DNA of 32,000 nt from Candidatus Saccharimonadota bacterium (GTDB taxonomy: Bacteria; Patescibacteriota; Gracilibacteria; UBA4473). Of this stretch, positions 1-32,000 are shown piece after piece. Both the position numbers and the translations under genes were made by a program. Where the stretch lies: contig OY781871.1 in NCBI GenBank assembly GCA_963677105.1, positions 390,001 to 422,000 on the forward strand, given 5' to 3'. The notes beneath the pieces were generated by a model. It had not been told where the DNA came from. It ran no database searches and saw only the letters and a program-made list of their open reading frames with translations. Within the stretch, counting starts at the first letter, position 1, and each line of letters opens with the position of its first letter.

Positions 1-551
1 AGTCGCTGCGTTTCAATCCAATAATTCCACACCCCTAAAGAACGTCCAGCCATACTTTTTTGGGCAACCGTCGCCTTTTCTGTTGAGGAATTTTGCACTA
101 TTTTTTCTTTTTTCTTTCCTGCTCGTTGAAGTTTTTCTGATAATGCATCTTTGGTTGGAAAAATTTTTGTCTTTACAGATTCTATTGCTATCGGCTTCTC
201 TTGCAACGCCTTTTTCACATCTAGTTTGTCACTTCCTCCCCAAATCAACCAACCAACTATTCCCAATCCTCCTAGAACCAAAAGTGTTTTAAGAATTCCA
301 AATCCAACACGACGCAAGAGCCAAACTGTATCTGTTGTGTCTTCCAAATCTGTTAACTCTTCATCTAATTCATCAAACTGATTTTCAGCTTGTTCTAATT
401 TTTCCTTATCTTCTAATTCCGTCTCCGTCGGCTGTTTTTCAGGCTCAATAAGTGACTTCTCCTCTTCGAGAAAAGGTTGTGGTGCTGCAACTTGCTCCGA
501 TGCTGGAGTAGTCGTCGCTTCTGTTGTTGATTCAAATGGATTTTCTACCAT
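1..551 (-). CDS. hypothetical single-pass membrane protein (C-terminus cut by window edge)
   Basis: Absent from the ORF track because no stop lies inside the window. The reverse strand is open from ATG (551..549) to position 1: MVENPFESTTEATTTPASEQVAAPQPFLEEEK... It has an acidic N-terminal part, one hydrophobic helix (VWLLRRVGFGILKTLLVLGGLGIVGWLIWGG) and a Lys-rich segment. It lies 31 nt downstream of ruvC on the same strand. Confidence 0.5.
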   Translation of the reverse strand, partial: MVENPFESTTEATTTPASEQVAAPQPFLEEEKSLIEPEKQPTETELEDKEKLEQAENQFDELDEELTDLEDTTDTVWLLRRVGFGILKTLLVLGGLGIVGWLIWGGSDKLDVKKALQEKPIAIESVKTKIFPTKDALSEKLQRAGKKKEKIVQNSSTEKATVAQKSMAGRSLGVWNYWIETQR

Positions 552-582
552 CGTGTAATTATACCTCAATCTATAGAAAAAA

Positions 583-1050
583 TCAAACGCGAAGCGCCCA
601 CATCGCTGCTGCGATCGCATCTGCAGCATCATCTATTTTTGGATTCTTTTCGAGTCCAAATTGCAACTTCGCCATTTTCTTCATTTCCGCTTTATTCGCT
701 CGTCCATTTCCAGTAAAAGAAAGTTTTAATTCTACTGGTTTTGGTTCTACTACACGACATCCTGCTCGTTCTGCAAGAAGTAAAAGAACACCTCTTGCTC
801 CAGCCACACGCATTGCTGTGGTTGTATTTGAGCCAAAGAAAAGATCTTCAATCGATACTATTTCTGGTTTCCATTTTTTGAAGAGAAACTCAAAATCAGT
901 TGCCAATTCGTGTAATCGCGCTGGAAATGGAGAATTTGGTTCGGTTGTTATCGTTCCAAATGTACATAATTCTGGTTTCGCCTTATTGGATGCGTCCAAA
1001 ACTGCAAATCCACATCGCCCAAATCCCGGATCAACACCAAGTATTTTCAT
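583..1050 (-). CDS. ruvC: crossover junction endodeoxyribonuclease RuvC
   Basis: Track ORF 583..1122. The conserved RuvC N-terminus MKILGVDPGFGRCGFAVL begins at the ATG at 1050..1048; the 24 upstream codons look like a read-through extension. Motifs SIEDLFF and DDAADAIAAA are typical of RuvC. Confidence 0.9.
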   Translation of the reverse strand: MKILGVDPGFGRCGFAVLDASNKAKPELCTFGTITTEPNSPFPARLHELATDFEFLFKKWKPEIVSIEDLFFGSNTTTAMRVAGARGVLLLLAERAGCRVVEPKPVELKLSFTGNGRANKAEMKKMAKLQFGLEKNPKIDDAADAIAAAMWALRV

Positions 1051-1255
1051 TATTGAAAGTATAGCGAATATTTCCATTTTTGCATGAAAATAGTGTATGT
1101 AAACCTCATTTATTTCTCTCAACTATTTTAAAACTTGACTAAATAACGAGTTCCGTGTTTTATAATATCGTATTTTTCTTTTCTTTCGAGAAGAGAAAGA
1201 TCTGATCTTTGAGAAGTCGAAGAATGTTTTCTTACTAATAAAAGGAAGTCGTATC

Positions 1256-1540
1256 ATGGAAAGAAAAATATTTCTCGCAACAGAGAAAGGTTGTTATGAC
1301 TTTATGTTCCCAGAACGAGAAAATGAATATCATATCTTGCTCATAATAAATAAAGATGGTGCAAATATCGAAAAAGCACCAAACACTTCACAATCAAGAA
1401 AAATTATTTTTACTGACACTGTAAATGAAATGGTATCAGAGCTTACAACTTCATCAGAAGATAGAGATATTGTGATTATTGAAAATAAAGATAATACCCT
1501 TTCTTTGTTTCAACTAAAACAATCTCCTGTAATCGCTTAA
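1256..1540 (+). CDS. hypothetical protein (94 aa)
   Basis: ATG-initiated ORF with an SD-like AAGGAAG (1242-1248) 7 nt upstream, which is rare in this window. No family recognised. Confidence 0.5.
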   Translation: MERKIFLATEKGCYDFMFPERENEYHILLIINKDGANIEKAPNTSQSRKIIFTDTVNEMVSELTTSSEDRDIVIIENKDNTLSLFQLKQSPVIA

Positions 1541-1577
1541 CACCTGCCTATAAGGCATACAAATATTGGAGAAGAAT

Positions 1578-1847
1578 ATGAGTGCTAGAGAGTATTCACG
1601 AGGAAAAGATATCCTCGCCGTTTTAAAAATCAACGCGAAAAGATTGGGTTTTAACTTTTCGTCACTTGATAATGTATATTTTGAAATATGTTCATCGGAC
1701 CATTCTAAAAACTGTAAAAAACAAATAGAGGAAATTGAGTCATTAATTGCAAATGCCGTTCCTCCATATGTAATTGAACCTAATGGAATTGAAAACGATG
1801 ATATTTTCCTCGAAAAATGGAAATTTATCCGTATTCAACCAAGATAA
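1578..1847 (+). CDS. hypothetical protein (89 aa)
   Basis: Track ORF 1566..1847 starts at TTG. The ATG at 1578 is preceded by GGAG (1568-1571) at 6-nt spacing. A hairpin terminator follows directly. No family recognised. Confidence 0.5.
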   Translation: MSAREYSRGKDILAVLKINAKRLGFNFSSLDNVYFEICSSDHSKNCKKQIEEIESLIANAVPPYVIEPNGIENDDIFLEKWKFIRIQPR

Positions 1848-1848
1848 T

Positions 1849-1873
1849 AAGAAGAAGCTTTTTGCTTCTTCTT
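1849..1873 (+). terminator. stem-loop terminator candidate between convergent genes
   Basis: AAGAAGAAGC-TTTTT-GCTTCTTCTT forms a perfect 10-bp stem starting 2 nt after the stop at 1845-1847, followed by T-rich TCTTCCT. Confidence 0.55.
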
Positions 1874-1938
1874 TCTTCCTAAAACATTCTTCCACTTCTC
1901 TTTTTTTTAATACCTTTTCGCTCGCAAAGACAACACTA

Positions 1939-1974
1939 TTTGTAGTTTGTGATTTTAAGCGAAGCGATTATTTC
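1939..1974 (+). repeat. heptamer array A with conserved tail
   Basis: TTTGTAG TTTGTGA TTTTAAG CGAAGCGA T TATTTC. The tail overlaps the glmS stop codon (TTA at 1968-1970 on +). Contains GCGAAGC at 1959-1965. Confidence 0.8.
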
Positions 1975-3725
1975 ACCGTTACACTTTTCGCTAAATTCCG
2001 TGGCATATCCGGATCAAGATTTCGTAATATCGCTAATTGATACGCAAGGATTTGAACTGGAATAAGAGTTGCAATCGATTGAATTCCGTCACAATCTGGA
2101 ACACGAATCCATTCATCAAACACATCTGCTTTTCTTGGAGAAATCCCAATAACACGTGCTCCTCGCGCTTTTACTTCCATCGCATTGGAAATAGTTTCTG
2201 GATCATCACCAAGTACTAAACACGGAACACGATTTTCAATCAAAGCAATTGGTCCATGTTTTAATTCTCCCGCAGCAAATCCTTGTGCATGAATGTAAGA
2301 AACTTCTTGAATTTTTATCGCTGCTTCGAGCGCCATTGGATACAACGAACCACGACCAATAATAAACATGTTATCTCGATCCACGATTTTTTCTGCAACA
2401 GCACGAATGTGTTCTGCATATCGGGGATTTAATAATTCATTAATTGCCGTCGATGTTTCTCGCAGAAGCTCTCGTCCTGCGTTAAAAATTCCTTTTCCAC
2501 GCAATTCTGCGTCCGCATGAGCTAATAAAAAACAAATTGCCATTTGTGACGTGGCCGCTTTTGTCGAAGCAACGGCTTTCTCAATTCCTGCATTTAATTG
2601 CAAAACAACGTCGGATATACGCGCAACTGAGGAAGTTTCCACATTTGTAATAGAAACAATTTTGGCTCCTTTCTTTTTTCCTCGCTCTAAAATTTCCAAA
2701 ACATCCGCCGTTTCTCCCGATTGACTAATCGCAATAAGCGCCGTTTTTTCATTTACAAATCGTTCAAATTTTGGCATTTCAGATGCTGCTACTACGTTTA
2801 TTTTCCGTCCAGATATTTCTGCGAAAAAATATTCCGCTGTTGCAGCTACTTTATGCGCTGTTCCACACGCAATAAAATATGCTCCATTACAATTTGCCAA
2901 AACATTGGCCGCAGACCTCATTAAATCACTCGGCTGATTAATCGCACGAGAAATGGTTTCCTTTTGGTCAAAAATCTCCTTTAACATAAAGTGCTCAAAA
3001 TCTCCTTTCCCTGCTTCTTCAATATTCCATGGAACATCTATATTTCGTTTTTCAATAGGTTTTCCTGTTAATAGATTTGCAAATAATACTTTTTCTCCAC
3101 GAACCCAAACAATTTCATCGTCATCTAAATAATTTACCGTTGAGGTATGATCAAGAAATGCTGGAATATCACTCGCAATATATGTTACATCTTTCCCTCT
3201 TCCAATAATAAGTGGTGAACCACGACGTGCTGCAAAAATTCCATCAACTCCATCTATAAATAAAATAATTGCAAATCGCCCTTTAATCTGAGCTACAGTT
3301 TTTTGAATCGCCTCAAATGGCTCAAGTCCTTTCTCTAAATATTCATTTACAAGTGCTGGAATAACCTCTGAATCAGTTTCAGATACAAATGTTTCTGTTC
3401 CAATTCGCTCTTTATGTTCTAAAAAATTTTCAAAAATTCCGTTATGAGCTAACGTAACACGTCCATAACGATGTGGATGAGAATTCGGAACTGTCACTCC
3501 TCCATGAGTCGCCCATCGACTGTGTCCAATCGCTTCTTTTGCAGAATCAAAATCATGATTCACTTCGGATATTTTCCCAACTTGTTTTTCTAAAACAATT
3601 GAGTCATTCACTTTTACAGCAATTCCCCAAGAGTCGTATCCTCGATATTCTAATTTCTTCAGTCCTGCAAGAACTACCGATCCTGCATTATAATTTGTTC
3701 CGGAAACAGCAAAAATTCCACACAT
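1968..3725 (-). CDS. glmS: glutamine--fructose-6-phosphate aminotransferase (isomerizing)
   Basis: 585-aa ORF starting MCGIFAV, the N-terminal Cys nucleophile of class-II amidotransferases. Has a SIS-type segment SQSGETADV and the C-terminal tail PRNLAKSVTVK. Confidence 0.95.
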   Translation of the reverse strand: MCGIFAVSGTNYNAGSVVLAGLKKLEYRGYDSWGIAVKVNDSIVLEKQVGKISEVNHDFDSAKEAIGHSRWATHGGVTVPNSHPHRYGRVTLAHNGIFENFLEHKERIGTETFVSETDSEVIPALVNEYLEKGLEPFEAIQKTVAQIKGRFAIILFIDGVDGIFAARRGSPLIIGRGKDVTYIASDIPAFLDHTSTVNYLDDDEIVWVRGEKVLFANLLTGKPIEKRNIDVPWNIEEAGKGDFEHFMLKEIFDQKETISRAINQPSDLMRSAANVLANCNGAYFIACGTAHKVAATAEYFFAEISGRKINVVAASEMPKFERFVNEKTALIAISQSGETADVLEILERGKKKGAKIVSITNVETSSVARISDVVLQLNAGIEKAVASTKAATSQMAICFLLAHADAELRGKGIFNAGRELLRETSTAINELLNPRYAEHIRAVAEKIVDRDNMFIIGRGSLYPMALEAAIKIQEVSYIHAQGFAAGELKHGPIALIENRVPCLVLGDDPETISNAMEVKARGARVIGISPRKADVFDEWIRVPDCDGIQSIATLIPVQILAYQLAILRNLDPDMPRNLAKSVTVK

Positions 3726-3792
3726 TCCAAGGGGGAAATACGATGGTGATTCTGCACTAGAAACAAAAAACTGTCAAAGTTTTGACAAATAT

Positions 3793-3838
3793 TTGACATA
3801 ATAACGCATCTGAATACACTCGCGAGGATTTTTAGAAA
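3793..3838 (+). promoter_or_regulatory. candidate rpsP promoter plus conserved leader motif
   Basis: TTGACA (3793-3798), 16-nt spacer, TACACT (3815-3820), then ATTTTTAGAAA (3828-3838). The same architecture occurs upstream of rpmB. By-eye match only. Confidence 0.4.
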
Positions 3839-3849
3839 AGAATTCACAC

Positions 3850-4293
3850 ATGCTTATAATTCGATTTGCTCGCCACGGACGTAAAAAACAATCATTTTTT
3901 AAAATTGTTGTTGCAGAAAAGGCTCGAGCCGTTCAAAAAAAATATATTGAAGAGCTTGGGTTTTATAATCCACTTGCAGAAGACGGAAAAGGACTTTGTA
4001 AGGTTGATGCAGCAGCTGTAAAAAAATACATCTCAAATGGTGCACAACTCAGTCAATCTGCCGCTCGTTTGTTTGTTAAAAATGGAATCAATGAGGCTGA
4101 AAAGTTTATCATTACTCGTCCAACAAAACCGAAAAAAGAAGCGCCTAAACCAGAGGTAAAAGAAGTTGAAACAACAGAAGTTCCTGCTGAAGAAGCAGCT
4201 CCAGCTGAAAAAGCTGAAGCAGAAGAAACTCCTTCCACAACAGAAGAAGAGAAAAAAGAAGAAGCTGTTGTTGAAGAGACTCCAGCTGAGTAG
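3850..4293 (+). CDS. rpsP: 30S ribosomal protein S16 with long acidic/Lys-rich C-terminal tail
   Basis: The N-terminal ~90 aa (MLIIRFARHGRKKQSFFKIVVAEKARAVQKKYIEELGFYNPL...) match bacterial S16. Residues ~91-147 are a low-complexity E/K/A/P tail. Confidence 0.9.
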   Translation: MLIIRFARHGRKKQSFFKIVVAEKARAVQKKYIEELGFYNPLAEDGKGLCKVDAAAVKKYISNGAQLSQSAARLFVKNGINEAEKFIITRPTKPKKEAPKPEVKEVETTEVPAEEAAPAEKAEAEETPSTTEEEKKEEAVVEETPAE

Positions 4294-4316
4294 TTTCCTT
4301 TTATTTTCACACAAAC

Positions 4317-4571
4317 ATGCCAGAAAAAAATACTGCCGTCGAATTTGTTCGCTACATTTTGCAACAGATCTGTTCGAATGAAAACGCGATTGATATTACC
4401 TCTATTGATGATGATCGAGGAACTTTGATTACTATAAAAGTAGCAAGTGAAGATATGGGAAGACTTATCGGAAAAGATGGACAAACTATTTCAGCATTAC
4501 GAACTTTAATTTCAATTTTATCTGCACGCGAAAGTGTGCGATACTTTCTGAAAGTAGAAGATCCTGAATAA
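4317..4571 (+). CDS. KH domain RNA-binding protein (YlqC/UPF0109-like)
   Basis: 84 aa with the GXXG KH motif (GRLIGKDGQTISALRTL). It sits immediately after rpsP, the conserved position in many bacteria. Confidence 0.85.
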   Translation: MPEKNTAVEFVRYILQQICSNENAIDITSIDDDRGTLITIKVASEDMGRLIGKDGQTISALRTLISILSARESVRYFLKVEDPE

Positions 4572-4583
4572 TATTTTTTCAAC

Positions 4584-5081
4584 ATGCCACTTCCTCCTGT
4601 CGACGACCGAATTATCCCAGCTGTTCGATACGTAGAAACAGCTACAACTACTACAACTAACGCTCCAGTTGTTCAAAGAATGGGCGTAAGTGCCGGAAGC
4701 CTTACCGGAAGAACTGGTGATACAATTGCTACATTAAGTAATTATACGACAATGGATCTTGTGCAGATGTTTGTTGTATATGCGTTCATTGCTGCCGCTG
4801 GACTCTCTGCTGTATTTATCTTCATTGGAGGAATAAATTTTATTCTCTCTGGAGGAAATGATGAAAAAATTAAAACAGCCGTAAATACTATTCGTTATGC
4901 GATTGTTGGACTTATTGTAACGATTCTGAGTTTTACTGCGGTAACAATTATGGGACGAGTATTTGGATTAAACTTTATGTCATATTTATCATATAACGAA
5001 ATCCGAACATCAATTACACAGCTTATTGATTCGTCTAAAACAAATACGACAACTCCTCATTTCCGTCTACCAAACAACTAA
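4584..5081 (+). CDS. membrane protein, TrbC/VirB2-like (T4SS-pilin-type) fold candidate
   Basis: Two hydrophobic helices flank GGINFILSGGNDEKIKTAVNTIRYAIVGLIVTIL. This resembles the GG..(D/N)..K....A...I..AI.GL core of pilin-type small membrane proteins common in CPR genomes. The match is from memory, not searched. Confidence 0.4.
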   Translation: MPLPPVDDRIIPAVRYVETATTTTTNAPVVQRMGVSAGSLTGRTGDTIATLSNYTTMDLVQMFVVYAFIAAAGLSAVFIFIGGINFILSGGNDEKIKTAVNTIRYAIVGLIVTILSFTAVTIMGRVFGLNFMSYLSYNEIRTSITQLIDSSKTNTTTPHFRLPNN

Positions 5082-5737
5082 TGTTGTGTTGGAACTGGCT
5101 GAAAGAAGCTATTTTTCCTGTACGATGTATTATTTGTAAACAGGAAGGAAAATGGCTTTGCTCAAAACATAATCATTTTTGTTGTGCTCCAGAAAATAAA
5201 GCGAACTTCGCCTTTTTAGACGAAATTTTCGCAAGCACCGCATACTATGATAAAACAAGTAAAAAGTTGGTAGAATATTTTAAGTTTCGTGGATTTTCAG
5301 AATTAGCAGATATTATGACTGTGCCAATGTCTTCAATAATTATTAACAATAAATTACAAGAATTCACTCTTATTCCCATCCCTCTTCATTGGAGTAGAAA
5401 ACTCTGGCGTGGATTTAATCAAGCAGAAAAGCTAGCAAGATCATTACAAAAACAATTTCCGATGATGAATTTGTCTACTGATTTAAAACGAGTTCAACGA
5501 ACAAGGCAACAAGCCAAGTTACAACGAAATGACCGATTGATAAATGTAGAACAAGCGTTTAGATGGATGGGAGAAAATGTGCCCCAAAAAATTCTTCTCA
5601 TTGATGATGTAGTTGCTAGTGGAAGTACGCTAAATGCTGCTGCAAAATCCCTTAAACAAGTTGGAGCAAAAAATGTCACTGGACTTGTATTTGCACGCGG
5701 TGGAAAACCGTGCCAAAATTTGAACAATGAAAATTGA
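5081..5737 (+). CDS. comF: ComF family protein (phosphoribosyltransferase domain)
   Basis: N-terminal Cys cluster (CIICKQEGKWLCSKH) and C-terminal PRTase motif ILLIDDVVASGSTLNAAA. The ATG overlaps the upstream stop (TAATG). Ends with TGA. Confidence 0.8.
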   Translation: MLCWNWLKEAIFPVRCIICKQEGKWLCSKHNHFCCAPENKANFAFLDEIFASTAYYDKTSKKLVEYFKFRGFSELADIMTVPMSSIIINNKLQEFTLIPIPLHWSRKLWRGFNQAEKLARSLQKQFPMMNLSTDLKRVQRTRQQAKLQRNDRLINVEQAFRWMGENVPQKILLIDDVVASGSTLNAAAKSLKQVGAKNVTGLVFARGGKPCQNLNNEN

Positions 5738-7220
5738 ATTTTCGGGAGCGGCACGAGGAGTAACAGGATCAAAACATCTTCTCCACGTAAATGGAAAAAA
5801 AATATTGCTTGATTGCGGACTATATCAAGGACGAAGAAAACAGGCGATTGAAGCAAATATGAAATTCCCTTTTGAAGCAACAGAAATAGATGCTGTTGTT
5901 TTAAGTCACGCACATATTGATCACTCGGGAGCCTTACCTATTTTGGTAAAAAATGGATTTACCGGACCAATCTACTGTACTCATGCAACACGAGATTTGT
6001 GTTCTATAATGTTGCGAGACTCTGGATATATTCAAGAACGTGATGCTGAATGGCTCAAAAAGAAACTCAAAGCTCCTGACGCAGAACCCTTGTATACTGT
6101 TGCTGATGCAGAAAAAACTCTGTCTCTTTTCCGCTCGGTTGATTACAAACAACAATTTAAAATATGTCATGGAGTACGAGTAAAATTTCATGACGCTGGA
6201 CACATCCTTGGAAGTGCTCTAGAAGAATGGCATATTCGAGATAATGACACATCACAAGAGATAATATTTGGATTTACGGGTGATCTTGGACGAAAAAATC
6301 TTCCTATACTCAATGATCGTGAACAACTTCAAGACCTTGATGTGCTTCTTACTGAATCGACTTATGGAGACCGACTTCATGAAGAAATTAAAGATGTAGA
6401 AGAACATTTTGCTGCAAAAATTGTTGAAACAGTTGAACGTAGAGGAAAAGTCTTTATTCCAGCTTTTGCAGTAGAACGAACACAAGAAATTCTCTATGTA
6501 ATACGAGAAATGCAACACGAAGGGAAAATCCCAACAATCCCAATTTTTGTGGATTCCCCTCTCGCGACAAGTGCAACTGAAATATTTCAGTTACATCCAG
6601 AATGTTTTGATGAAGAATTAGTGGAAATGTTTGATCGTGGACAAAATCCTTTTGATGATATCGAGGGATTGCAATTCACTCGATCTGTTGATGAATCAAA
6701 GGCGATAAATAAATTCCCCGGCCCAGCTATCATTATTTCTGCAAGTGGAATGTGCGAAGCAGGACGAATTCGTCACCATTTAGCGAATAGTATTTCTGAT
6801 GAAAAAAATACGCTTCTCATTGTGGGCTTCATGGCAGAAAACACTCTTGGACGAAAGTTGGTAGAAAAAGAATCTCCTGTAAATATTTTTGGGGAACCAC
6901 ATGAAGTAAAAGCTGAAATTATTATTTTCAATGCATTTTCTGGGCACGCTGATCAAAATGGTTTACTTGAATTTGCTGGTGCATGTGGAAAACCAAAACA
7001 AGTGTTTTGTGTCCACGGAGAAAACGAACAAATGCTTACTTTCCGAGATAAACTCGGCACATTAAAAAACTTAGCTGATTCTACTATTGAAGCACCTCTT
7101 CCAGGAGAAATGTGGGAATTAGGACTAGATAAAGCTTGGAAAAAATCATCTTGGAGAAATCCTATTTCGGAACAACTTTTCCCTGAACTAGAAGAAAATA
7201 TTGATACTGAAAAAAAGTAA
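5727..7220 (+). CDS. MBL-fold beta-CASP ribonuclease (COG1236/CPSF-like)
   Basis: Has the HAHIDHSGALP metallo-beta-lactamase motif, the N-terminus MKIEFSGAARGVTGSKHLL and a late SGHAD motif typical of RNA-specific MBL nucleases. Overlaps comF by 11 nt. Confidence 0.8.
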   Translation: MKIEFSGAARGVTGSKHLLHVNGKKILLDCGLYQGRRKQAIEANMKFPFEATEIDAVVLSHAHIDHSGALPILVKNGFTGPIYCTHATRDLCSIMLRDSGYIQERDAEWLKKKLKAPDAEPLYTVADAEKTLSLFRSVDYKQQFKICHGVRVKFHDAGHILGSALEEWHIRDNDTSQEIIFGFTGDLGRKNLPILNDREQLQDLDVLLTESTYGDRLHEEIKDVEEHFAAKIVETVERRGKVFIPAFAVERTQEILYVIREMQHEGKIPTIPIFVDSPLATSATEIFQLHPECFDEELVEMFDRGQNPFDDIEGLQFTRSVDESKAINKFPGPAIIISASGMCEAGRIRHHLANSISDEKNTLLIVGFMAENTLGRKLVEKESPVNIFGEPHEVKAEIIIFNAFSGHADQNGLLEFAGACGKPKQVFCVHGENEQMLTFRDKLGTLKNLADSTIEAPLPGEMWELGLDKAWKKSSWRNPISEQLFPELEENIDTEKK

Positions 7221-7254
7221 AGCAGTTCTCATTATTGAAATGAAAAAGAATATT

Positions 7255-7307
7255 TTTGATCTTTGTACTTTGATATTTGTAATTTTGAGTAAAGCGACAA
7301 TTTGCAC
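7255..7307 (+). repeat. heptamer array B with conserved tail
   Basis: TTTGATC TTTGTAC TTTGATA TTTGTAA TTTTGAG TAAAGCGA C AA TTTGCAC. Located between the MBL RNase gene and rpmB. Confidence 0.8.
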
Positions 7308-7354
7308 TTGACTGAAATCAAATCATAAGTACTCTCCGTCTGAATTTTTAGAAA
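7308..7354 (+). promoter_or_regulatory. candidate rpmB promoter plus conserved leader motif
   Basis: TTGACT (7308-7313), 16-nt spacer, TACTCT (7330-7335), then ATTTTTAGAAA (7344-7354). Superimposable on the rpsP upstream region. Confidence 0.4.
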
Positions 7355-7363
7355 CTTCTGATC

Positions 7364-7759
7364 ATGTCTCGACAATGTCAAATTACCGGCAAAAAAACTG
7401 CGACAGGAAATAATCGTCCTTTCTCTCTAAAAGCAACTCGACGTACTTTTCGTCCAAATTTGTTTGTAAAAAAAATGTTTAATCCTCTTACGGGAAAAAT
7501 AGAGAAAATGAAATTGTCGGCAAAAGCAATTAAAACATTGAAAAAATGGGCAAATGAAACTGGACATGAAACAGAGGCAGATAAAATGGCGAAAATTGCA
7601 GCACAAGTAAATGTGAAAAAAACTACAAACGCGGCAAAAGGAAGAGTGCATAAAGAAAAATTGACACCAAAACAGAAAAAAGAATTGGCAGCAGCCGCTG
7701 CGGCAGAGTTGGCAAACAACAAACCGGCAGCACTTGAAACTGAGAAAAAAGAAGACTAA
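7364..7759 (+). CDS. rpmB: 50S ribosomal protein L28 with long C-terminal tail
   Basis: MSRQCQITGKKTATGNNRPFSLKATRRTFRPNLFVKK matches L28. Residues ~63-131 are a K/A/E-rich extension. Confidence 0.9.
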   Translation: MSRQCQITGKKTATGNNRPFSLKATRRTFRPNLFVKKMFNPLTGKIEKMKLSAKAIKTLKKWANETGHETEADKMAKIAAQVNVKKTTNAAKGRVHKEKLTPKQKKELAAAAAAELANNKPAALETEKKED

Positions 7760-8199
7760 TGCGTCTTATCGTACTAGATAACATACGATCGCTCCACAAT
7801 GTTGGAGCGATTTTTCGTACTGCTGATGGCGCCGGTTGGGACAAAATTTATCTTACTGGATACACTGGATGTCCACCTGACAGAAGAATTGAAAAAGTTT
7901 CTCTTGGCGCAGAAGAATTTCTCTCGTGGGAACAAGCTGATTCAGCAATAGAGTTATGCAAAAAGTTGAAAAAAGATGGATTTAAAATTGTTGCACTTGA
8001 ACAATCTGAAAAATCTGAAAATATTTTTGATACACACGATTTTGGTGAAAATATTGCACTTATTTTAGGAAATGAAGTTGAAGGAGTATCTCAAGAATTA
8101 TTAGATATATGTGATCAACACGTGGAAATTCCCATGTATGGTCAAAAAAAATCGCTCAATGTTTCTGTTGCAGCTGGAATCGCTTTATTTGCGCTTTGA
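7759..8199 (+). CDS. SpoU/TrmH family RNA 2'-O-methyltransferase
   Basis: Motifs NVGAIFRTADGAG, LILGNEVEGVS and IPMYGQKKSLNVSVAAGIALF. The start overlaps the rpmB stop (TAATG). Ends with TGA. Confidence 0.8.
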   Translation: MRLIVLDNIRSLHNVGAIFRTADGAGWDKIYLTGYTGCPPDRRIEKVSLGAEEFLSWEQADSAIELCKKLKKDGFKIVALEQSEKSENIFDTHDFGENIALILGNEVEGVSQELLDICDQHVEIPMYGQKKSLNVSVAAGIALFAL

Positions 8200-8251
8200 A
8201 GAGAAAAAACTAGAAACTTCGGTCTGCAATCTACAAATAAGGAATTTTTTA

Positions 8252-8293
8252 TTTGCACTTTGATCTTTGTATATTGAACTTTGATATTTGTAT
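8252..8293 (+). repeat. heptamer array C
   Basis: TTTGCAC TTTGATC TTTGTAT ATTGAAC TTTGATA TTTGTAT, upstream of aspS. Confidence 0.8.
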
Positions 8294-8309
8294 CAATTTC
8301 CCATACAAT
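8281..8309 (+). promoter_or_regulatory. candidate aspS promoter (-35 supplied by array C)
   Basis: TTGATA (8281-8286, inside the fifth heptamer), 17-nt spacer, TACAAT (8304-8309). The ATG is at 8337. Confidence 0.35.
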
Positions 8310-8336
8310 TCGTGGTGAAAACTGACTTTCAAGAAA

Positions 8337-10106
8337 ATGTTGCGAACTCACACCTGCGGAGAATTAACCGCAAAAAATATCGGCGAAAACACGATCCTGT
8401 GCGGCTGGGTTCACGATCGACGCGATCTTGGTGGACTTATCTTTTTAACGCTTCGAGATCGATACGGATTGACTCAAATTATTCTCGATCCAGCAAAATG
8501 TGCAGAAGCACATACAATTGCCGAAAAGGTTCGTGCAGAATTTGTTCTTGAAATACACGGAATGGTACAAGCACGAGCTATTGGACAAGAAAAAAAGGAA
8601 CAAAAAACAGGAGAAATTGAAGTTTTACCAACGAAATTAAATATATTAAATCGTTCTAAAACTCCTCCTTTTGAAATAGATGCTGACGTAAAAAATGAAG
8701 ATTTGCGACTGGAATATCGTTATTTAGATTTGAGACGAGAACGATTACAGAAAAATCTACAATTACGACATGATATGACGCTTACCATCCGAAACTTTTT
8801 TGATAAAGAAAATTTTTTAGATATCGAGACTCCAATTATGGTAAAAGGAACGCCTGAGGGTTCTCGAGAATATCTGATTCCATCGCGTATTCATCCTGGA
8901 AAATTTTATGTTCTTCCGCAATCGCCACAACAACTCAAACAAATGTTAATGGTTGCTGGATATGATAAATATATGCAAATCGCTCGTTGTTTTCGTGATG
9001 AAGATTTGCGTGGTGATCGTCAACCAGAATTTACGCAAGTAGATTACGAAATGTCTTTTGTTGATACGGAAGATGTTATAGATATAACGGAACGACTTTT
9101 CATAGAATTAACAGAAAAACACGCTTCGCATGCAGAATGGAAAAAATTCCTAATCGATGGAAAATTTTTAAGAATGACGTGGAAAAATGCAATGGAAAAA
9201 TATGGTTCAGATAAACCAGATATTCGTTTTGAACTAGAACTGCATGATATAACTGAATTCTCACGAAACTGTGAATTTGGAGTATTTGAAAATGCTGAAC
9301 GAGTATTTGCACTTTGTGTACCAAAGAAATTAGGCGAATTTTCACGAAAACAAATTGAAGCTCTTGAGGCAATTGCAAAACAAAATGGAGCTGGCGGACT
9401 CGCTTGGTATCGAGCAGGACAAGCGGGAGGCGCTGTTGCAAAAAATGCTTCATATGAATTTCAAACAGCTGTAATAAGTAAATGTAATGCCGACGAAGGG
9501 GACTTAATTCTTTTTGGTGCAGGAGATTTTTTAACTGCTGTCGAACCACTTGGTGCTGTCCGATTACAACTGGGAGATCAACTGGGTTTACGAAAAGAAA
9601 ACGAATGGGCATATTTGTGGGTGGAAGATTTTCCAATGTTCGAGAAGAAAGAAGATGGAACTATTGCCGCTTCTCATCATCCTTTCACCGCTCCTCATCC
9701 AGAAGATATTGATAAACTAGAATCTGCCCCCATGGAGTGTCGTGCTCTTGCATACGATATTGTTTTAAATGGAGTAGAACTCGGAGGTGGATCAATTCGA
9801 ATTCATGATCCAGCATTACAACACAAAATTTTTGACATATTTGGGATGTCTGAAGATGAAATTCAAGAAAAATTTGGGCATTTATTAAAAGCTTTTTCTT
9901 ACGGATGTCCTCCTCATGGTGGATGTGCAATGGGATTGGATCGAATGGTTATGTTATTTGCAGGAGAACCGAATATTCGCGAAGTTATCGCATTCCCAAA
10001 AAATCAAATGGCTGTTGACTTGATGCTTGGCGCGCCCGGAATAATGCCGGAAAAGGAATTAAGTGAGCAAAACATAAGAGTCGCTGACACTTCAAATAAG
10101 AAATAA
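8337..10106 (+). CDS. aspS: aspartate--tRNA ligase
   Basis: 589 aa with class IIb features: MLRTHTCGEL, FRDEDLRGDRQPEFTQVD, GGGSIRIH, GLDRMVML. Confidence 0.95.
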   Translation: MLRTHTCGELTAKNIGENTILCGWVHDRRDLGGLIFLTLRDRYGLTQIILDPAKCAEAHTIAEKVRAEFVLEIHGMVQARAIGQEKKEQKTGEIEVLPTKLNILNRSKTPPFEIDADVKNEDLRLEYRYLDLRRERLQKNLQLRHDMTLTIRNFFDKENFLDIETPIMVKGTPEGSREYLIPSRIHPGKFYVLPQSPQQLKQMLMVAGYDKYMQIARCFRDEDLRGDRQPEFTQVDYEMSFVDTEDVIDITERLFIELTEKHASHAEWKKFLIDGKFLRMTWKNAMEKYGSDKPDIRFELELHDITEFSRNCEFGVFENAERVFALCVPKKLGEFSRKQIEALEAIAKQNGAGGLAWYRAGQAGGAVAKNASYEFQTAVISKCNADEGDLILFGAGDFLTAVEPLGAVRLQLGDQLGLRKENEWAYLWVEDFPMFEKKEDGTIAASHHPFTAPHPEDIDKLESAPMECRALAYDIVLNGVELGGGSIRIHDPALQHKIFDIFGMSEDEIQEKFGHLLKAFSYGCPPHGGCAMGLDRMVMLFAGEPNIREVIAFPKNQMAVDLMLGAPGIMPEKELSEQNIRVADTSNKK

Positions 10107-10125
10107 CAAAGAGCAAAAATCAAAA

Positions 10126-10188
10126 TTTGCACTTTGTACTCTGTACATTGATATTTGATATTTGTATATTGTTATTTGTACTTTGCTC
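10126..10188 (+). repeat. heptamer array D (longest, 9 units)
   Basis: TTTGCAC TTTGTAC TCTGTAC ATTGATA TTTGATA TTTGTAT ATTGTTA TTTGTAC TTTGCTC, between aspS and der. Confidence 0.85.
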
Positions 10189-10204
10189 TTCGTTGTGCTA
10201 CTTT
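10176..10204 (+). promoter_or_regulatory. candidate der promoter, possibly leaderless
   Basis: TTGTAC (10176-10181, inside the eighth heptamer), 17-nt spacer, TACTTT (10199-10204). Only 7 nt separate it from the der ATG at 10212. Confidence 0.3.
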
Positions 10205-10211
10205 CCGCGCG

Positions 10212-11624
10212 ATGAATAAAAATCTTCCAATCGTAGCTATTATTGGACGCCCAAATGTTGGAAAATCTACTCTTTTCAATACGTTCGTTGGAGAACGACG
10301 AGCCATTGTATCTAATATTGCAGGGACGACTCGTGATGCGATTACAGAACGCGTTCACGGAGATTTATATGATTTTTTATTAGTAGATACTGCTGGACTA
10401 ACTGATGATGAAGGAGATTCTTTAGAAGCCGAAATTCAACAACAAGCCGAGTTGGCACTTTCTCAGGCAGACATCGTTGTTTTCATGCTTGATGGAAGAG
10501 CTGAATTAACGAAAGATGATCTTGAATTAGCAAAACGTATGCGTGAGTCCAAAACTCCCGTTATTTTTTGTATGAATAAACTCGACGATGGAGTTATCCG
10601 AAATTGGGATTGTTTACAACTCGGACTTGGGGAACCTTTGGCCCTTTCTGCATTAAATTATGCTGGACGAGATGTTCTCACTGATAGAATTGAAACCGCT
10701 CTTGGAAAAGCTGGATTTAAACCAGAAGCAATTCGAGCAGAGGAGGAAAACCCAAATATAATTAAAATTGCACTGGTTGGACGACCAAATGTTGGAAAAT
10801 CATCATTATTTAATACATTAATTGGAACACAACGAAGTGTTGTTTCTGAACGAGCTGGAACGACACGCGACACAATTGATACTGAGTTACAAGTAGGTGG
10901 AACTGATTTTCTTCTTCTTGATACAGCTGGACTTCGTCGTCCTGGAAAAGTAGGAAAACAGCTTGAGTTTTGGAGTAGTGTACGAACGCGTCATGCAATC
11001 GAACGATCTGATGTATGTGCCGTTTTGATCGATGCAATCGATGGAATCACTCATCAAGATTTATCTATTCTTGGAGAAGCGGTAGAAGCGGGAAAAGGAA
11101 TTATCCTTTGTGTTAATAAATTCGATCTCGCTCGCGACCGAGCTAAACAAGGGGAAAAAGTTGATACTCGGGATTTGGCAGAAGTTCCAATGTGGGGAGA
11201 AGATCTTGATAAAATTCGATCAAAATATTTGAAATATCTCACCTCAAAAGTGAAATTTTTACCGTGGGTTCCTGTCCTTTTCTTTTCTGCAAAAACTGGA
11301 CGTGGCACAAAAGATTTATTTAAAAGCGCAATAGAAGTAAAAGCTGAACGAGAAAAACGTATTCCAACAGCAGATTTAAACCGGATTTTACCAGAAATTT
11401 TCTTCGGACACGTAAAACCTTCCGTGGGAACAAAAATGGGGAAACTGAAATACTGCTCACAAGTAACAAGTCGTCCTCCAAAATTCATCTTTCATGTAAA
11501 TAACACCGAAGCGTTCCATTTTTCATATGAACGATATTTGGAAAATCAATTACGAGAACGATACGGATTTTTCGGTTCACCAATTCGAATTGAATTGCGC
11601 GACGCAATGGGGAAGCGGAAATAA
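10212..11624 (+). CDS. der: ribosome biogenesis GTPase Der (EngA)
   Basis: Two tandem GTPase domains (GRPNVGKST and GRPNVGKSS; DTAG twice; NKLD and NKFD) plus a KH-like C-terminus. Start moved to the ATG at 10212 (MNKNLPIVAIIG) because the 19 extra codons in the track lie in the heptamer array. Confidence 0.95.
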   Translation: MNKNLPIVAIIGRPNVGKSTLFNTFVGERRAIVSNIAGTTRDAITERVHGDLYDFLLVDTAGLTDDEGDSLEAEIQQQAELALSQADIVVFMLDGRAELTKDDLELAKRMRESKTPVIFCMNKLDDGVIRNWDCLQLGLGEPLALSALNYAGRDVLTDRIETALGKAGFKPEAIRAEEENPNIIKIALVGRPNVGKSSLFNTLIGTQRSVVSERAGTTRDTIDTELQVGGTDFLLLDTAGLRRPGKVGKQLEFWSSVRTRHAIERSDVCAVLIDAIDGITHQDLSILGEAVEAGKGIILCVNKFDLARDRAKQGEKVDTRDLAEVPMWGEDLDKIRSKYLKYLTSKVKFLPWVPVLFFSAKTGRGTKDLFKSAIEVKAEREKRIPTADLNRILPEIFFGHVKPSVGTKMGKLKYCSQVTSRPPKFIFHVNNTEAFHFSYERYLENQLRERYGFFGSPIRIELRDAMGKRK

Positions 11625-11641
11625 AAAAAATTTTTATTTCC
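11617..11641. terminator. AT-rich hairpin between convergent der and recF
   Basis: GGAAATAAAAA-AAA-TTTTTATTTCC is a perfect 11-bp inverted repeat overlapping the der stop (11622-11624). The stem is weak (AT-rich), so function is uncertain. Confidence 0.3.
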
Positions 11642-11677
11642 TTGAAACCACAATTTTCAAAGTTCAAATTTTGCTCT

Positions 11678-12769
11678 CTACTCTTTGTTATTTGATAAAT
11701 CAAATATCTGAACTTCTTCCTGAGCAAACGCGGAAAAGTGCTCTATGTGTGTCGTACTAAAAAACACTTGTGAATCAACACATAATTTTTCTAATGCTGC
11801 TTGACGAACTGAATCAAGTTCAGAAAAACAGTCATCCAATAGCAAAATCGGCGGAACTCCACTGTGAGAAGATAGAATTTGTTTTTGTGCTGCAAGTAAT
11901 GCTAATAAAACTGATCGTTCTTCTCCACGACTTGCTGTGGAAATCAGCGGACGATTTCGAAGACGAAACACAAAATCATCACGATGTGGTCCTAAAAAAC
12001 TTTTTCGTGCTGCACATTCGCGTTGAAAATTTTCAGAAAAAAACTGACGAACTCCGTCTTCTGTCGGTTCATATTCTTCAGGAGTTTGTAACTCCACTGA
12101 AATGGAATCTGAGGAGTGAGAAATCTCTGTTAATTGCTGCTGAAATGGATCGGATAAAGATTGAAGGAACTCCGTTCGTTCTTTCCAAATATCTGGAATT
12201 ACGTTCGCAAGAATTTCATTCCATGGTTGTAAATCTTGAGTTCGAACTTGAGAAATAACTCTTCCACTTAAGTTCGAACTCGACTCTCTCAATAACGCAT
12301 TTTTTTGTCGTGTCGCTTTATCTGCACGAGAAAGATTCTCTCTATAAATGGGAGAAAGTTGAGATAATACACGATCAAAAAACTGTTGTCGTGCGCGTTT
12401 CGCCCCAGAAAAAAGCGATAAATGTTCTGGCGCAAATAACAAAGTAGGAATTTGTCCAAAAAATTTCTTTCGAGTTATTTTTTTCTCGTTTCGTATAAAT
12501 GCTCTTCCTCGTGGCTGAATCTGAATTTTAAATTGATCACCCGAACCCAAGATTGCTTGAATCTGAGCTGAATCTGCTCCATTACGAATCAAGTCAGAAG
12601 AAATAGTTTCTCTCCAGCTTTTCCCTACACTCAAGAGTGAAATCGCTTCTAACACATTCGTTTTCCCTCGTCCGTTCCCACCAACAAGCACTACAATATT
12701 TTTTTCAAATTCAAAAACTCGCTCTTTATAATTGCGAAAATCATGAAGGATGAGCGTTCGTAAAGTCAT
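11678..12769 (-). CDS. recF: DNA replication and repair protein RecF
   Basis: 363 aa with Walker A GGNGRGKTNVLEAISLL, QKNALLRE and the Walker B-like ILLLDDCFSELD. Confidence 0.9.
   Translation of the reverse strand: MTLRTLILHDFRNYKERVFEFEKNIVVLVGGNGRGKTNVLEAISLLSVGKSWRETISSDLIRNGADSAQIQAILGSGDQFKIQIQPRGRAFIRNEKKITRKKFFGQIPTLLFAPEHLSLFSGAKRARQQFFDRVLSQLSPIYRENLSRADKATRQKNALLRESSSNLSGRVISQVRTQDLQPWNEILANVIPDIWKERTEFLQSLSDPFQQQLTEISHSSDSISVELQTPEEYEPTEDGVRQFFSENFQRECAARKSFLGPHRDDFVFRLRNRPLISTASRGEERSVLLALLAAQKQILSSHSGVPPILLLDDCFSELDSVRQAALEKLCVDSQVFFSTTHIEHFSAFAQEEVQIFDLSNNKE
12239..12280. repeat. palindrome doublet AGTTCGAACT x2 inside recF coding sequence
   Basis: Perfect 10-bp palindromes at 12239-12248 and 12271-12280, 32 nt start to start. 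Confidence 0.9.
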
Positions 12770-12789
12770 CGATCATATTTTAACACTTG

Positions 12790-12833
12790 AGTTCGAACTT
12801 GTCTTGTTCCTATTTTCTTTTCAAGTTCGAACT
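12790..12833. repeat. palindrome doublet AGTTCGAACT x2 in the recF/transposase spacer
   Basis: Copies at 12790-12799 and 12824-12833, 34 nt start to start. The second touches the transposase stop codon (12833-12835). Confidence 0.9.
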
Positions 12834-13372
12834 TATTCAAACCCCGGATCAAATTCAGGATCTAATCCAATAGCTTCAATTATTGGAAATTCATTTGTCG
12901 ATGTTCCCCCTGCCCAAACCCATTCTTCCACATTTTCAACTATTTCATGTTTCAACGCATTATAACGAATATAATATGCCACTTTTTGTAAATAATTTTC
13001 ACTTATAATTTCTTTTGAATTAAAACGTCCTTCAAAAATAGGAGCCTTTTGTCCTTTTTTAACAGAATCACCATATTTTCTATTAAAATACATAGCATAC
13101 GATTGCTGAATTTTTTGCATAAACTTTGAAATTTGTGACGCTTCTCCGGCCTCTAAGTTCGAACTTGATATGTCCTCCGATAACAAAAAATGAAAATGAT
13201 TTGGTAAAAAACACCAAACATAAATTTTGATTGTTGGAAATTTTAAGAGATAACGCTTTATTGTGTCCCCAAACCGTATTAAATCTTGATCACAAAAAAA
13301 CAATCTTTGTTTGTTACATCCTCTATTATAAATATGATAATAAATACCTTTTTTAAAATTTCTCTTTTGCAT
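12833..13372 (-). CDS. IS200-like HUH/Y1 transposase, REP-associated tyrosine transposase (RAYT)-like
   Basis: 179 aa: GIYYHIYNRGCNKQRLF..., HUH-type motif PNHFHFLL, C-terminal YYIRYNALKHEI with a candidate catalytic Tyr. It is a single gene without IS terminal structures but is surrounded by short palindromes. Confidence 0.75.
   Translation of the reverse strand: MQKRNFKKGIYYHIYNRGCNKQRLFFCDQDLIRFGDTIKRYLLKFPTIKIYVWCFLPNHFHFLLSEDISSSNLEAGEASQISKFMQKIQQSYAMYFNRKYGDSVKKGQKAPIFEGRFNSKEIISENYLQKVAYYIRYNALKHEIVENVEEWVWAGGTSTNEFPIIEAIGLDPEFDPGFE
13156..13165. repeat. AGTTCGAACT palindrome inside the transposase gene
   Basis: Perfect copy, read as tca AGT TCG AAC TTa (SSSNL) in the transposase frame. 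Confidence 0.9.
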
Positions 13373-13458
13373 TTTAGGAACTTAGAAACCTACCCAAAAC
13401 ACTAATAAAAATAAGAAAAACAACAAACATCCTTTTTCATAAAACTTTAATACAAACA

Positions 13459-13468
13459 AGTTCGAACT
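13459..13468. repeat. AGTTCGAACT palindrome upstream of the transposase gene
   Basis: Perfect copy in the spacer between the transposase start and the SLH-gene terminator. Confidence 0.9.
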
Positions 13469-13483
13469 TAAATTAAATAATAA

Positions 13484-13521
13484 CACAAAAAAGAACCCCG
13501 ATTCTTTCGAATCGGGGTTCT
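13484..13521 (-). terminator. intrinsic terminator of the SLH protein gene
   Basis: AGAACCCCGATTC-TTTC-GAATCGGGGTTCT (13492-13521) forms a perfect 13-bp GC-containing stem. On the minus strand it is followed by TTTTTTGTG. It lies about 60 nt downstream of the stop at 13584-13586. Confidence 0.85.
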
Positions 13522-13583
13522 TGTATCTACCTTGTCTTCTCATTACTTACTCTAATGAATCAATCTCCGAAGAGAAAGAATAA

Positions 13584-16500
13584 TTAGTCAGCGTTTGTCA
13601 TAGATGTTGTGTCAGTATCAAGCAAGTAACCGTTCAACCAGTCAAGTGTTGAGTCTGTGTGAGCGTTTGAAGACTCATCTGACCATACAGTCTTTGTTGT
13701 TTGAGTAGCTACGTTAGCAAGTGTAGCTGAAGTCAATCCTGTTGCTGCAAATGCTACTGTTTCAACAACAGTGTTTGCTCCAAGAACTGTAACTACACCA
13801 CCTGCAGAAGTTGTTGTAACTCCTGTGATAGATGCTGCGTCGATTAACGCTTTGATTGCATCAGCAACTGCTGTGTTAGCTCCCGCTCCCACACCAATCA
13901 ATGAAACTGCTGTTCCGTTAATTGTTAATGTACCTGCTGTCGAAGCAGCTGTAGTTGTTCCAACAATTGTATATGTTGAAGTCTGAGTCAACGCTGCTTT
14001 CGCTGCTGGTGCAACATATGCTGAATCGTTAGAAATTGTTACGTTCACTGCGTCATCGTCAGCAGCTGTTCCTGTGTCTACTGTATTGTCCATAAACAAT
14101 GCAAATGTTCGTGACTCTCCTGATGCCAATCTCTGGTTTGAGAAGTTTACAGTAACAGTTCCAGCTATGTCGTTTGCAGCTGTGAATGTATCCACAATTG
14201 ATGAAGTAACTGTAGCAGTATTATCGATTGTTCCGTCAGTTTTTACCTGTCGAACAACGAATCCTGCGTCAGCAGATGTCTTCATTCCTGACAATGCAAC
14301 ATCGAATGTTACTCGTCCAATCTCAGCCTGACGAGCTGCATCAGCTGAAATTGTGAATCGATAAATCTCTTGTGAAGCAGATGATGGATCTGAGAAGTTT
14401 GGCTGTGTAGCAGCGTGTTTCACAGAAACCTCAGTTCGGTAAGCCACGAATGGTTCACCAGCGTAAGTTCCGCTAATTTGACCTGCTGCCAAATCAGTTC
14501 CTGTAGCTGCAGTAAGTGCCTCTACTCCATTAGCTGTTCCTTCTGATGTGTCAGTAGTCAATTTCAATCGTTTACCAGTCATTGATGCTTGAGTAATATC
14601 TCGAACATCAACTTTAAGAGTAACAAATGTTGAATCGTCTTTTGGAACAGAAATTCGATCTTGGTTTGCAAGCTCGAAGTGTAGCAAGTCTCCTGTTTGC
14701 ATCTGTTTTGTCTGAACAAGTTGTCCAGCCTCATTGTACAATTTGAAGTCTGCTCGTGGACCAAATGTAGTCCATGATCCAGAATTATTATCCAAGTACA
14801 AGTCTTTAATTTGTACCTCGTCGTCTGCTGCATTGAATCGAATCTTCAATACTTCTACTTCATCAGCTCCTGCTACGAGGATATCTGAGTAAATTGTAGA
14901 ACCAATACTCATAACAAGTGAACCACTTGCAACAAGTGTAAATGTAGAACCATTTACTGCTGTCATTGGAGTTGTTGCATTTCCTCCTGGGAGGTATACA
15001 GTTTGTCCATTTTCTACATTATCTGCATCAACAGCAGTAATTCTCATTCGAAGAACGTCTCCTGATGATGTTTCGTTTGTGTTTACTACAACAGCAAATT
15101 CTTTTTGACCTGCTGATGGCACAACCACTGACAAGTCGTTAAATGTTGCTACTTCTGTAGTAGTATTAAAGTTCTTTGATGAACCCTGCTGTGCACCGTC
15201 TACGAAAATCGCAGCAGTATAATTAGCAGCGTTTCCAATAGATCCAACTGAATCATCTGCATCTACTGTAATAGATGTAACATTTACATCACCTGAGTCA
15301 TTGTTATCAAGAACAAACTCCATGAATGTAACATCATCCAATCCAGCAACGATAGTCTCTGATGAGAATCCGTCTGTTTTTGTGATTGTCAAAGCTGATG
15401 CTGTAACCTCAACCAATGATCCTTGTGCTGAACCAAGTAATTGGTCAGTAGGAACCTGATCACCTGTAGAGATGTACTCTGGTGATGAGAAGCTTGATGA
15501 AGCTAGGTTGAACTTAATAGTTGATCCTGTAGGTGCTGCGTCTTGAATGTTTAGAACTAGTTTCAAGATTGAAGCTCCTGCAATTTCAAATGTTGTGTCG
15601 TACTCAAGTTTAGCTGTTCCTAATACATCTGTAGTATTTGCAACCATTGCGTTCTCACTGTCGATCAAGTTGTCGTTCAAGAACAATCGGTAGTTGTTGA
15701 ATGCTGCGTTAGCTCCAATCAAGTGGTTAGCTGTAGCAGAATTTGCAACAAGAACTCCTACATTTGCTGTTCCTGTGTAAACAGAAGTCAAAGTAACTCC
15801 GTCAACCAAGAGTGGCTGGTCTACGATAACACGTGCTGTCATAGCTACGATGTCGTTAGATCCTGGAGCGTACTGTTGGTTACCCAATGATGATGGGTCA
15901 CGTGAAACGTTGATGTCTCCTGAGTCGATTGTATACATTTTCAATCGTGCACAGTTGTCTTCAGCGTCGCTGTTAGAACAAGTACCACCTGTAGTTGTTG
16001 TTCCTGTAGTTGTTGTTGTAAGGAATGAGTCTGAAGTAGCTTTTACTCCAAATGCAGTTCCAATTTCAATAGCTACAAGGTCTTCAAAGTTATCAATTTT
16101 GAAGTTAATTGTGTCTCCTTTTTCTGCTGAAACGATGTCAGCACGCATTGAGAAGATTCGTGAATCACCATCTTCGATGATGTATCCTCCAGTAACTCCG
16201 TTGTCCAATCGGAAAGTGATGTAATCACCGTCGATGATAGACTCTGCAGATACTTGCTCTCCTGAAACGTACAAAGCAACGTTTTCAAGTACGTTTTCTA
16301 ATTCAGCTGTACCGTCGTTTTTGAAAGTAATAGCTCGAATCTCAACGTCTTTGTTTGTTGATGACTCGTTCAACATTCGGAATTTACCGATCTCGATGAA
16401 GTTGTCTCCAACGTCGATAGTTGTGTCTGATCCTAGATCTGAGAAATCAACCTCTGATACTTGGTAATCAGCTACTTCCATCTCTTCTCCCTCAATTGGG

Positions 16501-17567
16501 AAGTCTCCTACAACATTCATAGCAGTAGATGCTACGTCATCAGCAGAAACCAAAGCCAATCGGTTGTGGTGTCCAATGTTTTTGTCAGAAGAAGTGTATT
16601 TTGCTGAAGCTACAACGTCAGCAACCAAAGTTTGTCCCGCAGGAGTTACTAATGGTGGGTTGAAACGTAATTCAACTACGTCATCGTTGTTAATTGATTT
16701 GTCGTTTCCTACTTTGAAACCATCAATTTCCATCCATACGTTTTTGAAGTCGTCGTTGTCACCAAGACCAAGACGTGTGAAAGTCAATGAAGAAATCTCA
16801 ACGTCTGCGTCGTCTGATGCAGTCAACTCAATAGTAGTATAAGGAACTGAAGTAGCATTGTATGGAACGTTTGTTCCACGTGGTGTTTCTTCTGAAAGCA
16901 TAACTTCCAATGTTCCTTCTGCTGGTCCGTCTGGGATAGATACTGCTAACAAACCGTCGTAAACGATTTTTGCAGTCTCAGCACGGTTAACTGGTTTACT
17001 TGCTCCGAATGTTCCGTCAGCGTAACCACGCATAAGATCGTAGTTGTATGCTGTTTCAACATATTCGAAGAACCAGTCACCTGATGTTACGTCATCGAAG
17101 TGAGGAGCACCTGTTGTGTCCAAGTCAAGTTCGAGAGCGTTAATCACCATTTTTGCCAACTCAGCACGGTTGATTCCGTTACCAGGACGGAAAGTTCCGT
17201 CAGGGTTACCATCAATCCATCCGTAGTTGTACATTGTTTCTACGTAGTCGTAGTACCATGCGTCTTCTTCAACGTCTGGAAAGTGTGCCCCTCCAGTTGT
17301 GTCGAAATCAACACCTGATGCCAATGTAATAATTTTCGCTACCTCTGCACGATTTAATTGTCGTGCTGGTGCAAAAGAACCGTCTGCGTTACCTCCAAGC
17401 ACGTCTAAAGCGACAAGCTCTTCAATAGCTTCAACAGCCCATGTTGGGATCTCGTTTACATCTGTGAAGTCCAAGCTTGCGAATGCCAATGATGGAATCA
17501 TTGTAAACGCCATAGCTGAAACTGCCAATGCTGCGATTCCCTTTTTAAAATGAGACAAAATAGTCAT
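13584..17567 (-). CDS. S-layer-type surface protein with three N-terminal SLH domains (1327 aa)
   Basis: Start set at the ATG at 17567 (MTILSHFKKGIAALAVSAMAFTMIPSLAFA, signal-peptide-like); the track's GTG extension to 17642 is unlikely. Three SLH repeats: FTDVNEIPTWAVEAIEEL...NRAEVAKII, FPDVEEDAWYYDYVETMY...NRAELAKMV, FDDVTSGDWFFEYVETAY...NRAETAKIV. The rest is Thr/Ala/Val/Asp-rich and looks beta-rich. Confidence 0.85.
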   Translation of the reverse strand: MTILSHFKKGIAALAVSAMAFTMIPSLAFASLDFTDVNEIPTWAVEAIEELVALDVLGGNADGSFAPARQLNRAEVAKIITLASGVDFDTTGGAHFPDVEEDAWYYDYVETMYNYGWIDGNPDGTFRPGNGINRAELAKMVINALELDLDTTGAPHFDDVTSGDWFFEYVETAYNYDLMRGYADGTFGASKPVNRAETAKIVYDGLLAVSIPDGPAEGTLEVMLSEETPRGTNVPYNATSVPYTTIELTASDDADVEISSLTFTRLGLGDNDDFKNVWMEIDGFKVGNDKSINNDDVVELRFNPPLVTPAGQTLVADVVASAKYTSSDKNIGHHNRLALVSADDVASTAMNVVGDFPIEGEEMEVADYQVSEVDFSDLGSDTTIDVGDNFIEIGKFRMLNESSTNKDVEIRAITFKNDGTAELENVLENVALYVSGEQVSAESIIDGDYITFRLDNGVTGGYIIEDGDSRIFSMRADIVSAEKGDTINFKIDNFEDLVAIEIGTAFGVKATSDSFLTTTTTGTTTTGGTCSNSDAEDNCARLKMYTIDSGDINVSRDPSSLGNQQYAPGSNDIVAMTARVIVDQPLLVDGVTLTSVYTGTANVGVLVANSATANHLIGANAAFNNYRLFLNDNLIDSENAMVANTTDVLGTAKLEYDTTFEIAGASILKLVLNIQDAAPTGSTIKFNLASSSFSSPEYISTGDQVPTDQLLGSAQGSLVEVTASALTITKTDGFSSETIVAGLDDVTFMEFVLDNNDSGDVNVTSITVDADDSVGSIGNAANYTAAIFVDGAQQGSSKNFNTTTEVATFNDLSVVVPSAGQKEFAVVVNTNETSSGDVLRMRITAVDADNVENGQTVYLPGGNATTPMTAVNGSTFTLVASGSLVMSIGSTIYSDILVAGADEVEVLKIRFNAADDEVQIKDLYLDNNSGSWTTFGPRADFKLYNEAGQLVQTKQMQTGDLLHFELANQDRISVPKDDSTFVTLKVDVRDITQASMTGKRLKLTTDTSEGTANGVEALTAATGTDLAAGQISGTYAGEPFVAYRTEVSVKHAATQPNFSDPSSASQEIYRFTISADAARQAEIGRVTFDVALSGMKTSADAGFVVRQVKTDGTIDNTATVTSSIVDTFTAANDIAGTVTVNFSNQRLASGESRTFALFMDNTVDTGTAADDDAVNVTISNDSAYVAPAAKAALTQTSTYTIVGTTTAASTAGTLTINGTAVSLIGVGAGANTAVADAIKALIDAASITGVTTTSAGGVVTVLGANTVVETVAFAATGLTSATLANVATQTTKTVWSDESSNAHTDSTLDWLNGYLLDTDTTSMTNAD

Positions 17568-18016
17568 CTTTTTGGGATTATAAATAAAATCTTGTGGGTT
17601 CGAATAAACAAACCCGAAACTCCTAGAAAATGAAAAACTCACCGAATAGACACCGCAAAAGTAGCGGAATCACTCAGTGTTCTTTGAAATTCTTAGGCAT
17701 ATAAAAAAGTTGAAAAAGCTCTATATAAGGGTCTTTTCTCTAGAAAAATATTCTTTTCCGGCCGCTGTTTCAAAGAACGAGTTTTTTTATTCACTATCCC
17801 TTATGGAGAGCGAGCAGAGAGCGCATTTTTGTCACAAGTCTGCCAAACCACCGATATCGTATGAATTTATGGGGAAAAGTCAACATTTTCCCTGTCTTAC
17901 GAAACCGGTCATAAAATCAAACGAAAAAACCTAGAAAACGTTACAAATAAAACGAGAAACTGGTGTTGGAATCAATAACTCCAAATTGCCTGGAGTCAAG
18001 AAAGGAATAATACAAT
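17568..18016 (-). promoter_or_regulatory. long non-coding promoter/leader region of the SLH gene
   Basis: About 450 nt without a credible ORF. Two by-eye sigma70-like candidates lie on the minus strand: TTGACT (17883..17878), 16 nt, TACGAT (17861..17856); and TTGAAA (17773..17768), 17 nt, TATTTT (17750..17745). Either implies a leader of roughly 170-290 nt. Confidence 0.35.
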
Positions 18017-18020
18017 ATGT

Positions 18021-18062
18021 TTTGTCCTTTGTACTTTGAAGTTTGTAATTTGAAAATTGAAC
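18021..18062 (+). repeat. heptamer array E
   Basis: TTTGTCC TTTGTAC TTTGAAG TTTGTAA TTTGAAA ATTGAAC. It ends exactly at the stop codon (CTA, 18063-18065) of the minus-strand coiled-coil gene. Confidence 0.8.
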
Positions 18063-18575
18063 CTATTCCACAATCGTGTCTCTTAAGGCTTCAATCGCAT
18101 CAACACTGTCTCCTACGTTCTCTCTTACCTCTTGCACTGAGTCATTTAGCTCCTGTAATTGGCTTTTTGTTTCCTCGTATTGCTGTTTTACTTCTGCGAT
18201 TTCTTTTTCAATTTCTGCCTTCTTTTGCTCAAATGATCTCCTTTTTTCATCTATTTTTTGCTGAAACTGAAACACTTCTTCCTCAATTGATTCGTTTTTC
18301 TCTTCTAATTTCACCTTTATTTCGTTGAATTCTTCTTCTATTTGAAGTTTTCTTTTTTTATATTCCTCTTCTATGGTGTCGTATTTTTCGAGTAAAAAGT
18401 TCTTGCGCACAGAGAACAAGGATTCTTCAATTGCTCCCACATCACCGCCTGTCATTTCGGCAACTTTTTTTTGTATTCGTAGCGACCAAATATCCCATTC
18501 ATCTGGATGTTTTATATATACCCACGACAAAAAACAAATTCCGCTGATTAATAATGCTGCGATAAATCGTTTCAT
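18063..18575 (-). CDS. membrane-anchored coiled-coil protein (170 aa)
   Basis: N-terminal hydrophobic anchor (FIAALLISGICFLSWVYI) followed by a long E/K-rich heptad-like region. The start overlaps the upstream stop (ATGA). Confidence 0.55.
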   Translation of the reverse strand: MKRFIAALLISGICFLSWVYIKHPDEWDIWSLRIQKKVAEMTGGDVGAIEESLFSVRKNFLLEKYDTIEEEYKKRKLQIEEEFNEIKVKLEEKNESIEEEVFQFQQKIDEKRRSFEQKKAEIEKEIAEVKQQYEETKSQLQELNDSVQEVRENVGDSVDAIEALRDTIVE

Positions 18576-18916
18576 TTTTTTAATAAATCCTGAATGTTGT
18601 CTCCTCGAAACTCTTTTAATATTTTCCCCACTCCTCTGACTGTTTCTGGTGATACAATCGACTCTTTTTTATGTTGACGCACCGTTTTTGGTTTTCGTTG
18701 AAACGCCCCGTTAATTGTTAATATCGATTCACAATTTTCACAATCTAACTCTAAAACAATTCGCTCAGAATTTATCATTAAAACGTCGTACGCACATTCA
18801 CTCACTGACGCGCCACATCGTGGACAAATCGCCTGAAAAAGAATTTTCTCAATAACCTCTGAATATGAAGGGGATTTCATCTCTTTCATTGTGATATTTT
18901 TCAAAAAAGAGGGCAA
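18572..18916 (-). CDS. zinc-ribbon protein (hypothetical)
   Basis: Paired Cys motifs CPRCG ... CENCE. The track start is TTG at 18916, and the ATG at 18889 (MKEMKSP) is an alternative. Confidence 0.5.
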   Translation of the reverse strand: MPSFLKNITMKEMKSPSYSEVIEKILFQAICPRCGASVSECAYDVLMINSERIVLELDCENCESILTINGAFQRKPKTVRQHKKESIVSPETVRGVGKILKEFRGDNIQDLLKK

Positions 18917-18964
18917 CTTTTTTTTAATTTTCCCTGAGCAATTCTTTGTTTTGAAAAATGATTT

Positions 18965-20836
18965 TTAGTCAGAAATTACTGAAACAGGAAATGTAACGCT
19001 ATCGCTTTTCCCTGTAGAATCAATCACAGTCAATGAAACTTGTTTTTCTCCAGCTGTTCTCCATGTATGAGAAACACGTGGAGACATTGTTCCGTTATTA
19101 AACGTAGCAAACCGTGAAACTGATGTCCCTACATCTTCTGTATCAAAATCCCAAATAAACCGAATTCCACGTCCAGAACTTTCTCCCGCATCAAAGGTAA
19201 ATGTTGCCCCAACTGCTCCTGAGCGATGAGAAACAATTACACGCGCTTTCACTTCTGGCATTGGAAGTACTTCAATTGTTTTTACAACAGTAGTCACATT
19301 TTTTCCTGGATCTCGTAATTGCATTCGAATTGTCACTGAACCAGGAGATAAATAAGCTAAACTTTCTCCTCCTATTCCACGAAAATCACTTTCCCATAAT
19401 CCATCTGCGTCTAGATCAAATCGTACTTGCGTTCGTCCCCAATCATACGTGCGTTTCCCTAAATATTTGGGGAAAAATCGAACAGGTTCTCCTACATAAA
19501 TTGTATCAACCGAACAACCAATTTCCGCTACTGGTTTCTCATTTATATCTACAAAAATGTTTCGTATAGAATTTGCTATTACGCTGTCTTCATTTTGAAC
19601 TTGAACGCGAACAGAAAACTCTCCGCCGCGATCATACACATGTTCTGTGAAGTTTTGTGTAGAAAAATGTGTATCCCATTCTCCATCATTATTGAAATCC
19701 CAGCGATACAAATAACGTTGACCCGAACCGGAGTATCGATGTAATTGAGCAGAAAAACGAATACGATCTCCTACTTCAACTGCAACATATTGTTGTGCAT
19801 TTCGAATCGTCATCGCACTCGGATTTGTACTATTTTGCAATACAATTTCTACATTATAATCTGTTGGATCACGCTCTACTTCGATTGAAATTGTTGTTTC
19901 TTCACATCGAGGATTTGAATTACGAATACATACTCGCGTACGAACTTCGTGTTTTCCCGGAGAAGTAAACTGATGAGTCGCTATTTTTTGCTTTGGAAAT
20001 CGTAGCCATTGCTGTCCATCAAAGCTCCACTCAATCCATCCTCCTCGTGGAACTTGAGCCGAAGATGCATCAAACACAAAATTGGTATTTTCATGAAACC
20101 CAACTCGTCCCGGACGAACGTCTACTATTGGCGCTGTAATCGTAGGAGATATTATTTTTATTTTTTTCCATAACGTTCTTGGTGGAATTGTATGAGTTCC
20201 TTGCGTCCATCGTGGAACAATCCCTCGTACGGATAAAATCTCATTATCAAAGAATTTAACTTCTGCTGTGGGAGAAGTTGTTGTTGCTGTGTCAAAAACA
20301 TGTGTAACTAATTTTTGTTTCGAAAATCGCGTGTCCCAATTTCCATCGGAATCAAAATCCCAACGAACTTGTATATCATCTGGATTATCGAAAGATTGAA
20401 GCGATAATTCGAGCTTAAAATCGATTGGTTGTCCTACTTCTGCAATATAATCTTCAACAGAAATCCACGCGCGACGAGACCAACTTGAGATCACTTTTAT
20501 CGATCGAAACGTAGACTGAATCTGTCCTGTTTGAGTATCACGAACTTGCAAATGAACACGCATATTTCCAGTGTTCATTGGTGTAAATTTTTGTGTTGTT
20601 CGTCGTGTCCATGGTGACCAATTTCCTCCTGAAGTAAGTCTGTAACGAATTTCTACTCCTCCTAAATTTCCTGCAGAATTTCGTGATTGACGCGCATCTA
20701 ACGTAAACTCGCTACTGACGCGTCCAACTGCTGGCGAAATAATCATATTCGCCTGTGGTAATCCACTTGCAGAAACATTTCCGAGCAAGGTCGAAAACAT
20801 CAATCCACCGATGAACAATCCAAATATCTTTTTCAT
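18965..20836 (-). CDS. secreted PKD-repeat protein (623 aa)
   Basis: Signal-like N-terminus MKKIFGLFIGGLMFSTLLGNVSASG. Repeated ~100-aa modules carry WDFD-type motifs (RWDFDSDGNWDT, RWDFNNDGEWDT, RFDLDADGLWES, IWDFDTEDVGT). Confidence 0.75.
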   Translation of the reverse strand: MKKIFGLFIGGLMFSTLLGNVSASGLPQANMIISPAVGRVSSEFTLDARQSRNSAGNLGGVEIRYRLTSGGNWSPWTRRTTQKFTPMNTGNMRVHLQVRDTQTGQIQSTFRSIKVISSWSRRAWISVEDYIAEVGQPIDFKLELSLQSFDNPDDIQVRWDFDSDGNWDTRFSKQKLVTHVFDTATTTSPTAEVKFFDNEILSVRGIVPRWTQGTHTIPPRTLWKKIKIISPTITAPIVDVRPGRVGFHENTNFVFDASSAQVPRGGWIEWSFDGQQWLRFPKQKIATHQFTSPGKHEVRTRVCIRNSNPRCEETTISIEVERDPTDYNVEIVLQNSTNPSAMTIRNAQQYVAVEVGDRIRFSAQLHRYSGSGQRYLYRWDFNNDGEWDTHFSTQNFTEHVYDRGGEFSVRVQVQNEDSVIANSIRNIFVDINEKPVAEIGCSVDTIYVGEPVRFFPKYLGKRTYDWGRTQVRFDLDADGLWESDFRGIGGESLAYLSPGSVTIRMQLRDPGKNVTTVVKTIEVLPMPEVKARVIVSHRSGAVGATFTFDAGESSGRGIRFIWDFDTEDVGTSVSRFATFNNGTMSPRVSHTWRTAGEKQVSLTVIDSTGKSDSVTFPVSVISD

Positions 20837-20955
20837 TACTTACTTTTTAGAACTTTTTTATATTTTTGTCAACATATTTAAGAAGAGATAATTCACAATC
20901 ATTTGACAACATTTGCAAACAGGAATACTCATGTACACGATTTGATATTTTTGAA

Positions 20956-21165
20956 ATGGAAAACCAATGTTCAATAGAACCAGAAAAAGAATGTATTGGT
21001 GCTCAAGAGTGTAAGAAAAAAGCATTGAAAGCAGTTCAAAACATTCATTCTGTTTGTGATATCGAGCCAGGAAAATTAATAAAATATTTCCATAAACAAG
21101 AAATGAAACTCATCCAAGTGGAGCGCGATAAAATTAAATGTGCCAATGAAAAATTGCAAAAATAA
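20956..21165 (+). CDS. small Cys-containing protein, tandem paralog 1 (69 aa)
   Basis: MENQCSIEPEKECIGAQEC...KIKCANEKLQK. The ATG at 20956 lies within the track ORF 20866..21165. Candidate promoter: TTGACA (20903-20908), 17 nt, TACTCA (20926-20931). Confidence 0.55.
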   Translation: MENQCSIEPEKECIGAQECKKKALKAVQNIHSVCDIEPGKLIKYFHKQEMKLIQVERDKIKCANEKLQK

Positions 21166-21192
21166 TAATTTCAATTATTTAATCTAAAACCA

Positions 21193-21410
21193 ATGACAGA
21201 TTGTGAAAATGGTATCGGTGCGGAAAAATGTAAACAAGAAAATTCTAGAAAACTTACCGATCTTGAAGAGTTTAAAAAAATAAAGAGAAGTTAGGAATAA
21301 TTCTAGACGAAACTTCCCAAGCAGTTCTTGAAAAAATAGAGACTAAAACCGCTCAAGTAATTCAAAAAAAAGTGGCTTGCGCCAATCGTAAAATAGAAGA
21401 AAAACAATAA
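21193..21410 (+). pseudogene. small Cys-containing protein, tandem paralog 2, frame broken at an A7 run
   Basis: ATG at 21193 gives MTDCENGIGAEKCKQENSRKLTDLEEFKK, then a stop at 21292-21294. The -1 frame from 21279 continues NKEKLGIILDETSQAVLEKIETKTAQVIQKKVACANRKIEEKQ to the stop at 21408-21410, restoring the family C-terminus. The shift site is AAAAAAA at 21274-21280. Confidence 0.45.
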
Positions 21411-21434
21411 TTTTAATTATTTAATCCCAAACCC

Positions 21435-21632
21435 ATGTCAGAAAAATGTACAATCGATCCTGAAAAAGAATGTATTGGAGCAAAAGACTGTGGATATACA
21501 AATCGCAGAAATATTGAAGAGACTCAACTTACCGCACTTGGGTTGAACTCTTGTTTGCAAGAAACAAAAGATCATATGATTGATGAATATCGAAAAAAAG
21601 TAGCATGTGCAACTGAAAAGTGTGCAAAATAA
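21435..21632 (+). CDS. small Cys-containing protein, tandem paralog 3 (65 aa)
   Basis: MSEKCTIDPEKECIGAKDC...KKVACATEKCAK. The N-terminal 19 aa are nearly identical to paralog 1. The upstream spacer matches that of paralog 2. Confidence 0.55.
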   Translation: MSEKCTIDPEKECIGAKDCGYTNRRNIEETQLTALGLNSCLQETKDHMIDEYRKKVACATEKCAK

Positions 21633-21633
21633 A

Positions 21634-21704
21634 TTTGTAGTTTGCCGTTTGTAAATTGAAGTTTGTTATTTGTTCTTTGATATTTGGAGCGAAACGACTA
21701 TTCT
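21634..21704 (+). repeat. heptamer array F with conserved tail
   Basis: TTTGTAG TTTGCCG TTTGTAA ATTGAAG TTTGTTA TTTGTTC TTTGATA TTTGGAG CGAAACGA C TATTCT. TTGATA (21677-21682), 16 nt, TATTCT (21699-21704) is a promoter-like arrangement for the M16 gene. Confidence 0.8.
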
Positions 21705-21730
21705 TTTGGCGAACTTTTTTTGATACACAC

Positions 21731-22993
21731 ATGAAATTACACAGCAAAACACTTACTAACGGACTTTGTCTTCAAGCTGTAGAAATGCCCGGAACAAATG
21801 TAGTAACAACATTAATTCTTGCTGGAGCTGGATCACGATATGAAAACATAGAAATCGCAGGAATTTCACATTTTTTAGAACATATGTTTTTCAAAGGAAG
21901 TAAAAAATACCCAACACCAAAAGCTGTTGCTGAAGCGGTTGATGCTTTTGGAGGAGAATTTAATGCTTTTACTGGAAAGGAATACGCTGGATATTTCGTA
22001 AAATCTGGCGCAAAAAATCTAGAAAAATCGCTCGATGTTCTTTCTGATATGTTGCTTCATGCACAACTCAATCAAGCAGAAATTGATCGTGAACGCGGTG
22101 TTATTTTAGAAGAAATGGCAATGTATTTGGATATGCCAACCTATCAAATTTCTTGGGATTTCGAACAACTTGTGTTCGGCGATCAACCGCTTGGTCGAGA
22201 TCAAATTGGAACGCGAGCACTGATTGAAAATGTAACATCAGAACAATTTAAACAATACAGAAACGAACTCTATGTTCCGAAAAACATGATTATTACTGTT
22301 GCTGGAGCGGTGAATGCTGAAACGCTAAATTCTGTGGCAAAATATTTTGATATGCAATCAATGGAACAAGGACGAAAAATGACGCCTTTTGATAAAAATA
22401 TTGCAACAAAAAAATTCCGTATCCGCGAGAAAAAAACAGAACAATATCATCTCTCTTTTGGTGTTCGTGCCATATCAGAACAAGACCCAAAATATCCTGC
22501 CCTAAAAGTATTGGCGGTAATTCTTGGTGGAAATATGTCAAGTCGCATGTTTCAAAATGTACGCGAACAAAAGGGCCTCTGTTATTCGATTAGAACAAGC
22601 ATAGATGAATACACTGACACTGGACTTCTCTCTACTCGAGCTGGCGTAAAATTGGATGACGTACTTCATGCCGCTAAAGCAATTCGAAACGAATATGATG
22701 ACATTCAAGAAAATGGAATCACTGACACTGAACTCGAAAATGCAATAAATTATTTATTAGGAAAAACAGATCTTCAAACAGAGGATACGGAAGACGTTGC
22801 ACATCATTTTGCGAAAAATGAATTACTTTATAGCGTGCGTGAGTCGTATGAAGATTGGAAAAATAAAATCTTAAATGTCACGAAAGAAGATGTGGAAATC
22901 TTAGCAAAAAAACTATTGATTCCTGAAAATTTTCGATTTGCTGGAATTGGCCCGTCGATCGATGAAAAAAAACTATTACAAATAATCTCATAA
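21731..22993 (+). CDS. M16 family (pitrilysin/insulinase-like) zinc peptidase
   Basis: HFLEHMFFKG carries the inverted zinc motif HxxEH. 420 aa from the ATG at 21731 (MKLHSKTLTNG); the track extension from 21656 lies in the heptamer array. Confidence 0.85.
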   Translation: MKLHSKTLTNGLCLQAVEMPGTNVVTTLILAGAGSRYENIEIAGISHFLEHMFFKGSKKYPTPKAVAEAVDAFGGEFNAFTGKEYAGYFVKSGAKNLEKSLDVLSDMLLHAQLNQAEIDRERGVILEEMAMYLDMPTYQISWDFEQLVFGDQPLGRDQIGTRALIENVTSEQFKQYRNELYVPKNMIITVAGAVNAETLNSVAKYFDMQSMEQGRKMTPFDKNIATKKFRIREKKTEQYHLSFGVRAISEQDPKYPALKVLAVILGGNMSSRMFQNVREQKGLCYSIRTSIDEYTDTGLLSTRAGVKLDDVLHAAKAIRNEYDDIQENGITDTELENAINYLLGKTDLQTEDTEDVAHHFAKNELLYSVRESYEDWKNKILNVTKEDVEILAKKLLIPENFRFAGIGPSIDEKKLLQIIS

Positions 22994-22998
22994 ACTAC

Positions 22999-23439
22999 AT
23001 GCAAACATTCGGATGTCCACTTTCTCACAAACAAACAAATACTTTCACGGCAAGAATAAATGCAATATTTGTTGTAATTCTCATCATCCTTTCTCTTTTC
23101 TGGATTAATAAATGGATTCCACTTTTCCTTACGCTTGATTTCTTCATTCTTGGATTTTTAGAAAAATCATCTCCTCGCAGTTTCATTGCAAAAAAAATAA
23201 CAAAAATTTTTAAGAAAGGAAAAATTGTAAATGCTGGACCAAAAATTTTTGCCGCAAAAATCGGATTCTGGGTTTCACTCATTATCACTATTTGTGTTTT
23301 TCGTGACTGGAGCTTTTCTTATTATTTTTTCGCAGGAATTCTTATTGTCGCTGCAAGTGCCGAAGCTTTTTTTGAATTCTGTCTCGGTTGTAAAATATTT
23401 CCTTTTTGGATGAAACTAAAAAGGGTTTGGAGAAAATAA
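22999..23439 (+). CDS. DUF4395-like small membrane protein
   Basis: 146 aa with several hydrophobic helices and a C-terminal FFEFCLGCKIFPFW motif, recalled as typical of DUF4395. Not searched. Confidence 0.5.
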   Translation: MQTFGCPLSHKQTNTFTARINAIFVVILIILSLFWINKWIPLFLTLDFFILGFLEKSSPRSFIAKKITKIFKKGKIVNAGPKIFAAKIGFWVSLIITICVFRDWSFSYYFFAGILIVAASAEAFFEFCLGCKIFPFWMKLKRVWRK

Positions 23440-23474
23440 AGAAAAATACATTTTCACTCGCAATAACAACATTA

Positions 23475-23530
23475 TTTGTACTTTGCCCTTTGTAATTTGA
23501 TATTTTAAGCGAAGCACCTATTTCCACAAT
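23475..23530 (+). repeat. heptamer array G with conserved tail
   Basis: TTTGTAC TTTGCCC TTTGTAA TTTGATA TTTTAAG CGAAGCAC C TATTTC CACAAT. The tail runs through the stop codon (CTA, 23518-23520) of the minus-strand gene. GCGAAGC is at 23509-23515. Confidence 0.8.
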
Positions 23531-24825
23531 GCTAAATTTTCTTTAATTTGTGTTGCCTCTAATGTTGGCAATAATTGTTGAACTTGTTGTAAAAATTGTC
23601 GTCCAGTACTACTTCTTGGTATTTGTTCAAAAATCATTTCCAGTTCCTCTTTTGGAGAACTTGCCTTCATAATTTGTTGTGATAGTGCTTCTATATACTG
23701 TTTTTGTAAAATCCATCCCTGAGAACGTAGTTCTTTTGGAAGTGGAGCAAAAAGACGTTGTAAAAGAGCATATCTGTTAAAAATAAGGAATTCACTTTCT
23801 GGCAATAAAACCTTTTCTTTCGGCTCTTTTTCAACCAATTTCAATAATGTGTTAACGGCGTATGCGTTTTCAAGTAACGTCTTTTTCTTTTCTCTTTCAC
23901 TCAATCTCTTGAGAACTTCTTCTCTCGAAAGAAGATCTAAATTTTCTCGACGAAGAACTTGTAAATTTCGAGAAGATTTTAGCACTTGTGCAATCGATCG
24001 AAATGTACGATCTGCATTTTCAAGTTCTGCCATTGCTTTTTTAGAATCTCGTAAAGAATATGCCTCTATTGAATTCAATGCTCTCGTTCGTGCAATCAAA
24101 AGTTTTGCTTTAATCGCAAGAATTTGTGACGTTGAAAGACGTAAATCTTGAGGAATTTCTGGTGGCATTTGCGTATCAGTTTGTAGTCGCAATTCTTCTC
24201 CTTCTGCAATATTTACTCGTTCTTGATTCCAAGCAGTTACCCAAATGTCACTTTCTCGTGGTTGAATACGAGTTTCTCCACTATTTGAAACTAAAACATT
24301 AAGCGTCGCGTCTTCCTCGGCGTTAATTTTTCCTCTATTCGTTTCAATTGATCCAGATGAAATATTTCCATCCAGTGAACCTTTTACTAAAAAAAGCGAG
24401 TCATCTCGTGAAACTCGTACTTCTGCGCTATCACTTGCAACAGCGTTGAGTGATTTTCTCAGTTGTATCTCCGCTGAAGAATTATTTCCAACTAATATCT
24501 GATCTCCAATACGAAGTGGTGTTTTCCCTGTTGCAACAAAAACTTCTCCATCACGAACAACTTCAACAAGTCCTGTTGGGGAAAGATCTCCTGCTGAACG
24601 TTCTGCTCCAAAAAAAGGAAAGAAAGATAATATAATTGCTCCAATCGTTGCTGAACGAACCCACGTATATCCAAATATTCGAGAAAAAATATTTTGAGGT
24701 TTTTGATGTACAAACTCTGCTAATACTCGTTCGCGGACACGTGTCATTTGAGCTGTATCAACTGAATTTGAGGATTCAGCGATAAAAAAATCACGAAGTC
24801 GTTGTTGTAATTTTTCAAAGCCCAT
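23518..24825 (-). CDS. FecR-like single-pass membrane protein with helical C-terminal region
   Basis: Cytoplasmic N-terminus, TM segment (ATIGAIILSFFPFFG), then a beta-rich segment (VEVVRDGEVFVATGKTPLRIGDQILVGNNSSAEIQL) resembling FecR-type domains, followed by a long helical region. No adjacent sigma factor gene. Confidence 0.45.
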   Translation of the reverse strand: MGFEKLQQRLRDFFIAESSNSVDTAQMTRVRERVLAEFVHQKPQNIFSRIFGYTWVRSATIGAIILSFFPFFGAERSAGDLSPTGLVEVVRDGEVFVATGKTPLRIGDQILVGNNSSAEIQLRKSLNAVASDSAEVRVSRDDSLFLVKGSLDGNISSGSIETNRGKINAEEDATLNVLVSNSGETRIQPRESDIWVTAWNQERVNIAEGEELRLQTDTQMPPEIPQDLRLSTSQILAIKAKLLIARTRALNSIEAYSLRDSKKAMAELENADRTFRSIAQVLKSSRNLQVLRRENLDLLSREEVLKRLSEREKKKTLLENAYAVNTLLKLVEKEPKEKVLLPESEFLIFNRYALLQRLFAPLPKELRSQGWILQKQYIEALSQQIMKASSPKEELEMIFEQIPRSSTGRQFLQQVQQLLPTLEATQIKENLALWK

Positions 24826-24912
24826 TCGTAGCTTAGAACGAAAAAGTTACCAAAATGTTACATTTTTACAGCACAAATAACAAGATTCTGCCTACGGTAT
24901 AAAAATAATCGT

Positions 24913-25485
24913 TTAATCAAAAGAAACTGATTGGATAACAACTGGTTCAATTGGTCGATCCATTAGGTCAGTATGAACTCGAGAAACACGATCAATTACA
25001 GACATATTACTAATTACTTGCCCAAAAATAGAATGTTTCCCATCAAGAAACGGTGCGTCCTCATGAACAATAAAAAACTGAGATCCATTTGTGTCTGGTC
25101 CTCGATTTGCCATCGAAACAGCTCCTCTTACATGAGACAAATTCTGTGATATTTCGTCTGACAACATGCCTCCACCAAACGCTTCTCCACCAGTTCCATC
25201 TGCATTTTCATAATCTCCTCCCTGGATCACAAACCCTTTTATTACTCGATGAAATATCGTTTCATCGTATTTCCCTGATTTTGCTAATTGATAAAAATTA
25301 TCCGCTATTTTCGGTGCTTCATCTCGAAAAAGTTTAATTTTTATGTTTCCCACATTTGTATGAAGCGTTACTATTTCTGGCTTAGAAGAACCTATTAATG
25401 AAGTCATAAGTGCTTTTGGATTTACGAAAAAGGTAAGTCCTGTGACCACTATTCCGATTCCGATTCCAAAGAAAATTTTCTTCAT
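24913..25485 (-). CDS. peptidyl-prolyl cis-trans isomerase, cyclophilin type, N-terminally anchored
   Basis: FHRVIKGFVIQGGD and SMANRGPDTNGSQFFIV are cyclophilin signatures. Hydrophobic N-terminus MKKIFFGIGIGIVVTGLTFF. Confidence 0.9.
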   Translation of the reverse strand: MKKIFFGIGIGIVVTGLTFFVNPKALMTSLIGSSKPEIVTLHTNVGNIKIKLFRDEAPKIADNFYQLAKSGKYDETIFHRVIKGFVIQGGDYENADGTGGEAFGGGMLSDEISQNLSHVRGAVSMANRGPDTNGSQFFIVHEDAPFLDGKHSIFGQVISNMSVIDRVSRVHTDLMDRPIEPVVIQSVSFD

Positions 25486-25562
25486 CGATTTTCATTCTGG
25501 CGAACGATTTTAGTGAGGTCAAATTTTATCAATGAAAACGCGGAATAAGTAGAGTTTTACAC

Positions 25563-25591
25563 TTGAAAAATTCGTCAAAATATGGTATCAT
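25563..25591 (+). promoter_or_regulatory. candidate promoter of the giant surface protein gene
   Basis: TTGAAA (25563-25568), 17-nt spacer ending in TGG, TATCAT (25586-25591). The ATG is at 25610. Confidence 0.35.
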
Positions 25592-25609
25592 TTCCTGATT
25601 TTTCAATAA

Positions 25610-28600
25610 ATGAATTTCCTAAAATATAAAAAACAATCTTGGTGGAAGGAGATATTGTGTCTCCAAAAGATTGTTGCGACCATTCTTATTATTAGTTTTT
25701 CTGCTGGATTGGTGCACTCTGACATTGATTTAGATGGAATTCCAGATGAGACCGATCCGTTTCCAGAAACAGCTGTCCAATCTCCACAAATTCTTTCTCC
25801 CACAGAAGATGAAGTTATATACGCTCCTTCTCGAGAAGTTATTTTTACCGGAACTGCAGAAGCCGGAAGTCAGATTAAATTATTTGAAGATGGAGTTTCT
25901 CAAGAACTTTCTTGCCAAGAACCAAATGCAGAAAATGTTCAAGGAACGGGACTTTTGGTGTCTAGCACTACTGGAAACAGTAGCGTTGATCAAGTTGGGC
26001 TACTAAACGGACAATCCGTCGTTGCACAAACATTTTATAATACAAATGCCGACTCTGTGTCCACAACATGGCGCAACAGCACAACTACATCTTGGGCAAC
26101 GGAAACCATTGATGATGCTATTGATGGAATCTGTGATTATCAAGCCGGTGGTTCTCCTGAAGATCGATGTGGAGATGTAGCGTTTCCCGAGCAAGTAATT
26201 ATATTATCAACTGCGGATCGAGTGTATTTGTTTGACGCACAACTTCGAACGTTTTGGAAAAGTCTGCCTGTTTCTAATGCAACTTCTGTTTCTGCAGAAA
26301 ACGGAATTATTTTTGTAGGAACTAGTACGGGAACTCTCGTATGGGATTTTGCAAATGATGATTTCTCACGTACTTTCACAAGTGAACTTCCGGCTGGAGC
26401 TGTTGTTTCTCTCGATACCGTTGCTGTTGGATCAACTCAATATCTTCTCGTTGCAACGACTGGTGGAGCTGCTGTTATAAATTTAACGACTGATGCAGTA
26501 CTAACTTCTCTCGACTCTGGATCTCTTGTAGGAGCAGCATTTACATCGTCTAATCGTATTTTGTGGGCAACAGCAACAGAAGTATTCGTTTCGGATGACG
26601 CTGTAGACTTACTGGCAAATAATTGGACGAGTACTGATATATCAAATACTGCACGCTTTCCCTTTGATTCTCCTGGAACGGTAACCGCTATTTCCTCTGA
26701 TTTAATCGGATTAACAACTGGAGTTACGCGCGTATTCGACGACGGAAATGGCAATATTTTAATTCAATACGTAACTCGTAATTCAACAACATTGCCTCTT
26801 GGATTAGCTTCTCGTGGACATTGGCTAGAAACAGATGCTTCTGAGTCAATTGACGTAAGTATCGCAGAAAAAGATTTAGATAATAATTTGACAGTAACGT
26901 CCGTTCCTGCAGCAACAGGAACGGACTTAAGCGTTTTTGAATTCGGTGGAACTAACCGTTATCTAGAAAGTAAAAATAATACTGACTTTTCTGTAACGGG
27001 AAATCATTTGACTGTTGGAGCATGGGTTCGTCGTCCTGATTTTGGAGGAACTGGACCGTTTAAAAAATTAATGTCTCATGGAGATGGTTCGGCAAGTGAT
27101 GAATGGGACTATTGGCTCTCTGCTGGAGAAAACTTTTTCGATTACGGACTGAACGCAGATCCATATTTCTTCGGGATGCGAACTTCTGAAGGCGAACGTG
27201 GTGCTGTTGCTTTCACCTTTGCTTTAAACACGTGGCAACTTCTTGTAGGAACATATGACGGAGATGCTGGAGAATTAAAAATTTACTTAGACGGAGTTGA
27301 ACAAGATCAAAATATTTTTCTTCCTGGAATAAATCCTGTTTCTCTTTCTGGTGATATTGCCTCGGTGGAAAAAGTACTTCGTCTCGGATGGGGATATAAT
27401 ACAGAATATTTTAACGGAGACATGGCACTTCCGTTTATTACAGCTGAAACATATTCTTCTGAACAAGTCGCATTGCTTCATCGTTACTCAAACGGATGGT
27501 TTGCCGAAGACACAAAAACTACTCTCCGGGGAACATCTGATGCCGTTGTTGATGTGACTTGTGACGATGCGCATAAAGAATGTTTTGTGTTAACAGATGA
27601 TGGAACTGTGACACGTATTGATGGAAATTTATTCGCTGGGGGAGTAACCTCTGAAGTCGCAAATGTGACTGATGTTGCAAAAATTACTCCAACATATCTC
27701 GGAACATGGCAATGTACACATTCGTTTGATACCAGTGGAGAATATACTATTTCTGCAAAAACATATTGGAATGATGGTCCAACGACAATCAATTCTTTGC
27801 CTCGAACTTTCACCGTATTTTCACAAGCAGAACAAACGCTGGAAGCTCCAGAAATACTTGCTTTCCCTGATGAATTTATTGCACATGACACAGCCACTGT
27901 TCTGTGGAGTACGGATGAAACCGATGAAGACTATTTTGTCGCTCAAGTCGCAACTGATCCCGGATTTCAGATTGGACTTCGTCAACAAATTTCTCAAGGA
28001 CATTCTGCTCGTTTTGATGCGCTGGACGACACCCAGCAATATTATTTTCGAGTGAAGGCACAAAACAATTTTGGTGGAATTTCAGATTGGTCAGAAATTA
28101 TTACGACAACTGTTGATACATCTGCACCAACTGATGGCATTATTGAAAATACCGATGGAAGATTTTCTTCTGATACAGAAATTGGATTTTCATGGGAAAC
28201 GAATCCTTTTTCAGATTTAGGCGCGGGAATTATTTGGTACGACTTAGAAATAAGCAAAGACCAAACATTTGTTGATGAAGATCAGCGAGTGTTTAAAAAT
28301 GATCGTCTCATTGCCACCAGTTACACATTTACCGGAGAAACAGGAGAAACGTACTTCGCACGAGTTCGTGCAATGGACGCTGTTGGAAATTGGTCTTCTT
28401 GGGCAGAAAGTTCTGGAACACTCATTGATACAACGGCACCGGAAGACTTTTCGTTAGCATCAATTTCTACAACTGCTGATAATGAAATTCGTCTTCGATG
28501 GACCCCATCTTCTGATGCAGAAACTGGAATTGAAGAATACGAAATATGGCAAAAAGATAATGCTGGTGATTTCACTCTTCTGGAAACAGTTAGACCAGAA

Positions 28601-31600
28601 ATACGTTCTCATAAAGTCACTGCACTTCAAGACACTCATACATATATTTTTAAAATTGTTGCCCAAAATGGTGCCGATCTTTCTACGGAAACGGGCGAAC
28701 AAAGTGTTATTATAAATGATTCTCTCTCCTCTGCGCCACAGCTACTCAGTTCTTCGTATTCAAGTTCTACAAACGTTTCTCTTGAGTGGACGGAAGATTC
28801 TGATCTTTCAACCGCTACGCAATATCAAATTTTTAGAAACGATGCTTTTCTTGGATCTGTAGATATAAGCGAAACAACATTTGTCGATCCAGACACGCAT
28901 TCTTCTGGAGAAGTTTTTGCATATAAAGTACGAACCTTTCGTCCTGCAGCAGGAGAAGAACTGGAAGCTTTTGGAGATTTTTCCCCAGAATTAAATATTT
29001 TGATTGATAACACAGATCCTTCTCTTGATACTTTTGAAATACTTGGACCAACGCCGGTAAACGATTGGCGAAACAGAAACTTTTCTCTTCAATTATTTGG
29101 TACCGATGGAACTCCTGTTTTTGATCCTACAACATCAACAGGAAATGGATTTTCAGCTGGACTCGATAATGTGTTTTTCAGAGAAGGAACGTCTGGAGAT
29201 TTTGGATTACACAATGTCCCAATCCTTCTTACTGATTCAGGAATTCATGATTTTCAATTTAAGTTTCAAGATCGTGCTGGAAATGAAACTGACCCACCAA
29301 GCAATATTGCTGACATAAAATTGGATAAAATTGCTCCAACAATATCTATTGCACAAAGTTCTGTTTCTGATTCCGTTTTCACTGAAAAGAATGGATTTAT
29401 TTCTACAAACACACTGCAATATGAAATAACGGCAACTGATGGAAATTCTGGAATTGACGCAACAACCTATGAGATTTCATATCGATTAGACAAAAATGGA
29501 GACGGATTTTTCCGTACAGATGATGGCGATATTCTGTGGACATCTTGGTCTTCGTCAAACGCAAATGATACGCTTACTGTTCCTGACGATGGAATAATGG
29601 AACTCCGATCAGCAGTAACAGATCTTGCCGGAAACCGAAATATTTCGGATATTTTGGTAGTAAAAATTGATCGTCAATCACCATTTATTTCTTCAGATGC
29701 TCCGACACAACCAATTGCTTCTGACACAATTGTGCAAATAAATGTTGCTGATGTTTCTGCCGTTTCTTCTGGAAAAGAAACTGTATATTATACAAAAAAT
29801 GGCGCTGATCCCAAAACTGCTCTTTTCCCAATTCTTCATGAGGGAACAACTGTATTTATTGATCAAAGTGTTGATGCTCCTGGAGGATTATTTACAATAA
29901 AATATTATGCCGTAGATGCGGTTGGAAATGAAAGCGAAACACATGTTGCAACAAATGACATAACAGATAGCGACAGTGATGGACTTCCCGATTGGTGGGA
30001 AACTCTCTACGGCGGAACAGTTGATCCAACGTCTGATACTGATGTTGATGGATTAACAGCAGAACAGGAATTTAATTTAAAAACAAATCCTACGCTTTCT
30101 GATTCTGATAGAGATGGTGTGCTCGATGGAGAAGAAAATACCGCTGGAACAGATCCTTTAAACGGAACTGATCACAAATTTCAATGGATTTCTCCAGCAG
30201 ATTCATCAACCATTAAATCTACTTTTACGATTGCTGGAACAGCAACTCCTGGATCTGTAGCTGAAGTTTTTGACACTACAACAAGCACTTCTTTAGGAAC
30301 AGCAACGGTTGATCCGTATGGAAGATTTTCTATGGAAGTGTTTGAACTTGAAAATGGAAACCATTCGTTAAAAGTGGAATTCCAGCATCCAGAAAACCCT
30401 CTCGCCGTTATTGAAAGTGATTTGCAAAACATAACTGTAAACGAAACAACTGGAACACAGCCACAAATTACTAATATTTCTGATGACGACGAAGTCGGTC
30501 CTTCTACTTCGCGAGTGCTTGTTTCAAATGTTTCAGCAAACTCTCCTGTTGAACTATTCGAAATTATCGACAATGTGACATATTCTCTTGGAACAGCTAA
30601 CACATCGTCTGAAGGAACAGCTGATATTTGGCTTCCACGTCGATCTGAAGAACGTCGAATCTTTGTTCTCGATCATTCTACATGGAAAACGTCTGAAATT
30701 GTTCAATTTGAACAAGGAGTATTTATTGAAGGAATCATATTTGATGAAGATTTACAACCTTTAGAAGATGCGACAATTGAACTCACTGATTCTCTCGACT
30801 CATCCACAAGTGTTCAGACAATAGAAAATGGAACCTACCAAATATTTGCTCGAACGAATCAAACCTATACTTTTCGAGTAGAAGCAGACGGATTTTATCC
30901 AGAAGAACAGGTTGTAATAACGGCGTTTGATGATATTCGATTAAACAAAACACTCATTGAAATGAACCGAATAGTAACAGTAGGAGGAGTCGTTTCTGAT
31001 TCCGAAGGAACTCCGTTAAAAGACGTTGAAATAGTCTTAACAGCTGATTCGACGGAATTTCCTACAACCACAAATATTGATGGAACGTATTCGATACTTG
31101 TTCCTGCCAGTAAAACATATGATGCAATATTCTCACTTGTTACATATGACACTCATTCTCAGTCTATAGAAGTAAATCGTCACAACGTTGAAGTGAATGT
31201 TACGTTGGTCGAACAAGGTTCTTCCGTTGCTGTTTCTGGACGAACGTGGTCGTTAACAACTGATTCTCCTCTTGCTGGTGTTTCAGCCACTTTTATTTCT
31301 AATCAAAACGAATATTTTCAAACACAATCTGACGGCTCAGGAAATTTTGCACTCGCTTTACTCCGTGATCGAGAATATGTAGCTACATTCAGTCGTCAAT
31401 GGTATGACGATGTTTCTATTACTTTCCAAGTTGGATCGGATGCAACCGTCCTTCCCGATATTGAAATGACTGCCTTTTATGCAGAAGCTGCAAAACGTGG
31501 ATGGTCAGGACGTCGTTTGGACGATCCCGCAGATTCTATTTCTGATGACTGGATTCCTGTAATGACGTACGAAGAATCGTTAGAACAAATAGAGCGATTG

Positions 31601-32000
31601 AATGCGGGAATTGCTGGACAAATTAAGACGCGCGAACAACACGGAGAAGAAAAATTTGCTGGATATATTTCAGGACGAATTGCTGTCGATGACTTTTACC
31701 GAAAAGATGATTCATTGAGACTTGGATTAAGTGGTTTTAGCGAACGAATTAAACAGCAACATGCTTCTGCAAAAATTGGATATTGTCTTGAGTTCAAAGA
31801 CACAACAATGGCGTTCCGTGATGTTCCTGTTCGAAGTCGCGAATATACTGCTATTGCGAAAGTGTACAGTTTGGGACAAATGTCACTCGATGAAACATTT
31901 AAATTCCGTCCTACAGAAATGATTACATGGGAAACAGCGCTCGAAATGGCATTTTCTGTGAGTTGTAGTCAACCCGACTCATTCGATCTTTTACAGTCTT
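25610..32000 (+). CDS. giant secreted multidomain surface protein (over 2130 aa, 3' end beyond window)
   Basis: Not in the ORF track. TAA at 25607-25609 is followed in frame by ATG at 25610, and I read no stop through 31999; every track ORF on + in this interval is in another frame. The N-terminus MNFLKYKKQSWWKEILCLQKIVATILIISFSAGLVHS is signal-like. By-eye domains: Asp-rich Ca-binding-type motifs (DIDLDGIPDETDPF; DSDSDGLPDWWE, DTDVDGLTAEQE and DSDRDGVLDGEE around 29960-30170); a LamG/ConA-like block (~26930-27500: HLTVGAWVRR...TWQLLVGTYDGDAGELKIYLDG); about four FN3-like modules (~27840-28990: YYFRVKAQNNFGGISDWS, TYFARVRAMDAVGNWSSW, EIRLRWTPS...YEIW); CarboxypepD_reg-like beta-sandwich repeats (~30715-31440: GVVSDSEGTPLKDVEIVL...TNIDGTYSILV); and a starting SLH domain (FRDVPVRSREYTAIAKVYSLGQMSLDETFKFRPTEMITWETALEMAF, ~31800-32000). 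Confidence 0.85.
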   Translation, partial: MNFLKYKKQSWWKEILCLQKIVATILIISFSAGLVHSDIDLDGIPDETDPFPETAVQSPQILSPTEDEVIYAPSREVIFTGTAEAGSQIKLFEDGVSQELSCQEPNAENVQGTGLLVSSTTGNSSVDQVGLLNGQSVVAQTFYNTNADSVSTTWRNSTTTSWATETIDDAIDGICDYQAGGSPEDRCGDVAFPEQVIILSTADRVYLFDAQLRTFWKSLPVSNATSVSAENGIIFVGTSTGTLVWDFANDDFSRTFTSELPAGAVVSLDTVAVGSTQYLLVATTGGAAVINLTTDAVLTSLDSGSLVGAAFTSSNRILWATATEVFVSDDAVDLLANNWTSTDISNTARFPFDSPGTVTAISSDLIGLTTGVTRVFDDGNGNILIQYVTRNSTTLPLGLASRGHWLETDASESIDVSIAEKDLDNNLTVTSVPAATGTDLSVFEFGGTNRYLESKNNTDFSVTGNHLTVGAWVRRPDFGGTGPFKKLMSHGDGSASDEWDYWLSAGENFFDYGLNADPYFFGMRTSEGERGAVAFTFALNTWQLLVGTYDGDAGELKIYLDGVEQDQNIFLPGINPVSLSGDIASVEKVLRLGWGYNTEYFNGDMALPFITAETYSSEQVALLHRYSNGWFAEDTKTTLRGTSDAVVDVTCDDAHKECFVLTDDGTVTRIDGNLFAGGVTSEVANVTDVAKITPTYLGTWQCTHSFDTSGEYTISAKTYWNDGPTTINSLPRTFTVFSQAEQTLEAPEILAFPDEFIAHDTATVLWSTDETDEDYFVAQVATDPGFQIGLRQQISQGHSARFDALDDTQQYYFRVKAQNNFGGISDWSEIITTTVDTSAPTDGIIENTDGRFSSDTEIGFSWETNPFSDLGAGIIWYDLEISKDQTFVDEDQRVFKNDRLIATSYTFTGETGETYFARVRAMDAVGNWSSWAESSGTLIDTTAPEDFSLASISTTADNEIRLRWTPSSDAETGIEEYEIWQKDNAGDFTLLETVRPEIRSHKVTALQDTHTYIFKIVAQNGADLSTETGEQSVIINDSLSSAPQLLSSSYSSSTNVSLEWTEDSDLSTATQYQIFRNDAFLGSVDISETTFVDPDTHSSGEVFAYKVRTFRPAAGEELEAFGDFSPELNILIDNTDPSLDTFEILGPTPVNDWRNRNFSLQLFGTDGTPVFDPTTSTGNGFSAGLDNVFFREGTSGDFGLHNVPILLTDSGIHDFQFKFQDRAGNETDPPSNIADIKLDKIAPTISIAQSSVSDSVFTEKNGFISTNTLQYEITATDGNSGIDATTYEISYRLDKNGDGFFRTDDGDILWTSWSSSNANDTLTVPDDGIMELRSAVTDLAGNRNISDILVVKIDRQSPFISSDAPTQPIASDTIVQINVADVSAVSSGKETVYYTKNGADPKTALFPILHEGTTVFIDQSVDAPGGLFTIKYYAVDAVGNESETHVATNDITDSDSDGLPDWWETLYGGTVDPTSDTDVDGLTAEQEFNLKTNPTLSDSDRDGVLDGEENTAGTDPLNGTDHKFQWISPADSSTIKSTFTIAGTATPGSVAEVFDTTTSTSLGTATVDPYGRFSMEVFELENGNHSLKVEFQHPENPLAVIESDLQNITVNETTGTQPQITNISDDDEVGPSTSRVLVSNVSANSPVELFEIIDNVTYSLGTANTSSEGTADIWLPRRSEERRIFVLDHSTWKTSEIVQFEQGVFIEGIIFDEDLQPLEDATIELTDSLDSSTSVQTIENGTYQIFARTNQTYTFRVEADGFYPEEQVVITAFDDIRLNKTLIEMNRIVTVGGVVSDSEGTPLKDVEIVLTADSTEFPTTTNIDGTYSILVPASKTYDAIFSLVTYDTHSQSIEVNRHNVEVNVTLVEQGSSVAVSGRTWSLTTDSPLAGVSATFISNQNEYFQTQSDGSGNFALALLRDREYVATFSRQWYDDVSITFQVGSDATVLPDIEMTAFYAEAAKRGWSGRRLDDPADSISDDWIPVMTYEESLEQIERLNAGIAGQIKTREQHGEEKFAGYISGRIAVDDFYRKDDSLRLGLSGFSERIKQQHASAKIGYCLEFKDTTMAFRDVPVRSREYTAIAKVYSLGQMSLDETFKFRPTEMITWETALEMAFSVSCSQPDSFDLLQS

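Follow-up and report, generated by a model that had tools for sequence, protein, structure and literature searches.

Heptad arrays in the intergenic spacers

The window analyzed here, a stretch of 32 kb, comes from the small genome of a Peregrinibacteria-like member of the candidate phyla. A preliminary description had reported tandem 7-bp units with a TTTG core at seven sites, all with TTTG on the plus strand. Re-reading the window sequence, we found arrays at all seven coordinates, with the units described. The first and marginal one (TTTGTAG TTTGTGA TTTTAAG, 1939-1959) lies in a convergent spacer, with 8 bp between its end and the stop codon of the minus-strand gene for GlmS; it had been counted as a three-unit array, which is right for its coordinates but not for its third unit, as two TTTG units are followed there by TTTTAAG. 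Five units (7255-7289) lie between the stop codon of the MBL/beta-CASP gene (7220) and the L28 promoter, six (8252-8293) between TrmH and AspRS, and nine, the longest array (10126-10188), between AspRS and Der. Another six units (18021-18062) directly abut (0 bp) the stop codon of a 170-aa minus gene and form the only array between two minus genes. Eight units (21634-21689) start 1 nt past the stop codon of a small Cys-rich ORF, upstream of the M16 peptidase gene, and five (23475-23509) occupy a convergent spacer in which 8 bp separate them from the stop codon of a 435-aa minus gene. At a three-unit standard, two minus-strand arrays had been missed. One (TTTGATT TTTGCTC TTTGTTA, 10104-10124) overlaps the AspRS stop codon and abuts the nine-unit array, and the other (TTTGAAC TTTGAAA ATTGTGG, 11648-11668) lies within a short AU-rich hairpin in the convergent spacer between Der and RecF.

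The arrays exist, are non-random and have a conserved core. A window scan for at least four consecutive in-phase NTTGNNN units returned six arrays on the plus strand and none on the minus strand, compared with 0.013 such arrays per strand in dinucleotide-preserving shuffles of the whole window. The frequency also differs from that in shuffled intergenic DNA (six arrays versus none in 1000 intergenic shuffles), and TRF independently recovered five of the seven arrays, with periods of 7, 14 or 21. Like heptanucleotide tandem repeats, the units stand head to tail in arrays longer than expected by chance. Seven of the 14 spacers longer than 50 bp hold an array, the half that had been estimated, and no array lies inside a credible coding sequence: M16 starts at 21731, given its recorded length of 420 aa; the N-terminus of Der is consistent with an ATG at 10212; and the ORF at 18017-18328 is antisense to a gene with an orthologue in a relative.

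In a logo of the units, the information content is 1.5-2.0 bits at positions 1-4 (TTTG) and falls to 0.2-0.65 bits at positions 5-7, where 42 units show 18 different triplets. The units are thus not copies of one heptamer, conservation being limited to positions 1-4. Adjacent units share 0.97 of their three variable bases, versus 1.10 for all pairs; because neighbors are no more alike than random pairs, the arrays resemble a constrained lattice rather than a fresh microsatellite. The units are also too imperfect for a phase-variable simple sequence repeat (contingency locus); the protein collection searched held no second genome with more than 90% AspRS identity. CRISPR arrays alternate 25-40-bp repeats with unique spacers of about the same length, and the 7-bp units here are contiguous and without spacers, so that CRISPR had been rightly set aside. 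Outside the arrays, the motifs TATTTCCACAAT and TTTTAAGCGAAGC were not enriched. Rfam at gathering thresholds returned nothing in the window, an Rfam E-value search of 17600-18100 gave a chance-level match only, and there are no tRNA or tmRNA genes in the window.

Penultimate units at predicted -35 boxes

A promoter, an UP-like element or a protein-binding array had been offered as a fallback idea for these repeats. It is this idea that gains most support, as the penultimate units of the arrays at 8252 and 21634 fall at the -35 hexamers of AspRS and M16. The predicted AspRS promoter (TTGATA-17-TACAAT, 8281-8309, plus strand) takes its -35 box from the penultimate unit, and in an alignment of five genomes this TTGATA stands in the column of TTGACT or TTGATT in the four relatives. 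At the same -35 position, the relative L128 has a two-unit ATTGATT TTTGATA. For M16, the predicted promoter (TTGATA-16-TATTCT, 21677-21704, plus strand) aligns with TTGCCA-17-CACACT in a relative, at equal distance to CGAACTTTTTT and the ATG, and in both genomes 5 nt separate the -10 box from the conserved CGAACTTTTTT that follows. A promoter consensus scan independently found the AspRS and M16 sites, and the position of the box is kept in the orthologous upstream regions of both genes (five genomes for AspRS, two for M16). Judged from these alignments, the penultimate TTGATA of two arrays is the predicted -35 box of conserved AspRS and M16 promoters.

Sigma-70-type spacing, with TTGNNN 16-18 bp upstream of TANNNT and before a gene, is seen at three arrays only (8252, 10126 and 21634). 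At 10126, a promoter-like site (TTGTAC at 10176, 17 bp, TACTTT at 10199-10204; 10176-10204, plus strand) lies 7 nt before the Der ATG at 10212. The predicted L28 promoter (TTGACT-16-TACTCT, 7308-7335, plus strand) is separate from the array at 7255, which ends 18 bp upstream of its -35 box, and is kept along with the 5'UTR in the syntenic relative (TTGACG ... TACTCT). Each of the four arrays at plus-plus junctions is directed at its downstream gene. One relative has a comparable arrangement 88 bp upstream of ClpB and in the same orientation as ClpB, in which TTTGTAG TTTGTAG TTTGATA is followed after 16 nt by TATAAC.

Arrays in relatives and in other phyla

The syntenic relative, at ~87% protein identity, has no TTTG arrays across the 43 kb compared, so those in the window were gained recently. 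In a further ~48 kb of non-redundant relative sequence, the sole array of at least four units was a perfect (TTTGAAG)4, located where a contig ends. Different heptad cores occur in close relatives; the nearest one (JGI 3300036764, contig Ga0376080_0000007) has TTAG heptads and ACTC hexads.

Scanning genome contigs with the pattern TTTGTACTTTGNNNTTTGTAA gave at least 113 loci from other phyla. TTTGTAC-type arrays occur in more than 100 species among the matches listed, in Acidobacteriota (Pyrinomonadaceae), Bacteroidota, Patescibacteria, Planctomycetota and Cyanobacteria. Among the matches listed, these arrays favor convergent over divergent spacers by 13:1 and have no bias towards downstream gene starts (20:20). 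A rule that arrays follow a co-directional upstream gene (31:13 among the matches listed) was rejected. Much of this imbalance stems from convergent spacers, which score as upstream co-directional whatever the direction of the array. The informative spacers are the tandem ones, and these give 17:10, which is not significant.

Strand orientation and replication

The fixed orientation first described, seven of seven on the plus strand, holds for arrays of at least four units (6:0, two-sided p=0.03) and gives way once three-unit arrays are counted (7:2, p=0.18). GC skew at four-fold sites is +0.49 pooled over all 11 minus genes and -0.01 over all 14 plus genes, and the TTTG strand is the C-rich (lagging-type) strand across the window. 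The skew therefore places the whole 32 kb in one replichore, and for that reason any strand lock in the window is indistinguishable from chance. Plus-strand arrays nonetheless occupy four of four plus-plus spacers, compared with minus-strand arrays in none of five minus-minus spacers (Fisher p=0.008).

One explanation, which we consider unlikely, is that arrays grow or are tolerated only with TTTG on the lagging-type strand (orientation-dependent slipped-strand mispairing), or act as a single-stranded motif on one template, the promoter link being secondary. It would account for the presence of all six arrays of at least four units on the plus strand although the flanking genes run both ways, for the senses of the arrays relative to the gene with the nearest stop codon (four the same, three opposite) and for the difference between plus-plus and minus-minus junctions, and it agrees with a single replichore whose plus strand is C-rich throughout the window. 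Mrazek et al. 2007, as cited in PMC4679880, ascribe prokaryotic heptanucleotide repeats to polymerase slippage. However, the minus strand has two three-unit arrays, the arrays bring G to an otherwise C-rich strand, and the lack of extra likeness between adjacent units leaves recent slippage without a sign. Loci of 8 kb with several unpaired arrays in other genomes also mix orientations, with seven neighboring pairs the same and four different (hand count, among the matches listed), and six to nine cases in a single replichore give the comparison almost no power.

A stronger form of this idea, which we regard as quite improbable, would have a replichore-locked lattice throughout the 962-kb genome, with TTTG always on the lagging-type strand whatever the gene direction, read or generated on single-stranded DNA by a binder covering 7 nt per protomer or by a RAYT-like HUH enzyme. 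If true, this would be a new type of architectural repeat, oriented with replication, in a genome of the candidate phyla, and lattices on other cores, such as the TTAG heptads of the nearest relative, would play the same role. If orientation followed the replication fork, the arrays would serve as a new marker of strand and would record, in nature, slippage that depends on orientation.

Hairpins and a possible role in the transcript

The arrays had been described as unable to form hairpins. This is correct for those beyond 10126, 21634 and 1939, and wrong at 10126, where 10101-10125 pairs with 10154-10177 (-27.7 kcal/mol, z=-3.9, reached by 0 of 200 shuffles) and the left (CAAA) arm is the inverse mini-array at 10104-10124. 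Weak signals appear at 21634 (z=-2.2) and 1939 (z=-1.6 to -2.3). We dropped a general hairpin or terminator model because complementarity between array and left flank is significant at 10126 only. A scan for intrinsic terminators (a G+C-rich stem-loop, then a T-run) found none at the arrays, and a terminator-like stem with a U-tract appears at no array other than 10126, where U-rich units follow the AU-rich hairpin, and 21634, where a 9-bp stem (21639-21647/21707-21715, loop of ~59 nt) precedes T7.

These structures bear on the possibility that (UUUGNNN)n acts in the 3'UTR of the upstream gene or in intercistronic RNA, as the U-tail or descending arm of an AU-rich terminator or as a platform for a single-strand binder covering ~7 nt per domain (cold-shock domain, S1), with termination, antitermination or RNA processing at operon junctions as the outcome. 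Six of the seven arrays and the mini-array at 11648 lie downstream of a same-strand gene, in the slot of a terminator. At the orthologous sites of the relative, the MBL gene is followed by the hairpin CAAATCAAAA-N24-TTTTGATTTG, GlmS by a small hairpin with a T-run, and the orthologue of the 170-aa gene by the palindrome CAAGCCCGGGCTTG. Arrays in other genomes prefer spacers with a 3' end (13:1, again among the matches listed), and the two structures at 10126 and 21634 also speak for a role in the transcript. CspB of B. subtilis binds the heptamer GTCTTTG/T (PMC1904285), and S1, Csp or CsrA have been proposed to bind the TAACTGA heptamer repeats (PMC4679880). However, the RNA sense is mixed, since at 1939 and 18021 the 3'UTR of a minus gene carries the array as CAAA, after the stop codon and ahead of the gene's own hairpin (terminator-like and at 17978-17996 for the 170-aa gene). 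A U-tract can do without a G fixed at every seventh nucleotide, only one array has significant hairpin potential, the 17:10 ratio in tandem spacers of other genomes is not significant among the matches listed, and the window has no csp gene. KhpA is encoded at 4317-4571. Weighing these points, we doubt that the arrays act in RNA.

A dispersed module and the RAYT-like gene

The tail motif TTT[TG][AG]AG[CT][AG]AA[AG]C is common to the arrays at 21634, 1939, 23475 and 7255 and marks a dispersed module. Pairs of tails among these four have 20-27 identities over 38 positions versus 9-21 for other pairs, and the flanks of 1939 (1909-1967) and 23475 (23445-23517) align as homologous modules. These alignments show that the module has paralogues.

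The suggested link between the HUH transposase and the arrays finds no support. The gene is RAYT-like (12833-13372; NF047646, 59.5 bits against a cut-off of 80), and the repeat around it is another one, with six AGTTCGAACT palindromes within 12239-13460 and no heptad array. A selfish or neutral REP- or MITE-like module, composed of an A-rich left flank, the heptad array and the conserved tail, would have spread recently into tolerant 3'-end spacers, with the -35 overlap an incidental capture; such a module could have been mobilized on single-stranded DNA by the RAYT-like Y1 transposase, which would also fix the orientation. The paralogous flanks and common tail, the uniform orientation, the lack of arrays at orthologous sites in relatives, the preference for spacers containing 3' ends over divergent ones and the presence of a RAYT-like gene in the window are all in keeping with this. 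We nevertheless hold it to be an improbable account, since that gene is flanked by AGTTCGAACT palindromes, the arrays lack the imperfect palindrome that defines REPs and their strong core conservation speaks against neutrality. The match of AATACCTTTTCG, the left flank of the 1939 module, to the native GlmS 3' flank of the relative argues for local remodeling or segmental copying and against an element with its own ends, and two module-specific patterns were absent from JGI metagenomes.

A proposed -35-type lattice at operon junctions

We favor, with a probability of roughly 40%, the reading that a -35-type heptad was amplified into a lattice at operon junctions and that a protein probably reads it. 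On this view, the arrays form a family of tandemly iterated -35-type heptads (T+TTGNNN), specific to the lineage and recently gained, that fills weakly constrained DNA from a stop codon to the next promoter. At the four plus-plus junctions, the array would read towards the downstream promoter: for AspRS and M16, the penultimate unit would be the -35 hexamer itself, the geometry at Der fits the same arrangement, and at L28 the array stops short, 18 bp upstream of the -35 box. Because (T)TTG stays constant every 7 bp while the other three bases drift, something would seem to read the lattice heptad by heptad. The reader may be a factor that acts on DNA at initiation. It could be RNA polymerase, through sigma region 4 or alpha-CTD, or else a regulator that binds heptads cooperatively, like the omega/ParB protein of pSM19035, and the arrays would tune transcription at operon junctions. 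We infer the existence of such a protein, as well as its candidate identity and its regulatory effect. The three arrays facing the 3' ends of minus genes may be orphans, module copies that landed without a following gene.

Several observations run against a protein-read -35-type lattice. Four divergent, promoter-only spacers hold no array, though their promoters are conserved, and the five promoters at minus-minus junctions have no preceding minus-strand array; with four of four on the plus side (p=0.008), promoter direction alone is not a sufficient explanation. The arrays at 1939, 18021 and 23475 and both minus-strand mini-arrays face gene 3' ends. The -10-like TATTTC and TATTCC at the 3'-end arrays are the last codon and stop codon of the neighboring gene, without the conserved final T. 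We had considered the element as a source of stop codons or of antisense promoters and abandoned this, as these boxes and the likeness of the 3' flanks of 18021 and 23475 reflect the native last and stop codons of the neighbors. These native gene ends are conserved in a relative (VTVK and stop for GlmS, ..VE and stop for the 170-aa gene). The L28 promoter is independent of the array at 7255, the lattice extends ~60-70 bp upstream of the -35 box, past the usual reach of RNA polymerase, and no candidate heptad-binding protein was identified in the window.

Comparison with known repeats

Cyanobacterial STRR are heptamer repeats and count among the heptanucleotide repeats. That the arrays are not a described repeat family is true of this sequence and not of its kind, as intergenic heptanucleotide tandem repeats are known (PMC4679880). 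Mrazek et al. 2007, as cited there, describe prokaryotic long simple sequence repeats (LSSRs) with heptanucleotide units. The arrays share with LSSR and STRR heptamers the head-to-tail 7-bp units, the mostly intergenic position and a patchy, lineage-specific distribution; they differ in that TTTG alone is kept while three positions are nearly free, in their short length (3-9 units) and in the fusion of two arrays to a predicted -35 box.

The TAACTGA direct repeats of marine Beggiatoaceae form many short intergenic sets of two to six copies, some 'split' by related 7-mers (MacGregor 2015, PMC4679880). Most sets face the gene downstream, and a protein that binds them has been put forward; they end a few nucleotides from the start codon, where they replace the ribosome-binding site, which suggested a role in translation (PMC4679880). 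In the window, by contrast, 24-74 nt lie between the end of an array and the start codon downstream, the arrays stop at the -35 box or short of it, three face 3' ends, and the core differs.

For a lattice read once per 7 bp, the best mechanistic model, by analogy only, may be omega of pSM19035 (ParB, RHH), which binds 7-10 contiguous, unspaced, non-palindromic heptads overlapping promoters, one dimer per heptad, and needs at least four contiguous heptads (PMC9499535). The arrays at 8252, 10126 and 21634 match this architecture of at least four contiguous 7-bp sites over a promoter, and the match is one of architecture only. The pSM19035 sites (WATCACW) are mixed direct and inverted, on a plasmid and beside the genes of their own binder, whereas the arrays here are chromosomal and all direct. 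Their core is TTTG (CAAA in reverse) rather than WATCACW; some reverse units (TATCAAA, AATCAAA) match it at six of seven positions, and most do not. None of the window proteins scanned was recognized as an RHH protein.

REPs consist of imperfect palindromes in which a 5' GTAG is conserved, and as a rule they flank a RAYT gene. Like REPs and BIMEs, the arrays are extragenic, lineage-specific and biased towards gene 3' ends, with a RAYT-like gene in the window; unlike REPs, they are direct repeats and lack the 20-40-nt hairpin with its 5' tetranucleotide. In Haemophilus influenzae, perfect, hypermutable 7-bp tandem repeats lie upstream of hmw1A and hmw2A and are phase-variable. There, too, 7-bp tandem units stand in a promoter region, where copy number can set expression, but the units in the window have diverged, and because adjacent ones are no more alike than random pairs, rapid slippage is unlikely. 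We also considered and rejected, from general knowledge, CRISPR, DnaA-trios, IHF sites, Fur-box hexamer arrays, primase initiation triplets, Rho rut sites and A-to-N mutagenesis by diversity-generating retroelements, which misfit in period, core, number of loci or intergenic position.

To our knowledge, almost nothing is known about how transcription is organized in bacteria of the candidate phyla radiation. As arrays occupy about half of the longer spacers in the window, they represent a large share of the non-coding sequence of a ~1 Mb genome. A protein that read the TTG lattice at a 7-bp step beside promoters could be a simple global regulator or a nucleoid organizer. The observation also connects scattered reports of bacterial heptanucleotide repeats, such as the cyanobacterial STRR and the TAACTGA repeats of Beggiatoaceae, and TTTGTAC-type arrays recur across distant phyla. 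With a looser six-unit TTG pattern, the matches listed were viral contigs.

Seven intergenic arrays hold a constant core

The seven arrays of tandem TTTGNNN heptads, named here by first coordinate (1939, 7255, 8252, 10126, 18021, 21634 and 23475), read exactly as the preliminary description had written them, and its estimate that they occupy about half of the spacers longer than 50 bp agrees with our count of 7 out of 14; of the three units it gave for 1939, only two carry TTTG. Tandem Repeats Finder reported a period of 7, 14 or 21 at five of the seven. Scanning the whole window (G+C content 37.8%) with the regular expression NTTGNNN yielded six arrays of at least four units on the plus strand and none on the minus strand. 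The shuffle comparison that had been proposed bore the claim out: dinucleotide-preserving shuffles of the whole window gave 0.013 arrays per strand versus the six observed on plus, and shuffling the intergenic DNA (2.8 kb) 1000 times produced no array. The arrays are real and non-random, pure chance being excluded as their origin, and they are a recent, lineage-specific feature.

Across 42 units, positions 1–4 (T, T, T, G) carry 1.47, 1.84, 2.0 and 1.63 bits, and positions 5–7 carry 0.39, 0.65 and 0.19 bits, with 18 distinct triplets. Neutral decay would be even over all seven positions, so something holds (T)TTG every seven bases. Adjacent units have 0.97 of the three variable bases in common versus 1.10 for all pairs, and the arrays thus bear no sign of recent slippage.

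Arrays at AspRS and M16 overlap the −35 position

In a five-genome upstream alignment, the penultimate unit of 8252 places TTGATA of the window in the AspRS −35 column, alongside TTGACT, TTGACT, TTGATT and TTGATT, with TACAAT, CACAAT or CAGACT in the −10 column; in one relative the −35 position is already occupied by a pair of heptads, ATTGATT TTTGATA. At M16, TTGATA-16-TATTCT of the window aligned to TTGCCA-17-CACACT of a relative, and in both genomes the −10 box lies 5 nt ahead of a conserved CGAACTTTTTT and about 25 nt ahead of the ATG. A consensus scan independently found both sites. From these alignments, the 3′ ends of at least two arrays appear to be working-type −35 boxes, which the array extends upstream in 7-bp steps. 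Der is preceded by a promoter-like TTGTAC-17-TACTTT ending 7 nt from its ATG, and upstream of ClpB in one relative, in the gene's own orientation, a three-unit TTTGTAG TTTGTAG TTTGATA is followed after 16 nt by TATAAC. The AspRS promoter or leader (8294–8325) also holds an inverted repeat across the −10 box (CCCATACAATTCGTGG in the window, CCGCACAATTCGCGG in relatives L125 and L242), followed by a conserved GTGAAAAYTGAC; the repeat may act as an operator or fold into a hairpin in the leader.

The reading we favour, at a probability of roughly 40%, is that −35-type heptads form a lattice at operon junctions that acts at the level of DNA. T+TTGNNN iterations would have grown in, or been copied into, free DNA upstream of promoters, and the core would have been kept because a protein reads the lattice one heptad at a time. 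We infer both this reader and a regulatory effect; the reader could be RNA polymerase, or else a regulator that binds cooperatively. For the latter, an architectural analogy at the promoter-overlapping arrays of the window is the pSM19035 omega protein, which occupies 7–10 contiguous heptads overlapping promoters (PMC9499535).

The earlier suggestion of a promoter, UP-like element or protein-binding array gains support at AspRS and M16. Several observations do not suit a promoter role: none of the four divergent spacers and no minus-gene promoter has an array, and three arrays and both three-unit minus-strand mini-arrays face gene 3′ ends. Arrays 1939 and 18021 lie, in the CAAA sense, within 3′ UTRs of minus-strand genes, each placed after the stop codon and before the gene's own hairpin (1849–1873 and 17978–17996, respectively). 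A U-rich lattice acting in the transcript, as a terminator tail, antiterminator or binding platform, would share its period and TTTG core with the CspB heptamer GTCTTTG/T (PMC1904285), and we consider it unlikely. The arrays had also been said to be incapable of forming hairpins, which is wrong at 10126: 10101–10125 (CAAA sense) pairs with 10154–10177 in a fold of −27.7 kcal/mol (z = −3.9) that none of 200 shuffles reached. Hairpin signals at the remaining arrays are weak or absent.

Relatives lack the arrays at orthologous sites

AspRS, GlmS and M16 of the window are 100% identical to database proteins, the named relatives being Gracilibacteria or Peregrinibacteria; among genomes represented in the protein collection searched, no second one exceeded 90% AspRS identity. 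Contigs of relatives with 71–87% AspRS identity had no array of at least four units save a perfect (TTTGAAG)4 forming the terminus of one contig (L128 2–29), so repeats of this kind may cause breaks in short-read assembly, and metagenome-assembled genomes may under-count them.

A 383-kb JGI contig is syntenic with the window at 86–87% protein identity, in the blocks TrmH-L28-MBL-ComF-pilin-KH-S16 / GlmS and SLH-175aa-105aa-PKD ... M16, and 43 kb of this relative's sequence contains no TTTG arrays. In the MBL-L28 spacer, the L28 promoter TTGAC[GT]-16-TACTCT and the 5′ UTR are kept; the array-bearing stretch is not alignable, and the relative has there an AU-rich inverted repeat, CAAATCAAAA-N24-TTTTGATTTG. 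Its GlmS 3′ spacer is 41 bp, with a small hairpin and T-run, and its 170-aa orthologue has a stop codon followed by the palindrome CAAGCCCGGGCTTG. Coding ends are the same in both lineages (VTVK-stop in GlmS, ..VE-stop in the 170-aa gene). Since the orthologous sites lack arrays, the gain postdates the split of the lineages, and the arrays were acquired in the slot from the stop codon to the next signal.

Gene order around AspRS is unlike that of all relatives compared, on both sides (window 8200–10212 versus L125, L126, L128, L242 and L246): the window reads TrmH-AspRS-Der. After AspRS the relatives have UvrB or other genes, and after TrmH a 64-aa gene. In the window, arrays lie at both junctions beside AspRS. 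The nearest relative has other short-period lattices, (ACTCAT)5 upstream of M16 and, upstream of the S-layer gene (L249 5012–5095), (TTATTAG)4 and inverted (CTAAATA)4 surrounding a 26-bp near-palindromic centre, CCCCAAAAAATATTTTTTCTAG. The window's S-layer leader has the central piece reversed and lacks the heptad arms; an insertion, or a segment able to invert, could account for the difference.

Some arrays share a dispersed module

Arrays 21634, 1939, 23475 and 7255 have a common tail, TTT[TG][AG]AG[CT][AG]AA[AG]C, with 20–27 identities in 38 among the four versus 9–21 in 38 in other array pairs. Arrays 1939 and 23475 also have about 30 bp of left flank in common (AATAC.TTTTC.CTCGCAA..ACAACA.TA), with three units in the former and five in the latter. 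Exact-pattern scans did not find the module in JGI metagenomes. The left flank at GlmS partly matches native sequence of the syntenic relative, which suggests that a segment was copied or the locus remodelled in place, rather than an element with its own ends. That the arrays are a selfish REP-like module, perhaps mobilised by a RAYT-like enzyme, seems doubtful: the RAYT-like gene scores 59.5 bits, under the family cut-off of 80, and has a palindrome of another kind on its flanks, which likewise undercuts the earlier link to an HUH transposase.

That palindrome, AGTTCGAACT, with a TTCGAA core and often lengthened to CAAGTTCGAACTTG, occurs six times within 1.2 kb (12239–13460). The copies, which are candidate cognate REP-like sites, lie within or close to the RAYT-like Y1 transposase gene (12833–13372, minus strand) and recF's 5′ portion, and nowhere else in the window. 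Palindromes with AGTTCGAACT-type arms and a different centre, CAAGCCCGGGCTTG, occur in the syntenic relative (L249 ~5325, 5408 and 9905).

Strand orientation is uniform for the long arrays

Four-fold-site GC skew on the coding strand is positive in 11 of 11 minus-strand genes (+0.18 to +0.73, pooled +0.49) and about zero in plus-strand genes (pooled −0.01, n = 14); splitting off the coding-strand effect leaves a replication component of about −0.25 for the plus strand. The leading strand is usually G-rich. On that assumption the entire window therefore lies within one replichore, with plus as the C-rich, lagging-type strand, on which ribosomal protein genes, AspRS and Der are found.

The claimed strand lock held for the long arrays (6:0, p = 0.03) but not overall (7:2, p = 0.18) once two minus-strand mini-arrays were counted, and these counts, coming from a single replichore, cannot tell a replication lock from chance. 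One mini-array (10104–10124) overlaps the AspRS stop codon and adjoins 10126; the other (11648–11668) lies in the convergent Der/RecF spacer. The claim keeps a kernel of truth: measured against whichever gene has the nearest stop codon, array sense is random (four same, three opposite), while the chromosome strand is uniform. Plus arrays occupy 4 of 4 plus-plus spacers, whereas minus arrays occupy none of the 5 minus-minus spacers (Fisher p = 0.008). The lock is suggestive but unproven, and replication-biased slippage or a single-strand motif is in our judgement an improbable origin; a strict replichore lock genome-wide, if true, would make the finding far more interesting.

Similar arrays occur in other lineages

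The pattern TTTGTACTTTGNNNTTTGTAA occurs at at least 113 loci in species-representative genomes. Among the matches listed, about a quarter are from Pyrinomonadaceae or other Acidobacteriota and a third from Bacteroidota, with seven from Patescibacteria and others from Planctomycetota and Cyanobacteria; many are true heptad arrays (TTTGTAC, TTTGTGC, TTTGAGC). By crude ORF calls among these matches, convergent spacers outnumber divergent ones 13:1 (p = 0.002), there is no bias towards the downstream gene (20:20), and in tandem spacers the T-rich strand is the gene strand in 17 versus 10 cases (not significant).

In G+C-rich genomes among the matches listed, the arrays are often inverted pairs with potential long hairpins. 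Pairs of TTTGTAC/TTTGTGC/TTTGAGC arrays lie 40–100 bp apart, mostly in convergent spacers, with long imperfect hairpins predicted (L130, L141, L144, L150, L209, L233 and others; Pyrinomonadaceae, Phycisphaerales); the literature searched gives no description of this widespread repeat. In two other Patescibacteria, TTTGTAC-type arrays (L164 ~1745–1772, Saccharibacteria, and L134 137–157, Magasanikbacteria) lie one 11 nt ahead of a tRNA gene and one 4 nt ahead of a start codon, straight after a terminator hairpin, so arrays stand at gene junctions in other candidate-phyla lineages too.

Intergenic heptamer repeats are a known, unexplained kind, for example TAACTGA in Beggiatoaceae and those in a survey of long simple-sequence repeats where heptanucleotides dominate (PMC4679880). 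The literature searched gives no account of the degenerate-core variant fused to −35 boxes, nor of comparable arrays in Peregrinibacteria.

Other features of the window

The 5′ UTRs of S16 and L28 have a common motif, GA(A/T)TTTTTAGAAA, 10–12 nt ahead of the ATG (3827–3838 and 7342–7354), kept at the orthologous sites of the relative (L246); no Shine-Dalgarno sequence is evident for S16, L28 or most other window genes. Three tandem paralogous small Cys-rich ORFs (~20950–21633; motif C.I[ED]PEKECIGA..C ... K[VI].CA.EK), the middle one frameshifted in appearance, lie directly upstream of the M16 peptidase and a DUF4395 membrane protein, an arrangement reminiscent of precursor peptides and the protease that processes them; in the syntenic relative this position is taken by two unrelated genes on the minus strand. 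A giant surface-type protein is encoded by an ORF of at least 2130 codons running past the window end (25610–32000, plus strand). Other proteins of the window are one of 1352 aa with an SLH domain (13584–17642, minus strand) and a PKD-like one of 623 aa. The S16-KH-pilin-ComF operon ends with a gene for a beta-CASP metallo-beta-lactamase protein (5727–7220, plus strand). Its best NCBIfam scores are 416 bits for 'type VII CRISPR-associated Cas14' (cut-off 800) and 313 bits for archaeal aCPSF1 (cut-off 580); the protein is probably an RNase of the CPSF-like type, not RNase J.

Follow-up and report, generated by a model that had tools for sequence, protein, structure and literature searches.

A Y1 transposase gene in a bacterial genome of the CPR/Peregrinibacteria lineage is, with a probability of about two in three, a domesticated and chromosomally resident HUH nuclease of the RAYT/TnpA-REP kind, and the short palindrome AGTTCGAACT is its cognate repeat. 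The gene and its palindrome make up a REPtron-like system, which in this genome has few copies, most of them beside the gene. For the question of what RAYT-type enzymes do and how they choose their hairpins, the locus offers a very small natural case, with one enzyme, six sites in 1.2 kb, and almost none elsewhere. The whole 32-kb stretch of DNA that was analyzed is called the window, and its positions are used throughout unless genome coordinates are indicated. The features of the locus are as follows.

11678..12769, minus strand: recF (PF02463, 62.8 bits), the downstream neighbor and host of doublet A
12239..12280, no strand: doublet A, SSSNLSGRVISQVRTQ; two palindrome copies with a 32-nt spacing, spanning 42 nt, in frame within recF
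12790..12833, no strand: doublet B; two palindrome copies with a 34-nt spacing, between the Y1 stop and the recF start
12833..13372, minus strand: RAYT-like Y1 (HUH/Tyr) gene, 179 aa, called from its ORF, PF01797, and NF047646
13156..13165, no strand: internal palindrome, in frame, in the loop that joins the HUH strand to the following helix
13459..13468, no strand: upstream palindrome, part of the 12-nt AAGTTCGAACTT at 13458-13469, 87 nt 5' of the Y1 start codon
13491..13522, minus strand: intrinsic terminator (14-bp stem, then a run of T) that ends the S-layer-type gene upstream

The Palindrome Cluster

Six copies of AGTTCGAACT lie at 12239, 12271, 12790, 12824, 13156, and 13459, spanning 1.23 kb. 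These are the positions given in the original prediction, which was made from the sequence alone, and a scan of the 32-kb window found no copy beyond them. The prediction also held that chance would supply far less than one copy, and dinucleotide-preserving shuffles bear this out, with a mean of 0.02 copies and none of 100 shuffles reaching six. The described layout was likewise recovered: two doublets with spacings of 32 and 34 nt, one copy within the Y1 gene, and two within recF. Apart from these two, the genome has no doublet of a single palindrome among 10-mers with at least 40% G+C.

The copies in recF are read as SSNL and VRT, and the copy in the Y1 gene is translated as S70-S71-N72-L73. 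Two copies lie in the gap that separates the Y1 stop codon from the start of recF, and the copy at 12824-12833 shares the final base of the stop codon. The copy at 13459 lies ~20 nt past the terminator of the S-layer-type gene, and relatives have a palindrome at the equivalent upstream position. The Y1 gene is therefore bracketed by its own palindrome as proposed, with 13459 upstream and 12790 and 12824 downstream. The terminator at 13491..13522 bounds the Y1 unit on its upstream side and stands outside the repeat family; an Rfam search at the locus returned only sub-threshold matches, all on the terminator, and found no known RNA family.

The whole genome (962,416 bp; G000 in the numbering used for its relatives) holds nine copies of AGTTCGAACT, against ~1.1 expected from base composition. 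The three outside the cluster are isolated singles at 156715, 449169, and 851840 (genome coordinates), near chance level, and a search for copies with one mismatch within 395-410 kb found none. With nine copies, six of them local and three single, the palindrome does not qualify as a dispersed repeat in G000, and a genome-wide REP family was ruled out here, as doublets occur at the locus only. The genome-wide count on which the original prediction had leaned therefore came out divided: the expected enrichment elsewhere failed to appear, but doublet organization is present at the locus.

The Y1 Protein

The gene encodes an intact HUH/Tyr Y1 enzyme of 179 aa. Its PF01797 score of 33 bits exceeds the cut-off of 23, and in a 58-sequence alignment H59, H61, and Y134 are invariant, as are Y12, H13, R17, and N58. 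An AF2 model (pLDDT 89.5) has 4er8_A as its top Foldseek match (E 1.5e-7, TM 0.61/0.66), the structure of E. coli TnpA-REP (yafM/rayT), and the fold also resembles those of IS608 and ISDra2 TnpA. A direct sequence search of the protein against solved structures gave no match, and a profile search was needed; this placed the protein at E 1.4e-9 from TnpA-REP 4ER8 versus E 0.015 from ISDra2 TnpA.

The original call of a Y1/HUH protein of the RAYT kind is upheld by the above-threshold profile score, by the aligned and invariant catalytic histidines and tyrosine, whose absence would have told against it, and by 4ER8 as the best solved relative. Identity as a RAYT proper fared less evenly. TnpA-REP is the nearest relative by both profile and fold, but the match to the NCBIfam RayT equivalog NF047646 (REP_Tyr_transpos) reaches 59.5 bits, below its cut-off of 80, which counts against the assignment. 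The post-HUH loop that carries the internal palindrome comprises residues 67-78, and the mean pLDDT of residues 71-80 is 70.

The Gene Neighborhood

The Y1 gene itself is the sole PF01797 match in the genome, in keeping with the single-copy RAYTs to which the original prediction compared it, and its setting is conserved across genera, as for a vertically inherited gene at a housekeeping-like location. It is flanked here by the S-layer-type gene and recF. A comparison of 19 loci from 16 related genomes found recF adjoining the Y1 gene in 10, and recF and/or the S-layer-type gene adjacent to it in 15. In the three genomes that have palindromes there, the recF linker has 4-9 additional residues.

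A weak recF promoter-like match (9/12) at 12805-12777 on the minus strand spans the copy at 12790. A recF promoter within doublet B was ruled out because such matches are no commoner than in shuffled sequence. A link to the replication origin or terminus was also sought and none was seen (locus, 402 kb; cumulative skew minimum, ~507 kb, or ~105 kb away; dnaA, 193 kb).

Contig ends and very short contigs are where loci of this Y1 subfamily tend to be found, a placement that serves as a practical warning for the assembly of CPR genomes.

Hairpins and Spacing

Doublet A folds with a 12-16-bp stem (-12.4 and -11.1 kcal/mol, z -4.4 and -3.5), and doublet B folds with a 12-bp stem on either strand (-10.7 kcal/mol, z -4.3 and -3.9). 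Since each arm equals its own reverse complement, both strands give the same stem. Single copies gave no stable hairpin when folded, and the two singles at 13459 and 13156 without a local hairpin count against a hairpin as the unit. A decayed partner for the single copies was sought, and the only match, with three mismatches and 33 nt from 13156, lies inside conserved ISKF codons and was judged marginal. The original prediction had set the doublets beside REPINs, which are pairs of REP hairpins. This comparison is not sustained: a doublet supplies both arms of a single hairpin, and an arm alone does not fold. A true two-hairpin composite, with 93-nt spacing, was seen only in the relative G020.

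Arms can also be nonpalindromic, as with AGTTCGGACT...AGTCCGAACT, which are exact mutual complements, and arms covary in a way that keeps the pairing between them. Spacings fall into classes of ~12, 22-23, and 32-33 nt, in steps of roughly one helical turn; no spacing lies at 25-30, and the classes resemble helical phasing on double-stranded DNA. Spacers in the 31-34-nt class are alike in length and not in sequence, which makes them a poor fit to simple copy-and-paste of a whole element. The tetranucleotide GTAG was looked for in the 14-nt flanks of the arms; none of the 8 flanks in G000 has it, nor do any but 1 of the 46 in the relative G003, and CGTC is in none, a result that counts against a classical REP tag. 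The only bias in the flanks is a pyrimidine at -2 and, at -1, A or C in G003 and A or G in G000.

Pairing of Gene and Palindrome Among Relatives

All 20 loci of the Y1 subfamily, from 17 genomes, show a cluster of a short perfect palindrome that is the locus's own. Three genomes encode two Y1 paralogs, and a different palindrome is found at each paralog: AGTTCGAACT and AGGTCGACCT in G048, GGATCCGGATCC and AGTCCGGACT in G043, and AGTTCGAACT and GGATACGTATCC in G044. The paralogs within these genomes are not sister genes in the Y1 tree. That palindrome type simply follows the Y1 tree was ruled out, as close orthologs carry different palindromes. The arms are AGACCGGTCT in G002 and AACCCGGGTT in G003. 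Close relatives have swapped palindromes, and recognition rules could be read from such natural changes.

The homologous post-HUH loop holds the locus's own palindrome in frame in 14 of the 20 loci. A survey extended to 80 more distant homologs found two or more perfect hairpins with the same stem close to the gene at 19 of 42 CPR loci, using a scan that is blind to long-loop doublets.

Dispersal in Relatives

Several relatives have large palindrome populations. There are 64 copies of AACCCGGGTT in G003, 49 in G021, and 102 in G019, as well as 51 copies of AGTTCGAACT in G018, and reversed-pattern controls gave 0-1. The dispersed palindromes occur as doublets with discrete spacings, and the 32- and 34-nt spacings of the window represent one such class. 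The REP-like dispersal envisaged in the original prediction is thus found in relatives, with dispersed doublets in G003, G018, and G021, but not in G000, where only three single copies lie outside the cluster. Within 26 kb around the Y1 gene of G003 there are 28 of its 64 copies; the corresponding figures are 20 of 29 within 144 kb in G020 and 6 of 10 at the Y1 locus itself in G033. Seventeen of the 26 palindrome groups in G003 are outside ORFs of at least 100 aa.

In-frame copies are also found within unrelated housekeeping genes, namely recF, an ileS-like gene, and a radA-like gene. In G002, a 33-nt in-frame doublet is found in an ileS-like gene for a class I tRNA synthetase and is absent from the congener G000, reflecting either a gain or a loss. 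Together with the fixed copy in the enzyme's own gene, these copies show that such repeats can reshape proteins in streamlined genomes.

Two observations count against a tight bond between the palindromes and this Y1 subfamily. The G019 assembly has 140 palindromes yet no Y1_Tnp match, and its recF and S-layer-type neighborhoods lack the Y1 gene. In addition, all three genomes of one genus (g3) have 11-22 copies of AGTTCGAACT, mainly as doublets, without this subfamily. Strict co-occurrence of palindromes with this Y1 is ruled out by these genomes. In G055 the Y1 is a different one and comes with different palindromes, G001 has 12 PF01797 matches belonging to other subfamilies, and several palindrome types can coexist in one genome.

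A Model and Its Alternatives

The reading of the Y1 gene as a resident RAYT-kind nuclease with its own repeat builds on what was observed directly: repeat counts tested against chance, the fold and active-site residues, the synteny, the match of each gene with its own palindrome, and the capacity of the doublets to form hairpins. The working unit would most likely be a single-stranded DNA hairpin made from two 10-12-nt arm copies 12-34 nt apart. By analogy with TnpA-REP, the enzyme would bind such hairpins, nick nearby using Tyr134, and rejoin the strands. Hairpins may thereby be copied or replaced, mostly near the enzyme's own gene. Such a process would account for the identical, perfect copies at each locus, for the palindrome differences between orthologs and between paralogs in the same genome, and for the piling up of copies beside the gene. 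It would also account for their survival only at tolerated sites, which are intergenic DNA and surface loops such as the post-HUH loop and the recF linker. In G000, the dispersed population is essentially absent, leaving the gene-local set. The local hairpins may also play a part in controlling expression of Y1 or recF.

A more ambitious version, which we consider doubtful, is that the enzyme and palindromes form a self-maintaining, gene-centered system that rewrites hairpins at fixed sites, including the one in its own ORF, with possible self-targeting or autoregulation. Spacings of ~12, 22.5, and 33 nt would then reflect helical-phase recognition on double-stranded DNA, and loop peptides would be written into the RecF, IleRS-like, and RadA-like proteins as a by-product. 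To our knowledge, recognition of palindrome pairs in helical phase on double-stranded DNA is a mode that has not been described for HUH Y1 enzymes.

The discrete spacings with their gap at 25-30 nt could also be expected if the palindromes were double-stranded DNA binding sites or structural signals in RNA or DNA, serving a dimeric regulator, a nucleoid protein, or an attenuator or terminator, with a link to Y1 that is regulatory or incidental. Conservation of spacer length and not sequence, the location of most G003 doublets outside ORFs of at least 100 aa, the palindrome-rich genomes without this Y1, and the weak recF promoter-like match over the copy at 12790 all fit that account. It is nevertheless unlikely, since a genome-wide regulator would not be expected to have a separate palindrome for each Y1 locus, differing between paralogs. 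The in-frame copies in the unrelated recF, ileS-like, and radA-like genes, the covariation that keeps the arms paired, and the background level of promoter-like matches in shuffles also argue against it. Genomes in which palindromes and this Y1 part company raise the further idea that another enzyme spreads or maintains the palindromes, either a Y1 of another subfamily acting in trans or some quirk of recombination or repair, and that the Y1 gene is a favored landing place. The AGTTCGAACT doublets of genus g3, accompanied by a different Y1 subfamily only, the lack of a detected Y1 in G019, the 12 matches to other subfamilies in G001, and the multiple palindrome types within one genome are consistent with this idea. 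It is made improbable by the paralog-specific palindromes, the fixed in-gene position at 14 of 20 loci, and the gene-centered density gradient, which tie the repeats to the adjacent gene.

An ordinary autonomous insertion sequence of the IS200/IS605 type that had lately landed between recF and the S-layer-type gene, and whose left and right end hairpins were the palindromes, would explain why palindromes border the gene and why the fold is similar to IS608 and ISDra2 TnpA. This is very improbable for a single-copy gene that keeps the same neighbors at 15 of 19 loci across many genera, has no tnpB or second ORF, and is far nearer in profile to TnpA-REP than to insertion-sequence TnpA; the same palindrome also continues past the supposed ends into recF and occurs inside the gene. 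Coincidence, whether by chance or driven by coding, retains almost no probability. Three of the copies are coding and two of these give the same SSNL peptide, but the other three are noncoding, six copies were never reached in 100 shuffles, and the same layout recurs with other palindromes at all 20 loci, so this explanation is already refuted.

Comparison with Known Systems

RAYT genes are flanked by their own class of REP, and in genomes with multiple RAYTs each is paired with a separate class (PMC2817692). The palindromes of group 3 REPtrons are short and perfect, and those of Marinomonas are concentrated near the gene (PMC8266576). The locus described here resembles REPtrons (E. coli yafM/rayT and group 3 of Stenotrophomonas and Marinomonas; PMC2817692, PMC3333891, PMC8266576) in having a single-copy, nonmobile Y1 bracketed by its own palindrome, a repeat class of its own for each paralog, and palindromy that is kept by symmetric changes. 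Short perfect palindromes near the gene are shared specifically with the Marinomonas REPtron Mb. It differs from REPtrons in that the arms are themselves palindromes, which pair across 2-24-nt loops of discrete size classes. There is no GTAG/CGTC tag, the dispersed population is nearly absent, and the protein falls below the NCBIfam RayT cut-off. In-frame copies at a fixed loop of the enzyme's own gene and in housekeeping genes are a further difference, as is the CPR/Peregrinibacteria lineage.

REPINs (PMC3116915, PMC3337134) are similar in that doublets dominate and populations are tied to a vertically inherited RAYT, which they can outlast. They differ in that a doublet is here a single two-arm hairpin and the spacer sequence is unconserved between copies. 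Elements of the IS200/IS605 group (IS608, ISDra2) share the Y1 fold and gene-flanking hairpins, and single-strand hairpin chemistry would be expected in both. In contrast to these elements, the present gene is neither multicopy nor mobile, has no tnpB, is associated with identical and not distinct end hairpins, and has the weaker profile match (E 0.015 vs 1.4e-9).

Rickettsia palindromic elements are ~100-150 bp and lie in frame in protein-coding genes, adding loop peptides. We know of no cognate transposase for them. Short in-frame palindromic repeats are common to both systems, but the inserts described here are 22-44 nt, are tied to a Y1 gene, and occur in another lineage.

The Y1 Gene and Its Palindrome Cluster

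The source genome (G000) carries what we read, with a probability of about two in three, as a REPtron-like system in a gene-local, low-copy state, i.e., a domesticated Y1 nuclease together with cognate hairpins that it would bind, cleave, and copy. The RAYT-like (REP-associated tyrosine transposase) Y1 gene encodes a 179-aa protein and is the middle of three minus-strand genes.

Features of the locus (palindromes are copies of AGTTCGAACT)
13584-17642, minus strand: S-layer-type gene, first of the three
13459: upstream palindrome, 87 nt ahead of the Y1 start codon and ~20 nt past the S-layer-type gene's terminator
12833-13372, minus strand: Y1 gene, middle
13156: internal palindrome, in frame within the Y1 gene, encoding S70-S71-N72-L73
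12790 and 12824: doublet B, filling the 63 nt that separate the Y1 stop codon from the start codon of recF, with its outer copy overlapping that stop codon
11678-12769, minus strand: recF, last
12239 and 12271: doublet A, 42 nt in frame, in a recF linker between KNALLRE and LQPWNE

The original prediction had six copies of AGTTCGAACT at these positions and none in the rest of the window. Both the positions and the absence of other copies in the window were confirmed, and dinucleotide-preserving shuffles of the window gave a mean of 0.02 copies, with six reached in 0 of 100. The window (C1:390001-422000) belongs to a closed genome of 962,416 bp (36% G+C) that holds nine copies in total. Three of these lie beyond the cluster, each as an isolated single copy: one in a 5' region, one in an isoleucyl-tRNA-synthetase-like gene, and one in a 228-aa ORF. 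No copies with one mismatch were found in G000 between 395 and 410 kb. The two doublets, with start-to-start spacings of 32 and 34, are the sole same-palindrome doublets in G000 among 10-mers of at least 40% G+C. The cluster is therefore genuine, confined to this locus, and made of perfect copies, and in G000 it does not belong to a genome-wide family.

As single-stranded DNA, doublets A and B fold on either strand into stems of 12-16 bp (-10.7 to -12.4 kcal/mol, z -3.5 to -4.4); the upstream and internal single copies gave no fold in the same test. A precedent is tnpA-REP of Marinomonas, where short perfect palindromes likewise cluster near the gene (PMC8266576). Relative to the searchable literature, the CPR lineage is new for such a system, as are a fixed in-frame copy inside the enzyme's own gene and in-frame copies within housekeeping genes.

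The protein scores 33 bits against PF01797 Y1_Tnp (cut-off 23), as the sole match in the G000 genome, and 59.5 bits against NCBIfam REP_Tyr_transpos, under its cut-off of 80. Residues Y12, H13, R17, N58, H59, H61, F113, F117, and Y134 are invariant in an alignment of 58 homologues. A profile of the family gives E 1.4e-9 against E. coli TnpA-REP (4ER8), versus just 0.015 against ISDra2 TnpA. The AlphaFold model (pLDDT 89.5, pTM 0.85) has 4er8_A as its top Foldseek match (E 1.5e-7, TM 0.61/0.66), with the ISDra2 and IS608 transposases ranking behind. The palindrome-encoded residues fall in a loop (67-78) leading from the HUH strand to the next helix, and residues 71-80 have a mean pLDDT of 70. 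Homologues, labeled RayT by several sources, occur in Peregrinibacteria, Gracilibacteria, and additional CPR groups. A C-terminal tail, F-D/N-P-x-F-E/D, is conserved throughout the subfamily and encoded here at 12836-12862 (minus strand); its DNA, GATCCGGGGTTTGAA, lies beside the downstream copy and might, speculatively, be a decayed CCCGGG-type palindrome.

A Resident Gene with Changing Palindromes

Within the family of 43 genomes, this Y1 is present in 18, and 20 loci in 17 genomes were examined. A recF and/or S-layer-type gene adjoins Y1 in 15 of 19 compared loci, and the main Y1 lineage is therefore a resident, vertically inherited gene. At each of the 20 loci, copies of a single short perfect palindrome are clustered, but its sequence varies between loci (e.g., AGTTCGAACT, AGACCGGTCT/AGTCCGGACT, AACCCGGGTT, GAGACCGGTCTC, CATCCCGGGATG, GGATCCGGATCC, and AGGTCGACCT); some lengthen to 24-38 nt and are still perfect. 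Three genomes have two paralogs, each with a separate palindrome: AGTTCGAACT and AGGTCGACCT in G048, GGATCCGGATCC and AGTCCGGACT in G043, and AGTTCGAACT and GGATACGTATCC in G044. In the Y1 tree, paralogs within one genome are not sisters, and close orthologues carry unlike palindromes (G000 versus G002; G046, G047, and G048). Copies at one locus therefore change together, and fast. Published RAYTs behave similarly, with a separate REP class flanking each rayt gene (PMC2817692).

An in-frame copy, often a doublet, occupies the same post-HUH loop (approximately residues 63-80) in 14 of the 20 loci. The G021 orthologue (L009 1225-2169, a stretch of G021:C13) is enlarged to 314 aa by in-frame NPGS/EPGF/DPGF-type peptide runs in this loop and the C-terminal part, which translate AACCCGGGTT-family palindromes and decayed copies.

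Dispersal in Relatives

In relatives, the locus palindromes are scattered genome-wide, with doublets predominating: AACCCGGGTT reaches 64 copies in G003, 49 in G021, and 102 in G019, and AGTTCGAACT reaches 51 in G018, 38 in G019, and 24 in G001, while reversed control patterns give 0-3. G000 seems to stand at the lower extreme of this range. Copy density is higher close to the Y1 gene in G003 (28 of 64 within 26 kb, on a 108-kb contig otherwise without copies), G020 (20 of 29 within 144 kb), and G033 (6 of 10 at the locus). The G003 doublets are mainly located outside ORFs of 100 aa or longer (17 of 26 groups).

Where G002 has palindromes, the orthologous sites of G000 show no insert, a degenerate version, or a stretch of equal length that differs from the palindrome. 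A 33-nt in-frame doublet in the G002 class I tRNA synthetase gene (L038 512-553, from G002:C1) is absent in G000 near 449195. In a radA-like gene, G002 has AACCCGGGTTCGAACCCGGGTT (L044 810-831) and G000, near 553080, a different stretch of equal length, which forms an imperfect inverted repeat of its own. Outside the window near 489,620 (L048), G000 has AAACCCAGGATTTATCCCAGGTTT where G002 has a AGACCGGTCT-type palindrome pair; it looks like a decayed 12-spaced doublet with the identical G-to-A change in both copies.

In G001, of the same genus, AGTTCGAACT (24 copies), AGTCCGGACT, AGACCGGTCT, and AACCCGGGTT coexist; its 12 PF01797 matches all belong to other Y1 subfamilies, and its recF region is unassembled.

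Palindromes Without This Y1 Gene

G019 has 140 palindromes and recF and S-layer-type neighborhoods without a Y1 gene, and no Y1_Tnp match was found in its assembly; two congeners have 0-1 copies. In genus g3, each of the three genomes carries 11-22 copies of AGTTCGAACT, mainly doublets spaced 32-35, and none has a Y1 of this subfamily. The relatives' assemblies are fragmented, with Y1 loci often at the ends of contigs or on very small ones (G002:C7; G018:C203, 1151 bp; G033:C14; G044:C50) and many homologue matches on 1-2-kb contigs. This suggests that palindrome clusters break short-read assemblies, and the Y1 gene may be undercounted in draft genomes. Fragmentation notwithstanding, doublets are clearly able to persist without a cognate Y1 gene, as is also reported for REPINs.

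A 188-aa member of another Y1 subfamily in G055 (L145 1418-2067, from G055:C87) has its own GC-rich 20-nt palindromes, GCGCGGTCACGTGACCGCGC upstream, a copy inside, and GCGCGACGGCGCCGTCGCGC just after the gene, i.e., the same three-place layout in unrelated sequence.

Repeat Unit and Spacing

Nonpalindromic arms, AGTTCGGACT...AGTCCGAACT, are exact mutual complements at spacings of 32 and 34 in G002 and G001; thus, pairing between arms is what is kept. Spacing is multimodal among 100 same-palindrome doublets from 10 genomes (drawn from G000-G003, G006, G016-G019, G021, and G033): 15 at 12, 21 at 14-16, 29 at 18-24 (peaking at 22-23), none at 25-30, and 27 at 31-34, the class of both G000 doublets. 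Arms in this last class are perfect and often 12 bp, and the spacers share length, not sequence. No GTAG or CGTC tag was found beside the arms. Both the tag absence and palindromic arms in discrete spacing classes are new relative to the searchable literature. Spacings of 12, 22.5, and 33 match steps of ~10.5 nt.

On G020:C1, perfect palindromes of 24-38 nt centered on AGACCGGTCT are paired 93 nt apart at no fewer than eight places (e.g., 213284/213377, 248969/249062, and 803319/803412; also L006 2843-2966), a true two-hairpin composite that is REPIN-like.

What the first reader, a model, noticed from the sequence alone, without database searches (positions are those of the whole stretch)
23496..23530. 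Conserved tail module on four arrays, with a GCGAAGC mini-hairpin motif in two of them, running through stop codons
Four arrays end with the same register-conserved module. A (1946-1974): TTTGTGA TTTTAAG CGAAGCGA T TATTTC. G (23496-23524): TTTGATA TTTTAAG CGAAGCAC C TATTTC. F (21676-21704): TTTGATA TTTGGAG CGAAACGA C TATTCT. B (7276-7304): TTTGTAA TTTTGAG TAAAGCGA C AATTTG. Copies A and G contain GCGAAGC, which as d(GCGAAGC) is known to form an unusually stable DNA mini-hairpin. In A and G the TATTTC end overlaps the stop codon and last Lys codon of unrelated minus-strand genes (glmS ...TVK-TAA; the FecR-like gene ...LWK-TAG). Array E and array G are also followed by nearly identical gene ends read in different frames: CCTATTCCACAAT (18062-18074, ...IVE-stop) versus CCTATTTCCACAAT (23517-23530, ...LWK-stop). 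Inference: the repeat unit may be a larger element whose end supplies or has overwritten the 3' termini of host genes. Alternatively, read on the + strand as TTGNNN, 16 nt, TATTTC, it is an antisense promoter firing into the 3' ends of these genes.
Basis: partly seen in the sequence, partly recalled or inferred. Interest (0 to 1): 0.7.

Follow-up and report, generated by a model that had tools for sequence, protein, structure and literature searches.

The report
Strand-biased TTTG heptamer intergenic repeat family
The "tail module" is the far end of a lineage-specific intergenic repeat built from runs of TTTG plus three variable bases; the stop codons it touches belong to the neighbouring genes, and the unexpected part is that every array lies on the same DNA strand.

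Summary
The four-way tail similarity is real (about p = 0.001).

It is not a free-standing module. It is the distal end of a dispersed repeat whose core is 2-9 degenerate heptamers (TTTGNNN). The window has seven such arrays, against 0.01 expected, none in 841 kb of unrelated DNA, and 2 in 132 kb of relatives.

- **A and G:** near-identical copies of a 59-73 nt element. They also share a 30-nt head.
- **GCGAAGC:** occurs only in A and G and is not enriched in the window.
- **Gene ends:** not supplied by the repeat for glmS, because array-less orthologs carry the identical GTGAAATAA. The same holds for the 435-aa gene, whose terminal W is conserved. It remains possible only for the 170-aa gene next to array E.
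- **Antisense promoter:** poorly supported. TATTTC lacks the final T, five clear promoters of this genome read TTGACn-16/17-(T/C)AnnnT, and divergent spacers have no arrays.

Arrays sit in convergent and co-directional spacers. All 9 arrays of at least 4 units (7 here, 2 in a relative) have TTTG on the strand that third-codon GC skew marks as lagging. Between homologous copies only TTTG is kept.

Best reading: tandem protein-binding sites at the 3' flanks of lagging-strand genes. That function is inferred, not shown.

The parts
23496..23524 (+). Copy G of the 'tail module' (the finding): last full heptamer TTTGATA, degenerate unit TTTTAAG, segment CGAAGCAC, then C-TATTTC. The bases from 23518 on are the stop, Lys and Trp codons of the 435-aa gene on the minus strand.
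23445..23517 (+). Full element G: head 23445-23474 (AATACATTTTCACTCGCAATAACAACATTA), four heptamers 23475-23502, tail 23503-23517. It fills the convergent spacer between DUF4395 (+) and the 435-aa gene (-).
   Evidence: nhmmer E = 2e-21
1909..1967 (+). Full element A: head 1909-1938, two heptamers 1939-1952, tail 1953-1967. It ends at the glmS stop codon (TTA 1968-1970).
7255..7304 (+). Array B (4 units, 7255-7282) plus tail TTTTGAG TAAAGCGAC AATTTG. It lies just upstream of the rpmB promoter CTTGAC-17-TACTCT (7307-7335), which is conserved in relatives that have no array.
8252..8293 (+). Array C (6 units), without the tail. Its TTGATA unit lies 17 nt upstream of TACAAT, ahead of aspS. It matches the start of array D at 37 of 43 positions.
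10126..10188 (+). Array D (9 units) between aspS and der. Three inverted units (10104-10124, minus strand) lie directly before it.
11648..11668 (-). Three-unit mini-array on the opposite strand, in the der / 363-aa convergent spacer. Its head is an inverted copy of the head of D (51 nt, 76% complementary).
   Evidence: (I1)
18021..18062 (+). Array E (6 units). It abuts the stop codon (CTA 18063-18065) of the 170-aa minus-strand gene and lies in a 109-nt insertion relative to the ortholog locus L250.
21634..21704 (+). Array F (8 units, 21634-21689) plus tail CGAAACGAC TATTCT. It starts 1 nt after the stop of a small + ORF. 21677-21704 is a sigma-70-like site (TTGATA-16-TATTCT) 26 nt upstream of the M16 peptidase ATG.

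Best explanation
The module is the distal end of a lineage-specific dispersed intergenic repeat in a small (~1 Mb), 38% G+C genome. Its closest named relatives are Gracilibacteria/Peregrinibacteria-like bacteria, and it uses the standard genetic code.

**Shown**
- The core is a run of degenerate heptamers, TTTG plus three variable bases.
- The fullest version adds a degenerate unit TTTKRAG and the segment YRAARCRMY (the 'tail'). In copies A and G it also has a 30-nt head.
- Copies are related by descent: A resembles G, C resembles D, and F resembles G.
- They occupy convergent and co-directional spacers, never divergent ones.
- They run up to the next functional sequence. That is either the stop codon of the convergent gene or a promoter. 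The overlapped Lys and stop codons are the genes' own.
- All arrays of at least 4 units have TTTG on the strand that third-codon GC skew marks as lagging. That places them at the 3' flanks of genes transcribed head-on to replication.

**Inferred**
- Between homologous copies only TTTG is preserved at a strict 7-nt period. The arrays are therefore most likely tandem binding sites for a protein with a 7-nt footprint, read on the transcript as (UUUGNNN)n or on single-stranded DNA.
- A cold-shock/OB-fold type protein is the concrete candidate.
- The arrays would act at the ends of these transcription units, in termination, insulation or RNA 3'-end handling.
- The GCGAAGC hairpin motif is incidental to the A/G subfamily.
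For: **The arrays are real and lineage-specific**
- Six arrays of at least 4 units, against 0.01 in shuffles and 0 in 841 kb of unrelated loci. Relatives have 2 in 108 kb and none in two further loci, L249 and L250.
- Per-position information in the units is 1.45-2.0 bits for TTTG and 0.24-0.61 bits for positions 5-7.
- Between homologous units (C/D, F/G) there is 1 difference in 36 sites at positions 1-4, against 7 in 27 at positions 5-7. Fisher p = 0.017.

**Copies are related**
- The tail similarity is significant.
- A and G align end to end. The A/G profile also hits F, E, B and D. C and D are 86% identical.

**Position and strand**
- Arrays are present in 3 of 3 convergent spacers and 0 of 4 divergent ones, p = 0.029.
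- Of the TTTGNNNTTTG matches in spacers, 21 are on + and 3 on -.
- GC3 skew per gene: minus-strand genes +0.19 to +0.61 in 9 of 10, plus-strand genes about 0. L129 gives the same split, and its 2 arrays are on its C-rich strand.

**Gene ends are ancestral**
-.

**Precedents**
- CspB binds one heptamer per protein, with consensus GTCTTTG/T (PMC1904285; reviewed in PMC4679880).
Against: - No transcript, binding or replication-origin data exist, and only 32 kb of the source genome could be read.
- Array E has no + gene upstream.
- A 3-unit array and three inverted units lie on the other strand.
- The arrays were defined by [TA]TTG, so the high information at positions 1-4 is partly built in.
- The distribution across spacers is also what a selfish or neutral repeat would show, since it would survive only where it breaks no promoter.
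- No cold-shock gene was seen in the window.
- The leading and lagging strands were inferred from GC3 skew only.
Confidence: 0.5

Rival explanations
1. Antisense promoter. TTGNNN, 16 nt, TATTTC fires into the 3' ends of glmS and the 435-aa gene.
For: - In all seven arrays a TTG unit lies 15-17 nt upstream of a TA-rich hexamer.
- Copy F is a listed promoter-like site.
- L129b has TTGTAG-16-TATCGC running into rpsG.
Against: - TATTTC, TATTCC and AATTTG lack the last-position T. A and G fail the scan.
- Promoter-like sites are fewer than in shuffles: 26 vs 33, and 39 vs 52.
- Clear promoters of this genome read TTGACn-16/17-(T/C)AnnnT (3793, 3777-, 7307, 17883-, 25522-). No unit in the window reads TTGAC.
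- The TA of the hexamer is simply the complement of the stop codon.
- With a unit every 7 nt, a 15-17 nt spacing has a 3/7 chance each time.
- A shared 6-mer in all seven flanks is not rare by chance: 1.6-8.7% of nulls.
Confidence: 0.08
2. Sense promoter accessory. The arrays are stacked -35-like or UP-like sites, or operator sites for a dsDNA-binding regulator or silencer, as with the TTTTGAT heptads of the cholera toxin promoter.
For: - B, C, D, F and L129a lie upstream of co-oriented genes.
- C, D and F give TTGATA or TTGTAC at 16-17 nt from TACAAT, TGcTACTTT and TATTCT.
- (TTTTGAT)n is the same repeat class. It binds ToxT, ToxR and H-NS (10.1101/2021.05.14.444153).
Against: - No divergent spacer has an array (0 of 4), while all 3 convergent spacers do, and those need no promoter.
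- The rpmB promoter is conserved without any array in relatives, and the array sits upstream of it.
- A, E, G and L129b point into the 3' ends of genes.
Confidence: 0.15
3. Selfish, non-autonomous repeat spread through single-stranded DNA at the replication fork (IS200/IS605-PATE or REP/RAYT-like). It would insert next to a GRAAWTWG-like target that often coincides with Lys/Glu plus stop codons.
For: - Strict strand bias relative to the inferred replication direction.
- Read on the minus strand (the inferred lagging-strand template), every copy is preceded by a GAAATAG-like sequence. In glmS this sequence predates the repeat.
- E is a clean insertion at a stop codon.
- The copy family is confined to one genome.
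- IS200/IS605 elements insert 3' of a 4-5 nt target on the lagging-strand template (PMC5027513).
Against: - No convincing subterminal hairpins. Fold z-scores are only -1.2 to -2.4.
- The stable d(GCGAAGC) form lies on the other strand and is absent from F and B.
- There are no target duplications, and the inverted ends are only 8-9 nt and imperfect.
- A heptamer-periodic interior is not known for these elements.
- The flank motif is not significant by an agnostic test.
- No transposase could be looked for.
Confidence: 0.15
4. The element end supplied or overwrote host gene 3' termini.
For: - The E and G gene ends share ACCTATT(T)CCACAAT in different reading frames.
- The 170-aa gene loses homology to its ortholog 4 codons before the stop, next to a 109-nt insertion that carries array E.
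- The head shared by D and the mini-array runs into the last codons of the 363-aa gene.
Against: - glmS: identical terminal nucleotides in array-less orthologs.
- 435-aa gene: the terminal W and the protein length are conserved.
- E rests on a single ortholog at 45% identity, where C-terminal drift is expected.
Confidence: 0.1
5. Non-functional by-product of strand-asymmetric replication slippage, that is, decayed heptamer microsatellites.
For: - The arrays are tandem with a period of 7, are strand-biased, and are confined to spacers.
Against: - Units within an array are nearly all different: 4 of 4, 5 of 6, 8 of 9, 6 of 6, 8 of 8 and 4 of 4 distinct. Heptamer repeats found in viral contigs are near-perfect.
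- Decay should hit TTTG as often as positions 5-7, and it does not.
Confidence: 0.1

Closest known systems
TTTTGAT heptad repeats of the Vibrio cholerae ctxAB promoter
   Same: Tandem 7-bp units of the same sequence class, since (TTTTGAT)n equals (TTTGATT)n. They lie upstream of a -35 element, as array B does, and serve as protein-binding sites for ToxT, ToxR and H-NS.
   Different: The ctx units are identical to one another, occur at one locus, and vary in number between strains. Here the units are degenerate at 3 of 7 positions, there are many loci, and most arrays sit at gene 3' flanks or convergent spacers and are strand-biased.
TAACTGA intergenic heptamer direct repeats (Beggiatoaceae, cyanobacteria, Bacteroidetes; PMC4679880)
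   Same: Many intergenic sets of 2-6 or more heptamers in one genome. Their function is unknown, and S1, Csp and CsrA have been proposed as single-strand binders.
   Different: Those units are exact copies and lie a few nt upstream of start codons. Here only TTTG is fixed, the arrays lie 23-81 nt from starts or at 3' ends, and heads and tails are shared between copies.
Cyanobacterial STRR (short tandemly repeated repetitive) heptamers (from my own knowledge: Mazel et al. 1990)
   Same: Lineage-specific tandem heptamers in non-coding DNA, with no agreed function.
   Different: STRR units are near-identical and G+C-containing (for example CCCCAGT). No strand rule or terminal modules are described for them. 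I did not test this comparison here.
REP/BIME and IS200/IS605-derived small repeats (PMC3333891, PMC5027513)
   Same: Dispersed extragenic repeats concentrated at gene 3' ends, with an orientation bias tied to the lagging-strand template and insertion beside a short target.
   Different: Those are defined by strong palindromes. Here predicted structure is weak and the interior is heptamer-periodic.
d(GCGAAGC) mini-hairpin (PMC13037366)
   Same: The exact heptamer occurs in copies A and G.
   Different: It is not conserved in F or B and is not enriched in the window. Nothing shows that this DNA is single-stranded.

Membership tests
Sigma-70 type promoter (antisense, copies A and G) | -10 hexamer with A at position 2 and T at position 6 | tested here: not met
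   TATTTC ends in C. Neither A nor G is listed by the scan.
Sigma-70 type promoter (antisense, copies A and G) | -35 hexamer like those of the genome's own promoters, 16-18 nt upstream | tested here: inconclusive
   TTGTGA and TTGATA lie at 16 nt. Clear promoters here use TTGACn. No unit in the window reads TTGAC.
Sigma-70 type promoter (antisense, copies A and G) | A transcript starting about 7 nt downstream | not testable with these tools
   No expression data are available.
Sigma-70 type promoter (sense, copy F) | Both hexamers at the right spacing, upstream of a gene | tested here: met
   TTGATA-16-TATTCT at 21677-21704 scores 9 of 12 and lies 26 nt before the ATG at 21731. This is a consensus match only.
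Mini-hairpin d(GCGNAGC) | Motif present in all copies of the module | tested here: not met
   Present in A and G only. F has GCGAAACG and B has GTAAAGCG. The window has 5 copies against 2.4 expected.
Mini-hairpin d(GCGNAGC) | The DNA is single-stranded in vivo | not testable with these tools
   -
MITE | Terminal inverted repeats and target-site duplication | tested here: not met
   Only an imperfect 8-9 nt complementarity (TCGCTCGC against GCGAAGCGA). No direct repeats at the A or G boundaries.
IS200/IS605-PATE / REP | Stable subterminal hairpins | tested here: not met
   Fold z-scores are -1.2 to -2.4, with 33-47 nt loops.
IS200/IS605-PATE / REP | Orientation bias relative to replication | tested here: met
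   9 of 9 arrays of at least 4 units lie on the strand inferred as lagging. The strand was inferred from GC3 skew only.
IS200/IS605-PATE / REP | Cognate Y1 transposase or RAYT in the genome | not testable with these tools
   Only 32 kb of the source genome is available. None was seen in the window (one search covers 10 ORFs only).
Simple-sequence / STRR-type heptamer repeat | Head-to-tail units of 7 nt in non-coding DNA | tested here: met
Simple-sequence / STRR-type heptamer repeat | Units (near-)identical within an array | tested here: not met
   35 of the 37 units in arrays B-G are distinct within their own array. Viral-contig heptamer repeats show 1-2 unit types.
Intrinsic terminator | G+C-rich hairpin followed by a T run | tested here: not met
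   None is predicted at A, B, C, D, F or G. L129b follows a canonical hairpin directly.
Any Rfam RNA family | Score at or above the gathering threshold | tested here: not met
   No hit in the window. Only sub-threshold chance hits near A, and none at G.
oriC / DnaA-box cluster | Enrichment of TTWTNCACA | tested here: not met
   4 matches against 6.4 expected, none at the arrays.

The most novel reading that the evidence does not exclude
Degenerate TTTG heptamer arrays are a strand-oriented genome-architecture signal in this CPR lineage. They mark the 3' ends of transcription units that run head-on to replication. There they recruit a 7-nt-footprint single-strand binder that ends transcription, or protects the fork from head-on conflicts. 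Alternatively they serve as lagging-strand priming or loading sites. Either way this would be a kind of polar sequence element not described before.
Probability: 0.15. Interest if true: 0.8.

Novelty: new variant of a known kind. Interest (0 to 1): 0.5.

Why it matters
Cis-acting signals of uncultivated, host-dependent CPR bacteria are almost unknown. These arrays are dense in the window (about one per 4.5 kb), strictly periodic, and conserved in only 4 of every 7 bases. All of them lie on one DNA strand, the strand inferred to be lagging.

That points to an unrecognised protein-nucleic acid recognition system tied to gene ends, to replication direction, or to both.

For annotation the practical lesson is narrower. 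The stop codons next to these repeats are genuine, and TTG...TATTTC look-alikes at gene ends should not be called promoters.

Tried and rejected
- **Genome-collection scan** for TTTGNNNTTTTAAGCGAAGC: 116 single chance hits, none with an array.
- **Metagenome scan** for two units plus the tail: 3 chance hits. One was a 3-unit run in a 32% G+C contig with no other array.
- **Viral-contig scan** for five units: almost all hits are near-perfect microsatellites, unlike these arrays.
- **Source genome.** The 962-kb contig could not be fetched. Exact-protein look-ups failed.
- **Genetic code 25.** I suspected it from the Gracilibacteria-like hits and rejected it. Long genes are intact under table 11 and TGA ends genes.
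- **Gene-poor region at 25.5-32 kb.** It turned out to be one open frame running off the window.
- **DnaA-box / origin idea** for TTTCCACA: no enrichment.
- **Common terminal box CWATTY** after all seven arrays. It looked striking by eye, but an agnostic 6-mer test gives 1.6-8.7% by chance, and CWATTYNCAC is not enriched.
- **RNA structure.** Weak z-scores and no Rfam family.
- **Withdrawn.** My comparison of the 'aspS promoter' with relatives is void. Their neighbouring synthetase is lysS.

Full report
**1. What is at the coordinates**

Each follows a run of heptamers that begin with TTTG. A mechanical scan finds seven such runs, all with TTTG on the + strand:

| Array | Coordinates | Units |
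|---|---|---|
| A | 1939-1952 | 2 |
| B | 7255-7282 | 4 |
| C | 8252-8293 | 6 |
| D | 10126-10188 | 9 |
| E | 18021-18062 | 6 |
| F | 21634-21689 | 8 |
| G | 23475-23502 | 4 |

On the minus strand there is only one 3-unit run (11668-11648) and three inverted units next to D (10124-10104).

The arrays are real.

**2. Is the tail similarity more than chance?**

Yes. Over the 15 nt that follow the last heptamer, the four copies share 9-12 positions pairwise. The best-four sum-of-pairs score is 61, against 40.3 +/- 4.3 for random intergenic segments, and only 2 of 2000 draws reach it. Arrays C, D and E lack the tail.

GCGAAGC occurs only in A and G. F has GCGAAACG and B has GTAAAGCG. The window holds 5 copies on both strands against 2.4 expected. 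The motif does form an unusually stable DNA mini-hairpin (PMC13037366). Here, though, it is a by-product of A and G being the two closest copies, not a conserved feature of the module.

**3.

- A (1909-1967) and G (23445-23517) align from a shared 30-nt head (AATACMTTTTCRCTCGCAAWRACAACAYTA), through the heptamers, to TTTTAAGCGAAGC.
- An nhmmer profile of A and G finds F (E = 0.006), E, B and D on the + strand of the window. It finds nothing significant in 132 kb from relatives.
- Other copies are related too. C and D are identical at 37 of 43 positions, and they flank aspS as direct repeats.
- The first three units of F and G match at 19 of 21 positions.
- The head of D and the head of the minus-strand mini-array form a 51-nt inverted repeat flanking der.

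So this is a dispersed repeat family with a heptamer-periodic core.

**4. Organism, genetic code and relatives**

- The glmS protein is 100% identical to a protein on a 962-kb contig that I could not fetch. The next relatives are 84-88% identical and unnamed. Named hits at 65-68% are Candidatus Gracilibacteria and Peregrinibacteria.
- Long genes are intact under table 11, and TGA ends genes (SpoU at 8197-8199; the L250 ortholog). The organism therefore uses the standard code.
- Five syntenic loci from relatives (L117, L120, L126, L127, L128; 87 kb) have no array.
- L129, from the same metagenome sample as L117, has two. L249 and L250 have none.
- Scans of the genome, metagenome and viral collections gave only chance hits or perfect microsatellites.

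**5. Do the repeats supply gene ends?**

- **glmS: no.** The first 30 listed homologs all end in SVTVK. The array-less orthologs L127 and L128 carry the identical nucleotides ACGGTGAAATAA, and L126 has ACGGTGAAATAG. The TATTTC of copy A is therefore ancestral coding sequence.
- **435-aa gene: no.** It has no Pfam hit, so 'FecR-like' is unsupported. Sixteen of its 19 homologs are 433-437 aa long. A W lies within three residues of the end in 12 of 19, and one ends in LWKE.
- **170-aa gene next to E: open.**
  - Its only ortholog (45% identity) diverges after LR(D/E).
  - Array E sits in a 109-nt insertion placed exactly between the stop codon and a conserved block, TGTAACG.
  - The E and G gene ends share ACCTATT(T)CCACAAT in different frames, with P about 0.001 per pair.
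  - One reading is that the E copy carried a piece of the G flank with it. The evidence is thin.

**6. Promoter or not?**

- Five clear promoters in this genome read TTGACn-16/17-(T/C)AnnnT.
  - These are rpsP (3793), glmS (3777, minus strand), rpmB (CTTGAC-17-TACTCT), the S-layer gene (17883, minus strand) and PPIase (25522, minus strand).
  - The rpmB promoter is conserved in L117 and L120, and the S-layer promoter is conserved in L250.
- Array units are TTGTAC, TTGATA, TTGTAA and the like, never TTGAC.
- The hexamers of A and G (TATTTC) lack the final T and are not listed by the scan.
- F (TTGATA-16-TATTCT, 21677-21704) and C (TTGATA-17-TACAAT) are listed, both in sense.
- Promoter-like sites are in any case fewer than in shuffles.
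- With a TTG every 7 nt, a 15-17 nt spacing to any TA-rich hexamer has a 3/7 chance.
- A shared hexamer (CTATTT with at most 1 mismatch) after all seven arrays looked striking. It turns up in 1.6-8.7% of random sets, so I do not rely on it.
- The strongest argument is position. None of the 4 divergent spacers, which must contain promoters, has even two units. All 3 convergent spacers, which need no promoter, have an array. Fisher p = 0.029.
- At rpmB the array simply sits upstream of a promoter that relatives have without it.

**7. Where the arrays sit and which way they point**

- On the + strand, six of the seven window arrays lie downstream of a + gene:

| Array | Gene upstream on + | Distance from stop |
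|---|---|---|
| A | ORF 1566-1847, with a hairpin between | 91 nt |
| B | RNase J-like gene | 34 nt |
| C | SpoU | 52 nt |
| D | aspS | 19 nt |
| F | small Cys-rich ORF | 1 nt |
| G | DUF4395 | 35 nt |

- In L129 one array follows a canonical terminator hairpin directly. The other follows a hairpin by 30 nt. E is the exception: no + gene lies upstream of it.
- Minus-strand genes lack co-oriented arrays, apart from the 3-unit run after the 363-aa gene.
- Third-codon GC skew per gene separates the strands cleanly. In the window, 9 of 10 minus-strand genes score +0.19 to +0.61 and + genes cluster near 0. L129 shows the same split, and L117 the mirror image, as expected from its reversed orientation.
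- By the usual rule (G over C on the leading strand, from established knowledge), the + strand is the lagging strand in both the window and L129. All 9 arrays of at least 4 units have TTTG on it.
- This is an inference from composition. No origin is in view.

**8. Is TTTG constrained?**

- Across 39 units, TTTG carries 1.45-2.0 bits per position and positions 5-7 carry 0.24-0.61 bits. That is partly built in by the way I defined units.
- A less circular test compares units of homologous copies (C/D and F/G). They differ at 1 of 36 sites in positions 1-4 and at 7 of 27 sites in positions 5-7, p = 0.017.
- Units within an array are nearly all different, unlike the near-perfect heptamer microsatellites in viral contigs.
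- Recent slippage therefore does not explain the arrays. Something keeps TTTG at a 7-nt period.

**9. Mechanism**

*Shown:*
- a dispersed, lineage-specific, strand-biased repeat with a TTTG/7-nt core;
- a tail and a head shared by descent;
- location at gene 3' flanks;
- ends that abut, but do not create, the glmS and 435-aa stop codons.

*Inferred:*
- The arrays are tandem binding sites for a protein with a 7-nt footprint.
- A 7-nt step suits single-strand binders better than dsDNA binders.
- B. subtilis CspB binds one heptamer per protein and prefers GTCTTTG/T (PMC1904285; PMC4679880). In these arrays, 16 of 39 units end in C, so where another unit follows the junction reads CTTTG.
- The RNA made from + genes would carry (UUUGNNN)n at its 3' end or between cistrons.
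- I put about 0.8 on the descriptive part and about 0.25-0.3 on this particular function. The stated 0.5 is a blend of the two.

*Rivals:*
- A dsDNA operator or UP-like array, as in the ctx promoter.
- A selfish repeat moved as single-stranded DNA at the fork, as with IS200/IS605 relatives. Their strand bias and target-adjacent insertion fit, but their defining hairpins are missing.

**10. Comparison with what is known, and novelty**

The closest precedents are:
- the ctxAB TTTTGAT heptads;
- the TAACTGA intergenic heptamers of Beggiatoaceae, cyanobacteria and Bacteroidetes;
- cyanobacterial STRRs;
- REP/BIME-type repeats.

None of them combines degenerate units (4 fixed bases of 7), shared head and tail modules, 3'-flank location and a single-strand orientation rule. 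Two full-text searches on intergenic heptamer repeats in CPR, Patescibacteria or Peregrinibacteria genomes returned no relevant paper.

I rate it a new variant of a known kind. The specific finding (tail module, mini-hairpin, gene ends) is mostly ordinary once explained. The strand rule and the TTTG-only conservation are the parts worth following up.

Noticed in passing
window 17567-17883 (minus strand); L250 10590-10920: A leader of about 290 nt runs from the promoter TTGACT-16-TACGAT to the ATG (MTIL...) of the 1327-aa SLH-domain (S-layer-like) gene. It is roughly 85% identical between the window and L250 by eye on the alignment, while the neighbouring 170-aa protein is only 45% identical. 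No Rfam family matches. It may be a structured 5' UTR.
   Followed up: partly
window 12776-12802 and 13456-13482: The 12-nt palindrome AAGTTCGAACTT occurs on both sides of the 179-aa gene (12833-13372, minus strand). It could be an operator pair or another small repeat.
   Followed up: no
window 20866-21632 (+): Three tandem small ORFs (99, 33 and 65 aa) share Cys-rich motifs (C-x-I-[ED]-P-E-K-E-C-I-G-A). Segments repeat at 242 and 479 nt spacing. They look like recently duplicated small secreted-peptide genes. Array F starts 1 nt after the last stop.
   Followed up: partly
window about 26003-32000 (+): One reading frame is free of stop codons for 6 kb and runs off the window. It is a giant gene that the ORF list omits, which made the region look gene-poor.
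   Followed up: yes
window about 11612-11636: A perfect A/T-rich hairpin, GGAAATAAAAA-AAA-TTTTTATTTCC, lies over the der stop codon in the convergent spacer, next to the minus-strand mini-array.
   Followed up: no
window 8251-8293 / 10125-10167; 10086-10136 / 11658-11708: Arrays C and D are direct repeats (37 of 43) flanking aspS. A 51-nt inverted repeat flanks der and extends into the last codons of aspS and of the 363-aa gene in different frames. In relatives, SpoU is followed by other genes (RadC, PrgI/TraC-like), so the arrays sit at synteny breaks.
   Followed up: partly
window, L129, L117 (all genes): Third-codon GC skew differs by about 0.2-0.45 between genes on the two strands. rpsP and rpmB lie on the strand inferred as lagging, which is unusual for ribosomal protein genes.
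   Followed up: partly
L117 282-1793, L120 1637-3187, L126 822-2330: The class II tRNA synthetase next to the PrgI/TraC-like genes in relatives is lysS, not aspS. It is followed by canonical G+C-rich terminators, which are scarce in the window.
   Followed up: yes
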